In this document: positions 1-53,482 of the stretch, in pieces
How positions within the stretch are numbered: position 1 is the stretch's first letter
How the letters are laid out: each line of letters begins with the position of its first letter
IMG/VR virus record: IMGVR_UViG_3300022918_000002
Coordinates: 1 to 53,482 of that record
DNA from: a virus
Taxonomy: Duplodnaviria > Caudoviricetes
Reading direction: 5' to 3' (one strand)
Length of the DNA: 53,482 nucleotides
Translations under genes and position numbers: made by a program
Notes under the pieces: model-generated
What the model saw: only the letters and a program-made list of their open reading frames with translations
Databases searched by the model: none
Told to the model about the DNA's origin: nothing

Positions 1-127
1 TGTAATACTGTTTTTTAATGAAATTGCTCATAATATTTATTCTTTTGCTGTTACTAATACATCAACCGTTGCTCCCTGCACCGGTACGACCGCACCAAGT
101 AAAACCTCAACGCCCAACAAAGTTACA
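1..127. repeat. Terminal direct repeat, identical to 53356..53482 (circular assembly overlap)
   Basis: The first 127 nt match the last 127 nt, and gene order continues across the junction. Confidence 0.97.
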
Positions 128-423
128 ACATTACGTTGATATACGTTTATGGTATATCCAGATGCAGTAACGCTTGTAACACGTATTGATTGATTAGCGT
201 TAGCCTGGTTAGTTATAGATGCCTGTACATTTGGTGCAACCGTATAAGGGTTTTGGAATGTAAAGGCATATGTTCCTGTAGCATCAGTAACCCCGCTTCT
301 TGTTATCGGAATCCCCACAACAGGATTACTGGCGGCAAACATAATTGATAACATTACGCCTAAGCCTAATAAAGCTGATAGCAACATGATTTTGTTTCCT
401 GTACCTTTTAAAGTTTCTTTCAT
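37..423 (-). CDS. Small tail-fibre-associated/lectin-like protein with N-terminal hydrophobic segment
   Basis: ORF track gives 37..537; ATG at 423 (MKETLK...) avoids overlap with the upstream gene. Hydrophobic IMLLSALLGLGVMLSIMFA, then beta-rich FTFQNPYTVAPNVQASI as seen in tail-fibre C-terminal modules. Confidence 0.5.
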   Translation of the reverse strand: MKETLKGTGNKIMLLSALLGLGVMLSIMFAASNPVVGIPITRSGVTDATGTYAFTFQNPYTVAPNVQASITNQANANQSIRVTSVTASGYTINVYQRNVVTLLGVEVLLGAVVPVQGATVDVLVTAKE

Positions 424-442
424 TTTGTTTATAGTGTTTAAA

Positions 443-3400
443 TTAAAATAATCCGATAATATCGTATGATGCCCCATTCCAAATAACCCGCATACCTGAA
501 CCCTGTGTTGAGAATGTTTTGTTAACCACTCCATCAAAAGTGCCGATAGCTGTCAATATACCTGCTCCTTTATTTTTTATAACAAATTCCATGTTAGTAG
601 TTAACCCTGTAGGAAACGTAAAATTTGCCGTTCCACTCGTAAGCCCAACATAATAATCAGAAGTTGTTAACGTAGTTGATGCTGTAACGAATCTTTCGCT
701 TTTATTAAATACAGCCGTTTGGACTTGCCCCACATTTGCTGCATGCTCCGGCTGTGTACCCGCGGGTATTTCTATTTGACCAGTATCTAAAACACCTGCT
801 TTTAAAGTTGTTGTGCCCCCCGATAATGTTTTCCATGTTGTTAAATAATGTTTACCCGTACCTGTACCTACATTTTCAAATATAACACTTAAAGATTCAG
901 AACCACCTGTGCCCGTTGCTGTTGATTTATATCTAAAAGTGTGTGCTGCAAAGAATCCATTGCTATTTATACCATTTAAATTTGCCCCGTAAACCATAGG
1001 TGTCGTTGCGCTTGGAGCGGACATTCCAGGAAAAAAAGGAGCGGATAAACCTAAAAAAGAACCCGTAACGTTAATTAAAGAGTTAGCACCGTTAAACATA
1101 ATCCTGCCACCGCTACTACCTATCGTAAAGTTTGGGGCTACAGGACTACCTAACGACCCTGCTAATAAACTAAAATCATTGCCACTTCGCGTTACATTAA
1201 GCCTTGCATAATTTGCGGCATCAATAAAGTTAGAGTAATATAGAAAAGGGTTAGTAACTACAGGGTCGAATTGTAATGTACCTGTCATAGTATCTCCTGT
1301 CTTACTAACCTTTCCTGATATTGCAGGGCTCATTTCTCCTATACCTTTAACAACAGCCTGTATAAGCTGCCTGTCTACCAAATTATAGGCTGCCATAGCA
1401 GTAGCGTCGGCATTAAATATATATGTGTATCCCTGTCCTGTAGGATGTAAACCATCTGCCATTACGTTACCCGATAGATTTGGGTCATAATATTTATTAA
1501 CATCAACATACTGAATTTGAAACCCGTCTTTTGCTAATGTTGTACACAAATCAAATAAGGCACTATTTTGAGCATCAACCATTGCATCATTTAAGCCTGC
1601 AATGTTCCCGGGATAAGTTGTATAGCCTGTAGAGTTCATGTGCGCTGCTGAATTAACATAAATAGCTAACCCTCTATTGCCGTAAGGTATTTTAAGCTTT
1701 CCATTACCCAACCCACCAATAAGCCTTAATGCAGTACCGCCTGTTTTTGTTATTGTAACCGTATGTAAACCTCTTGTAAGACCTCCAAATCTATGTGTAA
1801 ATGGATAATAATTTGTATCTGATGTTCCTGTAGGTGTAGGATAGCCAACTAAAGCTGTAGAATTTGCAACAAAAGAACCCTGACTTACACCGTCAATAGT
1901 TATAGTGTAATTTGTTGTTCCTGAAACTTCATATGCAACAGTAACAAATATTACATCTCCTGTTGTTGTAAAATTCGCAGGGCTATTATTAACATTTGTC
2001 TGACTTCCTGTTGTAGTATCAAAAAATACGTTTGATGTAGTCCAATCAGCAGGTGTTGTTTTAGTCCATGCCTGGCCTTTCACAGCTTCGCTGCTATTAA
2101 ATGATGTAAGCAACCCTGTCATCATATTTATGTAAGCGGGTATTCCCGCTGTGCCGTATTGCCTAACATCATTTATTCCTAAAGCTACAATTCCTACCTC
2201 CGCATTCAAAGGGCTATATAATCCTTTATACTTTGTTGCTACAGTTGCACCGTTTGTGCCGCTATTCGTTATAGCCCACCCCCTAAAATTTCCAACCTTG
2301 TTTAAATAACCGTCATTAGCAGTAAGATTAAAATTGTTAGTAAAACTATCTCCTATAGCGTTCAGGCTTGAGACTAAACGTGTATCTAATCCAAGAGGTA
2401 TGTTTTTTACACCATCCGAAACAAAATATCCCTTATTCCACACTAAAGCATTTGCAGCATTTGGAACTGTAGAAAAAGTAGTGTTATATCCTATTTTGCC
2501 TGATGCTATTGTCGGTAATACAGCTGCTGTAGAAACATATTTGTTTGTAGTTGTTTCGGGTACGTTATCCGTATTAAATACATTAGGATAAGAGGCTAAT
2601 TTTGCTTTTTCATCAGGTAAAAATAAACCTGAATCTGTAGTATTAGCGGGTGGTATAATAGCACCTGTACCTGTACTACTGTTAACCGTCCCGCCTGTAG
2701 GGGATGCTGTGTAAGTTAGGTTTGTAGGTACTGTTATTCCACCGCCTGTAATATCACTAAGCAAAGCTAAAGTTCCTGTTTTAGCCTGTAACTTAGCTAC
2801 AAAATCGCCTGCGCCTGTGTAATCTGTTCTTTCAGGATATTTTAAAGTCGTTGTGTGATTGTAGACGCCACCATCAGCATCGTTTTTTACACTACCCTTT
2901 AATTCTGTAGATAATTCATCTTGACTCGCTAAAAACTTACCGTAATCATTAACTCCATTAAGTCCTATTTCAGCAACATCATTATCTACATAAGAGTAAA
3001 CCTCTGTTGAGTTTGAGCCGTGTATAGCGGATCTTACTTGTGGATTTCCATCTCCTGTATTTAAAATTCTTGTGCCAAAACTTTCAGCATTGGCTCCATC
3101 GGCTCCTGAAAATATTTGAGTTGGGTTAACTACGTTAATAAAAGTACCTACACCGGATGTTAATATTTGTGAGTTTGGGCTTATACTTCCTGAATATCCA
3201 TTTGCTGCATCTGAAAATTCAACAGTACCTGTTACAGAATTACCCTCTGTAGTTCCTGATAAAGGTATAAACTGACCGCTTAATGCAAGTGTAGGGTCAA
3301 TATTTCCATTTACATCAGCTTCAACACCTAATACAGTTAAAGGCGACCATTTACCGTTAACCTGAAACGTTGGGTCTGTAGATGTTAAATTAAAATTATC

Positions 3401-4354
3401 GTTGAAAGCAAAAAAAGCTTGTGTTCCTTCGTTGCCACCTTTAAATATAGCAGCTCTTTCATTATCAAAAATAATGTCGTTATTGTTACCCGTGTGATTA
3501 CTATTAGTTAAAACACTTTCTAATCCCTGTTCAGGCGTAACACCGCTATTTGTAGCTGCTGCAAAATCCCCTGATACTAATTGAGTACCTGAACCGCCAT
3601 AAACCCCGTTAGAACCTATGAATTGAACTAAGTATAAAACACCATCCTGTGTATAGCTAAAATAATATACCAATTCAGGGTTAGATAAATCACGACTTAC
3701 AGAATTTGCCGCTGTAACATAATCGCCTGTAGGTAATGACCCTAAAGATATGGTTTGCGTATTAGGGTCGTTACTTACATCTTGTACGGTTGTGGGTGTA
3801 CTACTTAAAAGCTTAAACATTGAAGCCGTTGTAGCTGTACCTGAACCACCAAAACCACTATTACCCCATGTGCCAGTACCTCCTATAAAAGCATATACTA
3901 ATCGCCTGCCATTGCCATTAATTAAGTTCTCTGTAACCTGAATGTAAACAGGCTTTGTAGTTTCAGTAACAGTAAACGAACCTGATGGAGTACGAGAATT
4001 GTTATTTATAAAGGTTTGTATATTGCCTACAGTAGTATTAAACTGCGCGGTATAGTTTATAAATAAACCTGTGTGGTTATCGCTCCCATCGCTTAACGTA
4101 TTCCAAGATGTTCCGTTGTTATACTCAACTCTGTTATTAGTAGAGTTATATTGTATACGCCCTTTTAAAGGTAGGTTAGGGTATAGCGTATTTGTTTTCC
4201 TAACAGGTAAGATTAATAAGCTGTCTGACTGTATACCCGCTTTAAACCTTGTTCCTTGCGATGCTGTACCGCTTGGGGCTAATGTGCCATTAACTTGCGA
4301 TGTTGCAGTAAACGATACAATAACCATTAAAAATAATAAAAGTCTTTTTTTCAT
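443..4354 (-). CDS. Large tail-fibre/spike-like protein with SGNH/GDSL hydrolase domain and N-terminal signal peptide
   Basis: 1303 aa, G/T/S/N-rich. SGNH blocks AIGDSFT, NSGTNGAT, LGINDV, DGLHPT; fibre-type segment VSKTGDTMTGTL; last large gene of the tail operon; begins MKKRLLLFLMVIVSFTATSQ. Confidence 0.75.
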   Translation of the reverse strand: MKKRLLLFLMVIVSFTATSQVNGTLAPSGTASQGTRFKAGIQSDSLLILPVRKTNTLYPNLPLKGRIQYNSTNNRVEYNNGTSWNTLSDGSDNHTGLFINYTAQFNTTVGNIQTFINNNSRTPSGSFTVTETTKPVYIQVTENLINGNGRRLVYAFIGGTGTWGNSGFGGSGTATTASMFKLLSSTPTTVQDVSNDPNTQTISLGSLPTGDYVTAANSVSRDLSNPELVYYFSYTQDGVLYLVQFIGSNGVYGGSGTQLVSGDFAAATNSGVTPEQGLESVLTNSNHTGNNNDIIFDNERAAIFKGGNEGTQAFFAFNDNFNLTSTDPTFQVNGKWSPLTVLGVEADVNGNIDPTLALSGQFIPLSGTTEGNSVTGTVEFSDAANGYSGSISPNSQILTSGVGTFINVVNPTQIFSGADGANAESFGTRILNTGDGNPQVRSAIHGSNSTEVYSYVDNDVAEIGLNGVNDYGKFLASQDELSTELKGSVKNDADGGVYNHTTTLKYPERTDYTGAGDFVAKLQAKTGTLALLSDITGGGITVPTNLTYTASPTGGTVNSSTGTGAIIPPANTTDSGLFLPDEKAKLASYPNVFNTDNVPETTTNKYVSTAAVLPTIASGKIGYNTTFSTVPNAANALVWNKGYFVSDGVKNIPLGLDTRLVSSLNAIGDSFTNNFNLTANDGYLNKVGNFRGWAITNSGTNGATVATKYKGLYSPLNAEVGIVALGINDVRQYGTAGIPAYINMMTGLLTSFNSSEAVKGQAWTKTTPADWTTSNVFFDTTTGSQTNVNNSPANFTTTGDVIFVTVAYEVSGTTNYTITIDGVSQGSFVANSTALVGYPTPTGTSDTNYYPFTHRFGGLTRGLHTVTITKTGGTALRLIGGLGNGKLKIPYGNRGLAIYVNSAAHMNSTGYTTYPGNIAGLNDAMVDAQNSALFDLCTTLAKDGFQIQYVDVNKYYDPNLSGNVMADGLHPTGQGYTYIFNADATAMAAYNLVDRQLIQAVVKGIGEMSPAISGKVSKTGDTMTGTLQFDPVVTNPFLYYSNFIDAANYARLNVTRSGNDFSLLAGSLGSPVAPNFTIGSSGGRIMFNGANSLINVTGSFLGLSAPFFPGMSAPSATTPMVYGANLNGINSNGFFAAHTFRYKSTATGTGGSESLSVIFENVGTGTGKHYLTTWKTLSGGTTTLKAGVLDTGQIEIPAGTQPEHAANVGQVQTAVFNKSERFVTASTTLTTSDYYVGLTSGTANFTFPTGLTTNMEFVIKNKGAGILTAIGTFDGVVNKTFSTQGSGMRVIWNGASYDIIGLF

Positions 4355-4364
4355 ATAGATAAAT

Positions 4365-4772
4365 TTAAATTTTAGTAAAGAATATTACATTGGAACTACT
4401 GCCATAGTCATAACCCGATATAGTTCCTGTTTCACTATCAAAGGCAAAGTTAGGCAATTCCGAAAAGTCATTAAAAATCTGATTAGCTGTTATAATTGCA
4501 TCAATTGAAACTGCATCAATTAAATTATCGTTTTGTATTACACCATCTTCCGCCGGTAAAACAATATGCCCACTTCCTGAACTCGAACCCCCACCGCTTT
4601 CTACCAACAGATGCTTTTCTGTTCTTTGTGTAGTGGGATTCCATACGGCTACATATTTACTACCCGATACGAACAAAGGTAATTCATCTATACGCTTGCT
4701 GTTTGAACGTATTTGATTTAAATATGTGTTTATCCTGTTTAAACTCTGTAATATGATTGTATATTGGCTCAT
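4365..4772 (-). CDS. Tail-associated hypothetical protein (possible fibre adaptor)
   Basis: 135 aa ORF in the tail operon with a GGGSSSGSG linker. Confidence 0.5.
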   Translation of the reverse strand: MSQYTIILQSLNRINTYLNQIRSNSKRIDELPLFVSGSKYVAVWNPTTQRTEKHLLVESGGGSSSGSGHIVLPAEDGVIQNDNLIDAVSIDAIITANQIFNDFSELPNFAFDSETGTISGYDYGSSSNVIFFTKI

Positions 4773-4783
4773 CTTAATTTATT

Positions 4784-6799
4784 TTATTGATATTCTATAA
4801 ATGAACCATCGCCAATATCTATTAGTCCTGGTACTTCAATGTTTGTGCTATCTGTAATATCGTTTATACTTCCTGAATTTGATGAGAATACACCGCCTGT
4901 CTTAACAAGGTTTGCGCTCACAACATATAAATTTGTTTCGCCCATTGCTACATCGAATTCAGCGGGAGAATTGCTCACATAATAAACACCATCCATTTGT
5001 AGTGTCTTGTGGCTTAATGCCTGTACCAACTTTCTCATTATTTCTTTTGTAACAGGCAGGAAAGTAAATTTATCCATTTCGTAAACATCAGAATTAAGTA
5101 GAACTACAGATGTATCAGTATTGTATGTTTCAATATCTTGGTTAGATACAGCCGACACTCTATCGATAGGCAATCGTATTAAGTTAGTTATCCCTGTGCT
5201 GTAAAATATATCTGTATTATCAGGGTTTGAGTATCTTATCTCAACAGTTCCTAATTGCCTAACCTGTACATTTATTAATTCACTTATGTGAGTTAAGTTA
5301 CCAAATGTAGTATCATTATTGTTTATTCTAACCCTTATGTTTTGGTTTTGGTAATCTACAAGGTCAATTGTAAATTCGTAAACCTCATAATTAAATAGAT
5401 CGTAAACAGCACCGGCAATAACGTTCATTGGTGCGCCTATATACGGTGCATCTATTACTATAACATCAGCCTGTAAAGTATCATCATAAATAATATCGTC
5501 AATTAAGTACCATGCGCCATCTATTTGAAAGTAATTTCCAAATGATGCCCATTGAGGCAAAGTTCCATTAAGCGCATAAGGCTCAATTATAGACCCTGTG
5601 TTGTAATCATAAATGTTTCCTGACTGAAAGTATATACCTGTTTTATTGTTTCCTAAATTAACCTTAATTGCATCCCTACTATCAGTTACCCCGATATTAT
5701 TGGATTTTAAGAATACAGGTATTTGTATTTCTGTGCCATTCGATAAGATTACATAAGCAAGGTTTTCATTGTAATTTGACTTAAATTGAGTTGTAATTAT
5801 ATCAGCGGTCTGAAATTGCTGTATCTCTTTATAAGGCAATCTAACATTTACTTCACAACTTAGTGTATTTTCATCGTTACGGTAATTACCTGCATCACTG
5901 AAACTTATTCTATTAGCAAACCTAAAGCTATTGCTTTTAGATATGTAAAAGTAAGGCAGCCGTGTACTTTGTATTTCATCAACAGTAAATGCCAATGTTT
6001 TTATACATCCAAATTGGTCTTTTATATAAAGAGTATAATCGCCTGGCGAAATGCCAACAAAAGTATTCTCAAATTGATAATTTATTCCATCTAAACTAAA
6101 CTGTAATTGTAATCCAAATGGTTCTTGATAATTTACTATCAAAGTTGCTCCATTCGGGCTGTTATTAACCTGCACATTGAAATTGGCAGGGTTTAATAAG
6201 TCAGGTGTTCTATAATTTTGACCTATTATTGTATTTGGATCGCCTCCTGAAACAGATAATACTCCCGATGTGCCACGAGCTAAGCTAATATTAAATGTAT
6301 TTGAAGTTAACCCTGTTACTTGAACAGGTAAAATAATAGCAGACATATTCTGATTTGTAACAACGGCCATAAGAACCATGCCACACCTATTGCTGTTTAC
6401 AGGATTATAATTAACGCTTGTAAATGCAAAAGGAGGCTGTATAATTATTTCATTAAATTGCACATCGTAATCAGTTAAAACAGGATTTCCCTCTAACTTT
6501 AAACATTGCACTCCTGTAAATTCAATGAAATCATAGAATGTTGTTATTGTAACCGAGTTATCATTAAATGTTACGCTATACCCATCAGGATATGGCAAAT
6601 CTAACTGAAATGCGGATGCATAATTGCGCGCTGTATTTTGTCCTGTACTTATGGAATTGGCGGCGGTAAATTCGTTCCTACCTGTCCTTACTGTCCTTGC
6701 TAAGTGCAAAAACACACCATTATCTCCTATAAACACACGAATAGAGCCGTTTACAGGCACATCTTCATTGAATGTTATTATTACTTGATTTATTGCCAT
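4784..6799 (-). CDS. Minor tail/baseplate protein with Ig-like segment
   Basis: 671 aa, beta-rich; FSLDGINYQ...PGDYTLYIKDQFGC resembles SprB/Ig-like repeats; two genes downstream of the tape measure. Confidence 0.6.
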   Translation of the reverse strand: MAINQVIITFNEDVPVNGSIRVFIGDNGVFLHLARTVRTGRNEFTAANSISTGQNTARNYASAFQLDLPYPDGYSVTFNDNSVTITTFYDFIEFTGVQCLKLEGNPVLTDYDVQFNEIIIQPPFAFTSVNYNPVNSNRCGMVLMAVVTNQNMSAIILPVQVTGLTSNTFNISLARGTSGVLSVSGGDPNTIIGQNYRTPDLLNPANFNVQVNNSPNGATLIVNYQEPFGLQLQFSLDGINYQFENTFVGISPGDYTLYIKDQFGCIKTLAFTVDEIQSTRLPYFYISKSNSFRFANRISFSDAGNYRNDENTLSCEVNVRLPYKEIQQFQTADIITTQFKSNYNENLAYVILSNGTEIQIPVFLKSNNIGVTDSRDAIKVNLGNNKTGIYFQSGNIYDYNTGSIIEPYALNGTLPQWASFGNYFQIDGAWYLIDDIIYDDTLQADVIVIDAPYIGAPMNVIAGAVYDLFNYEVYEFTIDLVDYQNQNIRVRINNNDTTFGNLTHISELINVQVRQLGTVEIRYSNPDNTDIFYSTGITNLIRLPIDRVSAVSNQDIETYNTDTSVVLLNSDVYEMDKFTFLPVTKEIMRKLVQALSHKTLQMDGVYYVSNSPAEFDVAMGETNLYVVSANLVKTGGVFSSNSGSINDITDSTNIEVPGLIDIGDGSFIEYQ

Positions 6800-6804
6800 T
6801 TTTT

Positions 6805-9084
6805 TTATCTATTTGCTATTAGCAATTTAAACTTACCCTCGTTAGGCTTTAGATTTAAAAAATACCCTTTTTTTATATCGTTGTTTTCATCTATAAATTC
6901 AACCAGCCCATATATATTCGGCTTTCTTTTATTATTTACTATTGTATATCCCTCAATTTGTCTCATTATTTCAGGTGTTATAGCATGCGTAAAGTCTATT
7001 GTTTCAGGTAAATACCTTGGTCGTTCTAATTGGCTGTTCTGGATATTACCATTTTCTGCCCTTTCTGTTCCTCCAATTAACTTTGTAACTAATTCGCTAT
7101 TTGCTACACTGCTTGCATATCTTACAAATTCATTTGAATATTTTTTTAATCCTGATGCTATTTCCCAACCATGCCTTAATAACATGTTAAAAGGTGATAG
7201 CCTTAAGTTGGTTGCTGTTTCAGGACTATAAACCCCCGTAGGGGGTTGCTCAAAATCATCTTGCCATTTCCTTTCTTCAAATATATATTGAGGCTCTGTA
7301 TTACTTCCGTTATCAAAAGTACTCCTTTTAAGGTCTTGCACAAATATGTCATTGTCATAACCTGTATCTTGTGTTGGAAACAATGAATACGGTTTACGCC
7401 TTGCAAACTCTTTACCGTAACTATCAGCACGGTAATCTGAAATCTCGCTAAACGTGTTTTTAAGCCTTTTGATGAATGTTGTAAATGTTGAGCGTGTATT
7501 GTATTCGTCAAGCCCCATAGCCTCGCTGTAATCGCCTCCTTTTGCATAACCTATATCTATTCCGCTATAATAGTAATTAGGCGCAACACTTCGTTTAACA
7601 TCACTTACCTGATTAGGCAGTCTTATCCTAACATTATTATCATAAAAATACCTTTTGTCCTCAACTACTATTGTCTCACTGTAGCCATTCTGCTCTATTC
7701 CTAAGCCTATATTCCATATAGCTTCATTACTTGAAATAAACTCTTTCCATGATGTAGTTAATGGCTTGAAAGAATTTATATTGTTAGGTGTTGATAAAGG
7801 CAATTCATCAAATTTTCTTACCCAAAATCCATGACTATAACCATTTAATGAGGCTTTACCATCTTCCTCATATCCTATATCAGTTCTGCCAAATATAGTT
7901 GATTTAAACACCCTGTTTTTACCAGTCATTATATGAATTAACCTGTTTGCTAATTCATAGGCTAATATAAACTTAGATTGGGATGGTTCAAAAAAACTAT
8001 CTTCTACAATATTCATACGCGCATCAATACCGAATGCGTTAATTCTTAGATTGCCATCACTTAACGTGCCACCAAGCTTTGCATGTACAAAAAACTGTAA
8101 CGATAGACTTTGACCTTGTAATAATTCAAATTCATTTTCGTAATCTATATTCCAAAATCCCGGGGGTGTTCCATATACAGCACCTCCTAATGATGATATC
8201 CCGCCCATAGATGTAGTATCAAATAGATTATATCGTTCCGCTACGTTATAATCCGTACCATTGCTATACTTAGTTATGTACAATATGTAGTATTCGTTTT
8301 CAGAATCATCTTTTTGGGTAACGTTAGTTAAGAAAGACATATCTAATTTTAACTTAAAACGTCTATCCCTATCACTATTCGCAAAGAACATAATACCGGT
8401 TGTACCTTGATTTGGGCCAGTAACTGTTTGGTCACTTATAGATTGTGCATTTTCATGGCTTTCAACCACTAACTTTATTGGAACTCCCACAACTTGCTCT
8501 CTGTCTGTGCCTCCTGGACTTGACCCCGCTGCTACATAAACCTCTGCTGATACTGTATTACCAAATCTTCCTGATTCTGTCTGCCACCTTGAATCTAAAA
8601 GTATATTCCTGCCATTTAACTGAACCGTGTCAATTCTTAATGGATCAATTGATGCTCCATCCATAGTAGTTAATCTCGTAACCTCTACCTTTTCACTTTC
8701 CCTGGCTTTTAATATACTTTCAAATCCAGCGTTATTAAATTTAACTGAAACTACCTTTTTATCAATTTCATAAGTAGTTAAATCCAAGTTACCAAAATAA
8801 GCCAATTCCATAATATCAGTTTGGGGATTGGCTGTCTGCCTTGTTAATCTTATATCAGCCTCTATACCTTGTACATCATAAATAAGTTTAATGTAATCCG
8901 CACCATCATCATGAAACTTTAATGCATTAGAAAATTTAGGAAATATACCGTGGTATTGTTCATGCCTTGTCAACTCCTTTTCATCAGTTTGCCAACCTTC
9001 CGGTTCTTGTACAACAATAGACCCCATTATTTCATTATAAAGGGTATATCGTACTCTATCTTTAAAAGCAGGGTTAGCACTCAT
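6805..9084 (-). CDS. Minor tail/baseplate hub-type protein
   Basis: 759 aa directly after the tape measure gene; positional inference. Confidence 0.6.
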   Translation of the reverse strand: MSANPAFKDRVRYTLYNEIMGSIVVQEPEGWQTDEKELTRHEQYHGIFPKFSNALKFHDDGADYIKLIYDVQGIEADIRLTRQTANPQTDIMELAYFGNLDLTTYEIDKKVVSVKFNNAGFESILKARESEKVEVTRLTTMDGASIDPLRIDTVQLNGRNILLDSRWQTESGRFGNTVSAEVYVAAGSSPGGTDREQVVGVPIKLVVESHENAQSISDQTVTGPNQGTTGIMFFANSDRDRRFKLKLDMSFLTNVTQKDDSENEYYILYITKYSNGTDYNVAERYNLFDTTSMGGISSLGGAVYGTPPGFWNIDYENEFELLQGQSLSLQFFVHAKLGGTLSDGNLRINAFGIDARMNIVEDSFFEPSQSKFILAYELANRLIHIMTGKNRVFKSTIFGRTDIGYEEDGKASLNGYSHGFWVRKFDELPLSTPNNINSFKPLTTSWKEFISSNEAIWNIGLGIEQNGYSETIVVEDKRYFYDNNVRIRLPNQVSDVKRSVAPNYYYSGIDIGYAKGGDYSEAMGLDEYNTRSTFTTFIKRLKNTFSEISDYRADSYGKEFARRKPYSLFPTQDTGYDNDIFVQDLKRSTFDNGSNTEPQYIFEERKWQDDFEQPPTGVYSPETATNLRLSPFNMLLRHGWEIASGLKKYSNEFVRYASSVANSELVTKLIGGTERAENGNIQNSQLERPRYLPETIDFTHAITPEIMRQIEGYTIVNNKRKPNIYGLVEFIDENNDIKKGYFLNLKPNEGKFKLLIANR

Positions 9085-12000
9085 TTACCATCTTTTATTG
9101 TTCATTGCCCAAAGTTCGTGATTTAAGTCAAACTTATGGGTTTTGATTTGATTAATAATTTTAGCCTTTTTAAACCCGTCGGTTATAGAGTCCTGAATAT
9201 CTTGTTTAAGCTTATCGTTATTTATTGATTTATCACGCTCATTAAAGCCTTGTATACGCCTGTTATCGTTGTTAAGGTTATAGAACATGTTTTTACTCAT
9301 GTAATCCCTGTAAGCTTGTTTACTGCTGTGTACGCTATCCCCTTGTTTAAGCAAAGTCAATGTAGGAACATTTGGGGTAACGCGTATTTTACCATCTTTA
9401 CCCTCAATAATCTCTTGTACACCACCATCCCCAACTATTGCCATTTCTTCAATACCGCCCGTCCTACCATGTTTGTATTTAGGTATAGGCGTTGCTAATA
9501 CATTTGCTAATTGTGCAGCACCTACACCCGCTGCAATTGCCGCTAAAGTGGTTGCGCTAATAGCAAAGTCAAATTTAGGAACTTGAGCCAATGTAGATAT
9601 TACAGCCAATGCCGTTTGTTGTAATACTTGCGCAACGTTAAAGGCTTTGTTGAATATAGCTTGCTTACGTTGTTCCTCGCGTTTTTTACGTTCGAGTTGA
9701 GCCGTTCTTTTTGCACTTTCTTCTTCTATTAATTTCTTTTTTTCTTCATCATCCCCCGCTAACCTTGTTTGTTCATCGTAGTAGTTTTGTATATCCTGTA
9801 TCTCATCATCTATTTTACTGATACGCCTTTCAAACAAAGTATTGGCTAAATTACCCAATTCATTACTTAGGTTTTGTGATGTTTCTAAAATAAACTGTGC
9901 CGCTGCAATATTTGCATCTCTTGTACTTACAAGGTTTTTAAGTTCGGTTGCTGTTTTAGCATCTGACAATGCTATTTCTGCATTAGATAGTTTAGCAGCA
10001 TAATCTAAACGTTCCTTGTCTGTTAAATCAGTACGCGACAACAATTCTTTAAATGATGCTACCTGCGTTTCTAATGCCCTTATAGCATAACCTTTCTTAA
10101 TGTCGAATATATTACGCTCATGTGCTTCTACAGCGGCTTCACGGTCTTTGAATCCTACTTCTTCATTTGAGAAACGTTTATTTTCTCTTATAAGGTCGTC
10201 ATTAAGTAATTTAGTATTTGCTTCATCCTGCCTTTGTAAACGTTTTTCAAACAAGCTAACTAGTAAATCATCATATCTTTTTTCTCCCGCCCTATTTATA
10301 TCATCACGCTTCTTTTGTAATTCTTCAACAGCTAATAATTCCTGATTATTTAAAGCGCGTTTAATCTGACCACCTTTAGAAAGTATCTGTATTTCTTCAT
10401 CTGTTAAGTCCCTTACTTTATCATTGTACTGGGATATGTTACGAAGCTTTTTTACAGTTTCTTCTTCTGCTATTGCTAACTGCAACCTTGAAGACCTCAA
10501 TACAGCATCATAACGCTCTTCTTCTGTTTGGTTTTCATCAGCAACAATAGCATCGTTTTGTTCCCTAACAAGGTTTAAACGAAATATAATTAAATCAGAT
10601 AACGCGTTTTCTTCATCTTTAATAGTTTTATACTTATCCTTTTTTGATTTCTCTTCTTTGGCATCAAGTAATATAGATTCCGCTTGTAATTGGTTAACTT
10701 CTTCCTGTGCCGGTTTAACTAATTTCTGTAAACCATTAGCCTCGTCTTTTAGCTGTTTTAAAGAGCTTTCATTTATAGCCTTTTGCTTCTTGTCGGTTTC
10801 TTCTAATTCTTCGTTATATAGCTGCCTTTGACCTTGCTGACGTAATATCTCTTTAATCTCTGTAGATATTTCTTTTCTACGTGCAATATTAGCGTCTATT
10901 TGCTCTTTAGTAAGATTTAGGTTTACACCATCTATTTTTTGTAATTCAGATAATTCAGTTCTTAATTTGGCTAATGGGGCAGCAAAACCCTCCCTTGCTT
11001 TAATCTCATCGTTTATATCAATTATCCTGTCCTTTATGTTGTCTACTTCTTTTTGCTTGGATAAAGCCTTTGTACGGGCATCAATTGCTTTTAAAAGTTC
11101 CTGCTCACTTTTACTATATGACTTATTTAATATTTGAGCGTTACTTAAATCTTTGTAGTAATAAAAATATTGCTGTCTTAGTTTTTTAACAGCCTCATTA
11201 CGGGCATCTGTACTTAAAGCCTCATTCTTAGCTATACCTTGTAACTGCCTTAAGTTGTCTGCCTGCTTCTGAAAGTCCTTTTGAGCATCATTTGAGGTGT
11301 TTAGTAGTTTTTGTTGTGCGCGCCCTACAGCGGTTAATGCTTCGTCAAAATCCCCAAGCGTGCCTAATAGTTCAATTATTTGTCCACCAAAAAAAGTTAA
11401 TCCAACTACACCTAAAGTAAGGAATGTATTAACCGATAATAAAGAAGATCCTACACGCGCTAATATACTTGGTTGTGCTGCTAATGCTGCGTTTGCCTCT
11501 GTAGCTGCTAATGTTTCAGCGGTTAATGATGCTGTAGCTGCTGCCCTTGATATATTAGCCCTGCCTGTAGCGGCTATCTCTCCCTGTATGGCTGCAACTT
11601 GCTCTACAGTAGCACCGGCATTCAATAATGTGGCTTCTGTGTTGGCAACTGTTTCTGTAGTAGCAACCCCAGTTGTTTCTATTTCTTCTAAATGGGCTAA
11701 TACTTCTTCACGAATAGCAGCGGCTTGTTCTCTTGATGCGCCTATGCTTGCAATTACAGATTCAACTTGTGTTGCTAAGCTTTCTTCTAAGTCGCTTGAT
11801 ACTTGTACTGCGGCTTGCTGCGCTTCTGTCTGAGTGGCAACGGATGCTGTATAATCTTCTGCTACCTTTTTAATTTCGGCTAATTCACTTTTTATCGTAG
11901 TCAGGCTATCAAAAAATGCAGGTAAGTTATTAGATATTGCCAAAAAGAACGTATTAAGCGATACAGCCGCACTTGGTGCTTCCCTTAATATCTGTTGAAT

Positions 12001-12777
12001 AGAGTTTCCTAAAGCATCAAATTTATATTTACCTACATTACGTTGATTACGTCCTAATGAAGCATCGATTTTCTTTAATTCAGTATCAAGTTTTAATGTT
12101 TCGGTTCTTAGTTCCCCAAACCTTTTAGTTAAATCAACAAATTCAGGTGTATTTGCTTTTCCTGCTTCTCTTAATCGGTATAATTCAACAGCAACGCTTG
12201 CGGTAGCTCTAAATGATTTATTAAGTTCAGCAGACATTTCGCCATAAGCATCTTTTTGTGCGCGTGTGGCGCGTTCTACTTGTGCTGCCTGTTGTGCTTC
12301 TAACTTTTCAGTCTTAATCTTTTCCTGCTTAACCTTTTCAGAAGCGATTACAGCATTAGTTTCTTCTTTTAATGCATTTGTATTACTTAAATGCGATAAC
12401 TTTTCGGCTTCAATAGCTTGTTTAGCCTCATTAGCTATCCTTGATTTATCCCTTGAAACTTCGTTATTTATCCGTTGTTCAGCAGTTAAATTAGCTATTT
12501 GCGCCTTTAAACTGGCTATAACTGCTTCTTGTTCCCTTAATGAAACGATTATTGCATCAGTAGCGGCCTTCTCTTTACGCTTATTCTCAATTAGGTTTTG
12601 ATTGGTTGCTGTATCTGTACGGTAAGCACCTACAACGGCATTTAACTCCCTTGCAGATGCTTTTAATTCTTCCTGTGCCTTTTTAGCTTTCTCTAAGTTA
12701 AGTACGTAATCATCCCCCCAATAAAGCGCGGCATCTGTTATTAACTCCTGCCTGGTAATTATTCCATCTTGTGCCAT
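9085..12777 (-). CDS. Tail tape measure protein
   Basis: 1230 aa, Ala/Glu/Lys-rich and helical, hydrophobic stretches, RNVGKY motif, C-terminal PKYKHG...AIVGDGG.E motif; position in the tail operon. Confidence 0.9.
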   Translation of the reverse strand: MAQDGIITRQELITDAALYWGDDYVLNLEKAKKAQEELKASARELNAVVGAYRTDTATNQNLIENKRKEKAATDAIIVSLREQEAVIASLKAQIANLTAEQRINNEVSRDKSRIANEAKQAIEAEKLSHLSNTNALKEETNAVIASEKVKQEKIKTEKLEAQQAAQVERATRAQKDAYGEMSAELNKSFRATASVAVELYRLREAGKANTPEFVDLTKRFGELRTETLKLDTELKKIDASLGRNQRNVGKYKFDALGNSIQQILREAPSAAVSLNTFFLAISNNLPAFFDSLTTIKSELAEIKKVAEDYTASVATQTEAQQAAVQVSSDLEESLATQVESVIASIGASREQAAAIREEVLAHLEEIETTGVATTETVANTEATLLNAGATVEQVAAIQGEIAATGRANISRAAATASLTAETLAATEANAALAAQPSILARVGSSLLSVNTFLTLGVVGLTFFGGQIIELLGTLGDFDEALTAVGRAQQKLLNTSNDAQKDFQKQADNLRQLQGIAKNEALSTDARNEAVKKLRQQYFYYYKDLSNAQILNKSYSKSEQELLKAIDARTKALSKQKEVDNIKDRIIDINDEIKAREGFAAPLAKLRTELSELQKIDGVNLNLTKEQIDANIARRKEISTEIKEILRQQGQRQLYNEELEETDKKQKAINESSLKQLKDEANGLQKLVKPAQEEVNQLQAESILLDAKEEKSKKDKYKTIKDEENALSDLIIFRLNLVREQNDAIVADENQTEEERYDAVLRSSRLQLAIAEEETVKKLRNISQYNDKVRDLTDEEIQILSKGGQIKRALNNQELLAVEELQKKRDDINRAGEKRYDDLLVSLFEKRLQRQDEANTKLLNDDLIRENKRFSNEEVGFKDREAAVEAHERNIFDIKKGYAIRALETQVASFKELLSRTDLTDKERLDYAAKLSNAEIALSDAKTATELKNLVSTRDANIAAAQFILETSQNLSNELGNLANTLFERRISKIDDEIQDIQNYYDEQTRLAGDDEEKKKLIEEESAKRTAQLERKKREEQRKQAIFNKAFNVAQVLQQTALAVISTLAQVPKFDFAISATTLAAIAAGVGAAQLANVLATPIPKYKHGRTGGIEEMAIVGDGGVQEIIEGKDGKIRVTPNVPTLTLLKQGDSVHSSKQAYRDYMSKNMFYNLNNDNRRIQGFNERDKSINNDKLKQDIQDSITDGFKKAKIINQIKTHKFDLNHELWAMNNKRW

Positions 12778-12782
12778 TTTGC

Positions 12783-13349
12783 CTATTGTTTATGGTTTGC
12801 CTTAATTTTAAGGTCTATTTGCTTCCCTAATGATAATACTTTGCTTGCTGTAATAGTGTTAAAATCTAAATCCATACCTAAAAACACACTATAACTTGCA
12901 AGCATATCGTCAACACTATATTTAGCCTCGTTTTCATCCTGTTTAGGCAGATCATCTGCCATTGCATCAGCTTTCACTAATAAACCCTCCGCTTCTTTTT
13001 GAATCCGCTCTAAATCGCTTAAAAACGTTTCGTGTGTTATTGAGTAGCCGTATTCAATTAACTGGTCAATAGTTTCTTTATCGTAGTCCCATGATAATAT
13101 CCTGCACGCTATAATTACATAATTGTATTTTGCCTGAAAATGGTATATTTCAGCATGTATTTTTAATATCCGTTTGTCATCACTCGATGGGTTTAAAGAT
13201 AAATATTCAGCGTGTATGCTATCCCATAAATCTATTAACTCACTTTCAGTTAATACCTCGTTATCATAGCAAAGTAAACTGTAATCATGTTCCTGACTTA
13301 TTTTAATAAAAAGCTTATAGGGTATAGTGTCGAGCGTTTTGTAAATCAT
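12783..13349 (-). CDS. Putative tail assembly chaperone
   Basis: 188 aa acidic helical ORF immediately upstream of the tape measure gene. Confidence 0.5.
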   Translation of the reverse strand: MIYKTLDTIPYKLFIKISQEHDYSLLCYDNEVLTESELIDLWDSIHAEYLSLNPSSDDKRILKIHAEIYHFQAKYNYVIIACRILSWDYDKETIDQLIEYGYSITHETFLSDLERIQKEAEGLLVKADAMADDLPKQDENEAKYSVDDMLASYSVFLGMDLDFNTITASKVLSLGKQIDLKIKANHKQ

Positions 13350-13807
13350 ATACTTAATTTAAATCTTATTTCCTGAATGAACAAAGGGAGGATTGATTGC
13401 TCAATTACCTCCCTTAAATTTTTATCTGTTAAACCAAATATGTCGCCTGATAAGAATGTGCTGTACCTACTAAGATGTGAGCCTACTAAATCCTTTGTTT
13501 TACTATCACGGGAATAAAGTTTTACACTTTGGTTTTGTACTTCCATATAAAAGCCTTTAAAGAAATCCCCTGTATCATACAAAGTAAATGGCGTACCTGC
13601 TTTTTTGCTTGGATTTATAGCCTCTGTAGCCCTTGAATAGTAACCTATTGGGCTACCGTATATATCTATCTTTTCATTTAATAACTGCTCTTTATTCTTA
13701 TCGGTAAACTCTTTTTCTAAACTACGTATAACATCAAAAAACTGGGAGATAAGAGATTCTTTACTTACCCCCTGTGCTTTCTGTAACGCTTGGTTTAGTG
13801 TTGCCAT
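13346..13807 (-). CDS. Putative tail completion/neck protein
   Basis: 153 aa with TLYDTGDF motif typical of neck/morphogenesis proteins; ATGA overlap with the next gene. Confidence 0.6.
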   Translation of the reverse strand: MATLNQALQKAQGVSKESLISQFFDVIRSLEKEFTDKNKEQLLNEKIDIYGSPIGYYSRATEAINPSKKAGTPFTLYDTGDFFKGFYMEVQNQSVKLYSRDSKTKDLVGSHLSRYSTFLSGDIFGLTDKNLREVIEQSILPLFIQEIRFKLSI

Positions 13808-14000
13808 GTGTTGCTACTTTATAAGCATCTTTTAATGCTATTTCACGCGCCCCCGGTTGTAGGTTAGCAAAGATATGTACTTCTTCAAATTCCTTAATAA
13901 AATCCTTTTCAGATTTATTATAACCCTCGGCAAACACAATGCCCTGATAAATATTTCTACCTTTTAGGCTTGCTTTCTTTTCTTCTGTTCTTTTGCTCAT
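13761..14000 (-). CDS. Hypothetical protein (tail operon)
   Basis: 79 aa ORF, co-oriented and filling the gap between genes. Confidence 0.55.
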   Translation of the reverse strand: MSKRTEEKKASLKGRNIYQGIVFAEGYNKSEKDFIKEFEEVHIFANLQPGAREIALKDAYKVATHGNTKPSVTESTGGK

Positions 14001-14008
14001 GATTAAGT

Positions 14009-14458
14009 TTATTGGTTTAAAGGTCTTATTTCTATATATAAATCAGTAAAGCTATCAACAGGAGTTCCAGACAAATCTATTTGCTTGAACTGTGCGCTAT
14101 TACTATTTAATATAAAACCAGATGTTTTTACATTTTTGGTATTAGCATTGTTAGAAACCCTTAGTGTTAGATTACTATTTGCAGGCACATTAACTGTATA
14201 TGTTCCTGTTGACAAAACGCTAAATGTAAATGTCGTGGATGTTGGAAATGTATTCGCTATTACATTAGTGGTTATCGCACCTGATCCTGTTTGAACCAGT
14301 ACCGCTTTGTAAACAAATATTAGTGAGTCTATTTCCTGATCCACATAATCAACAACTGCACCCATATTATCCCCGATATCGGCAGGGGATATACTCCCTG
14401 CCTCGGTTTTATCTGTTATTGCCGCATCTATCTGCGTAAACAATTCTGTATTAGTCAT
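14009..14458 (-). CDS. Putative tail-decorating/fibre-like protein
   Basis: 149 aa; helical N-terminus (ELFTQIDAAI...SISPADIG) followed by a beta-rich domain; directly after the major tail gene. Confidence 0.5.
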   Translation of the reverse strand: MTNTELFTQIDAAITDKTEAGSISPADIGDNMGAVVDYVDQEIDSLIFVYKAVLVQTGSGAITTNVIANTFPTSTTFTFSVLSTGTYTVNVPANSNLTLRVSNNANTKNVKTSGFILNSNSAQFKQIDLSGTPVDSFTDLYIEIRPLNQ

Positions 14459-14556
14459 TATTATATGTGTTTTATTAATTTAATCGGCACTAAAGGCCAT
14501 TAACCAAAAGTACCGTCAAACTCATTGCTGAACGGGTTGGTTCCCCCTCCGTCTGT

Positions 14557-15426
14557 TCAAACATTGATGGTTAACACTCCATCAGCTTCATACATTGTAT
14601 CAACAATAACAATTACCCCATCAACTTCTACTGTCCACCCATCAGCAACAGCAGTTGCGTTTAATTGGTAAACACCATTTGCATCCGCAGCAACAAATGT
14701 TACTGTTTGGATAACTCCTGCGGCATTACGTGTAATTACGTCGGGTGCCGTAAGCGTTGTTAGCGGCCTGTTGCCGCAATCCGTAATAGCAGTAAAGCGT
14801 ATTGTAGTTGTAGTTGCTGAAACTTGGTTAAGTACAATATCAAATATACCCCTTAAGTCAGATCCAAAAGTAGTTTTTACAATTGTACCATTGTTTACGA
14901 TGTCTTTATAATCTGCATAAGTAACAGTTACTAAAGTAGTAGCGGGTTTATCAAGTACCGGACGTTGGCGAATACCTACGTTAATGGTTGCTTTTCTACC
15001 TCTTACACTTCCATCTTCCTGTGATACACCAATGAATGAATCATCGTTGTTAAGGTCAAACAGTTGCGTGTAATCTGTGTTCTGAATAGAATCTAAGGCT
15101 GCATGCGAGCAAAGCCCTAAATAGCATTCGTAAGTAAAACCCTCAACAGGTGGCGCGGTCTGAAACCTGTAATCCCCTGTAGTGTAAAACACAGCATCCG
15201 TATTTGCATTAGTTACTACACGCGCTGTATATAGCGGTATAATGTCTTTTGCTTCAATAGCATCAAGCCATGCCTGTTTGGTTTTGAATGCGGTTAATGT
15301 AGGGAAAGAAAAACCCGTACGGGCTGCAAATTGCAACTTCAATACGCCCTCAATACATTCATTGTTAGAGCCGGTATTCCGCGGTTGCGCTGCATCAACT
15401 CCGCATAGTTCGTTTATTACGCTCAT
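14557..15426 (-). CDS. Major tail (tube) protein; possible read-through extension to 14500
   Basis: 289 aa, beta-rich, lying between head-tail joining genes and chaperone/tape measure; ends in TGA with an open in-frame 18-codon extension. Confidence 0.7.
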   Translation of the reverse strand: MSVINELCGVDAAQPRNTGSNNECIEGVLKLQFAARTGFSFPTLTAFKTKQAWLDAIEAKDIIPLYTARVVTNANTDAVFYTTGDYRFQTAPPVEGFTYECYLGLCSHAALDSIQNTDYTQLFDLNNDDSFIGVSQEDGSVRGRKATINVGIRQRPVLDKPATTLVTVTYADYKDIVNNGTIVKTTFGSDLRGIFDIVLNQVSATTTTIRFTAITDCGNRPLTTLTAPDVITRNAAGVIQTVTFVAADANGVYQLNATAVADGWTVEVDGVIVIVDTMYEADGVLTINV

Positions 15427-15455
15427 AATGTTTTATTTTTTTTAATAGTTAAAGG

Positions 15456-15983
15456 CTAACAATTATAGCCGTCTTTATCGTATTTTATATCTAACCTAAT
15501 CTTAAAGCAATGGTGCGGTTGTGTGTCGTCATCACGATTGAAATAAACGCCCCTGTACACGTTATCTATCCCGGTAATTACCTGATTTACATTTACAGTA
15601 TTTAAACCCAAACTAAAGCGCTCAATTACCATTAAAACATCCATCCTTACATCTTCATCACAACGATATAAAACATCGGGATAAATCTCCTTAAGGTTCA
15701 ATGCGAAATAAAGGTCTAATTGTGCACTGTATAATCCATCGGTTTGTTTCTGCTGATTTCCAAATAACACAAAAAAACATTTGTTCTGTTCTGCATTGTT
15801 AATCATTACATAATCCCCGTTTTTAAGATAATGCTCAACTGTAATATTGTTATCTCTATACTGAATGTAACAACGCGGATAAATATATATTAGGTTAGCC
15901 CATGACAAACGCTCATTTATTACGCTTTGCATTTTAGCAATTAAGCTATCTATGCCTTTTGGGTTATCCCTTTCAATTACCAT
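15456..15983 (-). CDS. Putative tail terminator/head-tail joining protein
   Basis: 175 aa; position between head-completion and major tail genes. Confidence 0.55.
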   Translation of the reverse strand: MVIERDNPKGIDSLIAKMQSVINERLSWANLIYIYPRCYIQYRDNNITVEHYLKNGDYVMINNAEQNKCFFVLFGNQQKQTDGLYSAQLDLYFALNLKEIYPDVLYRCDEDVRMDVLMVIERFSLGLNTVNVNQVITGIDNVYRGVYFNRDDDTQPHHCFKIRLDIKYDKDGYNC

Positions 15984-16636
15984 ATCCTTAAGGCTTTTAG
16001 TGTCGGTGCAAGTTTAACAGTACCATCTGGATTAAGAGTTGCGCCATCAGGTAACTTAGTAGGGAACAATACATTTATAAGCAATGCTAATGATTCCCTG
16101 TATTGACCGTATAAGCCTATACTAACCTGTTTCGCTTCTTCTGTGTACACACCGTTTAAAGCCTGGTATAATTCAGCATCAGCAAGTTTATAGCTATTCG
16201 TGTCTTTATTACTCCTAACTGTCAACCTTAGCCTTTCAATTGTTATTATGGCCATTTTTAAGCCTATAGCCTCTGTAAATGCATTTATGTTTAATGTAAT
16301 ACTTTCGGTGTAATCTTCTAAATAGTTTAGGCTTTCAATTAAGTTGTTAAACTTGTATTTAGCCCTTATATTTAAATCATAAACCTTATTCAGCACATCA
16401 ATAGCCGCATCTACTTTGGTTTTAGCTAACACCGTGTTTAAAGTGTCTTGTGTTACATCAGCATTTTCTATAGATTTCCACACCTTTTCTACTGTTGCCA
16501 AAGCATGAAAGCTATTTACGAATAAACCGCTATCACTTAATTCATTATCAACTGTAATAACAAGGTCAGTTGGCTGCACGGGGGCAAACCAACCAACTCT
16601 GTTTTTAAGTGTGTCTATGGAACTGTTGTTATACAT
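15977..16636 (-). CDS. Putative head-tail adaptor
   Basis: 219 aa immediately after the major capsid gene. Confidence 0.55.
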   Translation of the reverse strand: MYNNSSIDTLKNRVGWFAPVQPTDLVITVDNELSDSGLFVNSFHALATVEKVWKSIENADVTQDTLNTVLAKTKVDAAIDVLNKVYDLNIRAKYKFNNLIESLNYLEDYTESITLNINAFTEAIGLKMAIITIERLRLTVRSNKDTNSYKLADAELYQALNGVYTEEAKQVSIGLYGQYRESLALLINVLFPTKLPDGATLNPDGTVKLAPTLKALRIW

Positions 16637-17732
16637 AAGAAGCTTGTACCACGTTGGTAGTTAATACAAATATATTGTCTATATCAACAGATGGGAACGC
16701 GTTCATTTCCATTGCAGTAAATTCTACTAATGGATCGCTTTCAGACCATTTAGAAACCAATGTCGGGCCAAATTTAGCATAAGACTTACCAGCTACCCTG
16801 TGTATATCTTCCATTGAAACGGCATTGAACAAAGTCCCTAATTTACCCATCGGCACAAAAGAAACGTTATTGGCGTTGAACGGCTTAATAAAGGTAGGCT
16901 TACCATCAACCTCAATGTTAGTTTGGTGTTTAATTATTTCTATTTCCGGCCATTGGTTAGCAGCAAACATTTCGTTGATGTTTGTAAGCGTAACGGCAAA
17001 AGTTGCATTTGCTTTACCTACATTAAAGAACGTTTGAAGCATGTTTCTTACCTCTGTTGTTTGCTTAAATTGCAACCATAGGTCATAACTTAGTATCATT
17101 TTACCAAACATCCTACCTCTTGTGTTCCATTGGTATTGGACAAAGTTTTCTATGTCAGTAATCGGCTTTGCATTAGCTGCATCGCTCCACACTACCGGCA
17201 CACCCTGTTTTTGATAAGGCTGCGCTAATAGATCAACCACACCAAACTGTACGCCGTCAGGGTTATTCGTTGCGTTCACGTCTACAGTAAGCGTAGATAT
17301 TGCCTGTAAAAGCATAATATCAATACGTTTATCGCCTGAAACTGCCGCTTCTTGTAAATCCTTATTAAGAAATGCTATAAGGTCTGATGCCCTACCTCCT
17401 GCTACAGGTAGTGATTTAAGAACCTCTAAAGTCCTCATATCATCCTGATTCATCCTGAACTTTTCTTTTATAGCGGGTATCTTACCTTTGTAAAGTTCAA
17501 GTTTGTTACGGCTTCTTAGTGGTGCAGGAGCATCGCTATCAACGATTGATGCAGCCGCGGCTATTCTCTCTCTTCCGATAGCAGAATCAAAACTAAGGCT
17601 CATTTGTGGCAAACCTGTGTTTAGCCAGTTTCTCCAAATAGATTCCTGCTGTAGATTTAACTGTGAAGAATCTAAAAGAAATTGTAGGTCTTGGCTTGTT
17701 GCCAAATTACCAAAATACGATGGTGCTATCAT
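16629..17732 (-). CDS. Major capsid protein (lambda gpE-like, HK97 fold)
   Basis: 367 aa; AAASIVDSDAPAPLRSR...GKIPAIKEKF and C-terminal SKWSESDP...AFP patterns of major capsid protein E; follows scaffold and decoration genes. Confidence 0.88.
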   Translation of the reverse strand: MIAPSYFGNLATSQDLQFLLDSSQLNLQQESIWRNWLNTGLPQMSLSFDSAIGRERIAAAASIVDSDAPAPLRSRNKLELYKGKIPAIKEKFRMNQDDMRTLEVLKSLPVAGGRASDLIAFLNKDLQEAAVSGDKRIDIMLLQAISTLTVDVNATNNPDGVQFGVVDLLAQPYQKQGVPVVWSDAANAKPITDIENFVQYQWNTRGRMFGKMILSYDLWLQFKQTTEVRNMLQTFFNVGKANATFAVTLTNINEMFAANQWPEIEIIKHQTNIEVDGKPTFIKPFNANNVSFVPMGKLGTLFNAVSMEDIHRVAGKSYAKFGPTLVSKWSESDPLVEFTAMEMNAFPSVDIDNIFVLTTNVVQASYV

Positions 17733-17735
17733 TTC

Positions 17736-18344
17736 TTATAAAGATTGTGAGTGAATAATATAAGCCCCATTCGCTTTTAATGCCGCCTCAATAGCAGCCG
17801 AATTAGGAACTCTCCTTGCGTAAACAGTACCGCGTATTACAGCAGATACCGCTATGTTTATCTGTACTTTTGCATCATCATAAAGACGTGCATTAATAGC
17901 AGGTAATGCCGATGCAGTTGCGCCTGTAGCTGTAGATGCATATACTGTATCTCCTGCCGTAACCGCCCCTATGCTTGTACCTACCGTAATAGTATCGTAC
18001 AACCCATTAGTAGTATCTATGGCTGTTATAGGATATGCTTTACCACCAGTAGCACCCGATGCTAAGTTATCCCCTACTTTTAGAGTACTACCTTTATCTA
18101 CTTGGTAAGTTGTTGCTGTGCCTCCTGCATTCGCGTAAACCCTACCGGTATTTAATGTTGTTGCAATCCTTGTACCCTCATCATAGACTAACGGTGTTCC
18201 TGCCGGTACAACCGCCCCTAATGTAAGACCTGCAATTGCTAAGCGGAAACCGCCCTGTACTAACTGAATATCTTTACCGATACCCTGCCATACTGGGATT
18301 CCGTTACCGCCTACTTCACGTGTATATCCTATACCTCCGCTCAT
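17736..18344 (-). CDS. Head decoration protein
   Basis: Likely start MSGG at 18344; VPAGTPL motif, G/A/T-rich; lies between scaffold and capsid genes, like lambda gpD. Confidence 0.7.
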   Translation of the reverse strand: MSGGIGYTREVGGNGIPVWQGIGKDIQLVQGGFRLAIAGLTLGAVVPAGTPLVYDEGTRIATTLNTGRVYANAGGTATTYQVDKGSTLKVGDNLASGATGGKAYPITAIDTTNGLYDTITVGTSIGAVTAGDTVYASTATGATASALPAINARLYDDAKVQINIAVSAVIRGTVYARRVPNSAAIEAALKANGAYIIHSQSL

Positions 18345-18348
18345 GTTG

Positions 18349-18987
18349 TTATTTTTTTTCTTGTGATTCTGCAAACGCTTTGATTGCAGGGTTAACTTCT
18401 CCTGCCTTAACAGGTGTTGTTAAGATGCCTCCTAACGGTGTATCATTGCCTAAGGCTGCTATTTTATTAGCTTCTGCATAAGGCGTGTACGCGGCTTCTA
18501 ATTTAGTTATAGCGTCTTCAAGTTTTGTTTCGTCTGATGGTATATACATGTCCCTGATAAAAGCAGGAATATCTTTAACCCTTGCATCCGATGTAAACTT
18601 TTCAGCTACTGTTTTTTGTGTTTCTCGCTGTTCAAACGTTCCAATCTTAGTGGCTAATCCCTCTATAATAGCATTTTGCTTCTCAATAAATGCTTTCATT
18701 GCAGGGCTTAAATCATCAGGTAAAGGATCGTTCTTGGGGTCGTCAAATTTTGGCGGCTTAACTTTAGATTCCAAATCCCTTATCTTGTCATCTGCTCTCG
18801 CTATGTCGCTAAAAGGGGTGTATTCGTTAGCTTGGTTAATTACCGCGTCTATTGCCGCATCGTCAGCGTCATCCGCAGGCATTTTAGATAGTCTACCCGA
18901 TATTTCGTTTAGCCTTGTTGTGGATAAGTTAGCCTTTGGGAATAACGCCCTTAGTCTACCTGAAATCCTTGTTGCATCTACTGCCAT
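18349..18987 (-). CDS. Capsid scaffolding protein
   Basis: 212 aa, charged and helical with a P/D-rich linker; between portal and capsid genes. Confidence 0.7.
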   Translation of the reverse strand: MAVDATRISGRLRALFPKANLSTTRLNEISGRLSKMPADDADDAAIDAVINQANEYTPFSDIARADDKIRDLESKVKPPKFDDPKNDPLPDDLSPAMKAFIEKQNAIIEGLATKIGTFEQRETQKTVAEKFTSDARVKDIPAFIRDMYIPSDETKLEDAITKLEAAYTPYAEANKIAALGNDTPLGGILTTPVKAGEVNPAIKAFAESQEKK

Positions 18988-19020
18988 AATAATATGATTT
19001 TAATTAAATGTTTACTTAAC

Positions 19021-19126
19021 AAAAAAAGCCACCTAATGCAGTATAAATGCAAAAGATGGCTTAAAAGTCTTTACGTGTTTTGTTGAGTGCTATGCATCTT
19101 TACATAGTTTATTTACAGCAAATATA
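19021..19126 (-). promoter_or_regulatory. Promoter plus structured leader with terminator/antiterminator upstream of the head operon
   Basis: TATATTTG at 19126-19119; hairpin CTATG-TAAAGATG-CATAG; terminator AAGCCATC...GGTGGCTTTTTTT; hairpin loop AAAGATG is complementary to CATCTTT in the terminator 5' arm. Confidence 0.7.
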
Positions 19127-19134
19127 GTTATTTT

Positions 19135-20571
19135 TTATTCAGTTTCAATTATTTGTGTTTTTTCTTCATCCTGTATCTTTTTAAACGTAACCGTTGGGTC
19201 ATCGCTTAACGGGTTTTGGTTAATAGATTCCTCTTGTGAAAGTATTGCTTTGCCTCCATTAGCTTTTAGTAATAAGTCTACCATATCGCTTTCTGAACCT
19301 ATTCGGAATAAATCATATTCAGGCGTAACACTTAATTCTTCTCCGCCTCTGCATTCAGGATATATTGCGCATATTGCAGATATAAGAAAGTTAACACGCC
19401 TTTGAATGCCTAAACCGTAAACTCCTTTTTGCATGTTCTTAGCGAATGTGTGAGGTGCTATTAAAAGCCTGTCCATGATTGGCCCCGATAATTGCCCTGT
19501 TATTTTAGCCATAGCATGAGCGGATAAATCAGCTTGCATAGCCATTCCAAATATATCATTCTCATTCCCTTCTAACTCCATTTTTACAGATTCAGGCGCG
19601 CCGGTGGCTTGTACATATTCTAATTTAGCACCGTCCTCTAATTCAAAGACTTTACCTGTTTCGCCTTTAGTAGACATTCCAAGTATCTTCCCGCTTGCTG
19701 CCAATATAGGGCTTCCTGAATAATCGTTTTGATCTGAATGGTTAGACTTTAATGTTTCCCGCCTTTCTATTGATGATTGAGAATTTGCCCATATAGGTTT
19801 ATCTATTTGATAAAACACAACAGGTATCTTTCCGTAAGCTAATTTAACTGAATCCTCTTGCTGTTCTTTTTCCGTAGCTTGTTTATATGGCATCAATATC
19901 CATTCGGTGCTTCTGCTTTTTACATATCTCCTTAACTCTGTGTCTGTGTAAACATCAATATGGTCTGTTTCTTCATAACCCTTTCGTATAGTGTAAGCCC
20001 TTGCAAACGCTATAAGGTCATCGTATTCATCAAATACAGGGATTAGTTTATATCCTGTCTTAGGCGAATACACATTGCATTTTAGTTGAATCTCTTTAGT
20101 GCCATCGGTTTTATCTTTAACCTTTTTATACCATATTTCAGCGCATTCAGTTTCGGAATATAATGATTGCCCTATTTGATTGTTTTTGAAATCTAGTTTC
20201 TCATCTCTCCATATCTTTAACAGCCTATCGTAAGTGTTTTGCTCTGCACCCTCTTTTGGGTTAGCCTTAAGGTTTACTTTGCCAGATGTTAAAAACGCAT
20301 TAGCGGTAACGGTTAAAAGTTCTTGATAAGATAATGCTATCCTGGTTACGGGTACAGTCTTCGTGTATGAATATGATGTTCCATCTTCATTAGCGCGTTG
20401 TAGTTGTATTTCTTTATCCGGTCTAAAGTAAATATCGTTTATCTTATGCTTTTTTGAATCGTATTGTTTCCTGTATAAATCTTCATTGTAATACGAATTG
20501 TGGCACTTATAAATTTCAGGTATAAGAACTACAGGATTATTCAGGTTTGCGATAAAGAAATTAAGATCCAT
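19135..20571 (-). CDS. Portal protein (SPP1 gp6-like)
   Basis: 478 aa after the large terminase; YGKIPVVFY and SNHSDQNDYSGSPIL motifs of SPP1-type portals. Confidence 0.9.
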   Translation of the reverse strand: MDLNFFIANLNNPVVLIPEIYKCHNSYYNEDLYRKQYDSKKHKINDIYFRPDKEIQLQRANEDGTSYSYTKTVPVTRIALSYQELLTVTANAFLTSGKVNLKANPKEGAEQNTYDRLLKIWRDEKLDFKNNQIGQSLYSETECAEIWYKKVKDKTDGTKEIQLKCNVYSPKTGYKLIPVFDEYDDLIAFARAYTIRKGYEETDHIDVYTDTELRRYVKSRSTEWILMPYKQATEKEQQEDSVKLAYGKIPVVFYQIDKPIWANSQSSIERRETLKSNHSDQNDYSGSPILAASGKILGMSTKGETGKVFELEDGAKLEYVQATGAPESVKMELEGNENDIFGMAMQADLSAHAMAKITGQLSGPIMDRLLIAPHTFAKNMQKGVYGLGIQRRVNFLISAICAIYPECRGGEELSVTPEYDLFRIGSESDMVDLLLKANGGKAILSQEESINQNPLSDDPTVTFKKIQDEEKTQIIETE

Positions 20572-20587
20572 AACTTTTACTTTTTAA

Positions 20588-21955
20588 TTATATGAATCCG
20601 CTCCAATTAACATTTGAAACGGGTTTATTGATATATGCTAAATATTGTGTATTAAAGGCAGAAACCATAATGTAATCAAATAAATCACTAAAATGCCCTA
20701 CCTTTTGATAATTAGCCCCTGTCTTAGGGTCTTTAGCGGTTTCCTTCAGCTTAGTTCCATCCGGTGCTTCTTTAAGCATTATAAAGTCGCTAATAGCTTT
20801 GGTACATTTCTCATCTATTGTTACTGTAACACCGCCTAATCCAGTTTCAAAGATAGTATTTATCCAGTTACCACGCATTACTACAGATGGATTTGAGCGT
20901 GTTACACGGTTTACCGGTTTGTATTGCTTAAGATATTCAAGTATTAGCGTGTAAAAGTTATGTCCCTTTTCAAGTTTAGTATCTTGCTTGTTAGCTGTTG
21001 CATCCCCATATACAAACATTCCGCTACTATGAGCCTGATATTTTCGGATTATCTCATTGCATACAGCCTTAACGGTATTATTTGGGGTTTCGCCCGCTAT
21101 CTCATCAATCATTTTTAAGTGCAATCCCTCAATTTGAAATATTCCACACGGTAAATATGGGTTAACGTTATCATCCCAACTTATATGCAAAGCTAATGCA
21201 GGATCGTATAATGCTTTACCTCGCTGCTTATCGTACTCAAACTGTTTATAGAATTCCCCTCCTGTTTTAACTAAGAAATCCCAGTTACCATTAACAAAGA
21301 CTTCATATTCATAAGGGGGCATATTCTCTAAGTTATCCAAATATTCCTGTGGTAAATTAGACTTACCATTTTCATCTATATTGTCGCTTATCTTAGAAGG
21401 TATGTATAACCAATTAGGATTGAGAATATCTTCTTTCCACGGATTAAACACTTTTGTTTTAACCCAGTTTTGTGTAGGGTTGCAAGTAGCTAATATTACG
21501 GGTTTAGGTTGGTACTTTGAATCAGGTATTATCCATGATCCTGAACGCTCAAAAGCTTTGTTTAAAGTCTTTTCCTGACACTCGTTGATTTCCTCAAACA
21601 AGAACCCATTAACCTCCAAACCTTTCATCCAGTCTAATTCTTTATCAGATACATAATTCTCTGATTTGAATAATATAATAGATCCGTTTGGATGCGTATA
21701 TTCATAGGGGCTTTGCCTTAGCTTACCTGATGGATTTATTTTTAAGAACGATGGTATTGTAGTAGTACGTATCTTTTCCATATTTTCCCTAATCACACAC
21801 CATCTTGAATTAGGAAATACTTGGCACATTATTAATAATGCGGAAAGACCCCATATTGTCTTGCCACCACGAATTGCGCCACCGTACAAAATGAAATTAT
21901 ATTTTTCACTTTGCAAAGCGTTCATTGCTTCTGTCTGTTTTGCGGTTAGTTTCAA
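20588..21955 (-). CDS. terL: Terminase large subunit
   Basis: Walker A YGGAIRGGKT, Walker B FLFEEINE, coupling motif ATCNP, C-terminal nuclease HFSDLFDY. Confidence 0.95.
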   Translation of the reverse strand: MKLTAKQTEAMNALQSEKYNFILYGGAIRGGKTIWGLSALLIMCQVFPNSRWCVIRENMEKIRTTTIPSFLKINPSGKLRQSPYEYTHPNGSIILFKSENYVSDKELDWMKGLEVNGFLFEEINECQEKTLNKAFERSGSWIIPDSKYQPKPVILATCNPTQNWVKTKVFNPWKEDILNPNWLYIPSKISDNIDENGKSNLPQEYLDNLENMPPYEYEVFVNGNWDFLVKTGGEFYKQFEYDKQRGKALYDPALALHISWDDNVNPYLPCGIFQIEGLHLKMIDEIAGETPNNTVKAVCNEIIRKYQAHSSGMFVYGDATANKQDTKLEKGHNFYTLILEYLKQYKPVNRVTRSNPSVVMRGNWINTIFETGLGGVTVTIDEKCTKAISDFIMLKEAPDGTKLKETAKDPKTGANYQKVGHFSDLFDYIMVSAFNTQYLAYINKPVSNVNWSGFI

Positions 21956-22489
21956 TTATATTCCTATTTCTTTATCGCCCCATTTAATAACCGTAACGCT
22001 TACTTCTTTTTGTTTATTATCTTTTTCGTAACCGCCTAAATGCTTCATGGCTTTTTCAAGGGCATCGAGTTTACTATAAGTCCTTATTTTCTTTGTGAAT
22101 CCTAAACTTTCTTTTTTGCCATCTATAAATTCATATATTTCATCGCTATCAAGTTGCTGTATCATTTGCCTGGCTTCGAGTGGTATTTGCTTTAATGGAA
22201 GCAAACGCCCATCGTCATCGTACAATGAAGCAATATCAAATCTTATCATTCCTGCAAGATTTTGTATAAGCTCATCTATTGTTATCTTGTTACGCTCGTA
22301 AGCCTCTCTCTGTAACTCTTTTATCCTTGAGGCTATATCGGGGTTAGCGTGAAGTCTACACGCCTCCTGCGCAACGCTGTGTACGTTCATAGCATCGGCA
22401 TCATATGCTATTCTGTAAGCAGCACTTTGATTGCCACAAACAACATAGCTTTGACAGTAATTTTCTTGCTTATCTGTTAGTCCTGCCAT
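21956..22489 (-). CDS. terS: Terminase small subunit
   Basis: LTDKQENYCQSY...NQSAAYRIAY helix-turn-helix and KLDALEKAMKHLG; abuts terL. Confidence 0.92.
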   Translation of the reverse strand: MAGLTDKQENYCQSYVVCGNQSAAYRIAYDADAMNVHSVAQEACRLHANPDIASRIKELQREAYERNKITIDELIQNLAGMIRFDIASLYDDDGRLLPLKQIPLEARQMIQQLDSDEIYEFIDGKKESLGFTKKIRTYSKLDALEKAMKHLGGYEKDNKQKEVSVTVIKWGDKEIGI

Positions 22490-22519
22490 TGTTATTTAAT
22501 TTTCATGTTAATTAATAAG

Positions 22520-22569
22520 CAAATGTAGTGATTATATTAAAAACAAAAAGACACCGGTTAAGGTGTCAG
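22520..22569 (-). promoter_or_regulatory. Intrinsic terminator followed by promoter for the packaging genes
   Basis: GACACC-TTAACC-GGTGTC-TTTTT on the minus strand, then TACATTTG at 22527-22520. Confidence 0.7.
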
Positions 22570-22898
22570 ATAAACTGTGTTTATTTTACTATATGCCTAT
22601 TTCAGATTTCAATTCTTTTTTAAATTCCTTAACTCTTTCTTTAATATACATTCTTTCAGTTAGCTTTGTAAATTTTAATAAGCCACTGTAATTCCTAAAC
22701 ACCAATGTTGTAGTTAGTTTAGGCTCTCTAACCGTGTGCATACAGCTTGTCATTTCGCCTCCGGCTCTATCGTAAATTACTTCGATGTTTTCCTTATCTA
22801 TGTATTCTTTTACTTTTTTAAGGTTTTTATTACTTAGTTCTATTATGTCTTCTATTGGAGAATGAATAAATTTTAGTTGTATTTCCATGATTATTTTT

Positions 22899-23294
22899 TT
22901 AAAGATGTGCCGCTACAATCAAGTTACACGACTTACCGCGTTTAAATATGTTGTTTTCTCTTTTGCAGCCGCAATCGTATTCTACTATGTGCGCTATTGT
23001 TTTGTTATTGAGAACCCAGTCCGATGTATCAACACGTTCGGGGTGTTCTGTAAAAATAGGGTTTTCAATTGTTATAGTTTCTTCGCTTGCATGTTCAGTT
23101 AAACAACTATAAGTTATATCCGAACCTTGAAAGTAACCATACATAAGCGTTTTAATCCATGTTGGAAGCTTCTTTGAGGGAATTAGCTGCTTTCTTATGT
23201 TGCTTTCAGATGTGCCAGTTATTTCGGATAATTCTTTTAATCCAATCTTTAGAACCTCATTTACCTTTAACCAGTTTTCGTATGTGTATTCCAT
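22899..23294 (-). CDS. Helix-turn-helix protein with C-terminal Cys motif
   Basis: Likely start MEYTY at 23294; IGLKELSEITGTSESNIRKQL is an HTH pattern. Confidence 0.6.
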   Translation of the reverse strand: MEYTYENWLKVNEVLKIGLKELSEITGTSESNIRKQLIPSKKLPTWIKTLMYGYFQGSDITYSCLTEHASEETITIENPIFTEHPERVDTSDWVLNNKTIAHIVEYDCGCKRENNIFKRGKSCNLIVAAHL

Positions 23295-24056
23295 GTTTAT
23301 TTTTTGAATATTTTTTGTTCCAATGATTCCCATATTTGATTAGGCAATATTATGAAAACATAAGTAATTATGCATATAGGTATTAAATACATTGCTATTG
23401 TAGACATTATTGGCAAGCTGCAAAATAAAACCGTTTTCGATAAACTAAATACTTCTATGTTCTTTTTATAAATTCCATAGGTTAATAGACAAATTCCTAT
23501 TATAAAAAATAGTATTGTAGGAGCAACCATGTTTAGTAAAAAATCTAAAGGCATTTTAGTTTTAAAGATTTCTATTTCCATGTTTGTTATTTAAAGGCTT
23601 TCGCCTGTTGTGGTTAACCCTTTAAATATTTTTCTGTTACATGACTTTTTAAACCCTCAAATAATTCAGCACAAGTATGTGTTATAATTATAGTAGTGTG
23701 CGGATGTTGGTTCTCGTTTAACCATTTAACTACAGGGTCTACAACTGTTTCGTATGTTATAATTTCCGGCTTTGTTTTAAATACTTCAAATTCATTAAAA
23801 AAAGATACAAGACCGTTATAATCAAACATTCCTCTTTCTCCTTTATTCCATTTTTTATGCTTCATAAAAGCATTTGCTTTGTCTGTATAATTAGGTAATT
23901 CAGACGCTTTAAACCATTCTTCTACTTTGATAGAAAAATTATTTTCATCATAAAAGCTTTGAGTGTGTAAATCAAACTTTAAATAACCTTTGTTTGTGTA
24001 ATAATAAGCTGATGTGTAAGGTTTTTCTAAACTAAATTCTATTAAATCCATTATAT

Positions 24057-24235
24057 TAATTATTAAAAGTTATAAAATCGTGTGGGTTCATCGGTAAATC
24101 ATGCCAGTGTGTCGGGAAACATTATTTGTCTTTCCCATAACCGCCCTCATTGTAATCTCCGTTGTTTACTATATAAATACCAAAACCTGTTTATCTGCTA
24201 TAGGTTTTTTTCTCGTTTATACTGTATGCTATAAT
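24057..24235 (-). pseudogene. Decayed DUF551-like gene
   Basis: Fragments SINEKK/P..DKQVLVF and PTHWHDLP are separated by frameshifts and stops; same motifs as the intact ORF 26707..27078. Confidence 0.5.
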
Positions 24236-24272
24236 AATTTATTTTAAGGGAGGTGTTAACCTCCCGTGTTAG

Positions 24273-24395
24273 TTATTCAAAACCAAACAATTCATTTGAG
24301 CAATCATCGCAATAGAAACAATCTTCTTGTGGTGAGTAGATAAAGTATTCGTGTCGCTGTTCTATTTTCATACAGCATTCGCATTGTTTTTCCAT
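24273..24395 (-). CDS. 40-aa Cys-rich (zinc-ribbon-like) protein, not in the ORF track
   Basis: MEKQCECCMKIEQRHEYFIYSPQEDCFYCDDCSNELFGFE; CxxC...CxxC. Confidence 0.6.
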   Translation of the reverse strand: MEKQCECCMKIEQRHEYFIYSPQEDCFYCDDCSNELFGFE

Positions 24396-24670
24396 AATTA
24401 TTTAAAAATTATGAGTTTCAAAATCTTTACTGTTATTATTGTAAGTTAAGTATATTCCGTAATAAGATAAGAAATCCTCTTTAACTTCATCATCGATACA
24501 TTCACAGCAAACATCTATTTTAGCTCTTTTACAAAACTCTATCACTTCATTTTTTGTTAATGATTTAGATAGTCTTTGGTTTAAAAGATTAGTATTTTGT
24601 GTTTTCTGTTGGTTGTAAGTAAGTGCCATAATTTCTATTGCTTTAATTGTTTATTGTTTTAATTCTTATA

Positions 24671-24722
24671 CAAATATACTTAGAATATATTCCATAAACA
24701 AATAAAAAGAGAATATTTTCCA
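24671..24722 (-). promoter_or_regulatory. Promoter with adjacent palindromic operator-like sites
   Basis: TATATTTG at 24678-24671; perfect palindrome GAATATATTC at 24683-24692 and imperfect copy GAATATTTTC at 24711-24720. Confidence 0.55.
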
Positions 24723-24990
24723 AGTAAATGGCTTAATATTCCATTATAGTGGTCTAACCCTCGTAAAATACGATACAATTTCAATATATTCTCAGTAAAT
24801 TAATGTTTATATTAAATTTTTTTAAAGTCATTTATTTATCTCATCACTTATTAATTCCAAGAAGTTAAATCCAGTAAATAACCATACCAACAATATAATT
24901 GGAGAAAAAGCAACCATCATTATAACCAATATTGCTGATTTAATGAACCATGCAATAAACTTAAATGTATCTATAATTCTGTTTTTCATT

Positions 24991-25197
24991 TTAATTACAA
25001 GCGTTATGAATTAGGTTATCACGTTCCTGTATTATTAGAGATATTTTAGTGTAATCTACTGGATGCTGTTTTCTTTCCGCTTCAAGTTGGATGTCAAAAC
25101 GTGCCGTTATTTCATTTTTAGCGGCTATACAGTATGTTTCTTCATTGCTGCATGATAACAGCGTTAGAACGGATATAAATAGGGTTATTCGTTTCAT
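24991..25197 (-). CDS. Small lipoprotein
   Basis: MKRITLFISVLTLLSC lipobox. Confidence 0.65.
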   Translation of the reverse strand: MKRITLFISVLTLLSCSNEETYCIAAKNEITARFDIQLEAERKQHPVDYTKISLIIQERDNLIHNACN

Positions 25198-26706
25198 ATT
25201 AGTTTGTCTATTTGTTTTAGCTTTTTGTTTAATAAATTTAGTTCGGATATAATATACTCATTAGTACTATCCTTTTTTAAAGCCTTTAGCAGTTTTTTTT
25301 GTTTACGGCATAAATCATTGTAACTTTCATTATTATTTTTCATTTTAAACCTCTTTAATTGTTACACTTACCTTTACACACGTCCAACCGTTTTTAAGCC
25401 ATGACTGCCACGAATAGCAGCCTACAAACCAATTTATACACGATCTTTTTTTCTTAGCCATGCTGCTTTCTATAAACTTTCCTTTAGGGTCTTTTATTAC
25501 CCACATTGTTAGGGTTCTCATTTGTTAGTTGCTTAGGGTAATGGGTTCGCCGGTGTAGAGTCTGAAAGCATCCATGTTCCATCTGCCAAAGAAATGACCG
25601 ACTTCGTATGAGCTTTCACCTTTTTTAACAACCATTCCTGAGAATGTTTTATCTTCAAACGTAAAGCCATCATTCATAACCACAAGTTCTTCGTCAGTTA
25701 TGAATTTTTGACCTTGTAGATTCCAGTTAATAGCGAAATGAATTTCCTCTTTAGCAGGCTCTATTATTTCTGCCCATATACCGTTATTGAATATAATATA
25801 ACCACCGTACCATAATGTATTACCGCTTAACTGAAATAGTCCGTTGTGTTCACTTAAATATACATTTAGACCATTTGATTTAATTTCGATATTATGTTTA
25901 AACCCACGCTTCTTAGCCTCGTTTATTAAAGCGGTTTTAACAACACTGTTACTTACATCATCCCAATTAGTGCCGTCTTCATTCATGTGTACTTTATCGG
26001 TAAATTGCCCGTCAGGGGAAAATCCATAGTTTTCATAGCCTACTTCTTTAAAATAAACTAAAGCACCGTTCTTTACGTGTCTATACCATTTTCCTGTATT
26101 CTCGTTATGAGGTTTTTCCTTAAGCACTAAGCGTTTGAATTCTTCGGTGGATATTTCGGTGTAGCCGTGTGATTGTATAGCACCTTTAGGGATTTTATGA
26201 CTGTAATCATCATACTTTGGATAACATAAGTGTAAATCAGATTCAAGATTTGTTATTTCTTTAAATCCTAAAGGCCAAGGTGTTTGGTAGTTTTTACTAA
26301 ACCACTTAAATATAATATTTACATCTTCATTAGTGATGGGTTTAACACACCACTTTTCAGGCAATTCAGTAAGCGGCTGCTCAGGCTCGAATAGTAATGC
26401 TTCGGGCTGGTTTAAACCATTAGATGTACCGGCAATACCTAATTTTAATTCCAATTCATAAACCCTCGAATCCAAAGTAGCAATCTCATTTTTGAGTTTT
26501 GATTTTTTAGAGAGGAACTCGGAGGCAGGGATGATTACTGGTGCTGTATCTGTGAAAAACCAGCAATTCTGGCTAAAACAAACCATATCCCCTATATATA
26601 GTCTCATGCGTGTAATATTGCTAAATTTACGCGCCTCTTTCTTAGTGCTAATTTTAATAGCCTCATTCGGTTTTAAATCTTTAATGTTTCTCATAATATT
26701 TTGGTT

Positions 26707-27078
26707 TTATTTTGTTGTTGGTTGTGGTAGGCGTTGCCAATGGGTTACATTATTTATATCTCCTAAATTAAGCCAGTACTTATTGCTTTTTGAACAAACG
26801 GCATCTACCGCCATAGTTCCATCCTTTAAAATAACAATAACATCTACGTGCGATTCAGGCAACCTATCATTAACAGAAACCCATACAGGTAAAGTTTCCC
26901 TCATGTGGCAAAGGTTTTCGTAGTCCCATATTAAAGACTGGGCAGCTTCGATTGCCCCTAAACTTTCTTTCGGTATGTAATCATTAAGTAGTGAAACTAA
27001 TAGTTTCATTTCAAAAATACTCAACGGAACTACATTAGCGCGTTCCTTTTGGTGATCGGGGCTGTTGTAATTTATCAT
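26707..27078 (-). CDS. DUF551-like protein
   Basis: WVSVNDRLP...VIV...VTHWQRLPQP signature. Confidence 0.75.
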   Translation of the reverse strand: MINYNSPDHQKERANVVPLSIFEMKLLVSLLNDYIPKESLGAIEAAQSLIWDYENLCHMRETLPVWVSVNDRLPESHVDVIVILKDGTMAVDAVCSKSNKYWLNLGDINNVTHWQRLPQPTTK

Positions 27079-28756
27079 GGGTTAAAAATGTTTAGGATAG
27101 TTTTTAACAAGAATGTTTCCAATACTCACGATAACATTTATAACAGAAAGTATAAATAGCAATATCATCATCCAAAAGTACCAGTAATGCCTTGCTCCCC
27201 AGTTCCAATAAATATCTATTTCTCCATCTGTAGTTACAAGATATTCGGTTACATATAACATTTCTTTATGCGGAACTACTTTTGTATCTCCAAAATACTC
27301 CCTTAGTTGTTCAGGCAAGTATGTTGCCAACGAAGCGGATGTAAAGAGTATTATTATTCTTAAGGCAATGCCTAAATAGACATTTGTTTTCATGTTCTTG
27401 TTTTTAAGTTAAACGTATTCTTCTTTTAGTTGTTCTTTAATCATAGCTTCTACTTCATCAGCAAAGGCGTGGTCTAAGGGGCGGAATCTACTTATATCAA
27501 AAGAGCACTCCCCATATCCTTCGTCGTAATATAAATTAGGATTAATTATTTCTTGTAAATAAATAGAATCATTACCGTCAAAAGCCCTTATGGTATATAT
27601 CTCATTTTTTAATGGCACTTTAACATTGTATTCTATATCGAATTCATCACGTTTAAAATTTATTAAACAAACAACTTTCTGCCCTACTTTAAAATTACTC
27701 ATTGCTTTTAGTTTTTAATTGGTTAATATATACATGCGGTCTTTCAGATTCTTTAAATTGTTGTTCAGGTTCGTAATTACCATGCTGTGAGCGCTTATAT
27801 TGCCTCTCTGCTGCCTTATCGTACTTTTTAAGCAACATACTTACCCTATCAAGTTTTGGGCGCAACACAGGCTCTAATTCAGGCTTAAAAAGTATTTCCC
27901 TGTATAGTTCTGAATGTTCACGGCATAAAGCTATATAACCATCCGAATTACGGTCATACGTCGGCTGTAATGGGTCATCAGTAATTAACCAACGCTTATC
28001 TTTATTCTTGTAAATTAAAGCGCACACAAGGGCTATAAAGAAAAAGAATAATACTGTGTAGTCAAATAGGTTTAATTCCATTATTTCAGTTTATTTATAA
28101 AAGTTATCGCCTCTTTAAGCCAATCATTATACTCATCTTTAGTTATTTCTTCCCCTAAAGTTATATCATTGTAAAATGTATCTAAATCTATGCTAACAGA
28201 TTCTTTGCTTATATTTATTGTCTCACAATCTATATCAACATCGCTATAAGAGCCATCCCATCTCCTTAACGCTATAACTTTTAGAACGCAGTTAGCAAAT
28301 GGCTTAAAGTATTTACCAACAATATCAGGTGCGCCTTTTAAATTTTCTTTAGCTTGCAATATTTTTAGTCTTTTTACTTCCGATTCTAAATGTTTTATTT
28401 TTTCTATATAATCCATTATTTTATGCTTTTAAGTGAATCATTTTTACGATAAGCCATAACATCAAATGTTACGCCCGATTGATTGCTGTTAACCCTTGTT
28501 TTGTGTATTAAATTACCGTTCATGTATATGTAAACCTCGTTGTTATTTTTTACTGTGTAGACCATGTTAACTTTTAGATTTAAATATATTATATCTAATA
28601 TATAGCGTTAATAAAGTAATACTTATAGTGCTTAAGATTATCAACAAAGTCTCTCTTGTGTTTACAGCCTCTGCCAACTCATGTAAAAAAAGTACAATTA
28701 TAAATACCGCCAATACGAGGAATAGTTTTTCAAACATTATTTTAGTTCTTTCCATT

Positions 28757-29194
28757 TTAATGATGTTTAGTTTGCCTCCAACCATCCTGAAATAAATCCT
28801 TTAGTTTATCCGGATGCACCTGTTTTGCTGTTTTACCTTTTATTACATAAACCCACCCTTTTGAAGCCCTGGTTTGCTCTAAAAGTTTCGCAGTAGGTAA
28901 AGCTTCATTTGCAAGGACTTTATTCGCTACATTAAGCTTATTGCCTATTGTGTTATCCCTGCTTACTGTTTTAGCCTTAGTACGCATTTCCTTTTTAATT
29001 TCAGCCGCTTTCTTTTCCTGCAACTTCCATTTAAAACCCGCTGATTTATGTATTCTGCCTGCTATGCAATTTGCTATCGATGTTGCAGAAACTTTGTTTT
29101 CAGCAGCAGCTTCATTTATGCAATCGTACTTTTTAATTACTTTGCCATTGTCATCTAATTTAGCTACCGGCTTTGTGTTGTTTAGATATGCCAT
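28757..29194 (-). CDS. NUMOD1-type DNA-binding domain protein
   Basis: KPVAKLDDNGKVIKKYDCINEAA...SIANCIAG...SAGFKW. Confidence 0.75.
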   Translation of the reverse strand: MAYLNNTKPVAKLDDNGKVIKKYDCINEAAAENKVSATSIANCIAGRIHKSAGFKWKLQEKKAAEIKKEMRTKAKTVSRDNTIGNKLNVANKVLANEALPTAKLLEQTRASKGWVYVIKGKTAKQVHPDKLKDLFQDGWRQTKHH

Positions 29195-30849
29195 AATTTT
29201 ACAATGTTTAGATTACTAATGGTGCTTTTGTTATAGATTCCTTATATATCATAAGGTTATCGCACCCCATAATGTATATATTCTTGAAGATAGCACTTTA
29301 TCTTTTTTTGATCTACCATCATGATGTAGTAATTTAGCGTGAGATGCACATAGTTCTCTTTGCTCAATACATTTCTGTTTTGCATATTCCTCCATAGCGT
29401 CGAGAATTTCATAGTGAATGTCGCAAACTCTATCTTCGCATGATAAAAGACCTTTTTCCACATCATGTATTTTTTTACTTAGTACTTCGTATGCCGTCAT
29501 AATTTTATTTATAAGGGTTATTGTTTTCTGTTACTGGTTAAATATTTATAAATTCTTCTTCAAGCCTTTTGACATCTTTTAATAAGTCTAACCTGTCCTG
29601 TTCAGGTTGATTTGTTCTATTAATTTCATCAAGCTGTGAATCAATCCATTGTTTAAAACTAAAACCATCATTTAGATAACTTAAGCAAGATGTTATCATG
29701 TATAAAAATCTTTTTGCGCTTCTTGCTTGCGAACAGGTTTCATTAAGTATATCGTCTTTATTTTTATAAAAACTACCTGTACTAATGCCTTCTATATTGG
29801 CTAAATCTTTACCTAAAGTTATTTTAAACACTCTAAGTATTTCTGTAATTTCTTTATTTTCCATTATTTATAAGGATTGTTATTATCGGTTACTGGTCTT
29901 GTTTTTTGAATCATTTGTAATACAAATTCCTTTCGCTGCTTAGTGCCTGTTTCTCCATCTTCAAACCAAAACGGAAAACCTGTATTTTCGGGTTTATTAT
30001 GTTTAAAGTCATCAAGTAATGATTGCTCTTCTTTTGTTGTAAAAACACCTATACTCCATAAACAAAATGTGAAAAAACATAATCCATCGTTTAATTCTTG
30101 CATATCCTTTATTTCCTCCCAAAGAAGTAAATAAAGCTCGTGTATTTTTCTCATTTAATACGGTATAGGTTTTAGATTTTCTCCATAAATAATTCGTTGT
30201 TCTGATTTTTTAGTAGGAGTTCCATCCTTTTTTAATACTGTACCATAATAGTTTAATACAGGCAAATAAGTATGTGAAGATAATGAGTATTTATATTGTT
30301 CTACTCTAATGCTGCCAATATGGTCGCTTGCTATATCGCCTATATCGTGTTGTGCGTTGGCTTTACAGTAAGTTTTAATAAGCTCATTTTTTTGCTCATT
30401 AAATTTTCCTTCTAACCTTTTTAAATCAAATTTATATTCTTCTATTGTCATGTTATTTTAATTTAAGCAATGTTTAAATATTTTTAAATCCTGTGCGCTG
30501 TAGTCTTTGTGATTTCTAAACGTGAATAAATACGCTTGGTAAATATTGCTGTAATCCATATTTACTACTCTTAAGCTTCTGCCCGTAAAGTTTAGTATTT
30601 GGGTTTTAGACTCCCAATACATTTCAAAAGGCCAAAGCATTAAAAGCATATCGTTTGGATCTGTTATGTCGGAAATGTGTTTTACCGGCATCCAAGTTGT
30701 AGCGTTTTGCATAATTGATTATTTTTTACTTTAAAATTAACCCTATAGCCAATGTTACAATTATAAGACCCATTGCTATTATTATCTTTTCACGGTGTCT
30801 TAAAACGAATACATTCAACCGCTTCTTAGTTGTTTTCATGATGCAGGTT

Positions 30850-31191
30850 TTAAACTATATCCTCTAAAGCATTTAGTATTCTTTCTTTAGGTGTTTTACC
30901 TGTTAAATACCTACTGGAACTATCATCGTTTATTCGCCATACATTGTTATGGCTAATATTTGTAGGATTTGCGGAAAATCCAAATACGGTTTTGTGATAC
31001 GGTTCAAGAATATCAGATAAAGCTATGGCCTCATCCGTGTATATGTCATCTATTTCTCCCTCTACTACTCCACAATGACCAAGCGCGCAATGGCAGTTAG
31101 GGTTTAATTCAGATGTTAAGTCAACAATAGTCCAAAGGTTATCTGGTATTGCTTCAAACTTTTTAATAAAGTATTCTCTTGTAAATTCCAT
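30850..31191 (-). CDS. Hypothetical CHCALGHCG protein, paralog 1
   Basis: Shares EYFIKKFEAIP, CHCALGHCG and PKERILNAL with 45916..46239. Confidence 0.8.
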   Translation of the reverse strand: MEFTREYFIKKFEAIPDNLWTIVDLTSELNPNCHCALGHCGVVEGEIDDIYTDEAIALSDILEPYHKTVFGFSANPTNISHNNVWRINDDSSSRYLTGKTPKERILNALEDIV

Positions 31192-31693
31192 GATATTGTT
31201 TTTAAAGGTTTTTAAGTTCTCTTTTAGTGGCCTGTATCTCGTAGTTTAGTAAATAACGGTCTACAGTATCAGTAGTGGTTAATAAACTTGCCTCATGTAA
31301 GCTTATTAGTTTTAAAAGGTAGGTTTTCATGGTTTATTTATCTAATGTATTTTATACTAAAATATTGGCTATAAGAGTTTTAATATTTAAAGTTTATCTA
31401 AAACTATTAAAAGAATGACTAATTTTATTAGTTAGATAAACTTTAGAACACATTACTTTGTTTGCGTTATCTAATAACTCTTTATTAGTGGTAAGCTTAT
31501 TATAAGTTTCTAACTGCATTCTGCAAACTTCTGCCAGTATATCATTAAATCTTAATTCAAAATCACACTCCTTAACTCCTAAATTTTTAGTAGCTAAAAC
31601 TATCATGTCAAAATTATTATCAAGTGTGTTTTTAACTTCTGCTGTAATTGTCATAATGATATATTGTTATTTGTTACTATTTTAATTCTTGAA

Positions 31694-31732
31694 CAAACCT
31701 AATATATTTTATGTTTATAACCTAATATATTT
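31694..31732 (-). promoter_or_regulatory. Promoter overlapped by tandem 14-bp direct repeats
   Basis: TAGGTTTG at 31701-31694; AACCTAATATATTT at 31696 and 31719 (23-bp period). Confidence 0.7.
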
Positions 31733-32009
31733 GTGGTTTTATTTTGTTGAAAAAGCAATATATTTTTAAAACCCTTTATTCTACTGGTGTTTTAAGGCAA
31801 ATTATTTTTAGTAGCAACCATAGCGCAAAACCCCTTTTGGTAGTTTGAATAAATCCATCCTGCTGATTTATCAATTTTCAATGCCTCGCCAAAAGTCATG
31901 TCTTTTATAATTACCGTTTCGCCTTTAGTAGCTACTACGGTAATTATTGTTTCAAGTGGTAAAGTGTGGTAATCTTTTGGTTGAGGCTTTTTAGGTGCTG
32001 CCATTTATT

Positions 32010-32456
32010 CTATAGCTTTTTACCCGAATGTAATTTACTTAACTGATATTGTTTAGATAATTCTGAATTATTTTCTAATTCTAAATTATGAAATAAACAA
32101 CAGGCTTTAAAAAACCTAACATCGATTATTAAAGGGATATTGTTCTCACGCGCCCAATCATCAAAATAACCTTTACGCCCACGAGTGTGTTCAATAGTAT
32201 CAGCTTTTTTATTGCACCCCTCTATAAAGCAAAATTGATTATCAGGATGTCCTAAAAACTCAATTCTCAACACGGTGTACTTTGCGTTTAGTATAGACTG
32301 CTTCTTAGATACCTTATTAATCGATTTAAACGGCTTTAGCGGCTTTTCTTTCTTGTCTGAATGCATACACTCACTTGTACAGTAACGGTCTGTTGTACGC
32401 GATAATTTAAACTCTTTGCCGCATACATTACATGGTTTATGTGTTTTCTGTTTCAT
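32010..32456 (-). CDS. NinG/HNH-like zinc-binding protein
   Basis: CNVC...YCTSEC zinc finger; CFIEGC...IEHTRGR...CCLFHN HNH-like core. Confidence 0.6.
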   Translation of the reverse strand: MKQKTHKPCNVCGKEFKLSRTTDRYCTSECMHSDKKEKPLKPFKSINKVSKKQSILNAKYTVLRIEFLGHPDNQFCFIEGCNKKADTIEHTRGRKGYFDDWARENNIPLIIDVRFFKACCLFHNLELENNSELSKQYQLSKLHSGKKL

Positions 32457-33777
32457 GGTAAAATAATTAAGGGGCTGTTACGCCCCTGTTTTTGTATTTA
32501 GTCCTTAAGCCATTCGTTAGGGTCAACTTCTCTTTCCTCGCCAATCTTTAAATCCGAATTTTCTTTAAAAAGGTCTTGCTGCTTTTTGTTTTTGCCTTTT
32601 TTACGGTCTTGCTCTGCCTGTTCTTCAATTGTCAACTGTTTGCGCTTGCCTTGGTAAATAAAACCGTAAGCAGCCGCGTTACAATCTTCATACAGTTTTT
32701 CAAGTGTTTTCTCAATGCCTGTTTTTTCTGAATCAAAACGAACTACAGGATGCGCAAACTTACTAACACCAAAATCTGTCCTGTAAGAGCCTTTGATTTT
32801 AACACCTCTGTTTTCCTCATCTCCGAATAACGCAACAGCCTGGATATTCGTAATTGCTTCGTCAGCTTCTTTAACACCCTGCAAAGCGTTTGCTAATTTA
32901 TCTAAGTCATCCTTAACAGCTTCACGGGCGAAGCTCCATCCATTTTGCAAGCCCATTATAATTGCCGCGTATGGCTTAAATGCTGCAAGTGAATTGGGTA
33001 TTTCAGGCGCGGGTACTTCGGGGCTTTCACACGTCCATCCACCACCACGGCTTTGGCGTTCTCTGTAATGTATTACAAGCTTTTGCCCTTTCTCATTATA
33101 GCTAAGTCCTGTTAATTCAAAGTCTTCGTAATTAAGGCTTCGTTTGGGCGGTTTTGTTGTACTCATATTTATTCTTGTTTAATTATTTCTTCTATTGCAT
33201 ACCATTGTTCAGGAGTAAGTTTTGGGTTGTTGTAGGATGAGAATAACTCTGATATATAGGCTTTAGTTTTGTTTAACTTGTCCATTTATATTATTTCCTC
33301 TTTTGTCAAATAAAGCTGTCTGTTACATTGGCTATACTCTTTGCTATTGTATTGTAATGTAATTAAATTAAAGGGTACGTTATTTACGTAAAAGTAAGTT
33401 CTTCCTACTCTATCAACAGCCCGTTCATATATGTTGCCTTTTGTTTTTTCAAACAATATTTGCCCTATTTTTATATCTGCCATAATTTAAAGTTTAAAAT
33501 TATCTTTAACATCGAAGTGATAATATATGTTTTCAAAATCCCTTTGCGTGTAGTTTACGCTTTCAATTATGCCAAACTCAATATAATTATCTTCTATTTG
33601 TTTTGCCTCCGAAAGTAAAATATACTTTTGGTACTCGTCGTAACTTTCGATGTATTCGGCTGAACTAAATACAACTTCCCTTTTGCCTACAATTACTAAA
33701 TAATAATATTCAGGTTCTGTTTCGTTGTCTGAATGCTTGTAGGCTTCGTGTAGTAACATTTCGTCGTGGTTCATGGC

Positions 33778-34887
33778 TTAACCCTTTATGTGGTGAATAA
33801 CCTTATCCAATAACTGATTTACGTCAGAATACATTTTTTTGTTTTTATTGGATTTAAATACATATTTAGTTTTTAAACTCTCTAAATCTGAAAGCAAATC
33901 TTTTACTTTTGCAGCATCGCCTTTGCTTAATTCTTTCTCAATAGCGGCTTTTTCTTCTTCTAAAGATTTCTGTTCAGCTTCTTTTTTATCGCTTAACTCC
34001 TTTTCAGCGGCAATACGCTTTCTTTCGTTTTCCTCAAATTCTTTGCGTTCAGCTTCTTTCCTATCAGCTTCATCTTTCCTTTGTTGTATCTCGTAAGCCC
34101 AATGGTCTTCAGCTCCTTTTTTAATATCTGAAAGTTCATTTTGATAATCAATTTCCTGCTTTTCAATAAGCGCATTGTAGTCTCTTATGAAAACTATATA
34201 AGGCTGTAATTCCTTACTTCTATTTGACCTTATTATGGCTTTTTGTTCGTTTTCTTTCATTAAACGTTCATTTTCTGCCTGTATTCTTTGACGTTCTTCG
34301 TCATCGGCTTTTTGTTTTGCAATTCGCGCTTCTTCTTGTGCTTTTTCGGCTTCTATACGTGCCGCTTCTGCTTGTTCTTTAGCTATTTTATTAGCTTCAA
34401 ATGCCGCTTTTGCGCTTTGTAATTGCCCATTAAATTGTTCTTCTGACATTTCAGATAACGGCAGGAATGAAGTGTCAAATTCATAAGGTAAAAAAGCAGC
34501 TTCACGTTCTTTTTTTAATGATGCTTTTCTTTCGGCTTCAATACGTTCTTCGTGTCGTTCTATTTCACTGAGTTTTTCCTCCATTTGTTCAATTGGAGTA
34601 GTGAGTTTGTTTTTTAATGCATCAACAAATTTACCTGATGCTAAAAAGAATGCTTTTTCTGATTTGTGAACATCAGCTATGCCTGTTCTAACCTTAACAA
34701 GTTTTAGGCGTAATTCTCGCGCGGCTTTAAATCCATCTTTGTTTAATTCCATCGCCACAACATCTGCGTATTGCTGCGTAAATGCCGTTAACTCAATTTT
34801 CTTTGGTTCGAAAGATTTTTCAATACTTAAAGCTTTTGTTTCTTCAATTCCATACTCTTTTGGGTCAATAATGCTTAATTTTTCCAT
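33778..34887 (-). CDS. Coiled-coil protein
   Basis: Likely start MEKLS at 34887, since the track start lies inside the terminator; E/K/A-rich heptads. Confidence 0.7.
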   Translation of the reverse strand: MEKLSIIDPKEYGIEETKALSIEKSFEPKKIELTAFTQQYADVVAMELNKDGFKAARELRLKLVKVRTGIADVHKSEKAFFLASGKFVDALKNKLTTPIEQMEEKLSEIERHEERIEAERKASLKKEREAAFLPYEFDTSFLPLSEMSEEQFNGQLQSAKAAFEANKIAKEQAEAARIEAEKAQEEARIAKQKADDEERQRIQAENERLMKENEQKAIIRSNRSKELQPYIVFIRDYNALIEKQEIDYQNELSDIKKGAEDHWAYEIQQRKDEADRKEAERKEFEENERKRIAAEKELSDKKEAEQKSLEEEKAAIEKELSKGDAAKVKDLLSDLESLKTKYVFKSNKNKKMYSDVNQLLDKVIHHIKG

Positions 34888-34906
34888 TGTGATAATTTTA
34901 AAATAC

Positions 34907-35009
34907 AAAAAACCCATACTATCCGAATGCTTCTCACTTCATTCTTCAAATACGGGTTTTGTTACTTTTTACGTTGCTATAGTGTGAGAAGGCAACAGAT
35001 ACAAATATA
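34907..35009 (-). ncRNA. Kissing-loop/terminator leader, copy A
   Basis: Promoter TATATTTG 35009-35002; hairpin GTTGC/GCAAC with loop CTTCTCAC; terminator apical loop GTGAGAAG (8-nt complement), then a U-run. Confidence 0.7.
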
Positions 35010-35049
35010 TAAAAGTTTTCCAATTCAATACTAAAAAATCTAAAATAAT

Positions 35050-35565
35050 TTAATTTTGTATTTTACCAATTAACCTATCCTCAATCCAATACCAATCGTT
35101 TAATACTTTAATACGCCCGAAAATAACTAAACACAAAGCATCAGCATTATACAATGTAACCTTTATTTCGGTATAGTTTTCCTGCGCTAAAGCTTTATAC
35201 CTATTTTTCCTTATCTGCTTGCTTTCGCCTTTAATACGCTTAATTAACGCTGTTTGCCAAGTAGCAGGATGAACTTCACAATAAGGCAATCTGTTCGTCT
35301 CTAATAATGTTTTTAGCATAGTATAACCTTTCATCATAGTTGCTATTGCAAACTTCTTACCTGGCGCATCGTCGGCTGCTCCTGCAAAGTGACTTACCTT
35401 TTCTAAAAATACCAATGGATTTTCAAAGTTATCTTTTATGTAAGCAAACTTATCATTTAAATCAATCGAGGCTTTTGGTATTTTAAAGGCTTCAATATTT
35501 TCATTGTCGTAAATCGCAATCCCACCGCTTGCGCCTGGATCTATTCCTATTATTGTGTATTTCAT
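35050..35565 (-). CDS. RuvC-like Holliday junction resolvase
   Basis: IIGIDPGASGGIA, VFLE, VHPATWQ, ADALCL acidic motifs. Confidence 0.85.
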   Translation of the reverse strand: MKYTIIGIDPGASGGIAIYDNENIEAFKIPKASIDLNDKFAYIKDNFENPLVFLEKVSHFAGAADDAPGKKFAIATMMKGYTMLKTLLETNRLPYCEVHPATWQTALIKRIKGESKQIRKNRYKALAQENYTEIKVTLYNADALCLVIFGRIKVLNDWYWIEDRLIGKIQN

Positions 35566-35858
35566 TTCTGCATTATTGTTTCAATCTTTAAATCCATTGC
35601 AAGCCGTAACTCTATTTTAGCACCCCTGCTATTTTTCCAGTTGTTTAACATGTAAATGTAATCGCAGTCTATTAAAGCTTTTAAATCTACTTTCATGTAG
35701 TCATCCCAACTTTCAAAATTACCATGTTCTAAATCTAAAGGGCTTATAGGCTCATATCCTAATTCTATAACTTCCTTTTTTGCCTTTTCAAAGTTATTAA
35801 TGTATTCTTCCCTTTCTAAGCCGCTTATTTGTCCGGCAATGTAGCATTTATGTTTCAT
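35562..35858 (-). CDS. DUF4406-like (nucleoside deoxyribosyltransferase fold) protein
   Basis: YIAGQISG...F...ISP...W..YM...L..CD.IYML..W..SRGAKIE. Confidence 0.85.
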   Translation of the reverse strand: MKHKCYIAGQISGLEREEYINNFEKAKKEVIELGYEPISPLDLEHGNFESWDDYMKVDLKALIDCDYIYMLNNWKNSRGAKIELRLAMDLKIETIMQK

Positions 35859-35860
35859 GA

Positions 35861-36505
35861 TTAAAATATAGTTAATTGTTGTTGATGTTGTTTAAGGCGT
35901 TTTAAAGCGCTTTCATAATAATCTTTATCCAATTCACACGCGGTCAATTCAAAGCCTAAATTATGGCATGCAATAGCAATACTGCCGCTTCCTAAATGCG
36001 TATCTAATATCTTGTCTCCATTTTCAGCGTAATTCATAAGCAACCACTCGTAAAGTTTTACCGGTTTTTGTGTGGGATGGATTCTAACCTCTTTATCTTT
36101 CATATTTCCTTGTAGCATCCCATTCCACATAAAAGTAAATTTATCTACTATAACACCAAATGAATGACTGGCCAATTCACATTTTGAAAATGTACTACTT
36201 TCATTTTGCTTATCCCAAACTATCCTTCCGACATTAGGTATATATTTAGCGTAATAATTGCACCCCCAAATTATTTGATGCTTGCTTACCCTGAATAATT
36301 CATTAAAATAAACCTCATTAGGGACTTCCCAATTTTGTATTTTTTTAGTTTGTCTTCTTACTCCAGATGTGGATATATCATTACCTGTGTAATTGGCTTT
36401 ACCATAATCTTCGAAGTAAGGTGGGTCTGCAATTGCTAAATCGAAATACTTATCTGGATAACGAGCCATTAAATCCATGTTATCCTCGTTTGTTATTTGT
36501 ATCAT
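35861..36505 (-). CDS. DNA amino-methyltransferase (N6A/N4C, beta class), copy 1
   Basis: DPPY catalytic motif first, then HPTQKP and ILDTHLGSGS SAM-binding motif. Confidence 0.93.
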   Translation of the reverse strand: MIQITNEDNMDLMARYPDKYFDLAIADPPYFEDYGKANYTGNDISTSGVRRQTKKIQNWEVPNEVYFNELFRVSKHQIIWGCNYYAKYIPNVGRIVWDKQNESSTFSKCELASHSFGVIVDKFTFMWNGMLQGNMKDKEVRIHPTQKPVKLYEWLLMNYAENGDKILDTHLGSGSIAIACHNLGFELTACELDKDYYESALKRLKQHQQQLTIF

Positions 36506-36509
36506 TTTT

Positions 36510-37412
36510 TTAAGGTTTTGTAAATACTTCTACAGTAGTTGTTTTTTTTACGGGTTTATCTTCTTTTACCGGCTCATAATCTTGCATTACATAAGGTAAT
36601 CTTTCATCGTTTACATTTAATCCAAAGGTTTTAAATTTCTTTCCGCGTGAACGTTGGCATATGACTTCTGAATAATCTCCCATATCTTTTACTATAAGCA
36701 CGGTTTCGCACTTCTGCTGCAATATTGTGCCCAAATGCCCCCTTGCTTTGTCGCTTCCTGGATTTAAGTGTAATACTCCAGTTATGTGGCAATTTGACAA
36801 AGTATTATATTTCATTAACTTTTGTGTAAAAGCTACGCATTCAGTTAAAGAATTAAAATCATTAAGGAAATCAACGTAACCATCAAGTGACACAATGCCT
36901 AATTTATCTTTATAAGGACTTTTAGTAAATAGCCAATCTAAATATGCCATTCGTTCCGATGCACTGTATTCACGTAATTTCACTGCAATGTAATAACTAT
37001 GTATTCCTCCTACTGCCCGCCTTATACGGTCTGCTGTATTCCAACTGTCGTGTTCATCCTGTTCGGTGTCAATATCAATAATGTACTTACCGGCTAAATC
37101 ATGACCTCTTATATCAGGTGCGTATAAATTTGCAGTACCTCCAATTGCACACGCTAAAATCAAACTCTTTGCCCATGTCTTACGGCTTTTCTCCTCCCCT
37201 TTAATCATTGATATGTTTCCAAAAGTTCCAAATCTTAAAGGGTATTGTATTCCGTTGTAAAACCTGTCATCTAATCCTATTGAAATAGCTAATGGTGGCC
37301 TTTTGGGTTTTGTGTTTAAATCAACTGTGCTTTTTTTATGTACATCAGCATAATCTAATTCTTTAGGATCATCTTTTAATGCTAAATCCGGTGTTATTTT
37401 TTGTATTGCCAT
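36510..37412 (-). CDS. RecA-fold P-loop ATPase, putative replicative helicase
   Basis: Walker A variant GEEKSRKT, IDTEQ, Walker B IVSLDG, VLHLN...KARGHLG. Confidence 0.75.
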   Translation of the reverse strand: MAIQKITPDLALKDDPKELDYADVHKKSTVDLNTKPKRPPLAISIGLDDRFYNGIQYPLRFGTFGNISMIKGEEKSRKTWAKSLILACAIGGTANLYAPDIRGHDLAGKYIIDIDTEQDEHDSWNTADRIRRAVGGIHSYYIAVKLREYSASERMAYLDWLFTKSPYKDKLGIVSLDGYVDFLNDFNSLTECVAFTQKLMKYNTLSNCHITGVLHLNPGSDKARGHLGTILQQKCETVLIVKDMGDYSEVICQRSRGKKFKTFGLNVNDERLPYVMQDYEPVKEDKPVKKTTTVEVFTKP

Positions 37413-37414
37413 AA

Positions 37415-38056
37415 TTAAAACATTGTTAATTGCTGTTGATGAATTTTAATGCGTTTACAAGCGGCATCGAAATAATCTTTGTCTAACTCACATGCAGTTA
37501 AATCAAACCCTAAATTATGGCACGCTATAGCTATTGATCCACTACCCAAATGCGTATCTAAAATTAGCTGATTAGGTTTGGCGTAATTCATGAGCAACCA
37601 TTCGTAAAGCTTAACAGGCTTTTGTGTTGGGTGTATTCTTTCCTTATACAATCCATCTTTTGCATTAGCTCCAACCCATCCAACCTTAAATGATCTTAAT
37701 GCACCTCCTTTAGAACTAAAAGCTAATTCTCCATCAGAAAAATCGTTTTCTCCTGTCCCCTTGTCCCAATATATCCAAGATGATATTGGAGGTAAAAACG
37801 GAGTCATGTGATTTGCTCCCCAAACAATCTGGTTTTTTGAAACCCTAAATAATTCATTAAAATAATTATTGTCAGGAGTTTTTAAGTCCCAATCAGAATT
37901 GCCTCTATTTATTTTTTTCTTTCCATTTCCTAAGGTCATTTTATTAGCCCCAATCCCATACGGAGGGTCTACTATAGCTAAGTCGAAATATTTATCAGGA
38001 TAACGAGCCATCAAAGCCATGTTATCTTCATTAGTAATTTTAATTTTATCTACCAT
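37415..38056 (-). CDS. DNA amino-methyltransferase (N6A/N4C, beta class), copy 2
   Basis: DPPY, HPTQKP and ILDTHLGSGS; likely start MVDKI at 38056. Confidence 0.93.
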   Translation of the reverse strand: MVDKIKITNEDNMALMARYPDKYFDLAIVDPPYGIGANKMTLGNGKKKINRGNSDWDLKTPDNNYFNELFRVSKNQIVWGANHMTPFLPPISSWIYWDKGTGENDFSDGELAFSSKGGALRSFKVGWVGANAKDGLYKERIHPTQKPVKLYEWLLMNYAKPNQLILDTHLGSGSIAIACHNLGFDLTACELDKDYFDAACKRIKIHQQQLTMF

Positions 38057-38057
38057 T

Positions 38058-38654
38058 TTAAATTTCATTATCTGTTAATGTTTTACATCCTTTATCCTCG
38101 TAATCTGCATAATGTTCACAGCAATGTAAATCATGCTCTTTATTTTCATATCTAACTAATAATTCAGATAAAAAGTTATTAAGTTTTTCCGTTATAGCTT
38201 CATTGCTAAACATATCTTCTTTCATGAATTTAGCAAAGCTGTCAGTAATTACAGGGTCTTTTGCCTTATCGCTATTTTCTTTGTAAACCTCCCTAAGTGT
38301 TTCTATACTTTGGGGCTTAACGGTATCTTTAAACTCGTAGTGATTAAAAAAATCATTAAGCCTAAACATATCCATATTTAATTTAAAACGCTCGTAATGC
38401 CCTTTTAAAGGCTCTTTAAGTATATTTTGTATTTCCTTTTCTGCCGTAATGTTTGAGCCTTCATAATGCAGTAAAAGCTGATTATAAACATACATAGTCA
38501 TTTTACAAAAATGGTGGTTACGCGCTAATCTTTCCTCTTTCACAAAATTTATCCAGTCTACAACTTCGTTAAAAGCATTAGCATCGGTTTGGTTAGGTTT
38601 GTTGCCTTTTGCTATTGTGTATGCAAGCCGGTTCATTGATTTTTCTATATTCAT
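38058..38654 (-). CDS. Hypothetical protein
   Basis: 198 aa ORF in the replication operon. Confidence 0.6.
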   Translation of the reverse strand: MNIEKSMNRLAYTIAKGNKPNQTDANAFNEVVDWINFVKEERLARNHHFCKMTMYVYNQLLLHYEGSNITAEKEIQNILKEPLKGHYERFKLNMDMFRLNDFFNHYEFKDTVKPQSIETLREVYKENSDKAKDPVITDSFAKFMKEDMFSNEAITEKLNNFLSELLVRYENKEHDLHCCEHYADYEDKGCKTLTDNEI

Positions 38655-39385
38655 AGATTTGATTCTTTTTTATTTTCATAAGCTTCTATTGATTTAAATA
38701 TTGAATATGGTATTATAGGGCATACGGCGTTTCCTAAAGCGTGTAAAGCCAATTGTGTGGAAAACCCATAATTTGATTCACACAATGGGGGCAAGGTTTT
38801 CCGTTGAATAGCATTGATAACCCTATTTGTTTCCCATTCTCTACTCGCCTGGTAATTGCAGGTGTTTTGTATAATGTTCCTCGATCCCTGTTGTCCGATG
38901 CCATTGGGGTAGGCAATAACGTAAAGCCGCTCTCTTTCATGAGGTAATCCAAACGCTTCTGCCGTGAAACATTCCCATTCTGCATTGTACCCGATTTCGG
39001 AAAGGTCAAATAAGACTTTTTCAAATCCTTTTTTAAGGAGGTTTGGGCTATTTTCAATAACGACCCATTCAGGTCTAATTTCGTAAATAGCACGGTCGTA
39101 ATGTTCCCATAATCCGCTTCGTTCTCCCACAATTCCAACTGACTTAAAATTTGCTGCTGAAATATCTTGGCATGGGAATCCTCCTGTAATAATTTTAACT
39201 TTACCATTGTATTCTTTAAAATCAGTTGTTTTTATATCTCCATACTGTTTGCATTCAGGAAAATGTTTTTTTGTTATTGAATTGCAATAATCGCTTATTT
39301 CAACGCTTGCTACATTTTTCCAACCTAATTCGTGTGCTGCTATCTGAAAGCCGCCAATACCGTTAAATAAAGCGTAGTGCTTCAT
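38651..39385 (-). CDS. C5-cytosine DNA methyltransferase, large (alpha) polypeptide
   Basis: Motif I LFNGIGG, IV GGFPCQ, VI ENS, VIII HERER, X LGNAV; no motif IX in this frame. Confidence 0.92.
   Translation of the reverse strand: MKHYALFNGIGGFQIAAHELGWKNVASVEISDYCNSITKKHFPECKQYGDIKTTDFKEYNGKVKIITGGFPCQDISAANFKSVGIVGERSGLWEHYDRAIYEIRPEWVVIENSPNLLKKGFEKVLFDLSEIGYNAEWECFTAEAFGLPHERERLYVIAYPNGIGQQGSRNIIQNTCNYQASREWETNRVINAIQRKTLPPLCESNYGFSTQLALHALGNAVCPIIPYSIFKSIEAYENKKESNL
38734..39207 (-). CDS. Nested alternative-frame beta polypeptide of the C5 methyltransferase (true start probably an internal Met)
   Basis: Same strand, different frame; LLPTPMASD and C-terminal VNQIMGFPHNW match motif IX. 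Confidence 0.7.
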   Translation of the reverse strand: MVKLKLLQEDSHAKIFQQQILSQLELWENEADYGNITTVLFTKLDLNGSLLKIAQTSLKKDLKKSYLTFPKSGTMQNGNVSRQKRLDYLMKESGFTLLPTPMASDNRDRGTLYKTPAITRRVENGKQIGLSMLFNGKPCPHCVNQIMGFPHNWLYTL

Positions 39386-39389
39386 AATT

Positions 39390-40154
39390 CTAAGTTTTAG
39401 ATGCCAATATCCTTGTTATGTTTTTTCGTAGGTTTGAAAGGCTTAAAACCGTTTTCTTCCAAAACAAATCATCATCGTTATTTAAGTAATCATAAGCAGC
39501 AACTAAGTTTTCAATACTTACACCATCGTTTTCTACCATAAGCCGTATTTCTGTAACGTAGCTTTTGTAAACTGCCTTTTCCTGGTGGTTAGTTGGTAGC
39601 TGTTTTTCTTTTAGATTTTTAATAAATACTTTTCTAAACTTATCAGCCATTACAAAGTACATTAATTCCTTTTCTGTAACTTCAATTTCGGTGTCTTTGT
39701 ATTTTAAATTATTACCTGAAATTGAAATATCGGACATCTTTATTTTTAATAAAGATATATATGGTTTATTATCTGGTATAGGTTGGCGATTTCTGTCTGT
39801 TCCATTTGCTAATTCTCGCTCCTCCATTTGCGGTTTTTCGCTAATGGTTGATTCTATTGGGATAGAGTACCATTTTGTACGGTCATAACCCTTTTTATTA
39901 TGGCTGCTAACTAATATTAATTTAGCCTTATGTAAATTTATTAAACAGGTCTTTATTTGGCTTTCAGTAAGCCATGTAAATTGCTCTGTAAAGGCTTTTA
40001 TACTATTAAAAGTCCAGTACTGCCCATCATGGAAATTAACCTTATTAGATCGATTAAAATCAACCCAATAATCAATGTTAGATAATATAATAGCGGCATC
40101 AGTTCCAACTAACTTAGCTATTTCAGGCTCGAATGTCATTTTAACTTTACTCAT
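39390..40154 (-). CDS. Replication initiator-like protein (N-terminal winged helix)
   Basis: AKLVGTDAAIIL..I.YW...DGQYWTFNS...F.W...YDRTKWY pattern of phage replication initiators. Confidence 0.75.
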   Translation of the reverse strand: MSKVKMTFEPEIAKLVGTDAAIILSNIDYWVDFNRSNKVNFHDGQYWTFNSIKAFTEQFTWLTESQIKTCLINLHKAKLILVSSHNKKGYDRTKWYSIPIESTISEKPQMEERELANGTDRNRQPIPDNKPYISLLKIKMSDISISGNNLKYKDTEIEVTEKELMYFVMADKFRKVFIKNLKEKQLPTNHQEKAVYKSYVTEIRLMVENDGVSIENLVAAYDYLNNDDDLFWKKTVLSLSNLRKNITRILASKT

Positions 40155-40161
40155 GATGCAG

Positions 40162-40764
40162 TTAATCTAAACCAAAATATAATTCCATGCTTAAATCTTC
40201 TGTATCGGCTTGTTTAAGAGCATCAATAAGCTTTCCTTTAGACTCTTTACACAAACCATATCCGTAAGAACGATAACGGTATGACCTTTCGAAAGTAGAT
40301 ACAGGAAATATCAACCCATCATCAATAACAAGCTTTTTATTTGTGAGGTCTTCAAAGAACGTATTAACAAAAATATTGTAATAAGTGATACCCTCTTTTT
40401 CGGAACGCTTTGCATAAGCATATTTGGTAATTGAAAAATCAAACCTTGATATAATTTCAACAGGTGTTCCATAAGTATGCCTTATAAGTTCGACCCTAAT
40501 GTTTGTAGTTTTATTTTTATAGCATTTTACATTCCTGTTTTCATAAGAAAAAAAATAATTATCATCCTTTTCAAAAACATTAATCGCTTCTATTAAATCT
40601 TTTTCAGATTGAAAAAACACATCAATATCTTTAATCTTTTGATTATTAAAAATGTTTTTGAAACATCCACCGGCAATAAAACCTTTATGCCCCTCCATGT
40701 AGTAATCCAAGAATCTTACTTTGTTAAATGATTCTTTTGGTCGTTCAATAAATTTAGTTTCCAT
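40162..40764 (-). CDS. Nucleotidyltransferase-fold protein (CCA-adding/poly(A) polymerase head-like)
   Basis: FIAGGCF...KDIDVF (GG..DxD), VELI, FDFSI. Confidence 0.65.
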   Translation of the reverse strand: METKFIERPKESFNKVRFLDYYMEGHKGFIAGGCFKNIFNNQKIKDIDVFFQSEKDLIEAINVFEKDDNYFFSYENRNVKCYKNKTTNIRVELIRHTYGTPVEIISRFDFSITKYAYAKRSEKEGITYYNIFVNTFFEDLTNKKLVIDDGLIFPVSTFERSYRYRSYGYGLCKESKGKLIDALKQADTEDLSMELYFGLD

Positions 40765-40768
40765 AAAT

Positions 40769-40884
40769 AAAAAACAAAAGCCGAAAACGTCAAGGGATCC
40801 ACTCCTATCGGTTTACGGCTTGTTTAGGTTAAAGTGCAACCTATAATGTCTTAATGTAGGTGGATCTTCTACGAGACAAATATA
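40769..40884 (-). ncRNA. Kissing-loop/terminator leader, copy B
   Basis: Promoter TATATTTG 40884-40877; hairpin GTAG/CTAC with loop GATCCAC; extra hairpin TAGGTT/AACCTA; terminator AAGCCG/CGGCTT with apical GTGGATC, then a U-rich tail. Confidence 0.7.
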
Positions 40885-40901
40885 CAAATATTATTTAATT
40901 G

Positions 40902-41408
40902 CTAAAACGCTTTACCATTTTCTTTAATACGATTTTCAATTTTGTGGTCAGCACGATTAGCATTGTACTCTAACTTTTCCATTACAGCCCCGCCAATATC
41001 ATAACCCCAACGACCACAATAATCCATAATTCTAATTACTGCATCAGCCATTTCTACTTCTGCCATTGGTCGGTTAGGCAAATGGTCATCCATAAGGTTT
41101 TTGCGTTCTCCCTCCATAGCTTCTGATAATTCGCTATGAATTAAACATATCATTTCGGCTTTGTTACGCTCTTTTAATTCTCCTGTTATAATATTTGTGT
41201 GCCAACCAGCTAATAGTGAATCGTTGTAGCAAATATCACGCATATCGTTTATTTCTTTCGATTTTATAAGATTGTCAATATATTTCTTTGCTATTGAAAG
41301 CTTATCAAACTTTTTATTTTCATCTTCTAAATCACTGTAAATTTTAAATTGTTCTACGTCTGTTAAGAAAATTATTTCAAAACCTTTATAGTCTTCTATT
41401 TTTGCCAT
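40902..41408 (-). CDS. MazG-like nucleotide pyrophosphohydrolase
   Basis: LIHSELSEAMEGERK...EVEMADAVIRIMD (ExxE...ExxD). Confidence 0.8.
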   Translation of the reverse strand: MAKIEDYKGFEIIFLTDVEQFKIYSDLEDENKKFDKLSIAKKYIDNLIKSKEINDMRDICYNDSLLAGWHTNIITGELKERNKAEMICLIHSELSEAMEGERKNLMDDHLPNRPMAEVEMADAVIRIMDYCGRWGYDIGGAVMEKLEYNANRADHKIENRIKENGKAF

Positions 41409-42015
41409 TGTTTTTAATTTGTAAAGTTAAAATTTAGTGTGCCAGTTTCTTTACTCGCATTTTTCTGCTGTTTTAAGCGCATTTCTTTGCTTATCCATAC
41501 AACTATGTACTTTGTCTTGTTATTAGGTCGCTTAGTGGCTAAAAATGGGTTTACAGGGTGTTTAAATATTAATTCCTGCTTTTATAATTGTTGTAAAGCA
41601 TTACCCCATTCGCTGCCGTTGCCTGTAATTTTACCACACGCCATTTTATAGGCTTGTTTAAGGTCTTCTACTGTAAATGAAATAAACCTTTTGCTTACCC
41701 ATTTCTTTGAGAACTCGTAAGGGGTTAGGTTATTCATAAAATGGAATCCAGTTACCGAAAGTTGATTTAACCCCTCTACCAATCTCCAAGTGAGCGCATT
41801 TATTTAACAAGCATAGTTTTTTTTCGCCTTTATCATTAAGAATATAGAAAGCTAAATTATGCGGTTCTCTTGCTTCAGTAGATGAAATAACTTCATACTT
41901 TTTATTAAAAGTAAAGTTATCTGCCGGATATGGTAACATTACATATTTAAGTTTTTTCATTGCTATTATTTTTAAAATTTATCCCAGTTTTCTTGTACCC
42001 ATTCATCACAAATAA

Positions 42016-42050
42016 TTAAAGCGGGTTTACTATACTTCAACCCGCTTTAA
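42016..42050. terminator. Perfect 12-bp inverted repeat (terminator or processing hairpin)
   Basis: TTAAAGCGGGTT-N11-AACCCGCTTTAA. Confidence 0.6.
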
Positions 42051-42152
42051 CTTGGTAGCCGCCATCCCTGACGCAATCGTGCCCTAAGTTTCAAGTATTT
42101 TTACGATTGTTGTTTTTTATAAAACACGATACTACCTGAATGAATTTAGTTT

Positions 42153-42905
42153 CTACATGATTATCGGGGGGGTTAATATTTTTTCAGCTTTTAAAACGTT
42201 AGCGGTTAATAATTCTTTATCTTCCTCCGTTGGCTTAAAGTTATGTATAACCTTTGACGGCCATTTGCTATGCGATGGTATATACGCTAATTCGCTTATA
42301 TGCTTTTCAGTAATAAATCTACCTTGCCACGGCTCAATTCCTATTCTTTCTAAAAAGTTAGTATCTTCTATTTCTTCACGTATTTGTATCAGTTGGTCGT
42401 AAGATGGTGTAAATGCCATTATCTCGCAATATTCAACGCCAAGCAATATACAGTTAGAAACAACCTGCCAAAATATATCAGGAAACAAGCCTTTAAAAAC
42501 ATCAATATTTATTACACCCTCGTTAAGCTCTAACAATGCTTTAGAAAGGGTGTAATACTTCTTAGGTTGATAGCATTTCATTTCTCCCGCTGTATTAACT
42601 TTAGTAAAGTCAGGCGAGCCACTCCAAAAAGGATATTTAGGATGGGTTAACGTTGTTTTTGAGCATAAAGAATACTCTATACCCATATCATTTTCAAAAG
42701 CCCATGCCTCCATTACTTTGCCCCATGTCATATCTTGGGAATACGCACCAGTATCTAACGAACGCCCTAAACACCTTTCGGCTCTTTTTTCTTCAATGTA
42801 AGTTAAGGCAGGCGCGCCAAATCCTTTTCCTGATTTGTCTTTAGTCATTAACTTGAATATTTCGCTTGATGTAAAACGTCCTATTCTTTGCTCTATACTA
42901 ATCAT
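42153..42905 (-). CDS. YqaJ/lambda-exonuclease-like recombination nuclease
   Basis: RIGRFTSSE, MTWGKVME, SGSPD...EMKC, FWQ motifs. Confidence 0.85.
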   Translation of the reverse strand: MISIEQRIGRFTSSEIFKLMTKDKSGKGFGAPALTYIEEKRAERCLGRSLDTGAYSQDMTWGKVMEAWAFENDMGIEYSLCSKTTLTHPKYPFWSGSPDFTKVNTAGEMKCYQPKKYYTLSKALLELNEGVINIDVFKGLFPDIFWQVVSNCILLGVEYCEIMAFTPSYDQLIQIREEIEDTNFLERIGIEPWQGRFITEKHISELAYIPSHSKWPSKVIHNFKPTEEDKELLTANVLKAEKILTPPIIM

Positions 42906-43401
42906 TGGTTTTAATTTTTGAGTTTAGAAAGTTAATTACTTTGTTGTATGAGTTATATTCCTGGTTATTTATAACTCTTTCAACACCCGTTAATTCTTCT
43001 GGATTTAATTCTGATTTAACTTGGTCTAATAGGGTTTTAATATTACCTAAATGATCTATACCGCCTTTTAATACCCTTAGTATAGCTAATCCATTTGCCT
43101 CTCCAATACGCCCCTTGTTTTCTACAATGCCTATTTCAACTTCTAAGTTAACCCATGCAGAAGTTTCTTTTGTGCCGGTGTACATATTCAACTTCTTACA
43201 GTTGGTCGCATTAAGTATCATCGGTTTTACATTCTCTCCATTTGAATACGTTTTTTCATGAAAGTAAGCAACGTTCTTCAATTCCTTTTTTTGTAATTGA
43301 ACATCTTTTTGTTCAACACGCTGTATCGTTAATATAACATTTGAATCTATGTCCCATGCAGCCATAAAATCAGATTTAAATGCGTTTCTCCAATTTCCCA
43401 T
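42898..43401 (-). CDS. Putative ssDNA-binding/annealing partner of the exonuclease
   Basis: Likely start MGNWR at 43401; KPMILNATN motif; adjacent to the exonuclease gene. Confidence 0.5.
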   Translation of the reverse strand: MGNWRNAFKSDFMAAWDIDSNVILTIQRVEQKDVQLQKKELKNVAYFHEKTYSNGENVKPMILNATNCKKLNMYTGTKETSAWVNLEVEIGIVENKGRIGEANGLAILRVLKGGIDHLGNIKTLLDQVKSELNPEELTGVERVINNQEYNSYNKVINFLNSKIKTND

Positions 43402-43403
43402 AA

Positions 43404-43952
43404 TTATTTTATTAAATGTTTCCAATGTGTATTATGTAGTATCCTGCCTATTGTTGATGTGTCAACATTATATTGTTCAGCAATAGACTTAATTGTTTTT
43501 GATTTGCCTATGGCGCGTATCTCTAAAACTTGTATTTCAGTTAATTTAGCGGCTGCATTTTTAGTTCCTTTGCATGATTTCATTAAATTATTTGAATGAG
43601 CATGATGGCTATTTTCTTTAGGTGTTACCCATTCGAGTTCAGTAACTCTGTTGTCATTCTTTATTCCTAATTTGTGATTAACTTCTGATTTTTTTTCAGG
43701 GTTTGGAATAAAAGCAATTGCAATTAACCTATGCAGTAAAAAACTATTACCACCATTCTTTTTGCTCAACCTTACTTGTAAATAACCATCTTTAGTTGTG
43801 CATGGTTTTAGAGGTCGTTCTTTGTAAAAATGATACTTATTATTTGGGGTTATAAATCTCCAATAACTAAGAGATTTAATATTACCTAAATTAGACACGG
43901 CATACAAACCCTCATAACCCACTACGTCTTTCCATTCTTCTATAATATCCAT
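43404..43952 (-). CDS. NUMOD4-HNH homing endonuclease
   Basis: EEWKDVVGYEGLYAVSNLG (NUMOD4), HRLIA..F.PNP...VNH....K.DNRV.ELEW....N; likely start MDIIE at 43952. Confidence 0.92.
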   Translation of the reverse strand: MDIIEEWKDVVGYEGLYAVSNLGNIKSLSYWRFITPNNKYHFYKERPLKPCTTKDGYLQVRLSKKNGGNSFLLHRLIAIAFIPNPEKKSEVNHKLGIKNDNRVTELEWVTPKENSHHAHSNNLMKSCKGTKNAAAKLTEIQVLEIRAIGKSKTIKSIAEQYNVDTSTIGRILHNTHWKHLIK

Positions 43953-43955
43953 AAT

Positions 43956-44069
43956 AAAAATAAAAAGCCTACCATACTCCAAACGCATCTCAACTCGTTC
44001 TTTGTATAATAGGCTATAATGTCTTTAATGTTGCTTTAATTGAGATGCTGCAACCTTATAGCAAATATA
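43956..44069 (-). ncRNA. Kissing-loop/terminator leader, copy C
   Basis: Promoter TATATTTG 44069-44062; hairpin GTTGC/GCAAC with loop GCATCTCAA; terminator AGCCTATTATAC/GTATGGTAGGCT with apical TTGAGATGC (9-nt complement). Confidence 0.72.
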
Positions 44070-44109
44070 CGGATAACTAATTATATTATAGATTAATAGG
44101 CTATTAATG

Positions 44110-44355
44110 TTATTTATTTTCTACTATTATAAAATCTTTTACCTCTAATCCTGATATTTTAGATAGATACAATATATCTGAAACTACTACCGGTGCATTA
44201 AAGTTTTTATAGTTCCTTAGAGTAGCATCACTTAATCCCATATCTTCGGCAAGTTCATACTGCCTTAATTTATCTTTTTCGGGATATTTTTCATTTACGG
44301 TATCGATAACCTTTTCTATGTCAATCTTAACCCCTGTTCTTTTCTTTTCGCTCAT
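44110..44355 (-). CDS. Cro/XRE-like HTH transcriptional regulator
   Basis: LRQYELAEDMGLSDATLRNYK. Confidence 0.8.
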   Translation of the reverse strand: MSEKKRTGVKIDIEKVIDTVNEKYPEKDKLRQYELAEDMGLSDATLRNYKNFNAPVVVSDILYLSKISGLEVKDFIIVENK

Positions 44356-46688
44356 TTTCGTTTTTTCTTTTTAGGTTGTAAATGTGTCTTTTTATTTCGG
44401 GTTTTTCCTGTGCCGTAGTTTTTGAAACTCTGAACTACAGGGTCAGATACTTTAGTTTCTGATTCAAGTATTTTCTTTTCTCTTAGAGCAATAGTGCCCG
44501 ACGAAACGTAAATGTTATTTTGGCACAAATGTTCCTTTTCATAATTTCCTTTACTGTTCATAATCTTATTTTATAATCTATAACCTGTATAATCGCATTT
44601 ACTGCAATTAACATTATATTGAGGTGGATTGCTTAATAAAATATTACCGTTTGTATCCTGTAATTCCGAATTACATTTAAGGCAAGATATACCGTTGTTT
44701 TTAGGATATGTTTGGTTTAAAATAAACATATCTTTGGTTTGTTTGTTATTTTCGTCTAATGTTTTCATAATAAATGTATTTTTTCGTAGTTAGGATTTTG
44801 CCCGTAATCTGTAAATAAATTACTTAAAGGCAGCGAGTAATTTGCATCGGGGTGGGTTTGGGTTATTTCTATGGTTATCATTTTATTTTATATTCAGGAG
44901 TTTTCTTTTGCTTGTCATTATGCATACTCTTAGCCTCTTTCCAAGTAATATATCTATTTTTGTTATTGTCCATCCTATTTATTGCAGCATCAAATCGATT
45001 ACTTGCAAGCTCTTTGTAATTGTTGACTTCATTTTCAACCCAGTCTTGTTTTAATTCTTGGAGTGTATCATAGTCCCAAAAAATAAAACTATCGGTAACA
45101 GTTGAGAAAACAGCGTATTTGCCGTTAGGTTGTTTGAAAAACACATGCGCCATAACTTTAAGGTTTATAATTTTTAATGAAATTAACTACAGCAACATAG
45201 GCGGCTTGTATTTTCGTTTCGCCTTTATAATCGCATAACGCAGGAGTATTAAAACCATCGTCTAAACATATCTGTGCGCGATGCCTGCATAACTGAAACT
45301 TATAACCCAAAGATTCTATTTTCTCTATTACAGGCATTAACCGTGACCATGATTTATGATAATTTGCTTTATAGAACTGAACATTTCCGCTTTCAGTCAT
45401 AAATCCACCAAAATGCTCTGAGAATTTAAAACCTACAAACTCCGCGATAATCTTATTACTTTCTTCTATATTCATTTTGCCTTATTTTTTAGCACCCCGC
45501 AGGGAATGATGTAACTTCTTTAGCGTTTACGATTGTTGTTAAACCACCGTTTTCATTTCTGTATGTACGTTTCACGTATTGGTATTTTTTGCCTCCTGAG
45601 GTTCCGTAACCGTTAGCGTCAAAACCTTGTGTGGTTGATTCTTCGCAATTAATAGATATAATAATAGATTGTCCGTTAGGTAAAATAGCTTTAATATTGC
45701 CGCTTGTTTTAAAAGAATAAAGTCCGAATAACGATAATACCATTATTGATAAGATTATTTTTTTCATGGTTATAATTTTACTGAATTTAATTTATTGTTT
45801 GCATCAACAACTGATTGCCTGTTTTCAATAGATGGGTTTTTAAGATATGCTTTTATTGCCGCGCCTCTTGATTGTAATTCTTGGTGTAATGTTTTCATGA
45901 TTTATATTTTTAAGATTACTCTACCATTCTAAGAGCGTTAAGTATTCTTTCTTTGGGTTTTGAGCCTAATTTATCCGGCCCATCATTTATTTCATATACA
46001 ACGGCATATTCTCCCATAGCAGGCATTGAAACAACTTTTTTATGTATAGGTTCTAAAATATTAACTAAGGCTTTCGCTTCTAATGTTAATCCATCTTGGT
46101 AAGATTCAATGCCACAATGTCCAAGAGCACAATGGCACTCATTATCTACGGGGCTTTTTAAATTAGTTGTACACCATTTATTTTCCGGTATGGCTTCAAA
46201 CTTTTTAATAAAGTACTCTTTGTCAAATTTAGTTTCCATGATTATTCAGTTTTTAATTTTATCCAGTTGTATTCTATTTGTTGTTCTACAGATAACAAGT
46301 GCCATTCAATTGCATAACCATTTTGGCGCATATAATCAGAGAAAATAAATGGATAATTATTATCTGTAATTTCTCCATCTATTACTTTACGGTAAAATGA
46401 TTCGTAAAAAACAATATAATCACTATCCTTGTGAAAAGAAATTAAACCTATATTTCTATTTTTAAATCCATCTATAAAATATGAAGATATATTTAATAGT
46501 TTAGCCACCTCAATAGCATCTTCATCGGTAATTGATGAAAGGGGCTTAAGTAGTAATTTTGTATAATCATCAATACTGCCATCTAATAAATAAGTGTCTG
46601 TACTTTCGTATTCATCATTGAAAGTCAAAACTTGTTGTTTCCAATAATTTGCAAAAAATCTCTCTTTGTTTTCAAATGTGTTTTCCAT
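44352..46688 (-). other. Second array of small early/accessory ORFs, including a CxxC-CxxC protein (44571..44768) and a signal-peptide protein (45489..45767)
   Basis: Co-oriented short ORFs downstream of the 46720 promoter. Confidence 0.75.
45916..46239 (-). CDS. Hypothetical CHCALGHCG protein, paralog 2
   Basis: Clear paralog of 30850..31191. Confidence 0.8.
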   Translation of the reverse strand: METKFDKEYFIKKFEAIPENKWCTTNLKSPVDNECHCALGHCGIESYQDGLTLEAKALVNILEPIHKKVVSMPAMGEYAVVYEINDGPDKLGSKPKERILNALRMVE

Positions 46689-46719
46689 TGTTATAATTAT
46701 TTATTGTTTTTCTATACCG

Positions 46720-46767
46720 CAAACCTAACATATTTTAGCTTACTAACCTAATATATTTTATGTTTAT
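46720..46767 (-). promoter_or_regulatory. Promoter overlapped by tandem 14-bp direct repeats (same motif as at 31.7 kb)
   Basis: TAGGTTTG at 46727-46720; AACCTAACATATTT at 46722 and AACCTAATATATTT at 46745 (23-bp period). Confidence 0.7.
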
Positions 46768-46780
46768 TTTTATTTAAAGC

Positions 46781-46866
46781 AAAAAAAATACCGCCTACTT
46801 TCGTAAACGGTACTAAAAACAATAGAAAATAAATATAGAATTAAAAACAATAATGTCGCAAATATA
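46781..46866 (-). ncRNA. Candidate sRNA of about 75 nt (promoter to terminator, no ORF)
   Basis: TATATTTG at 46866-46859; U-rich body; terminator TACCGTTTAC-GAAA-GTAGGCGGTA followed by a U-run. Confidence 0.5.
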
Positions 46867-46891
46867 GTAAACATTAGCGACAAACAATTTA

Positions 46892-47380
46892 TTACTTATT
46901 CCTTAGCTCATTAAACATATTAGTGACATTAGAGGCATGTTTATTCATCGTTCGGTACATAAGTAACATTGCTACCATAAACACCAATACAACGCCTACG
47001 ATTAAGTATAAAACCCATGTAGAGTTAAACTCCTCCGTCTTGGTTTTTTCCTTTTCCTTTGTAGTCTGTAAAAGTTGGCTATTATATTTAGTTATAACAT
47101 CGATTAAAGCCGCGTTACAGTCCGCCTGTTGGATTATTCCCTGCTTATCGTATATTACCTTAAGTTGAGTGCCGTTCGTGCCTTGTACGTATATTGTGGT
47201 GTCCCTGTAAATTATGTTTGCCGGTGGAATGTAAGTCGCAATACCACCATCTCGCTTCTCTGTAGTTTCTATTTGCTCTTTAAAGTCGGTATCGGTTTTA
47301 GTCTTGGATGCTTGCTTTTGTATATCACAGGATGTTAACGACAATAATGTCATGAACATAATTAATAATCGGATTTTCAT
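46892..47380 (-). CDS. Unimolecular spanin-like lipoprotein
   Basis: N-terminal lipobox LLSLTSC plus C-terminal TM segment WVLYLIVGVVLVFMVAMLLMY; own promoter box TAACTTTG at 47410-47403. Confidence 0.7.
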   Translation of the reverse strand: MKIRLLIMFMTLLSLTSCDIQKQASKTKTDTDFKEQIETTEKRDGGIATYIPPANIIYRDTTIYVQGTNGTQLKVIYDKQGIIQQADCNAALIDVITKYNSQLLQTTKEKEKTKTEEFNSTWVLYLIVGVVLVFMVAMLLMYRTMNKHASNVTNMFNELRNK

Positions 47381-47479
47381 TTATAGGGTTTTTAAGTTTA
47401 AACAAAGTTAGTCAATTACCTAAACAAAAGATTACCTACATGGAATCATGTTATTTTTAGCACGGTGTCGTGTATAAAC

Positions 47480-47585
47480 AAAAAAACCGTGCATCTCTAC
47501 ACGGTTTACCAACCCCCAAAAACTTAATGCATGAAAAACACTACTTATTTTTTACTTAAAAAGAATTTTAAGCTTTACAAATATA
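47480..47585 (-). ncRNA. Candidate sRNA of about 95 nt (promoter to terminator)
   Basis: TATATTTG at 47585-47578; terminator AAACCGTG-TAGAGATG-CACGGTTT followed by a U-run. Confidence 0.5.
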
Positions 47586-47625
47586 TAAATATTTACCTGC
47601 TTATTGCGTAATAATGTTTTTTATG

Positions 47626-47719
47626 TATATTTGTCGATGTAGAGTCGTCGCTACAATTAAAAACATTTTAAAATTTCCGCACATGAAGAGCCGACGACCT
47701 CTGATTGTGCGGATTTTTT
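47626..47719 (+). ncRNA. Kissing-loop/terminator leader, copy D
   Basis: TATATTTG 47626-47633; hairpin TGTAG-AGTCGTCG-CTACA; terminator TCCGCACA/TGTGCGGA with apical loop CCGACGAC, then T6. Confidence 0.75.
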
Positions 47720-47725
47720 GCATTT

Positions 47726-47803
47726 ATGAAATCAGCAAGTGAGAATTATGCCGAGATATTAAAATCTCCTGAATGGCATAAAAAGAGATTTAAGTTGAAA
47801 TAA
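47726..47803 (+). pseudogene. 25-codon ORF resembling the N-terminus of an HNH nuclease
   Basis: MKSASENYAEILKSPEWHKKRFKLK; Y...L.SPEW..KR is typical of phage HNH N-termini, and the catalytic part is absent. Confidence 0.5.
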
Positions 47804-47831
47804 ACCCTTATAACAGCTAAAACAATAACCA

Positions 47832-48035
47832 ATGACAAAACAAGAAAAGGCAAACCAGGACAAAAACAGGTATTTTACAGAAACAGGCGTTGATATTACA
47901 GAACGCATTACAAGCGGTAAAACACTATTCTTTGAATGGCGAAATGAAGCCGCTAAATACGCTGAACAAAAAAGGACTTATGTATTTGAAGTATTTAACA
48001 GAACCGAGCAAATAGGTTTCGGGGTAACAACTTAA
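47832..48035 (+). CDS. Hypothetical protein
   Basis: 67 aa, in the plus-strand operon. Confidence 0.65.
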   Translation: MTKQEKANQDKNRYFTETGVDITERITSGKTLFFEWRNEAAKYAEQKRTYVFEVFNRTEQIGFGVTT

Positions 48036-48039
48036 GATT

Positions 48040-48480
48040 ATGGAATTGAAAGCAAGCGAATTACGAATAGGCAATTTAGTTGATTATCTGTGTGAAGATA
48101 AACTGGATGACCGGCAGGAATGGTACGAACCTACAGTGATTGACTGGCAGGATATTAAATATTTATCCGAAAAAGAAGTAAGAAACAAAGGATTAGTTCC
48201 CGATGGCCCGGTAAGAGAACATTACAAACCCATCCCGATAACCGAAGATTGGCTGTTGAAATTAGGGTTTGTTCGTAGTAATAATCCTGACTTACTTTTC
48301 TTTTCAATACCGATGCTGCATATCGAAATACATGCCGAAAAATATCGCGGCAGGTATGTTATTCAATTGGCGAATCATATTAAACCTATTGTGACTGAAA
48401 TCGAATTTGTACACCAACTTCAAAACTTAATATACGCGCTCAGTGGCACAGAACTAACTTTAACCGATAAAACTAATTAA
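48040..48480 (+). CDS. Conserved-looking phage hypothetical protein
   Basis: ELRIGNLV...PIPITEDWLLKLGF...VHQLQNLIYALSG.EL pattern, recalled as common in Bacteroidota phages. Confidence 0.7.
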   Translation: MELKASELRIGNLVDYLCEDKLDDRQEWYEPTVIDWQDIKYLSEKEVRNKGLVPDGPVREHYKPIPITEDWLLKLGFVRSNNPDLLFFSIPMLHIEIHAEKYRGRYVIQLANHIKPIVTEIEFVHQLQNLIYALSGTELTLTDKTN

Positions 48481-48490
48481 TTATGGAATT

Positions 48491-48691
48491 ATGCCAAAGT
48501 CATTAATTTATAAGGGGGTCTATGCCGTTACAAGAAACGGTAAAAATATGTTTCGATCTAACCATTCATACAACAAAATAATATGGCAGTCTAATTATTT
48601 CAATAGTGAAATTGAAGCAGCAAAGGCTTACGATATTCGTTTAATCACATTAGGCTTTAAGCCTGTAAATGTTTTAAAGCCTAAATTATGA
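48491..48691 (+). CDS. Stand-alone AP2-domain DNA-binding protein
   Basis: YKGVY...YFNSEIEAAKAYD. Confidence 0.7.
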   Translation: MPKSLIYKGVYAVTRNGKNMFRSNHSYNKIIWQSNYFNSEIEAAKAYDIRLITLGFKPVNVLKPKL

Positions 48692-48930
48692 ATTGCGAAC
48701 TTTTTACAGTACCTGACGTAAGCGCAAAACTTAATTTAAGTTTTGAAACAGTAAGATTATTGATTAAACTCTTTGATGCTTATCCTACTGTAATTAACAA
48801 TAGAGTTTTTTATTCCAGATACATGAAAGATAAGATAATAAAATCATTGCCTTTAATAACAATACCAAAAAAGCCTAAAAAGCCTTATTTTGAGTTTGCA
48901 GAAGTAACAATAGAAAGTAAAATAAATTAA
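48688..48930 (+). CDS. Excisionase/MerR-like HTH protein
   Basis: FTVPDVSAKLNLSFETVR...RVFY. Confidence 0.5.
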   Translation: MNCELFTVPDVSAKLNLSFETVRLLIKLFDAYPTVINNRVFYSRYMKDKIIKSLPLITIPKKPKKPYFEFAEVTIESKIN

Positions 48931-48941
48931 AAACAAATATT

Positions 48942-49328
48942 ATGATAAAAATAAACTCACTTAGTTTTAATGAGCAAGATGTAACTGAATGCAATGATGT
49001 ATCAGTTTTGTTAAATTATGAAATTGAATTATTAAAGCTAATGTCACATATAAAGGGCACGATTGATCATTGTAAAGAATTAAAAGAGAAAGGTACACCC
49101 GTTGCTTACGACATGTATTCTAAAAACATTCGTTTTAAGTCGCTTCTTGGAATACTGCATGCAATAATAAAAAATAGAATTAAAGAAATAAACAAAGACA
49201 ATCCAAAATTAGCTATTAAGCATTTCGGTAACTTTTTCATAGATGTAGCGGAAGAGGTATTGAGCGAGGAAACATTTAAGCATATAAAAGATAAGGCTGA
49301 AATAATATATAGAATGCAAATTAAATAA
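48942..49328 (+). CDS. Hypothetical protein
   Basis: 128 aa helical ORF. Confidence 0.65.
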   Translation: MIKINSLSFNEQDVTECNDVSVLLNYEIELLKLMSHIKGTIDHCKELKEKGTPVAYDMYSKNIRFKSLLGILHAIIKNRIKEINKDNPKLAIKHFGNFFIDVAEEVLSEETFKHIKDKAEIIYRMQIK

Positions 49329-49636
49329 TGGATGACGAGATAAAGGTAATTTCTCTATTAGAAAAGAGTTTTACATTTAAGCGTACTACCAATACCGAAC
49401 AAAAATCCTGTTATCATTACGGGGTAGAAGTAGATGAGGAAACACGCACCGTAAATTGCGCTAAATGCGGAATTGTGATGGATCCTTTTGATTATCTAAA
49501 AACTACATGCTACAGGAACGAAAGCGCTTTCAACAAGTATATATTGTTAACAGCAGAAGTTTCTAAACTTGAAAAAAGGTATAATAATCTAAATAAAGAA
49601 ATCGAAAGATTAAAATCTATAAAGTCTAAACTATAA
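49328..49636 (+). CDS. Zinc-binding coiled-coil hypothetical protein
   Basis: CxH...CAKCG...DPFDYL, then a coiled coil. Confidence 0.65.
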   Translation: MDDEIKVISLLEKSFTFKRTTNTEQKSCYHYGVEVDEETRTVNCAKCGIVMDPFDYLKTTCYRNESAFNKYILLTAEVSKLEKRYNNLNKEIERLKSIKSKL

Positions 49637-49668
49637 AAAAAGCCTCCATTACGGGGGCTTTGCTTTTT
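49635..49668. terminator. Bidirectional intrinsic terminator between convergent operons
   Basis: A-run, AAAGCCTCC-ATTAC-GGGGGCTTT, T-rich tail. Confidence 0.8.
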
Positions 49669-50313
49669 CTAATCTAAATCCGATAATAGCTTTTTATAAT
49701 ATTCAAACTTCTTTAAAACCTCTTGCAAACCGATACTACCGCCATTTACAGCCTTTCTAACGGCTTTTACGCTTGCATCATCACTATATAGCATCTTACC
49801 CCATAACTTAGCGTGTGTAAAGAAGAATATTGCTGATTCCCAAAAGTATTTTGTTACAACCAAATCAGGTTTTGTCATTATAGCGTTATCCTGGGTGTAT
49901 TTAGAGAAAGCTTTATAATTATCCCTAAAAGTTAATTGAATACCTCCACGCCCTCTAAAACGCCAACCATCCCCGCTTTCTACACTTCCATTCCCTACAC
50001 GATTCGCATAAGTATGATTCGCTATTAATTCAGGTTTCCCGCTTATCTTTTTGGCCAATGCATTTGGTTTACCGCTTAATGCATATCTTGATGGCCATGT
50101 TTTTGCTAATCCTGCACTACTATAATTTAGGTTCTCGTAAGCAACCGTAAAGTTTCCTGTTTCATTATCTACATTAGCCAATACATGTGTAAGCTGATTA
50201 TTGCTTATTCCCCAAACCGATTTCATTTTAAGTAATGTTTTTTTATCCAATGTGCCGGTGAGTGGTAATTTGTATTTCTCCTGAAATTCTATAATGTAAT
50301 TCATAAAATACAT
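49669..50313 (-). CDS. Endolysin, glycoside hydrolase family 19-like, with short N-terminal peptidoglycan-binding segment
   Basis: ETGNF...ENLNYS, YANRVGNG...DGWRFRGRGGIQLT...NY, VNGG..G; FQEKYKL..TG.LD..T. Start 50313 or 50304; promoter box TACCTTTG at 50335-50328. Confidence 0.9.
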   Translation of the reverse strand: MYFMNYIIEFQEKYKLPLTGTLDKKTLLKMKSVWGISNNQLTHVLANVDNETGNFTVAYENLNYSSAGLAKTWPSRYALSGKPNALAKKISGKPELIANHTYANRVGNGSVESGDGWRFRGRGGIQLTFRDNYKAFSKYTQDNAIMTKPDLVVTKYFWESAIFFFTHAKLWGKMLYSDDASVKAVRKAVNGGSIGLQEVLKKFEYYKKLLSDLD

Positions 50314-50380
50314 TTTAAAGTTAATTTCAAAGGTAATAAAAAACCCCGCTAATTGCATGGTAAATTGTTTTAGTACGGGT

Positions 50381-50444
50381 TCTGACGGAAATTACTTTCC
50401 ATTAGATTTTAAGTCTAACGTGGCTACCATTACACCATAGATGC
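50381..50444 (-). pseudogene. Truncated tRNA-Leu(UAA)
   Basis: Intact 5' acceptor strand, D-arm, anticodon arm TTAGA-CTTAAAA-TCTAA and long variable arm GGAAA-GTAA-TTTCC; no TTCGA T-loop or matching 3' acceptor strand. Confidence 0.75.
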
Positions 50445-50450
50445 ATATTG

Positions 50451-50522
50451 AGCAGGATAAAGGATTCGAACCTTTATTAACAGGGTCGTAACCTGTGATT
50501 TTATCCATTAAACTAATCCTGC
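50451..50522 (-). tRNA. tRNA-Arg(ACG)
   Basis: GCAGGAT/ATCCTGC acceptor, ACAGG-TTACGAC-CCTGT, AAAGG-TTCGAAT-CCTTT; A20 present; no encoded CCA. Confidence 0.9.
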
Positions 50523-50527
50523 CTTTG

Positions 50528-50601
50528 GGTGTTATAAGAGGATCGAACTCTTATCACGGGATTCACAGTCCCGCCGCTTAACCATTTAGCGTAATAACAC
50601 C
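50528..50601 (-). tRNA. tRNA-His(GUG)
   Basis: G-1/C73, GTGTTAT/ATAACAC, CGGGA-CTGTGAA-TCCCG, AAGAG-TTCGATC-CTCTT. Confidence 0.93.
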
Positions 50602-50608
50602 ATTTTAG

Positions 50609-50680
50609 TTTCAGATAATGGATTCGAACCATTACAACGAAAGTCAAAGTTTCGTATGCTAACCGTTACATCAATCTGAA
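50609..50680 (-). tRNA. tRNA-Gln(UUG)
   Basis: U1-A72 acceptor TTCAGAT/ATCTGAA, CGAAA-CTTTGAC-TTTCG, AATGG-TTCGAAT-CCATT. Confidence 0.92.
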
Positions 50681-50685
50681 TTTAG

Positions 50686-50758
50686 TCGAAAGCGGAGGGT
50701 TCGAACCTCGACCTCCTCGTTCCAAGTGAGGGATGCACGCCATTACAACACGCTCTCG
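50686..50758 (-). tRNA. tRNA-Pro(UGG), atypical
   Basis: Anticodon loop CTTGGAA, T-loop TTCGAAC; best fold by hand has an 8-bp acceptor and 4-bp T stem, with mismatches in the D and anticodon stems. Confidence 0.8.
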
Positions 50759-50772
50759 AATTATATTTAAAT

Positions 50773-50798
50773 AAAAAAACCTCCCGTAAAGGAGGTTT
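50773..50798 (-). terminator. Attenuator terminator upstream of the tRNA cluster
   Basis: AAACCTCC-TTTACG-GGAGGTTTTTTT, ending 14 nt before tRNA-Pro. Confidence 0.88.
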
Positions 50799-50826
50799 GC
50801 TATATTATATATGTTATCTCACATAC

Positions 50827-50898
50827 TTATACGCCTATACCTCCTGATAAATTATCGGGTTGTAAAAGTCGTTGAGTATGTAACATAGTTGTTTTCAT
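50827..50898 (-). CDS. Leader peptide of the tRNA-operon attenuator (MKTTMLHTQRLLQPDNLSGGIGV)
   Basis: ATG 5 nt downstream of TATATTTG (probably leaderless); contains AGGAGGT complementary to the terminator 5' arm; stop codon 28 nt before the terminator. Confidence 0.75.
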   Translation of the reverse strand: MKTTMLHTQRLLQPDNLSGGIGV

Positions 50899-50902
50899 GC
50901 AG

Positions 50903-50910
50903 CAAATATA
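50903..50910 (-). promoter_or_regulatory. Bacteroidota -7 promoter box for the tRNA operon
   Basis: TATATTTG matches the TAnnTTTG consensus. Confidence 0.75.
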
Positions 50911-50942
50911 CAAATGTTTTTTAATAATCCTACTTTATATTT

Positions 50943-51257
50943 TTAATCGGTTTTATTAGGCAGGTTATCAAGCGTTTTAAACGCTTCATCTGTTTGACGT
51001 TTTATTCTGTGCTGTTCAGCATTTTTCATTGCCTGTATAGCCTTAATTTTAGCTTTATCGACGATAACATTAGTTTCTTTTAACTGCTGTAAAACTTTAT
51101 CTGATGGCATAGTTTCAGGCAAAACAAACATAGATGTATCCATTGCGGCTTCAGTCTTCACAGGCGTATTATTTATGCTGTCATTCACAGGCTTATCTTG
51201 CTTAACTGTTGAGCTTCCGAAAAACATGAATAACCCTAATATTAATAAATTTTTCAT
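50943..51257 (-). CDS. Signal-peptide/membrane-anchored protein (lysis region)
   Basis: MKNLLILGLFMFFGSS followed by a polar/helical region. Confidence 0.6.
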   Translation of the reverse strand: MKNLLILGLFMFFGSSTVKQDKPVNDSINNTPVKTEAAMDTSMFVLPETMPSDKVLQQLKETNVIVDKAKIKAIQAMKNAEQHRIKRQTDEAFKTLDNLPNKTD

Positions 51258-51261
51258 GTGA

Positions 51262-51669
51262 TTAGTTTTTTTGTATTTGTATTGTTTTCTGCAAAATAAT
51301 ATCTGTTTGTTTTACACCCCGGCGCAACTGGTTTAATTCTGACTGCATTTCTGCGGCACGCTGTTCATCCCTTTGGCGTTGTTCTTCTTTATACTCGCTT
51401 AATAGGCCGTTTAACCTATCAACTATTTTAACTTTATCGTCTGCGCAATCTTTCAGACTACTAATGTACTGATTACGCTCCTGTTCTCTTTTTATTTCAG
51501 AAATGTTTAACGCTAATTCCAATTCCTTAACACGGGTACGGGCGTAGTTATCCCTGGTTTCATAGAATAAAATAATAGCAAATGGCAAAGCAACCATGAA
51601 TGCACCCGCACGTTTGGCGGCAGGCAGTTTCATTATTTCCCTGAATAATTCTAAAAAGGTCTTTTGCAT
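51262..51669 (-). CDS. Single-TM coiled-coil protein (holin/antiholin or i-spanin-like)
   Basis: TM segment AGAFMVALPFAIILFY, then a long coiled coil. Confidence 0.55.
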   Translation of the reverse strand: MQKTFLELFREIMKLPAAKRAGAFMVALPFAIILFYETRDNYARTRVKELELALNISEIKREQERNQYISSLKDCADDKVKIVDRLNGLLSEYKEEQRQRDEQRAAEMQSELNQLRRGVKQTDIILQKTIQIQKN

Positions 51670-51692
51670 ACTTCAAAAGTAAGCAAAACATT

Positions 51693-52085
51693 TCAATATA
51701 GTTTAGCGAGTTTGCCAACGGATAGCGCAACGAATACCGAATCTATAATAGTTACGATGTAAACAAAGTAAATATCTGCATCCCATTCAGAAACCCTGTA
51801 AATAGTATTTACTATCCATAAAGCCACCAAGCAGTAATATGAGAGCCATGCGGTAAATTTCCATTTCTTACAGCAACAAAGCATATACAAAAGCACGATA
51901 CCACTAACACATGAAAGCTGATTATTAATCAAATCTATCTTTGTTAACCAAGCAGGTTCTTCTTTGAAATACCAGTAACGAATAAAAACAGCCGCCCCAA
52001 AAAGGTTAAGCTCCATTAATAGCAAAGGGACAAACCGAGTGTAATTACTCAATTTGTCCCCTAATTTTATTAGCAGGCTAACCAT
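51693..52085 (-). CDS. Four-TM membrane protein
   Basis: Four hydrophobic segments. Confidence 0.65.
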   Translation of the reverse strand: MVSLLIKLGDKLSNYTRFVPLLLMELNLFGAAVFIRYWYFKEEPAWLTKIDLINNQLSCVSGIVLLYMLCCCKKWKFTAWLSYYCLVALWIVNTIYRVSEWDADIYFVYIVTIIDSVFVALSVGKLAKLY

Positions 52086-52336
52086 TAACGTGGAAACATT
52101 TTTCTGTCTTTACGGATAGGATAAGTGCCATCTGCAGGTACATAAGTAACTAATCCTGTGTTAACAATATCTGCATCCTGCAATACAAAAGGCTCTGTTG
52201 TGTAAGGTGCAGGAACATCGGTATAAGTTAAGTATATATCGGTAGGCTGTTCGTCAAGAAAGAAAGCCACTTCTAAGCCGTCTTTAGCTAATTTGTAAGC
52301 TGATTTTTTACTGATTTTTAAAACATTGTTAGGCAT
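52085..52336 (-). CDS. Hypothetical protein
   Basis: 83 aa ORF overlapping its neighbours. Confidence 0.6.
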   Translation of the reverse strand: MPNNVLKISKKSAYKLAKDGLEVAFFLDEQPTDIYLTYTDVPAPYTTEPFVLQDADIVNTGLVTYVPADGTYPIRKDRKMFPR

Positions 52337-52511
52337 AAATTCTAAGGTATAAGTAAGTAAATATTGAAATTGTAAATATTGGGGCGAATATCATAAATGC
52401 ATAAGCATACTTTCTATTTAAACCCATGTAATCGGTAATATTAGTTATAGCGTTTTGGGTGCTTAACGCTATCAGTTTTTCGTACATAGTTTTTAGTTTC
52501 TTGATTTTCAT
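52329..52511 (-). CDS. Small single-TM protein
   Basis: C-terminal hydrophobic helix; promoter box TATATTTG at 52569-52562. Confidence 0.55.
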   Translation of the reverse strand: MKIKKLKTMYEKLIALSTQNAITNITDYMGLNRKYAYAFMIFAPIFTISIFTYLYLRIYA

Positions 52512-52579
52512 TTATAAAATGGCATCCACCTGACCAAATAATCACTATGAATGCGGCGATGCAAATATAGCAGAAACGT

Positions 52580-52960
52580 TTAAAGTTTTTCATTTTTATT
52601 GTCGGCTATATTAGTTTTTAAATCAATAACCTTTTGTATTTGGGTTTCTGTTTTACTAAATATACCCTGTAAAATAGACGACCCTGTATAGCCTACAAAA
52701 ACAAAAAAGAATTTAAGCCATTTCGCTACTGATGGTTTTAAAGCCAGTAATTCATCGAGCACAAATATAGCAACGAATACAGTAATGAAAGAACCTACTA
52801 TCGTAAGCCAGTCGTTCTTTAAATATTCAGATACGCTAAATTGTGTGTTTGCTGTTTGAGCCCTTTTTTTCATTGCCGGTAACTTAAGTAGGAATACATG
52901 GCAAAGTATGCCAATAACGCCACCAATAAAGCAATCTAAATATATTATACCTGTAGTCAT
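52580..52960 (-). CDS. Holin candidate (3 TM)
   Basis: Three TM segments, GYTGSS motif, charged C-terminus; late operon upstream of the endolysin. Confidence 0.6.
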   Translation of the reverse strand: MTTGIIYLDCFIGGVIGILCHVFLLKLPAMKKRAQTANTQFSVSEYLKNDWLTIVGSFITVFVAIFVLDELLALKPSVAKWLKFFFVFVGYTGSSILQGIFSKTETQIQKVIDLKTNIADNKNEKL

Positions 52961-52972
52961 AATTGTTAGTTT

Positions 52973-53386
52973 TTAAGTAAATTTAAACCATTCGCCTCTA
53001 TGTAATCTAAAAGCTATGAGAATAATTAACAAGCCTAATATTGATATTATACCCGCTACGCCTGCAATACTGTAAGTAGGCAATAATTTAAGGACAACAT
53101 AGCTTAATATAATAGAGGGTATCGCAGCAAACCCCATGTAATAAACTTCCCATACGTCAACTTTTTCTCCTGTAGTTTTGTACTGCCAGTTATCCCTAAC
53201 GCTTTGCCCTATGCAATTGAATATTATTGTCAGAATAAAGGCAGGCAATAAAGTTAATATCCTGTTGCCCTCGTACAAATCAACACCTAAAGCCATAGCA
53301 AATAACACACCTGCGTTTATAATTTGCCCTGTTCCTGTACCTAATATAAGGTTTTTGTAATACTGTTTTTTAATGAAATTGCTCAT
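52973..53386 (-). CDS. Four-TM membrane protein
   Basis: 137 aa with four hydrophobic segments; follows ORF 37..423 across the circular junction. Confidence 0.65.
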   Translation of the reverse strand: MSNFIKKQYYKNLILGTGTGQIINAGVLFAMALGVDLYEGNRILTLLPAFILTIIFNCIGQSVRDNWQYKTTGEKVDVWEVYYMGFAAIPSIILSYVVLKLLPTYSIAGVAGIISILGLLIILIAFRLHRGEWFKFT

Positions 53387-53482
53387 AATATTTATTCTTT
53401 TGCTGTTACTAATACATCAACCGTTGCTCCCTGCACCGGTACGACCGCACCAAGTAAAACCTCAACGCCCAACAAAGTTACA
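53356..53482. repeat. Terminal direct repeat, identical to 1..127
   Basis: Direct sequence identity. Confidence 0.97.

Follow-up and report, generated by a model that had tools for sequence, protein, structure and literature searches.

The question raised by this phage genome is what kind of RNA stands between promoter and first gene in four of its transcription units. In the window, which is the whole 53,482-nucleotide stretch of DNA analysed, a first-pass annotation had picked out four promoter-proximal leader RNAs in which the loop of a 5′ hairpin matches the loop of a terminator hairpin, and had proposed them as attenuators with private codes that could also act in trans. The comparisons below indicate that four transcription units of this Flavobacteriaceae-type phage are headed by a real RNA control element, because related phages keep the loop pairing with different letters; its function we infer.

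The leader elements, A-D, share one order of parts: a -7 box of the Bacteroidota type, a 5′-terminal hairpin (H1), an A-rich linker, and a long intrinsic-terminator hairpin (H2). H2 is built from a basal stem of 8-11 bp, a small internal loop, a weak upper stem, an apical loop and a U-run, and its apical loop is complementary to the H1 loop over 7-9 bp. The start codon lies 10-25 nt past the beginning of the U-run, in a U/A-rich stretch. The parts are located as follows.

Element A, 34907..35009, minus strand: box TATATTTG at 35009-35002 and U-run at 34912-34907.
Element A H1, 34996-34973, minus strand: stem GTTGC/GCAAC with a 14-nt loop, followed by the linker at 34972-34957 and H2 at 34956-34913.
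Element A kiss, minus strand: CTTCTCAC at 34991-34984 with GTGAGAAG at 34937-34930.
Element A downstream gene, ATG at 34887, minus strand: a 369-aa E/K-rich protein.
Element B, 40769..40884, minus strand: box TATATTTG at 40884-40877, H2 at 40820-40779 and U-run at 40779-40769.
Element B H1, 40872-40856, minus strand: stem GTAG/CTAC with a 9-nt loop.
Element B linker, minus strand: 34 nt, containing an extra small hairpin.
Element B kiss, minus strand: GATCCAC at 40866-40860 with GTGGATC at 40802-40796.
Element B downstream gene, ATG at 40764, minus strand: NTase-like.
Element C, 43956..44069, minus strand: box TATATTTG at 44069-44062, H2 at 44014-43967 and U-run from 43966.
Element C H1, 44054-44030, minus strand: stem GTTGC/GCAAC with a 15-nt loop, followed by the linker at 44029-44015.
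Element C kiss, minus strand: GCATCTCAA at 44048-44040 with TTGAGATGC at 43993-43985.
Element C downstream gene, ATG at 43952, minus strand: HNH endonuclease.
Element D, 47626..47719, plus strand: box TATATTTG at 47626-47633, H2 at 47676-47713 and U-run at 47714-47719.
Element D H1, 47638-47655, plus strand: stem TGTAG/CTACA with an 8-nt loop, followed by the linker at 47656-47675.
Element D kiss, plus strand: GTCGTCG at 47644-47650 with CGACGAC at 47692-47698.
Element D downstream ORF, ATG at 47727, plus strand: a 25-aa ORF.

Every loop string of the first-pass annotation was found in its place, as were the H1 stems it gave (GTTGC/GCAAC in A and C, GTAG/CTAC in B and D) and the spacer common to B and C, AAGACATTATAG. 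The longest cognate Watson-Crick runs are 8 in A, 7 in B, 9 in C and 7 in D. RNAfold retains H1 and a terminator-like H2 in all four elements and leaves the kiss complement unpaired in the H2 apical loop, and G-U pairs in the terminator stem together with the U-run fix the strand. The layout had not been recognized as a named family, and Rfam 15, which we take to hold the guanidine-IV family, contains no family that matches any of the four elements at the gathering score or at E<=10. Literature searches turned up no description of kissing-loop terminator leaders.

The complementarity of the loops is more frequent than chance pairing would provide. A descriptor anchored on the promoter box finds exactly A-D among the 99 TAnnTTTG boxes of the window. 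Applied to 126 sources, which together hold 1,636,911 bases and 2212 boxes, it returns 15 elements when the true reverse complement is demanded; mock complements yield 0 (parallel complement), 1 (reversed word) and 2 (direct repeat). When H1 stem and spacer alone are used as the pattern, 16 viral contigs match; in 15 of these the expected complement follows at an unchanged offset, with three versions of the loop. The same pattern matches 10 bacterial contigs, none of which has the complement. In an alignment of 12 D-type sequences the kiss comprises 7 pairs with 100% of cells paired; four of the seven have both partners changed, and a one-sided change is seen in none. The kiss scores 0.347 for covariation compared to 0.110 when shuffled (0/500 shuffles reach 0.347), with slid controls at 0.024-0.065. 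A Watson-Crick kissing helix of 7-9 bp between the H1 loop and the H2 apical loop is thus shown by sequence covariation.

Each of the four types has a homologue elsewhere in which the loop pairing is kept. In Cellulophaga phage phi18:3, the homologue of A differs in the kiss by C>G / G>C, a pair of substitutions that compensate each other. F. columnare phage FCL-2 and FCOV phages (9 records) carry a homologue of B whose change, G>C / C>G, is likewise compensatory. The uncultured contig L250 carries the code of C unchanged, with a compensatory change in the H1 stem (GTTAC/GTAAC). For D, homologues are known from 34 records of Flavobacterium phages and 4 of Polaribacter phages, and from IMG/VR contigs. 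This upholds the claim that the promoter-proximal leader RNAs form a real family, in which the helix between the loops covaries and every copy has a code of its own. The earlier "family of four" stands as regards the shared architecture but not as regards recent paralogy: a D-type covariance model (R1), against which element D scores 93 bits, finds none of A, B and C, and judged by this model A-D are therefore four subtypes of one architecture rather than recent paralogues.

The elements shift between unrelated phages together with their cassettes. Element C and its HNH gene are present here and missing from the same junction in sister phage L120, which has a promoter followed by a plain hairpin at the place of B. 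Downstream genes in relatives include endonucleases, helicases and replication proteins, and of the 20 ORFs that come first after an element in other contigs, a sample biased by the way it was fetched, 10 encode homing endonucleases (9 NUMOD4/HNH_3, 1 GIY-YIG). Within the window, A, B and D are not placed before endonucleases, and only C stands at the 5′ end of a free-standing inserted endonuclease gene, as a T4 mobE-type element would. The NTase/replication and HNH/exonuclease annotations of the downstream genes were confirmed, and the coiled-coil label for the gene after A fits its E/K/A-rich product, by eye only.

The promoter boxes are over-represented. Exact TATATTTG boxes occur 18 times in the window compared to 8.66 +/- 3.14 expected, and none of 100 shuffles reaches 18. 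The G of TAnnTTTG occupies position -5 in F. johnsoniae (excerpts of PMC6847099), which means that H1 would start at +1 to +4 in A-D; in 27 elements, box and H1 are separated by a median of 5 nt. By our own rule, nine of the 18 exact boxes have a hairpin and T-run within the next 125 nt, namely A-D, E at 47585(-), F at 46866(-), a tRNA leader at 50910(-), G at 19126(-) and 52569(-), all in inter-ORF gaps by reading of ORF positions. The phage genome also carries promoter-proximal terminators without a kiss.

Antitermination factors such as lambda N and Q release transcription past terminators, and Rom binds the kisses of ColE1 RNA I and RNA II. In a similar manner, this phage might hold nearly all its consensus promoters behind terminators and free them through a phage or host factor, or a Rom-like protein might recognize the shape of the kiss. 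We regard such gating as unlikely. It would agree with the half of the exact TATATTTG boxes that are backed by a proximal hairpin and T-run, and a shape-reading protein would explain free loop letters alongside kept geometry. However, the transfer of elements among unrelated phages fits a phage-specific factor poorly. Scans against PHROGs or Pfam recognized no antiterminator, NusG-like, sigma or RNA-binding family in 47 window ORFs, although most of these are ORFans, in which such a family might escape recognition.

In A-D, a GC-rich basal stem is followed directly by 5-9 U, as in a canonical intrinsic terminator, and in A-C there is no second terminator from the upstream stop codon to the next ATG. 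This layout argues against the very improbable alternative that the structure is not a terminator but a 5′ stabilizer and translation platform, in which a folded cap that protects from RNases and an open U/A-rich stretch would serve mRNAs without Shine-Dalgarno sequences. Bacteroidota do lack such sequences and prefer unpaired A-rich start regions (excerpts of PMC6847099), and the hairpin is followed at a distance of 10-25 nt by the AUG, within U/A-rich sequence. On the other hand, such a role needs no kiss, and the leaders are about three times as long as the mean F. johnsoniae leader of 33 nt (same excerpts).

The most economical reading, to which we give slightly less than an even chance, is a cis-acting promoter-proximal attenuator that would dose and insulate self-contained units, such as the cassette of C with its HNH gene and the accessory and replication genes. 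It is predicted that a host-type sigma-A promoter (TAnnTTTG) makes a transcript whose 5′ leader is the element, the RNA beginning at H1 or a few bases from it. Most transcripts, whether from this promoter or from the upstream operon, would end at the U-run, giving an RNA of about 80-105 nt, and the fraction that reads through would set a low, insulated dose of the HNH cassette (C) or of accessory or replication genes (A, B, D). Excerpts on T4 mobE likewise describe a 5′-end terminator that limits that endonuclease (PMC2790892). The presence of C with its HNH gene in this phage and their absence from L120 agree with the attenuator reading; that A, B and D do not stand before endonucleases counts against it.

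The energetics suggest what the kiss could contribute to the attenuator. H1 alone is worth -0.7 to -4.6 kcal/mol and the upper H2 hairpin alone -0.9 to -1.3 kcal/mol, while the basal stem closing a loop of 22-28 nt is worth -8.2 to -11.6 kcal/mol. We lean towards a scheme in which H1 and upper H2, each marginal alone, would be locked together by the kiss, and a basal stem around a flexible 22-28-nt loop would thereby become a compact terminator of high efficiency; whatever occupies H1 or opens the kiss would then increase read-through. In corrinoid riboswitches, a kissing loop stabilizes the hairpin it engages (excerpts of PMC10327014). Against this sign stands the guanidine-IV riboswitch, in which pairing of the P1 loop with the loop of the terminator hairpin gives read-through, since the full terminator stem shortens the linker (excerpts of PMC7736828 and PMC11611296). 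The only experimentally studied RNA of the same topology thus has the opposite sign. Moreover, a simpler strong terminator could replace a constitutive termination enhancer, which hints that the design includes a regulated step.

Counted from the end of H1, the kiss partner is a median of 36 nt away, with 23 of 27 elements in the range 32-38 nt. Longer helices go with a shorter free linker (Spearman -0.89 over 15 representatives). In the hattifnatt 9372 type and L215 elements, 9-11 nt are left across about 35 stacked layers, and a straight coaxial kiss may be incompatible with a fully closed basal stem in these subtypes. The same logic as in guanidine-IV, without ligand, would make the element a built-in anti-terminator: an early kiss and a taut linker would block the basal stem and allow read-through, and the terminator would act only on RNAs in which H1 is unavailable. 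We consider this somewhat unlikely, in spite of the shared topology, the steric competition between kiss and terminator-stem elongation reported for guanidine-IV (excerpts of PMC7736828 and PMC11611296), and the nearly fixed spacing. The D type keeps a linker of 20-22 nt after full closure, which is probably sufficient; a strong constitutive kiss that always beat the terminator would leave the terminator pointless; and because RNA reading through from upstream contains H1 as well, the kiss offers no means of distinguishing the two sources. The attenuator reading has its own difficulty here: between Flavobacterium and Polaribacter phages the stems vary but positions of the linker stay invariant, a conservation that exceeds the need of a passive tether and counts against this reading.

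The loop letters differ entirely among A, B, C and D and across 27 elements, and complementarity alone is retained. Non-cognate Watson-Crick runs among A-D are 2-5 long, and duplex energies are -9.8 to -14.8 kcal/mol for cognate compared to +0.5 to -7.6 kcal/mol for non-cognate pairs. Under the attenuator reading these private codes need no special selection, because the subtypes would be independent lineages drifting by compensatory change. The codes of A, C and D occur in the 53.5-kb genome only as the cognate pair, and the B 7-mer has two additional sites, both inside ORFs. No opposite-strand TAHHTTTG box reads across any of the four elements, two nearby boxes facing away. The orthogonal codes of the original proposal and its attenuator are retained, the latter as an inferred function, while the suggested action in trans, in immunity or copy sensing, is unsupported.

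It could still be that the terminated RNA is itself the product, a compact small RNA, protected at both ends, whose conserved single-stranded A-rich linker or transiently open loops act in trans. Its targets might be nascent copies of the same leader, giving self-titration or immunity to superinfecting relatives, or it might soak up protein as a sponge. The strong consensus boxes, the position of H1 at the extreme 5′ end and of the terminator at the 3′ end, the invariant linker and the orthogonal codes are what such an RNA might show. This is nevertheless improbable: the intramolecular kiss occupies both loops, the genome offers no second code target except the two chance B 7-mers, and an ORF of at least 40 aa begins no more than 55 nt from the U-run in 26 of 29 elements checked, which is the layout of a leader rather than of a free-standing gene. 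A related and quite unlikely possibility is that the elements are orthogonal, letter-programmable switches, in which the terminated RNA competes in trans for nascent H1 loops and flips termination, or in which one Rom-like protein controls all codes. If trans-competition were true, each transcription unit would have a product-titrated timer, and a resident phage could mis-set the same units of a superinfecting relative.

These elements would represent a widespread uncatalogued class of regulatory RNA of Flavobacteriaceae phages. They occur in Flavobacterium, Cellulophaga and Polaribacter phages and in many uncultured contigs, and have a bearing on how mobile cassettes (homing endonucleases, accessory genes) are dosed and insulated within phage operons. 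Several carriers are cultured phages, so the mechanism is directly testable. Since cognate and non-cognate duplex energies make the codes orthogonal, they may also serve as a set of termination-tuning parts in Bacteroidota.

Several known systems share part of this design. The immunity RNAs CI of P4 and c4 of P1 arise by processing and act in trans, on target sites repeated within the controlled operon. Here too RNA-RNA pairing in a phage leader would lead to premature termination or block, but the codes of A-D have only their own partner about 36 nt away, and the analogy originally drawn is weak because A, C and D have no further code targets and no consensus antisense promoter lies across the elements. 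In the plasmid attenuators of pT181 and pIP501, a countertranscript kisses the nascent leader and thereby decides termination at the leader terminator; the second loop is on an opposite-strand RNA, whereas in A-D both loops lie in one RNA, with an antisense promoter across none of the four. The lambdoid PR'-6S RNA-tR' unit has a constitutive promoter, a short terminated RNA and release by Q. Promoter, proximal terminator and genes behind are likewise found in A-D, but without a recognized Q-like gene or binding site; the kiss lacks a lambdoid counterpart, and one late operon there compares to many units per genome here, before early, accessory and endonuclease genes.

T4 mobE is alike in that an intrinsic terminator starts an endonuclease cassette and limits transcript level (PMC2790892), and C and most D-type relatives head HNH or GIY-YIG genes; mobE has no promoter of its own and its terminator is a plain hairpin inside the coding region, without a kissing partner. 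In the L5-L13 kiss of corrinoid riboswitches, the expression-platform hairpin engaged is stabilized and termination is decided (excerpts of PMC10327014), but that kiss forms in dependence on ligand and comprises 4-5 pairs with a conserved L5, and the terminator is a structure other than the hairpin P13.

The closest analogue is the guanidine-IV riboswitch (mepA / GGAM-1 motif). Its kiss is short and ligand-dependent, compared to 7-9 Watson-Crick pairs in A-D with letters differing per subtype, and its highly conserved loop nucleotides form a ligand pocket (excerpts of PMC7736828), while no conserved pocket is visible in A-D. It precedes bacterial genes of guanidine export or metabolism (sugE, mepA), whereas A-D head phage transcription units without such genes downstream. 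In both, however, a 5′ hairpin and a linker are followed by a hairpin that is or extends into the terminator, the terminal loops pair, and the decision is taken at transcription termination, as described in excerpts for guanidine-IV (PMC7736828, PMC11611296) and as predicted for A-D. The layout in which a loop kisses the terminator loop, known from one small-molecule riboswitch, would thus also exist in a ligand-free form with exchangeable letters.

The four kissing-loop terminator leader elements of the window, A, B, and C on the minus strand and D on the plus strand (all within 34907-47719), share one architecture. The strings that the first-pass annotation had quoted for them are all found where it had placed them, and the order of parts that it had described is borne out: a TATATTTG box, a small 5′ hairpin (H1), an A-rich linker, and a long terminator hairpin (H2). 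H1 lies 4-7 nt downstream of the box and has a stem of 4-5 bp and a loop of 8-15 nt. The linker spans 15-34 nt and contains an extra small hairpin in B. The basal stem of H2 is GC-rich and 8-11 bp long, with a bulge interrupting it in B. Above it sit a small internal loop rich in purines and a weak upper stem (3-5 bp), which ends in an apical loop of 8-12 nt. H2 is followed immediately by a U-run of 5-6 U, and an ATG occurs 10-25 nt past the first of these. Folds predicted with RNAfold retain H1 and H2 in all four elements and leave the complement of the H1 loop unpaired in the apical loop of H2; the pairing of these two loops is termed the kiss, and its letters the code. The fold of the elements, kiss included, is the established part of the picture. 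TAnnTTTG is the Bacteroidota -7 promoter element, and its G has been placed at -5 in F. johnsoniae (PMC6847099). This means that H1 of A-D would start at +1 to +4 of the transcript. For all four, the promoter is predicted to be of host type, the transcript to begin at H1, and transcription to terminate at the U-run.

The elements were compared with chance by a descriptor that demands the box, a perfect H1 no more than 16 nt away, and the reverse complement of at least 7 nt of the H1 loop (at least 3 G/C) inside a folded hairpin ending at a T-run. Applied to the window, which has 99 TAnnTTTG boxes, it returns exactly A-D. In 126 sources (1.64 Mb, 2212 boxes), 15 elements satisfy it, compared to 0, 1, and 2 in the same sources for mock non-pairing partners (parallel complement, reversed word, and direct repeat, respectively). 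A larger set of 280 sources (2.93 Mb, 4047 boxes) yields 43 elements, 28 of them distinct. One of these, at 2349 in contig L243, was discarded as a probable false match (coding region, no linker, a fold of only -8.4 kcal/mol), and the remaining 27 form the set used for geometry. A version of the descriptor lacking the promoter anchor gave many AT-rich false matches and was dropped for the anchored one. The codes are also specific to their own partners. The longest Watson-Crick runs between cognate loops in the window are 8, 7, 9, and 7 for A-D compared to 2-5 between non-cognate loops, with duplex energies of -9.8 to -14.8 kcal/mol and +0.5 to -7.6 kcal/mol, respectively.

Compensatory changes are seen in homologues of all four subtypes (the A, B, C, and D types), and three of the four have homologues in cultured phages. 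The D type is present in 34 Flavobacterium phage records (hattifnatt, hemulen, mumin, and others) and 4 Polaribacter phage records. A pattern fixing only its H1 stem and spacer matched 16 IMG/VR contigs. One match is unrelated; in the other 15, the complement sits at an identical offset, and the kiss takes three forms (GTCGTCG/CGACGAC, GTCGCCG/CGGCGAC, and GTCGTAG/CTACGAC). Bacterial (host) genomes were covered with this D-type pattern only, which matched 10 contigs in 185,579 species genomes, none with the complement, promoter, or terminator. Across 12 aligned D-type sequences, all 7 pairs of the kiss are 100% paired; 4 of them have changed at both positions, and no pair shows a one-sided change. 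In the terminator stem, 7 of 8 pairs have changed on both sides. The covariation score is 0.347 versus 0.110 in shuffles, of which 0 of 500 reach 0.347; slid controls give 0.024-0.065.

For the A type, BLAST finds 108 nt at 76% identity in Cellulophaga phage phi18:3, where the kiss is CTTCTGAC/GTCAGAAG rather than the CTTCTCAC/GTGAGAAG of A. Likewise, the B type occurs in F. columnare phage FCL-2 and FCOV phages (9 records), with CATCCAC/GTGGATG in place of GATCCAC/GTGGATC. The C type has a homologue in the uncultured contig L250, in which the code is unchanged and the H1 stem carries a compensatory change (GTTAC/GTAAC). No homologue of C was found among 50,697 phage records, the sole match (E=0.3) being chance. 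Its exact 16-mer spacer occurs in at least 115 stretches of viral contigs, mostly coding matches, and the architecture was present in none of those inspected. Patterns of stem plus spacer gave 11 viral matches for A and C, none of them real, and no viral match for B. A single phage can carry several elements, each with its own code; Hattifnatt9-1 and mumin have three each, and the third of the former shows a double compensatory change relative to its counterpart in mumin.

Two further features of the fold were observed. In the D-type alignment A3 (columns 17-38), the single-stranded linker is more conserved than the terminator stem: several of its A and T positions never vary between the Flavobacterium and Polaribacter phages, in which the stems show compensatory changes. 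In addition, tandem G-A/A-G is frequent in the internal loops of H2. Together these hint at tertiary contacts or a binding site.

The first-pass annotation had treated A-D as a family of four. The shared architecture stands, but a recent common copy does not: the D-type covariance model R1 scores D at 93 bits but misses A, B, and C at E<=10 (its E-values are rough), and MAFFT cannot bring the subtypes into register (alignments A1 and A2). A-D are therefore not recent duplicates, and their private codes are accounted for by independent descent with compensatory drift.

Across the 27 elements, H1 begins a median of 5 nt after the box, and the U-run lies a median of 84 nt (74-98) beyond the start of H1. 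From the end of H1 to the kiss partner, the distance is nearly constant (median 36 nt; 32-38 in 23 of 27), although the descriptor permitted 8-90 nt, and longer helices go with a shorter free linker (Spearman -0.89, 15 representatives). In energies that leave the pseudoknot out of account, H1 by itself reaches -0.7 to -4.6 kcal/mol, the upper H2 hairpin by itself -0.9 to -1.3 kcal/mol, and the basal stem without the upper stem, closing a 22-28 nt loop, -8.2 to -11.6 kcal/mol. Because H1 and upper H2 are marginal and the loop under the basal stem is large, the kiss is a major part of the fold.

Our leading, still tentative, reading is that each element is a cis-acting, promoter-proximal attenuator in which the kiss assists the terminator and which sets the dose of the genes behind it. 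That the kiss strengthens the terminator is favored by the marginal stability of both partner hairpins alone and by corrinoid riboswitches, in which a kissing loop is described as stabilizing the engaged hairpin (PMC10327014). Against this, the kiss between the P1 loop and the terminator hairpin loop of guanidine-IV is reported to give read-through, because full stem closure shortens the linker (PMC7736828, PMC11611296), and subtypes with linkers of 9-11 nt may suffer similar strain, a geometric argument that is arithmetic and not a model. A built-in anti-terminator is unlikely, though it retains some weight. Gating by a factor is decidedly unlikely. Among 47 ORFs of the window scanned against PHROGs or Pfam, most of which belong to no family, no candidate protein factor, Q-like or other, was recognized. 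A role as stabilizer or in translation is barely credible.

The predicted attenuator would give the downstream unit a low, insulated dose. The following genes lie behind the elements.

Behind A, minus strand: gene for a 369-aa E/K-rich protein
Behind B, minus strand: NTase-like gene, then replication and methylase genes
35861-36505 and 37415-38068, minus strand: two paralogous N6_N4 DNA methylase genes, operon behind B
38651-39385, minus strand: third methylase gene, operon behind B
Behind C, minus strand: HNH endonuclease gene, then exonuclease module
Behind D, plus strand: 25-aa ORF and small genes

In a sister contig, L120 (about 80% nucleotide identity to the window), the HNH gene and C are both absent at the same junction. 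At the position of B (4940-5000), L120 keeps a promoter-proximal hairpin but no kiss: its TATATTTG box has a plain hairpin (AAACCCCA...TGGGGTTT, then TATT) 7 nt downstream, with a 52-aa ORF behind it. No counterpart of the region of A was found in L120. The element is not tied to the NTase gene, since none of 43 loci around homologues of that gene carries one, including L120, whose protein is 94% identical. Elsewhere, the first ORFs behind 20 elements comprise 9 NUMOD4/HNH_3 and 1 GIY-YIG proteins, 2 helicases, 1 HTH_36 replication protein, and 7 without a family, an endonuclease share biased upwards by loci fetched partly with an HNH query and the D pattern. Each element thus stands at the head of a self-contained unit, in many cases, though not in all, an endonuclease cassette. 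A terminator of T4 mobE is a described precedent at endonuclease genes (PMC2790892). For A, B, and C, the stretch from the upstream stop codon to the box contains no further terminator, so H2 should end the upstream unit too.

The 25-aa ORF behind D (47727-47803, plus strand) resembles the N-terminal 17 residues of an HNH-motif protein of 190 aa in contig L186 (identity at 10 positions; E=3e-4, from a very small search space), whose gene also lies behind a kissing-loop leader. From this resemblance, D may be a leader remaining from a lost or truncated endonuclease gene.

The window is the whole assembly, a single contig of 53,482 bases (G+C 34%), and represents a tailed phage genome of Flavobacteriaceae type. 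Its genes are almost all oriented leftward, from early, replication, and recombination genes at about 47.4 kb to large late-type ORFs; a short rightward block begins at 47.7 kb, and four tRNA genes are present. One DNA sequencing run, probably from the source sample, is listed as containing this DNA, and no RNA run is. The only DNA matches among the 50,697 phage records are intergenic and short; they lie in phages of Flavobacterium, Polaribacter, and Cellulophaga and coincide with the kissing-loop elements themselves. By our own rule, a hairpin and T-run occur within 125 nt behind 9 of 18 exact TATATTTG boxes, 5 of the 9 without an apical kiss. Terminators of this kind include the following.

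47585-47480, minus strand: unit E, box TATATTTG at 47585-47578, clean terminator about 70 nt on
46866-46781, minus strand: unit F, TATATTTG box followed directly by CGACATTAT, similar to the spacer of B and C
19126-19021, minus strand: unit G, between a 478-aa ORF (19135-20571) and the next late gene
50910-50773, minus strand: tRNA leader, TATATTTG box, leader of about 105 nt, terminator CCTCC...GGAGG with 7 T

The terminator of unit E (AAACCGTG...CACGGTTT with 7 T, 47507-47480) has no H1 or kiss, and is followed by a second box, TAACTTTG, at 47410 and an ATG at 47380. In unit F, also without H1 or kiss, a strong terminator (TACCG...CGGTA with 8 T) lies about 45 nt after CGACATTAT, with an ATG about 90 nt beyond. 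In unit G, the box is followed by a hairpin with stem CTATG/CATAG and loop TAAAGATG, by an A-rich linker with AAAGAC, and by a terminator; 7 loop nucleotides (AAAGATG) pair with the terminator 5′ arm (CATCTTT) and not with the apical loop. This unit may be an antiterminator-like variant or a chance pairing (2 G/C only). The cluster of four tRNA genes (50757-50451) lies directly downstream of its leader, and thus behind a promoter-proximal terminator.

Comparison with Rfam, as the first-pass annotation had proposed, gives no match for A-D. A weak match to the Bacteroidetes sRNA FopS (RF04319) at 47473-47541 on the minus strand falls on unit E and on none of A-D, and was taken as chance (25.3 bits versus a cut-off of 56, E=2.9). 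No description of the element was found by full-text literature searches. The main text of PMC10690425, a catalogue of more than 10,000 candidate phage RNAs, makes no mention of kissing, Bacteroid-, or Flavobacter-, but its motif supplements may include the element. The elements are not of the pT181 type, because no consensus antisense promoter reads across A-D. The codes of A, C, and D have no further occurrence anywhere in the genome. The motif GACATTAT has 7 copies versus 2.67 expected, a number reached in 3 of 100 shuffles, and was judged too weak as a basis. The analogy once drawn with P4 CI and P1 c4 RNAs fails, since second targets of the codes are absent, and a trans-acting product is given little credence. 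Unlike guanidine-IV, the elements lack a conserved pocket in their loops and are not followed by guanidine genes, and they match no Rfam family; they are therefore not members of that class. Nevertheless, guanidine-IV is the only studied RNA with the same topology, and the elements would work like its expression platform.

What the first reader, a model, noticed from the sequence alone, without database searches (positions are those of the whole stretch)
50381..50910. Leader-peptide attenuator controlling a phage tRNA operon, with sensor codons matching the encoded tRNAs
Seen (minus strand): promoter box TATATTTG (50910-50903); ATG 5 nt later; ORF ATG AAA ACA ACT ATG TTA CAT ACT CAA CGA CTT TTA CAA CCC GAT AAT TTA TCA GGA GGT ATA GGC GTA TAA; intrinsic terminator (50798-50773); then tRNA-Pro(UGG), Gln(UUG), His(GUG), Arg(ACG) and truncated Leu(UAA). 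Eight of the nine codons 6-14 specify Leu, His, Gln, Arg or Pro, and all five are represented. TTA, CAT, CAA and CGA are readable by the encoded anticodons (CGA via inosine); CCC would need extended wobble. AGGAGGT in codons 18-20 (50845-50839) complements ACCTCCT in the terminator 5' arm (50796-50790), forming an antiterminator. TATGTTA-CATACT over the sensor codons pairs with AGTATG..TAACATA after the stop, forming an anti-antiterminator. Known: this is the logic of trp/his attenuation, and host defences such as PrrC and PARIS cleave tRNAs, which phage tRNAs can offset. Inference: stalling on any sensor codon frees the antiterminator, so the phage makes replacement tRNAs only when those host tRNAs fail. 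That would be an inducible multi-codon counter-defence circuit, which I do not recognise as described for phage tRNA clusters.
Basis: partly seen in the sequence, partly recalled or inferred. Interest (0 to 1): 0.93.

Follow-up and report, generated by a model that had tools for sequence, protein, structure and literature searches.

The report
Codon-sensing attenuator before phage tRNA genes
A tiny translated leader placed before this phage's tRNA genes is rich in exactly the codons those tRNAs read, and the same design recurs with matching codon sets in six other flavobacterial phages, so the phages probably make tRNAs only when decoding of those codons slows.

Summary
On the minus strand lie a Bacteroidota -7 box, an ATG at the predicted start of transcription, a 23-codon ORF, an intrinsic terminator, four tRNA genes and a truncated tRNA-Leu.

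Comparison is the main support for the interpretation. I found the same module 12 times in 7 phages: the window, one IMG/VR contig, Cellulophaga phages phi4:1, phi19:1, phi10:1 and phi38:1, and Tenacibaculum phage Gundel_1.

- **Three leader classes.** Each precedes a different tRNA block, and the codon run in each leader matches its own block. Examples are QRLHLQELEQP before Pro/Glu/Gln/His/Leu/Arg, TKTGITVIDKTKGARA before Ala/Lys/Ile/Gly/Met/Asp/Thr/Val/Arg, and WSYSCFSYSF before Tyr/Trp/Phe/Ser/Cys.
- **Permutation test.** Dealing the 12 tRNA sets at random to the 12 leaders never reached the observed match (0 of 100000).
- **Antiterminator.** A strand complementary to the terminator's 5' arm lies just after the sensor codons and changes sequence together with the terminator.

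No expression data were available, and the counter-defence purpose is untested. My searches found no published description. I rate it a new variant of leader-peptide attenuation, of high interest.

The parts
50903..50910 (-). Bacteroidota sigma-A -7 box TATATTTG (promoter of the leader)
   Evidence: 9 of 16 minus-strand copies lie in the 11.3% of the genome that is intergenic. The box occupies -12 to -5 in Flavobacterium (passages of PMC6847099 and PMC9723704).
50827..50898 (-). Leaderless 23-codon leader ORF MKTTMLHTQRLLQPDNLSGGIGV*; the A of the ATG lies at the predicted +1
   Evidence: Homologous ORFs occur in L196 and in phi4:1 A, phi19:1, phi38:1 A and Gundel_1 A.
50857..50883 (-). Sensor codons 6-14 (TTA CAT ACT CAA CGA CTT TTA CAA CCC): 8 of 9 code for Leu/His/Gln/Arg/Pro
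50815..50887 (-). Long imperfect hairpin over the sensor codons and the ORF end (anti-antiterminator in this phage)
   Evidence: -23.5 kcal/mol, z -3.4.
50839..50845 (-). Antiterminator 5' strand AGGAGGT (codons 18-20)
   Evidence: best duplex with the terminator 5' arm, -11.9 kcal/mol; 4 of 1000 shuffles reach it.
50770..50798 (-). Intrinsic terminator (AAACCTCCT-ttac-GGGAGGTTT plus T-run). Its 5' arm 50798-50790 is the antiterminator 3' strand.
   Evidence: 9 pairs, -11.2 kcal/mol.
50685..50758 (-). tRNA-Pro(UGG)
50608..50680 (-). tRNA-Gln(UUG)
50527..50600 (-). tRNA-His(GUG)
50450..50522 (-). tRNA-Arg(ACG)
50381..50444 (-). Truncated tRNA-Leu(UAA). The acceptor 5' half, D arm, anticodon arm and variable arm are present; the T arm is missing. 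This is the right-hand junction of the inserted cassette.
   Evidence: (19.6 bits).
50328..50350 (-). Remnant 3' half of the terminator that precedes the endolysin gene in tRNA-less relatives, followed by a second -7 box TACCTTTG (50335-50328)
49669..50304 (-). GH19-type endolysin gene, next downstream gene. The conserved start MNYIIEF is at 50304, not 50358.

Best explanation
This is a ribosome-mediated (leader-peptide) transcription attenuator that controls a phage tRNA operon.

**How it works.**
1. Transcription starts at the A of the ATG, 4 bases after the -7 box, so the leader mRNA has no 5' UTR and a ribosome loads at once.
2. Codons 6-14 are a sensor for the decoding rate of Leu, His, Gln, Arg and Pro codons.
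3. If a ribosome is held up anywhere in that run, the strand AGGAGGU (codons 18-20) stays exposed. It pairs with ACCUCCU, the 5' arm of the terminator, as that arm emerges.
4. The terminator hairpin then cannot form in time, and RNA polymerase runs on into tRNA-Pro, Gln, His and Arg, and probably into the endolysin gene.
5. If decoding is fast, the ribosome moves onto codons 15-23 and covers AGGAGGU. In this phage the hairpin over the sensor codons may refold instead. Either way the terminator forms and a leader RNA of about 125 nt is released.

Because the products are the tRNAs that read the sensor codons, the circuit is a negative-feedback tRNA homeostat.

**Shown here.**
- The sequence elements themselves.
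- Their recurrence in 12 modules of 7 phages.
- The match between leader codons and tRNA sets.
- The position and co-variation of the antiterminator strand.

**Inferred.**
- The transcription start.
- Translation of the ORF.
- Kinetic competition between the two structures.
- The direction of regulation.

The cassette looks recently recombined into this phage at a pre-existing promoter-terminator site before the endolysin gene. Its closest relatives have that site but no tRNAs and no such ORF.
For: **Recurrence with matched codon sets.**
- Class A leaders: window mkttmLHtQRLLQP..; L196 ..LHtQRiQLPeL..; phi4:1 A QRLHLQELEQP; phi38:1 A LLHQEPLEQLRLP; phi19:1 HiQRLPQP; Gundel_1 A NNLhiQQNNLP. They precede Pro/Gln/His/Arg/Leu blocks, with Glu added in phi4:1 and phi38:1. 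Gundel_1 A instead precedes Pro/Gln/Met(cat)/Asn/Leu.
- Class B leaders: phi4:1 TKTGITVIDKTKGARA and phi38:1 IMnIaTDIRTKGVK. They precede Ala/Lys/Ile/Gly/Met/Asp/Thr/Val/Arg blocks.
- Class C leaders: phi10:1 WSYSCFSYSF; Gundel_1 YSYSCFSSWF; phi4:1 NYctYNNSNWSFSY; phi38:1 YNNFSWYSNCSFSSYN. They precede Tyr/Trp/Phe/Ser/Cys blocks, with or without Asn.
- Sources.

**Statistics.**
- For the best 10-codon window, p ranges from 1e-5 to 3e-2 across the 12 leaders.
- The summed longest runs total 111. No permutation of the 12 sets reaches that (0 of 100000).
- Own-set runs exceed the runs scored with sister sets that differ by Glu, Asn or Cys: 11 and 13 against 5-6; 10 and 16 against 5-9.

**Sensor membership is conserved, peptide sequence is not.** Between the window and L196, codons 11-13 read L-L-Q against I-Q-L, while TCAGGAGGTA is identical in both.

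**Geometry.**
- ATG lies exactly 4 bases after the -7 box in 10 of 12 modules.
- The distance from stop codon to U-tract is 43-54 nt in 11 of 12.

**Antiterminator.**
- The best leader duplex with the terminator's 5' arm falls just after the sensor run in all 12: codons 17-22 in the ten leaders with a short sensor run, codons 20-26 in phi4:1 B and phi38:1 C.
- It beats shuffles at p <= 0.03 in 10 of 12.
- Its sequence changes with the terminator: AGGAGGU/ACCUCCU, ACAGGAUC/GAUCCUGU, GGAAGGAUUU/AAAUCCUUCC, AGCAGGA/UCCUGCU.

**Ribosome-mask folding of the nascent RNA.**
- The terminator's 5' arm is paired 56-97% of the time while the A site sits in the sensor codons.
- It drops 1-3 codons later, to <= 18% in 10 of 12, and to about 33-40% in phi38:1 A and C.

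**Support from the literature and the genome.**
- The -7 box lies at -12 to -5, and leader-peptide attenuation is reported in Flavobacterium (passages of PMC6847099 and PMC9723704).
- Relatives of this phage that lack tRNAs also lack the ORF.
Against: - **No expression data.** No RNA run was listed, so the start site, translation, termination and read-through are all inferred.
- **Non-independence.** Leaders within a class are homologous. The independent support is about three classes plus the differences within classes, not 12 separate cases.
- **Equilibrium folding.** With the whole terminator present, the terminator wins in most states. P(terminator) dips only in the window (14%), phi19:1 (45%) and phi4:1 C (6%), and stays >= 85% in phi4:1 A, phi4:1 B and phi10:1. 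The seventh leader, L196, could not be scored there because that script took the wrong hairpin as its terminator. Antitermination would therefore have to be kinetic.
- **Imperfect codon matches.**
  - Thr8 in the window.
  - Asn2-4 in phi19:1, with no tRNA-Asn.
  - One His codon in Gundel_1 A, with no tRNA-His.
  - L196 has a longest run of only 3 (p = 0.1).
  - In the window CTT and CCC are not read by an encoded anticodon under standard wobble, and TTA is read only by the truncated tRNA-Leu (7 of 22 codons readable).
- **Antiterminator significance.** The duplex is not significant in phi4:1 B (78 of 1000 shuffles) or phi38:1 A (103 of 1000).
- **Start signals.** Some -7 boxes depart from TAHHTTTG (TAGTTTAG, TAGTATTG, TATATTTA). 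The two class B leaders are not leaderless, and one starts with GTG.
- **A negative case.** Bacteroides phage DAC19 has a 3-tRNA array with no terminator or leader in the 530 bases before it.
Confidence: 0.8

Rival explanations
1. This is a promoter-proximal terminator controlled by a phage or host antitermination factor, as at lambda pR'-tR' with Q. The short ORF is incidental, and the tRNAs and endolysin are simply late genes behind that terminator.
For: - Relatives without tRNAs (L005, L006, L007) keep a -7 box, a small hairpin and a strong terminator directly before the endolysin gene, with only 1-2-codon mini-ORFs.
- Nekkels_1 has a -7 box followed by terminator hairpins before its portal gene.
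- A promoter plus terminator therefore existed at such sites before any tRNA cassette arrived.
Against: - It does not explain why 12 of 12 tRNA-linked leaders carry an ORF whose codon run matches the downstream tRNA set. That holds for three different sets and for the differences within classes (0 of 100000 permutations).
- It does not explain why a strand complementary to the terminator arm sits right after that run.
- No antiterminator protein was sought or found.
Confidence: 0.07
2. The promoter-to-terminator unit is a small RNA or small-protein gene of its own, about 125 nt or 23 aa. The tRNAs are made by unregulated leak-through, and the peptide or RNA acts elsewhere.
For: - The unit has its own promoter and a strong terminator, and it folds well (z -4.6).
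- Terminated attenuator RNAs are known to act in trans in other bacteria (rnTrpL; abstract of PMC6614838 seen in the listing).
Against: - The peptide sequence is not conserved. Only membership of the codons in the tRNA set and the RNA-pairing tail are conserved.
- Three unrelated central sequences occur in the same frame of promoter, tail and terminator.
- A trans-acting role would be additional to attenuation, not a replacement for it.
Confidence: 0.05
3. The mechanism is the same attenuator, but its purpose is specifically counter-defence. It would switch on replacement tRNAs when host anticodon nucleases or other tRNA-depleting defences cut the matching host tRNAs.
For: - The circuit senses decoding of exactly the codons served by the encoded tRNAs, so any loss of those host tRNAs would induce it.
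Against: - Nothing here distinguishes this from plain feedback that matches tRNA supply to phage codon demand, or from a response to general host tRNA turnover or amino-acid shortage.
- In phi4:1 and phi38:1 the three blocks together cover nearly all amino acids. That looks more like general supply control than a response to one nuclease.
- No defence or nuclease gene was examined.
Confidence: 0.25

Closest known systems
Leader-peptide attenuators of amino-acid operons (trp, his, leu, thr, pheA; the multivalent ilvGMEDA and thr leaders). Named from established knowledge.
   Same: A short ORF close to the promoter carries a run of regulatory codons and is followed by an intrinsic terminator. 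An upstream strand can pair with the terminator's 5' arm. Ribosome position decides which structure forms. Sensing several amino acids at once has a precedent in ilvGMEDA (Ile/Leu/Val) and thr (Thr/Ile).
   Different: - The regulated genes here are tRNA genes, not biosynthetic enzymes.
- The sensor covers 5-9 amino acids.
- The mRNA is leaderless in 10 of 12 modules.
- The element is carried by phages as an exchangeable cassette.
- In 10 of 12 leaders no 1:2-type hairpin is predicted to impose termination when there is no translation.
- There is no match to any Rfam leader family above threshold.
pheST attenuator / Rfam Phe_leader RF01859
   Same: It is an attenuator in front of a gene of the translation apparatus. 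The window gives a weak Phe_leader hit at 50770-50899.
   Different: The hit scores 25.8 bits against a gathering score of 55. Equally weak hits fall on an unrelated terminator at 49633-49703, so the hit reflects the terminator shape only. There is no Phe codon run.
T-box riboswitches
   Same: They are leaders that sense the state of a particular tRNA and control read-through of a terminator by an alternative antiterminator.
   Different: T-boxes bind uncharged tRNA directly and need no translation. No T-box match was found in 49500-51500 at E <= 10. Here the sensing would go through ribosome speed on an ORF.
Bacteroid-trp leader and the leader-peptide attenuators reported for Flavobacterium psychrophilum amino-acid operons (passage of PMC9723704; Bacteroid-trp is named from recall)
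   Same: They use the same mechanism in the same phylum, without Shine-Dalgarno sequences.
   Different: They are host biosynthetic operons with a single amino-acid signal. They are not phage elements and do not control tRNA genes.
Lambda pR'-tR' (6S RNA) with Q antitermination before the lysis genes. Named from established knowledge.
   Same: A constitutive promoter is followed by a nearby terminator just before a lysis gene. That is the layout of the tRNA-less relatives L005-L007.
   Different: No qut-like element or Q-like protein was examined. In the window a codon-sensor ORF and tRNAs lie between the promoter and the endolysin gene.

Membership tests
Ribosome-mediated (leader-peptide) transcription attenuator | Short ORF close to the promoter and upstream of the regulated genes | tested here: met
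   The ORF is 23 codons, with its ATG 4 bases after the -7 box. The same holds in 12 of 12 modules, with ORFs of 20-32 codons.
Ribosome-mediated (leader-peptide) transcription attenuator | ORF enriched in codons of the sensed amino acids, linked by function to the regulated genes | tested here: met
   In the window 8 of 9 codons (6-14) fall in the set. Across the 12 leaders p ranges from 1e-5 to 3e-2, and permuting the sets gives 0 of 100000.
Ribosome-mediated (leader-peptide) transcription attenuator | Intrinsic terminator between the ORF and the regulated genes | tested here: met
   stems of 7-12 pairs followed by a U-run, 9-18 nt before the first tRNA in the window.
Ribosome-mediated (leader-peptide) transcription attenuator | Alternative antiterminator pairing that excludes the terminator and depends on ribosome position | tested here: met
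   This is a prediction only. The duplex beats shuffles in 10 of 12 leaders and co-varies with the terminator. In ribosome-mask folding the 5' arm is paired during the sensor codons and freed afterwards in 12 of 12, to <= 18% in 10 and to about 33-40% in phi38:1 A and C.
Ribosome-mediated (leader-peptide) transcription attenuator | Termination as the default when the leader is not translated (1:2 plus 3:4 of the trp model) | tested here: inconclusive
   This is predicted for the window (2% of the arm paired) and phi4:1 A (17%). It is not predicted for the other 10 leaders (47-96% paired).
Ribosome-mediated (leader-peptide) transcription attenuator | The leader is translated and read-through rises when the cognate charged tRNA is scarce | not testable with these tools
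   No RNA run was listed. Term-seq, Ribo-seq or reporters are needed.
Rfam leader families (Phe_leader and the rest of Rfam 15) | Score at or above the family's gathering threshold | tested here: not met
   The best score is 25.8 bits for Phe_leader against 55. No leader family passes.
T-box riboswitch | Match to the T-box covariance model (specifier loop, T-box sequence) | tested here: not met
   No T-box hit at E <= 10 in 49500-51500.
Bacteroidota sigma-A promoter with leaderless mRNA | TAnnTTTG at -12 to -5 with the start codon at +1 | tested here: met
   This rests on sequence only. The box is TATATTTG, followed by 4 bases and then ATG. The spacing rule comes from passages of PMC6847099 and PMC9723704. 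Another gene of this phage, whose ATG is at 51669, has the same layout. The start site itself has not been mapped.

The most novel reading that the evidence does not exclude
Flavobacterial phages split their tRNA genes into up to three operons by codon class: mostly CNN, mostly ANN/GNN, and mostly UNN. Each operon is switched by its own leaderless multi-codon sensor peptide. Together these form a modular tRNA homeostat. It detects in real time which host tRNAs have become limiting, including through host shut-off or anticodon-nuclease defences, and answers with exactly the matching tRNAs. The sensor-plus-tRNA cassettes move between unrelated phage families by recombination at the shared promoter.
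Probability: 0.3. Interest if true: 0.95.

Novelty: new variant of a known kind. Interest (0 to 1): 0.9.

Why it matters
- **An open question about phage tRNAs.** Why phages carry tRNAs, and when they use them, is still debated. Proposed reasons include codon bias, host tRNA decay and escape from tRNA-cleaving defences. A built-in sensor that reads the decoding speed of the very codons served by the phage's own tRNAs would show that these phages regulate tRNA supply by demand. It would also make the question testable, because what induces read-through would show what the tRNAs are for.
- **A new target for a classic mechanism.** As far as I know and could find, this would be the first case of leader-peptide attenuation controlling tRNA genes. 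It would also be the broadest multi-amino-acid sensor known, with up to 9 amino acids in one leader.
- **A system that can be tested now.** It runs on leaderless mRNAs in a phylum that lacks Shine-Dalgarno initiation. Four of the phages (phi38:1, phi4:1, phi19:1, phi10:1) and Gundel_1 are cultured with their hosts, so experiments are possible at once.
- **Annotation.** Several 'hypothetical proteins' in these published genomes are leader ORFs or overlap tRNAs that were not called. The leader content also predicts the identity of odd tRNAs, for example the undetermined GCA-loop tRNAs as Cys.

Tried and rejected
**Searches for known families**
- Rfam on 49500-51500 at E <= 10 gave only tRNAs and sub-threshold terminator-shaped hits.

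**Searches for close relatives**
- blastn of the region against phages found only tRNA-level similarity.
- An exact 32-mer of tRNA-Arg gave 0 hits in IMG/VR.
- The sensor-core pattern gave 2 stretches: phi19:1 itself and one chance hit inside a coding region with no tRNA (L011).
Of 121 sites examined, 5 had tRNAs downstream. All 5 were the three phages already known.
- A conserved upstream block of Assiduviridae gave only the three isolates.
- The tail patterns gave 63 and 8 stretches. Four sites had a tRNA within 250 nt: phi19:1, phi4:1 twice, and one new one, L196.
- The metagenome scan gave 2 stretches. One was the same leader as L196 (L204) and one was a false hit.
- The genome-contig scan with a window-type pattern gave 55 stretches and 0 of 55 had a tRNA within 700 nt. 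I therefore have no evidence for or against host-encoded versions, and the pattern was narrow.

**Other phages checked**
- Bacteroides phage DAC19 has no leader or terminator before its 3 tRNAs.
- crAss-like cr7_1 has a single tRNA and was not informative.

**Methods that fell short**
- Equilibrium folding with the full terminator did not show a general switch. I moved to folding of the nascent RNA before the 3' arm is made.
- The terminator of L196 and of phi38:1 A was first picked wrongly by my script. I recomputed them.
- I did not build a covariance model or a pair-count alignment. The leaders are too unlike in sequence for a trustworthy alignment, so I used duplex energies against shuffles instead.

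**Expression data**
- For RNA runs, none was listed.

**Literature**
- Searches were made, covering PMC open-access papers and bioRxiv.
- I saw listings and abstracts only, apart from passages of PMC9723704, PMC6847099 and PMC8776804.
- None describes attenuators or leader ORFs before phage tRNA genes. Subscription papers and supplements were not visible.
- The original Cellulophaga phage paper and the phi38:1 transcriptome papers are recalled only and were not read.
Full report
**What is in the window.**
The window is a complete 53,482-bp phage genome with direct terminal repeats. It is almost wholly transcribed on the minus strand: 74 of the 80 ORFs kept in a crude gene map are on that strand. 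The minus strand at the finding reads in this order.

- The stop codon of a 104-aa gene, ending at 50943.
- TATATTTG at 50910-50903.
- Four bases, then ATG at 50898.
- A 23-codon ORF, MKTTMLHTQRLLQPDNLSGGIGV*, ending at 50827.
- A 9-pair terminator at 50798-50777 with a T-run.
- Eighteen bases later, tRNA-Pro(UGG), Gln(UUG), His(GUG) and Arg(ACG).
- A tRNA-Leu(UAA) that has its anticodon and variable arms but no T arm.
- A GH19-type endolysin gene.

**The promoter and the start of the mRNA.**
- TATATTTG is this phage's usual -7 box. Of its 16 minus-strand copies, 9 lie in the 11.3% of the genome that is intergenic.
- In Flavobacterium the box TAnnTTTG occupies -12 to -5, which leaves 4 (or 5) bases before the start site (passages of PMC6847099 and PMC9723704). 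The A of the leader ATG is therefore the predicted +1, and the leader mRNA would be leaderless.
- Among the 16 intergenic TAHHTTTG boxes on this strand, 3 have ATG at that spot. They are the leader, a mini-ORF near 14500, and the 135-aa gene whose ATG is at 51669. So the phage seems to use leaderless starts elsewhere as well.

**Relatives of the phage lack the module.**
- IMG/VR relatives were found through the flanking proteins.
- They carry no tRNA array. Of 4 records, 3 have no tRNA match, and these include both complete genomes. The fourth, an incomplete record, has one match far from this site.
- At the same site they have a -7 box, a mini-ORF of one or two codons, a small hairpin and a strong terminator just before the endolysin gene.
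- In the window the 3' half of that old terminator survives after the truncated tRNA-Leu.
- The leader ORF, terminator and tRNAs therefore entered as one cassette. The left junction is at the shared promoter/ATG and the right junction is inside tRNA-Leu. This is inference from the alignments.

**The same module elsewhere, with matching codon sets.**

*phi19:1.* A weak tRNA-level hit led to Cellulophaga phage phi19:1.
- It has a -7-like box, 4 bases, ATG, the ORF MNNNTIHIQRLPQPKRFGEFAVYGSDGLIG*, a terminator, and then Pro, Gln, His, Leu and Arg tRNAs.
- It shares the core H-x-Q-R-L-x-Q-P with the window.

*phi10:1.* Its relative phi10:1 has the same promoter at the same site but a different ORF, MLKKWSYSCFSYSFKNGEVIL*.
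- This is followed by Tyr, Trp, Phe, Ser(UGA) and Cys tRNAs.
- Three of these tRNAs are called only at a relaxed ARAGORN threshold. Rfam gives 34 and 25 bits for two of them. The Trp one is 86% identical to an annotated phage tRNA-Trp.

*phi4:1.* The 146-kb phage phi4:1 has three such leaders in one long array.
- A: MKIQRLHLQELEQPIISGGTGV* before Pro, Glu, Gln, His, Leu, Leu and Arg.
- B: (GTG)QLTKTGITVIDKTKGARAYLGDTVIG* before Ala, Lys, Ile, Gly, Met, Asp, Thr, Val, Arg(UCU) and Met.
- C: MKTNYCTYNNSNWSFSYDTGSVCTLGSDGLIG* before Tyr, Ser, Ser, Asn, Trp, Phe and an odd tRNA with GCA in its anticodon loop.

*L196.* The IMG/VR contig L196 has MKTVILHTQRIQLPELYSGGTGV* before Pro, Gln, His, Arg and a Leu(UAG)-like tRNA. 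The metagenome contig L204 carries the same leader.

*Gundel_1.* Tenacibaculum phage Gundel_1 has two leaders.
- MKTKLYSYSCFSSWFKNRAG* lies before Tyr, Trp, Phe, Ser, an undetermined GCA-loop tRNA, and Ser.
- MKTNNLHIQQNNLPVFLEGFLYM* lies before an inserted HNH endonuclease gene and then Pro, Gln, a CAU-anticodon tRNA, Asn and Leu.

*phi38:1.* Cellulophaga phage phi38:1 has three leaders behind three copies of one promoter.
- MNVTLLHQEPLEQLRLPSRVPYYGIDELS* before Pro, Glu, Gln, His, Leu and Arg.
- MKTIMNIATDIRTKGVKLLGRSRVL* before Lys, Ile, Gly, Met, Asp, Thr, Val, Arg and Ile.
- MKTNMTYNNFSWYSNCSFSSYNVERLYLS* before Tyr, Ser, Ser, Asn, Trp, Phe and Cys.

That makes 12 modules in 7 phages. The five isolates belong to four named families or genera.

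**Statistics on the codon match.**
- The null was random peptides with this genome's amino-acid frequencies.
- The best 10-codon window holds 7-10 own-set codons, with p between 1e-5 and 3e-2.
- The longest own-set runs are 3-16 codons.
- The sum of longest runs is 111. It is reached by 0 of 100000 random re-dealings of the 12 tRNA sets among the 12 leaders.
- Leaders within a class are homologous, so the independent weight lies in two things: three unrelated sensor sequences each match their own block, and the match follows differences within classes.
- Within class A, phi4:1 A and phi38:1 A (with tRNA-Glu) reach runs of 11 and 13 with their own set, against 5-6 with sets that lack Glu.
- Gundel_1 A (Asn present, Arg and His absent) reaches 6 with its own set, against 2 with the other class A sets.
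- phi4:1 C and phi38:1 C (with tRNA-Asn) reach 10 and 16, against 5-9 with the other class C sets.
- Between the window and L196 the sensor residues permute within the set (LLQ against IQL), while the tail TCAGGAGGTA is identical. That is the behaviour expected of a codon sensor, not of a functional peptide.

*Mismatches.*
- Thr8 in the window.
- Asn2-4 in phi19:1.
- One His codon in Gundel_1 A.
- L196's longest run is only 3.
- At codon level under standard wobble, the encoded anticodons read the following numbers of ORF codons:

| Leader | Codons read |
|---|---|
| window | 7 of 22 |
| L196 | 6 of 22 |
| phi4:1 A | 11 of 21 |
| phi19:1 | 7 of 29 |
| phi4:1 B | 18 of 26 |
| phi4:1 C | 13 of 31 |
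| phi10:1 | 9 of 20 |

- In the window TTA is served only by the truncated tRNA-Leu.

**RNA structure.**
- All 7 leaders folded, the window included, show a long imperfect hairpin over the ORF followed by the terminator.
- The best duplex between each leader and its terminator's 5' arm always lies just after the sensor run. It covers codons 17-22 in the ten leaders with a short sensor run and codons 20-26 in phi4:1 B and phi38:1 C.
- That duplex beats 1000 dinucleotide shuffles at p <= 0.03 in 10 of 12. phi4:1 B gives 78 of 1000 and phi38:1 A gives 103 of 1000.
- The pairing strands differ between leaders but stay complementary to each other. Examples are AGGAGGU with ACCUCCU, ACAGGAUC with GAUCCUGU, GGAAGGAUUU with AAAUCCUUCC, and AGCAGGA with UCCUGCU.
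- I folded the nascent RNA up to the terminator loop while masking everything up to 12 nt past the A-site codon. The terminator's 5' arm is paired 56-97% of the time while the A site is in the sensor run.
- One to three codons later this drops to <= 18% in 10 of 12 leaders, and to about 33-40% in phi38:1 A and C.
- At equilibrium with the complete terminator, the terminator usually wins (L196 could not be scored there because the script took the wrong hairpin). Control would therefore have to be kinetic, as in classical attenuators.
- With no ribosome, the arm is predicted to be free only in the window (2% paired) and phi4:1 A (17%).

**Mechanism and purpose.**
- The most likely mechanism is ribosome-mediated attenuation: slow decoding of the sensor codons leaves the antiterminator strand exposed and lets polymerase run on into the tRNA genes.
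- Because the products relieve the signal, the loop is a negative feedback on tRNA supply.
- The data cannot say whether the natural trigger is phage codon demand, host tRNA decay, amino-acid shortage or tRNA-cleaving defences.
- In phi4:1 and phi38:1 the blocks divide the code roughly by first codon letter. A is CNN plus GAR and UUR. B is ANN and GNN. C is UNN plus AAY and AGY.

**Scope and prior knowledge.**
- The device is not universal in Bacteroidota phages. Bacteroides phage DAC19 shows no leader or terminator before its three tRNAs.
- A narrow pattern scan of representative bacterial genomes found no window-type leader before tRNAs, 0 of 55.
- Seven literature searches turned up no description of attenuators or leader ORFs before phage tRNA genes.
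- The paper describing Gundel_1 and Calle only counts the tRNAs (passages).
- Supplements and subscription journals could not be seen.

**Verdict.**
- The interpretation as a leader-peptide attenuator of a phage tRNA operon is supported by independent comparative evidence, with confidence about 0.8.
- The counter-defence purpose remains open.
- It is a new variant of a known kind of regulation. It is immediately testable in cultured phage-host pairs.

Noticed in passing
window 40764-40900 (minus strand); also 44020-44069: A second TATATTTG box (40884-40877) is followed by a structured leader of about 110 nt. It ends in a terminator-like hairpin and T-run right before the ATG of the 200-aa ORF at 40764. 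Its first part shares a motif (CATTAA(A)GACATTATAG) with the leader behind the box at 44069-44062. This may be another cis-regulatory leader family in this phage.
   Followed up: no
L005 2895-2975; L006 3270-3385; L007 3268-3383: Relatives without tRNAs have a -7 box, a leaderless mini-ORF of 1-2 codons (for example ATG TGA), a small hairpin and a strong terminator directly before the endolysin gene. A second TAnnTTT(G/A) box overlaps the terminator's T-run. The role of this promoter-proximal terminator before a lysis gene is unexplained.
   Followed up: partly
window 50304 vs 50358: The longest endolysin ORF starts at 50358. The start conserved in relatives (MNYIIEFQEKYK) is the ATG at 50304, 23 bases after a -7 box TACCTTTG (50335-50328).
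   Followed up: partly
L206 3628-4134 (Tenacibaculum phage Gundel_1): An HNH endonuclease gene with its own -7 box sits between the class A leader's terminator and the tRNAs that leader should control.
   Followed up: no
L133/L183 (phi4:1), L208 (phi38:1), L013/L073 (phi10:1): Published annotations miss several tRNAs: Trp, Ser and Cys in phi10:1; Met, Ile(tat), Tyr, Ser(tga), Trp, Cys, Pro and Glu in phi38:1. They also call 'hypothetical proteins' that are leader ORFs (phi4:1 gp075, phi38:1 gp066) or that overlap tRNAs (phi38:1 gp067, gp068, gp071). The tRNA calls come from ARAGORN at a relaxed threshold.
   Followed up: partly
L183 9243-9317; L206 3218-3291: Two 'pseudo/undetermined' tRNAs share an unusual anticodon arm with GCA at the anticodon position. 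The Cys codons in the leaders upstream suggest that they serve as tRNA-Cys.
   Followed up: partly
window 51669 and about 14500 (minus strand): Two further -7 boxes have ATG exactly 4 bases downstream: the 135-aa gene whose ATG is at 51669, and a 6-codon mini-ORF near 14500. This points to leaderless mRNAs elsewhere in this phage.
   Followed up: no
L208 about 2340-2368, 3815-3844, 5058-5087 (phi38:1): The three tRNA-block leaders of phi38:1 sit behind three near-identical copies of one promoter region (T-run, ATATCAAAAAAA, GTTG, TATATTT[G/A]).
   Followed up: no

Follow-up and report, generated by a model that had tools for sequence, protein, structure and literature searches.

A leader-preceded phage cassette of CNN-reading tRNA genes with A37: a candidate replacement set for host tRNAs of the G36-G37 class

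In bacterial tRNA-Pro, G37 and the methylation of this base by TrmD are regarded as near-universal and essential, and TrmD is an antibiotic target. The phage genome IMGVR_UViG_3300022918_000002 carries a group of tRNA genes that read CNN codons and have A37 throughout, tRNA-Pro included, which raises the question of what such a set may serve. The window, meaning the whole stretch of DNA that was analysed (53,482 nucleotides), is a complete phage genome of 53.5 kb with a G+C content of 34%.

The tRNA genes and their cassette

Both ARAGORN and Rfam RF00005 called four minus-strand tRNA genes (50450-50758). Against a cut-off of 29 bits, RF00005 scored tRNA-Arg(ACG) (50450-50522) at 62.0, tRNA-Gln(UUG) (50608-50680) at 59.8, tRNA-His(GUG) (50527-50601 including G-1; called as 50527-50600) at 59.1 and tRNA-Pro(UGG) (50685-50758) at 38.0 bits, all as bacterial-type elongator tRNAs. 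The anticodon loops are CUUGGAA in tRNA-Pro (50726-50720; G36 at 50722, A37 at 50721), CUUUGAC in tRNA-Gln (G36 at 50645, A37 at 50644), CUGUGAA in tRNA-His (G36 at 50564, A37 at 50563) and UUACGAC in tRNA-Arg (G36 at 50487, A37 at 50486). All four decode CNN codons with G36-A37, and none has the 36-GG-37 motif of TrmD (m1G37) substrates; the loops agree with the strings given in the preliminary description. An encoded G-1 opposite C73 is a hallmark of bacterial tRNA-His. The His gene in the window encodes this G-1 (50601) facing C73, and most cassette His genes have the same GGUG...CACCC ends.

The four genes had been described as intact, which needs to be qualified in two respects. The Pro gene has the weakest score and is alone among 14 aligned homologues in having two mismatches, A31.C39 and, in the T stem, C.C; its 38 bits lie within the range of cassette Pro homologues (from below the cut-off to 56.9 bits). 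Downstream of tRNA-Arg, at the site occupied by Leu(UAG) in intact cassettes, there is also a fifth, decayed tRNA-Leu-like gene (50373-50444, minus strand), which neither ARAGORN nor Rfam called. This remnant shows a Leu-type D arm, the loop CUUAAAA and a long variable arm but has lost the T arm, and its best local alignment was with the Leu(UAG) gene of another cassette (L543).

The whole cassette, comprising promoter, leader, terminator, four tRNA genes and the remnant, occupies about 590 bp (50352-50942, minus strand). Relative to a related phage contig (G001), it is an insertion/deletion, with about 95 bp at the G001 site (blastn). The closest complete relative (G003, 100% complete) has no tRNA genes, and tRNA was absent in 14 of the 15 other relatives, which were found via endolysin and terminase and are in many cases fragments. 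The relatives found in this way share a common backbone from which the cassette is absent, and they added no further cassette copies.

The cassette itself recurs as Pro-Gln-His-Arg-Leu(UAG), sometimes plus Glu, in no fewer than 13 further viral contigs, one of them Cellulophaga phage phi19:1. Such a recurrence of composition and A37 goes beyond chance. Over 15 cassette loci, which are homologous copies of one cassette and not independent events, A37 was present in Pro (14/15), Gln (15/15), His (15/15), Arg (12/12) and Leu-UAG (10/10). An alignment of 14 cassette Pro genes showed compensatory changes in 16 of the 17 predicted pairs; the loop was fixed, with A37 in 14/14. We read A37 in the cassette tRNAs as being under selection, because it stayed constant while the stems covaried.

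Two viral contigs related to one another, L134 (22 tRNAs) and L541 (21 tRNAs), speak for class specificity. Each has a leader-controlled operon of Pro, Glu, Gln, His, Leu-UAG and Arg-ACG, and 6/6 of its loops depart from those of the host family at position 37 or 38; the corresponding counts for the divergent operon are as low as 2/16 and 2/15 (Fisher 4e-4 and 5e-4, respectively). A further leader-controlled array, L067, additionally carries one G37 copy of Pro.

Position 37 in the host lineage and in other phages

The nearest named relative of the cassette lies in a Cellulophaga phage, and the terminase matched mainly phages of Flavobacterium, Polaribacter, Cellulophaga and Bacteroides, with low-identity matches to Arthrobacter and enterobacterial phages as well. 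From the cassette relative and the terminase matches, we infer a host lineage in Flavobacteriaceae/Bacteroidota. The loops of this lineage are UUUGGGA in Pro, UUUUGGU in Gln, UUGUGGU in His, UUACGGC in Arg-ACG and CUUAGGA in Leu-UAG, and those of the phage cassettes are the four given above for Pro, Gln, His and Arg plus CUUAGAA in Leu-UAG. Position 37 is the sole difference between the window Arg loop and its host-family counterpart. Window and host-family loops differ at position 37 in 4/4 genes, and 3/4 show a further difference at 32 and/or 38.

G37 prevailed in the host lineage at each level examined. In a complete Flavobacteriaceae tRNA set (G020, 37 genes), all 8 genes with G36 (two for Pro, one each for Gln, His, Arg-ACG, Arg-UCG, Leu-GAG and Leu-UAG) have G37. 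Among the genes called in 31 evenly drawn Flavobacteriaceae genomes, the host-lineage loop was found in His (30/30), Gln (29/29), Arg-ACG (32/32) and Leu-UAG (30/30). At the class level, which covers His, Gln and Arg-ACG (Leu-UAG was compared at the family level only), 31 Bacteroidia genomes showed G37 in His (27/28), Gln (7/8) and Arg-ACG (4/4); the numbers are small, as BLAST with host tRNA genes recovered His in 27/31 genomes and only 8 Gln and 4 Arg genes. Pro-UGG had G37 in 17/17 Bacteroidota genomes or loci with a call. The preliminary description had stated that His, Gln and Arg tRNAs carry G37 in some lineages, and Bacteroidia turned out to be one of them; the circumstance that would have spoken against its reading, namely host isoacceptors that also carry A37, was looked for in the inferred host lineage, where G37 was found.

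TrmD (PF01746) is present in 3/3 genomes tested. According to PMC8643618, TrmD acts on G37 directly after G36 (36-GG-37). From the presence of the enzyme and this rule, Bacteroidia probably methylate G37 of their His, Gln and Arg tRNAs.

To compare viruses with bacteria, we scanned both with the same R37-neutral pattern for Pro-UGG. Viral contigs gave 55 genes with G37 and 10 with A37 (10/65; 14 further hits had no tRNA call and 4 were Leu genes), whereas bacterial genomes gave 68 with G37 and none with A37 (12 further hits had no call and 1 was a Gln gene; Fisher p = 5e-4). All 68 bacterial genes were confirmed by ARAGORN, in agreement with the earlier statement that bacterial tRNA-Pro almost always has G37. 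A scan for A37 found a true Pro-UGG gene with A37 in 58/80 loci, and in a neutral sample of Pro genes from arrays of at least three tRNAs, 11/58 had A37. Eight arrays hold both forms. In 301 Flavobacteriaceae genomes, the A37 pattern matched 15 genomes, and a reversed-pattern control matched about equally often; only two loci contained true tRNAs, one of them a 12-tRNA array. Far from being peculiar to this phage, A37 in tRNA-Pro is common among phages. The A37:G37 ratios in the viral sample were 10:5 for His, 17:9 for Gln and 7:2 for Arg.

Phage T4 was considered as a classical precedent for A37 in tRNA-Pro and rejected, as its tRNA-Pro has G37 (loop UUUGGGA). Other changes at position 37 were observed in phages: besides A37 in Pro and Leu-UAG, there was G37 in Phe and U37 in some Asp/Glu tRNAs.

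The leader and its putative attenuator

A leader ORF of 23 codons plus stop (50827-50898, minus strand) precedes the terminator and the tRNA genes. Its codons 7-14 (50857-50880) are CAT ACT CAA CGA CTT TTA CAA CCC (His-Thr-Gln-Arg-Leu-Leu-Gln-Pro) and include the six CNN codons (CAT, CAA, CGA, CTT, CAA, CCC) noted earlier for the leader core. The intrinsic terminator (50770-50798, minus strand) has a 9-bp stem, AAACCUCCU/GGGAGGUUU, and then a U run; it ends about 12 nt before tRNA-Pro. A candidate antiterminator strand, AGGAGGU (50839-50845, minus strand), is a repeat of the terminator's 3' arm located in the 3' portion of the leader ORF, and it is able to pair with the 5' arm. The predicted duplex of AGGAGGU with the 5' arm has -11.6 kcal/mol versus a shuffle mean of -5.2 (p=0.006), and AGGAGGU is paired with this arm in the predicted fold of the nascent transcript.

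Four nucleotides upstream of the leader ATG, there is a TATATTTG box (50903-50910, minus strand), which we take to resemble the -7 element of Bacteroidota promoters. A similar box precedes nearly all other cassette leaders. As a host marker, the TAnnTTTG promoter box was rejected: 99 occurrences were found genome-wide versus 88.6 expected, and a spaced version did no better.

The same architecture was found in the other cassettes. In 13/13, a stretch of regulatory codons within a short ORF precedes an intrinsic terminator, and 13/13 leaders end with a hairpin and U run directly before the first tRNA. In 12/13, the nascent transcript minus the 3' arm is predicted to fold the 5' arm onto the end of the ORF; the exception is phi19:1, where the search window was misplaced. 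The antiterminator duplex was stronger than shuffles at p<0.05 in 8/13 cassettes, and the terminator and antiterminator arms covary between cassettes. Glu codons occur in the leader core of 3/3 cassettes with tRNA-Glu and 0/10 others; the three leaders are alike, and this covariation may represent one evolutionary event. The leader codons match the downstream tRNAs, and the predicted folds fit an attenuator of the trp/his type.

Readings of the cassette and comparison with known systems

In the reading that we prefer, to which we give a probability of about one half, the cassette would be an on-demand replacement set of tRNAs outside the host's G36-G37 (TrmD substrate) class. The four genes would represent the still functional part of a mobile phage cassette with one tRNA per CNN-block amino acid, the original set being Pro, Gln, His, Arg and Leu-UAG. 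CNN-block tRNAs of the host lineage carry G36-G37 and would acquire m1G37 by TrmD; the cassette tRNAs, because all carry G36-A37, could not be TrmD substrates and lack the side of the loop formed by G-G/m1G37. Any factor that modifies or attacks host tRNAs of the G37 class probably leaves them untouched, so that CNN decoding by them would persist once that class is disabled. The insult may be an anticodon-loop nuclease or another tRNA-damaging defence recognising the G36-G37 side of the loop, or it may be a lack of m1G37. With a leader ORF rich in His, Gln, Arg, Leu and Pro codons standing before the terminator, the cassette would be made on demand: a ribosome stalled at these codons would allow the 3' part of the ORF to pair with the 5' arm of the terminator, transcription would read through into the tRNA genes, and termination would return when CNN decoding is restored. 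Expression and charging of the cassette tRNAs, m1G37 in the host, the response to stalling and the nature of the insult are what we infer from genomes and predicted folds.

The preliminary description had proposed a backup for the CNN codons that is either independent of TrmD/m1G37 or resistant to a nuclease, and had taken the set as a pointer to what the attenuator senses. The position of the set outside the G36-G37 class and its difference from the host stood, as did the upstream leader, whose CNN codons match and whose predicted folds resemble those of an attenuator; either of the two routes may apply. Since tRNA-Glu, which is not a G36 tRNA, occurs in cassettes, the nuclease or damage route fits better than a pure TrmD route.

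Several points weigh against a replacement set outside the G36-G37 class. With tRNA-Glu in three cassettes, the class is not purely one of TrmD substrates. A37 in His, Gln and Arg-ACG is ordinary in many bacteria and phages, and the contrast with the host could be a matter of ancestry. The cassette in the window is eroding, with a dead Leu gene and two mismatches in Pro, which makes strong present-day selection in this phage less likely, and its closest relatives manage without tRNAs. We know of no nuclease that targets G36-G37 tRNAs, and loss of TrmD would hit newly made host tRNA only.

Ancestry without special function would account for part of these observations. A37 would have come from an A37-rich pool of phage tRNAs, would be tolerated in short infections and would be favoured by AT-biased mutation, and the CNN composition would reflect the descent of one cassette rather than a class-specific need. 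A37 indeed occurs often in the His, Gln, Arg and Leu-UAG genes of many unrelated viral contigs; the cassette tRNAs are 53-75% identical to host-family tRNAs, as are the non-CNN phage tRNAs, from which they were not separated; the shared composition of homologous copies counts as one observation; and the window copy is decaying and absent from close relatives. We nevertheless consider this account unlikely. A37 was kept in 66/67 cassette genes despite compensatory turnover in the stems, other conserved tRNA positions retain G in spite of the AT bias, and A37 in 0/68 bacterial Pro-UGG genes argues that it is not neutral in cells. Ancestry also does not foresee that the loop-variant tRNAs of L134 and L541 sit apart in their own leader-controlled operon, or that leader codons track the content of the cassette.

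Independence from modification could operate without any attack: bulk tRNA made late would outrun the host TrmD, and unmethylated G37 would be error-prone or poorly charged. This would explain A37 in Pro and Leu-UAG genes across many phage lineages, and the three DNA methyltransferase genes encoded by this phage would also consume SAM; in PMC8643618, unmethylated G37 tRNA-Pro is charged poorly and A37 tRNAs bypass the defect. It leaves unexplained, however, a CNN-only cassette with its own stall-sensing leader, set apart from the other tRNAs in L134 and L541, as well as the loop-variant tRNA-Glu, and G37 is kept in T4 tRNA-Pro and alongside A37 in the eight mixed arrays. We regard it as a rather poor candidate, somewhat behind ancestry. 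The classical account of phage tRNAs, that they top up codons commoner in the phage than in the host, appears very improbable here and was rejected, as CNN codons make up 125.5 per 1000 in the phage versus 149.4 in 150 ORFs from Flavobacteriaceae loci, a family-wide genome mix that may not match the true host. The phage/host ratio was below 1 for 12/16 CNN codons. In line with compensation, the phage over-uses CAG (ratio 1.60) and CGT (1.43) to some degree, but its most over-used codons, AGG, TGC, ACA and ATA, have no phage tRNA.

A bolder form of the replacement-set reading can be put forward only tentatively. Bacteroidia might possess an undescribed means of disabling G36-(m1)G37 tRNAs block-wise, either a dinucleotide-keyed anticodon-loop nuclease or a defence acting via TrmD or SAM, and phages might answer with a self-regulating A37 cassette, in which a leader peptide would gauge CNN decoding and stalling would turn on the A37-recoded replacements. 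Position-37 recoding may also be a general, unnoticed strategy of phages against host position-37 enzymes or the nucleases that read them. Natural A37 genes for tRNA-Pro and tRNA-Leu are common among phages. If the replacement-set reading is true, a block-wide change from G37 to A37 would show that translation is able to run without m1G37, and phages would bypass a class-wide vulnerability of host tRNAs, which may reflect a new tRNA-directed defence in Bacteroidota. The matched leader suggests a feedback circuit by which the virus would gauge decoding capacity and replenish exactly the failing tRNAs. Phage phi19:1, which carries the same cassette, has a cultured host (Cellulophaga baltica).

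In its layout, the leader resembles the trp, his and leu attenuators, in that a short ORF is rich in the regulatory codons, the pairings 1:2, 2:3 and 3:4 are mutually exclusive, and the terminator carries a U run. Unlike these, the cassette would regulate tRNAs for the leader's own codons instead of biosynthetic or transport genes, and its signal would be decoding capacity, not amino-acid supply. Pro codons in the Salmonella mgtL leader reportedly report TrmD activity. A literature search that covered few subscription journals found no report of leader-peptide control of a phage tRNA operon, no publication about A37 in the tRNA-Pro or tRNA-Leu of phages and none linking TrmD with phage tRNAs. 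The T4 cluster is likewise a compact tRNA array, with Pro(UGG) and Gln(UUG) among its members; its tRNA-Pro has the cellular loop and the array, unlike the cassette, is not confined to one codon block.

The nearest parallel for decoding without TrmD is a trmD-deficient E. coli in whose evolution A37 tRNA-Arg genes were recoded to the CCG anticodon (Clifton et al. 2021, NAR, PMC8643618). Its authors regard A37 tRNA-Arg as unaffected by m1G37 deficiency, so that in both systems G36-A37 tRNAs would read CNN codons without TrmD. That case is laboratory evolution of a single Arg tRNA within a cell, whereas the cassette is natural, mobile, extends to five species and resides in phages; its set includes Pro and Leu-UAG, where bacteria keep G37. 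In PMC3973320, G37A altered deacylation of tRNA-Pro by ProRS merely 2-5 fold.

That phage tRNA loops differ from those of the host so as to escape anticodon nucleases is a known general idea (van den Berg et al. 2023, eLife, PMC10264068). The phage tRNAs of that paper, like the cassette tRNAs, serve the same codons as the host with a loop changed beside the anticodon, and in both cases the proposed role is that translation is kept if host tRNAs are disabled; tRNA-based escapes from the retron and PARIS defences may be comparable. The terms 'position 37', A37, G37, m1G, TrmD and proline are absent from that paper. The cassette differs from the tRNAs described there in showing a single change, G37 to A37, across five tRNA species that correspond to the TrmD substrate class of the host, and in having the set gated by a leader peptide.

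Composition of the tRNA cassette

The window is a single contig of 53,482 bases that spans the whole record, and its tailed-phage genes include those for a capsid protein, an SPP1-type portal, the small and large terminase subunits, an endolysin, three DNA methyltransferases and an HNH endonuclease. The three methyltransferase genes (two of N6/N4 type, one of C5 type) are clustered at 35861-39385 on the minus strand, and a gene resembling a homing endonuclease (HNH/NUMOD4) occupies 43404-43988. No tRNA repair or modification enzyme was recognisable among the genes encoded in the window.

ARAGORN and Rfam concordantly identified four tRNA genes, all on the minus strand: tRNA-Pro(UGG) at 50685-50758 (loop CUUGGAA), tRNA-Gln(UUG) at 50608-50680 (CUUUGAC), tRNA-His(GUG) at 50527-50600 (CUGUGAA, with encoded G-1 and C73) and tRNA-Arg(ACG) at 50450-50522 (UUACGAC). 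The preliminary description had claimed G36 followed by A37 in every one of them, and the loops of all four bear this out. Downstream of the Arg gene, a Leu-type remnant that has lost its T arm (50373-50444, minus strand) was left uncalled. Upstream of the Pro gene there are a leader ORF of 23 codons, with CAT ACT CAA CGA CTT TTA CAA CCC as codons 7-14, and a strong U-run terminator. Of the four genes, the one for Pro has the lowest Rfam score (38 bits), within the range of its homologues (below cut-off to 56.9 bits); in an alignment of 14 Pro genes, it is unique in having A.C at 31-39 and C.C in the T stem.

Codon compensation was considered and fails: across its 71 ORFs, the phage uses 125.5 C-starting (CNN) codons per 1000, fewer than the 149.4 per 1000 counted in 150 long ORFs at Flavobacteriaceae loci, a mix of the family rather than the host itself. 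The codons most over-used by the phage (AGG, TGC, ACA and ATA) have no matching phage tRNA. Among Pro codons, CCC shows the strongest depletion relative to the same host-family sample (3.3 vs 7.8 per 1000), and CCG and CCT are not depleted; the depletion of CCC could be related to slippage of tRNA-Pro without m1G37, or to chance.

Position 37 in the probable host lineage and in phages

Because the nearest named relative of the cassette lies in a Cellulophaga phage and most terminase matches are to Flavobacterium, Polaribacter, Cellulophaga and Bacteroides phages, the host is probably a member of Bacteroidota, in Flavobacteriaceae or a neighbouring family. Employing a neutral pattern (the Pro(UGG) loop with either purine at 37), we scanned bacteria at one genome per species. 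Among the 80 loci listed, all 68 ARAGORN-confirmed Pro(UGG) genes carried G37, in agreement with the earlier statement that bacterial tRNA-Pro nearly always does; other matches listed were 12 without a tRNA call and one Gln gene. The Pro loop was UUUGGGA in 17 of the 17 called Bacteroidota loci among these matches. In one Flavobacteriaceae genome with a complete set of 37 tRNA genes (G020), G37 was present in all eight G36 tRNA genes (two Pro, Gln, His, Arg-ACG, Arg-UCG, Leu-GAG and Leu-UAG).

The same was seen in 31 evenly drawn Flavobacteriaceae genomes, with loops UUGUGGU for His (30/30), UUUUGGU for Gln (29/29), UUACGGC for Arg-ACG (32/32) and CUUAGGA for Leu-UAG (30/30). When 31 Bacteroidia genomes were sampled at class level, 27 of 28 His genes had G37, as did, with poor recall, 7/8 Gln and 4/4 Arg-ACG genes. 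These samples substantiate the claim that His, Gln and Arg tRNAs also have G37 in some lineages; in the proposed comparison with host tRNAs, run on the inferred lineage, the host isoacceptors prevailingly carried G37 rather than A37. TrmD was present in the three genomes tested. By these counts, tRNAs with G36-G37 decode the entire CNN block in this lineage; the cassette forms the A37 counterpart of that block. The Arg-ACG loop of the window differs from that of the host family solely at position 37.

With the same pattern, viral contigs gave 55 Pro(UGG) genes with G37 and 10 with A37 (plus 14 uncalled matches and 4 Leu genes), which differs from the bacterial counts of 68 and 0 (Fisher p = 5e-4). 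In viral arrays of at least three tRNAs, the ratio was 47 G37 to 11 A37. A scan specific for A37 returned at least 58 true Pro(UGG) genes with CUUGGAA among the 80 loci listed, in very diverse arrays, eight of which also hold a G37 copy among the matches listed. Of the Leu(UAG) genes sampled, 12 viral ones had A37 and 11 had G37, and those in 5/5 bacterial loci had G37; T4 tRNA-Pro retains G37. Across 301 Flavobacteriaceae genomes, the A37 pattern was no more frequent than a reversed-pattern control, and just two contained genuine A37 Pro genes, one of them within an array of 12 tRNAs whose Leu, Gln, His and Arg genes are also A37. As judged from these sequences, tRNA-Pro with A37 is a trait of phages and not peculiar to the window genome.

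Several other tRNA genes in these samples are unusual. Dense arrays of 15 and 12 tRNA genes lie on the Flavobacteriaceae chromosomes of loci L416 (G019:C1:1412300-1417300) and L376 (G046), one being Aquimarina latercula; their loops are phage-like (His CUGUGAA, Arg UUACGAC, short Leu-UAG CUUAGAA), and the arrays probably belong to prophages or other mobile elements. Short tRNA-Leu(UAG) genes of 73-78 nt, without the long variable arm and with a Leu-like D arm and A73 kept, occur in many phages (L001:1651-1725, L087:9934-10008, L134:4010-4085 and L543:13207-13281, for example) and make up 15 of the 24 Leu(UAG) genes among the matches listed for the A37-scan loci. In viral loci, further phage tRNAs deviate from the cellular norm at position 37: Phe(GAA) has G37 in 8/14 genes, U37 occurs in some genes for Asp(GUC) and Glu(UUC) (loops CUGUCUA and CUUUCUA), and Leu(UAA) has G37 in loci L134 and L541.

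Recurrence of the cassette and its leader

In a related viral contig (G001), window positions 50352-50942 correspond to about 95 bp, with both flanks aligned. The closest complete relative (G003; 100% complete, terminase 91% identical) has no tRNA. Another 15 terminase relatives, including many fragments, were checked, and just one has a tRNA gene, for Asp. In terminase relative L027 (G005:C1:24820-27892), a permuted tmRNA-like gene called by ARAGORN overlaps tRNA-Asp. Within the phage collection, the tRNA region is matched most closely in Cellulophaga phage phi19:1, a phage with an unrelated terminase; there, a leader and terminator similar to those of the window precede Pro(UGG), absent from the record's annotation and called by ARAGORN, which is followed by Gln, His, Leu(UAG) and Arg(ACG), each of the five having A37.

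Two pattern scans of viral contigs yielded additional copies (L087, L096, L047, L134, L541, L540, L542, L543, L544, L551, L546 and L067) containing Pro, Gln, His, Arg and Leu(UAG) in variable order, with an extra tRNA-Glu in three. Across 15 loci, A37 was present in Pro 14/15, Gln 15/15, His 15/15, Arg-ACG 12/12 and Leu-UAG 10/10, the sole exception being a second Pro copy with G37 in L067; since these loci are homologous copies of one cassette, the counts speak to conservation and not to the number of independent origins. The 14 aligned Pro genes have compensatory double changes at 16 of 17 predicted pairs around an unchanged loop. On this comparative evidence, the conservation of A37 in the cassette is real. 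L096 has an additional tRNA-like element between Pro and Gln (4048-4117; 42.9 bits in Rfam, no ARAGORN call) with an aberrant anticodon arm.

The leader region (50770-50910, minus strand, in the window) was compared in 13 cassettes (window, L001, L047, L067, L087, L096, L134, L540-L544 and L551), and all shared one layout: a TAnnTTTG-like box a few bases 5' of the leader start codon, an ORF of 22-30 codons, and a hairpin with a U run that terminates directly 5' of the first tRNA. The ORF core strings together codons for His, Gln, Arg, Leu and Pro (H-T-Q-R-L-L-Q-P in the window; Q-H-L-P-Q-R or L-R-H-P-Q-Q, for example, elsewhere), which correspond to the downstream tRNAs. Glu codons occur within the core in 3/3 cassettes with tRNA-Glu and 0/10 others, possibly a single event because those three leaders resemble each other.

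In minimum-energy folds, the codon run and the 3' part of the ORF pair with each other, and the terminator forms as a separate structure. When a stalled ribosome was mimicked by masking the codon run and omitting the terminator 3' arm, the terminator 5' arm paired with the ORF's 3' part in 12/13 cassettes, the exception being phi19:1, in which the search window was misplaced; this duplex surpassed shuffled controls at p<0.05 in 8/13. The ORF end and the two terminator arms showed three-way covariation across the 13 cassettes (GGAGG/CCUCC, GGGUGG/CCAUCC, GAGUGG/CCACU and AUGGGG/CCCCAU).

Possible role and comparison with known systems

Loci L134 and L541, which are related to each other, hold nearly full tRNA sets. 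In their leader-controlled operon (Pro, Glu, Gln, His, Leu-UAG and Arg-ACG), 6/6 loops are unlike host-family loops at position 37 or 38; in the divergent operon, of 16 and 15 tRNAs, just two in each differ there. That precisely the loop-variant tRNAs are under separate, putatively stall-sensing control speaks for host tRNAs failing conditionally and as a class, and against a general avoidance of the need for TrmD. We give a probability of about one half to the reading that the cassette is a replacement set outside the G36-G37 class, made on demand. The insult to host tRNAs may be an agent, such as a nuclease, that reads the tRNA loop, or m1G37 deficiency; the preliminary description had raised nuclease resistance and TrmD/m1G37 independence as the two possibilities for a backup set. 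The loop-variant tRNA-Glu, not a TrmD substrate, leans toward an agent reading the 3' side of the loop; that G36-G37 accounts for five-sixths of the class weighs toward the TrmD side. We know of no nuclease for the G36-G37 tRNA class. The main rival, ancestry without special function, gains weight from the fact that the copy in the window is decaying and that relatives lack the cassette; we consider it unlikely.

Also on the TrmD side, m1G37 deficiency is bypassed by A37 tRNAs according to PMC8643618, and ProRS editing tolerates G37A according to PMC3973320. In the literature, which our search covered incompletely, we found no report of A37 in phage tRNA-Pro or tRNA-Leu, of phage tRNAs related to TrmD, or of leader-peptide control of a phage tRNA operon. 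That phage tRNA loops differ from the host's to escape nucleases is a published general idea (PMC10264068); the portion of that text examined is silent on position 37, m1G, TrmD and proline. The predicted alternative pairings of its leader would follow the same design as the trp and his attenuators.
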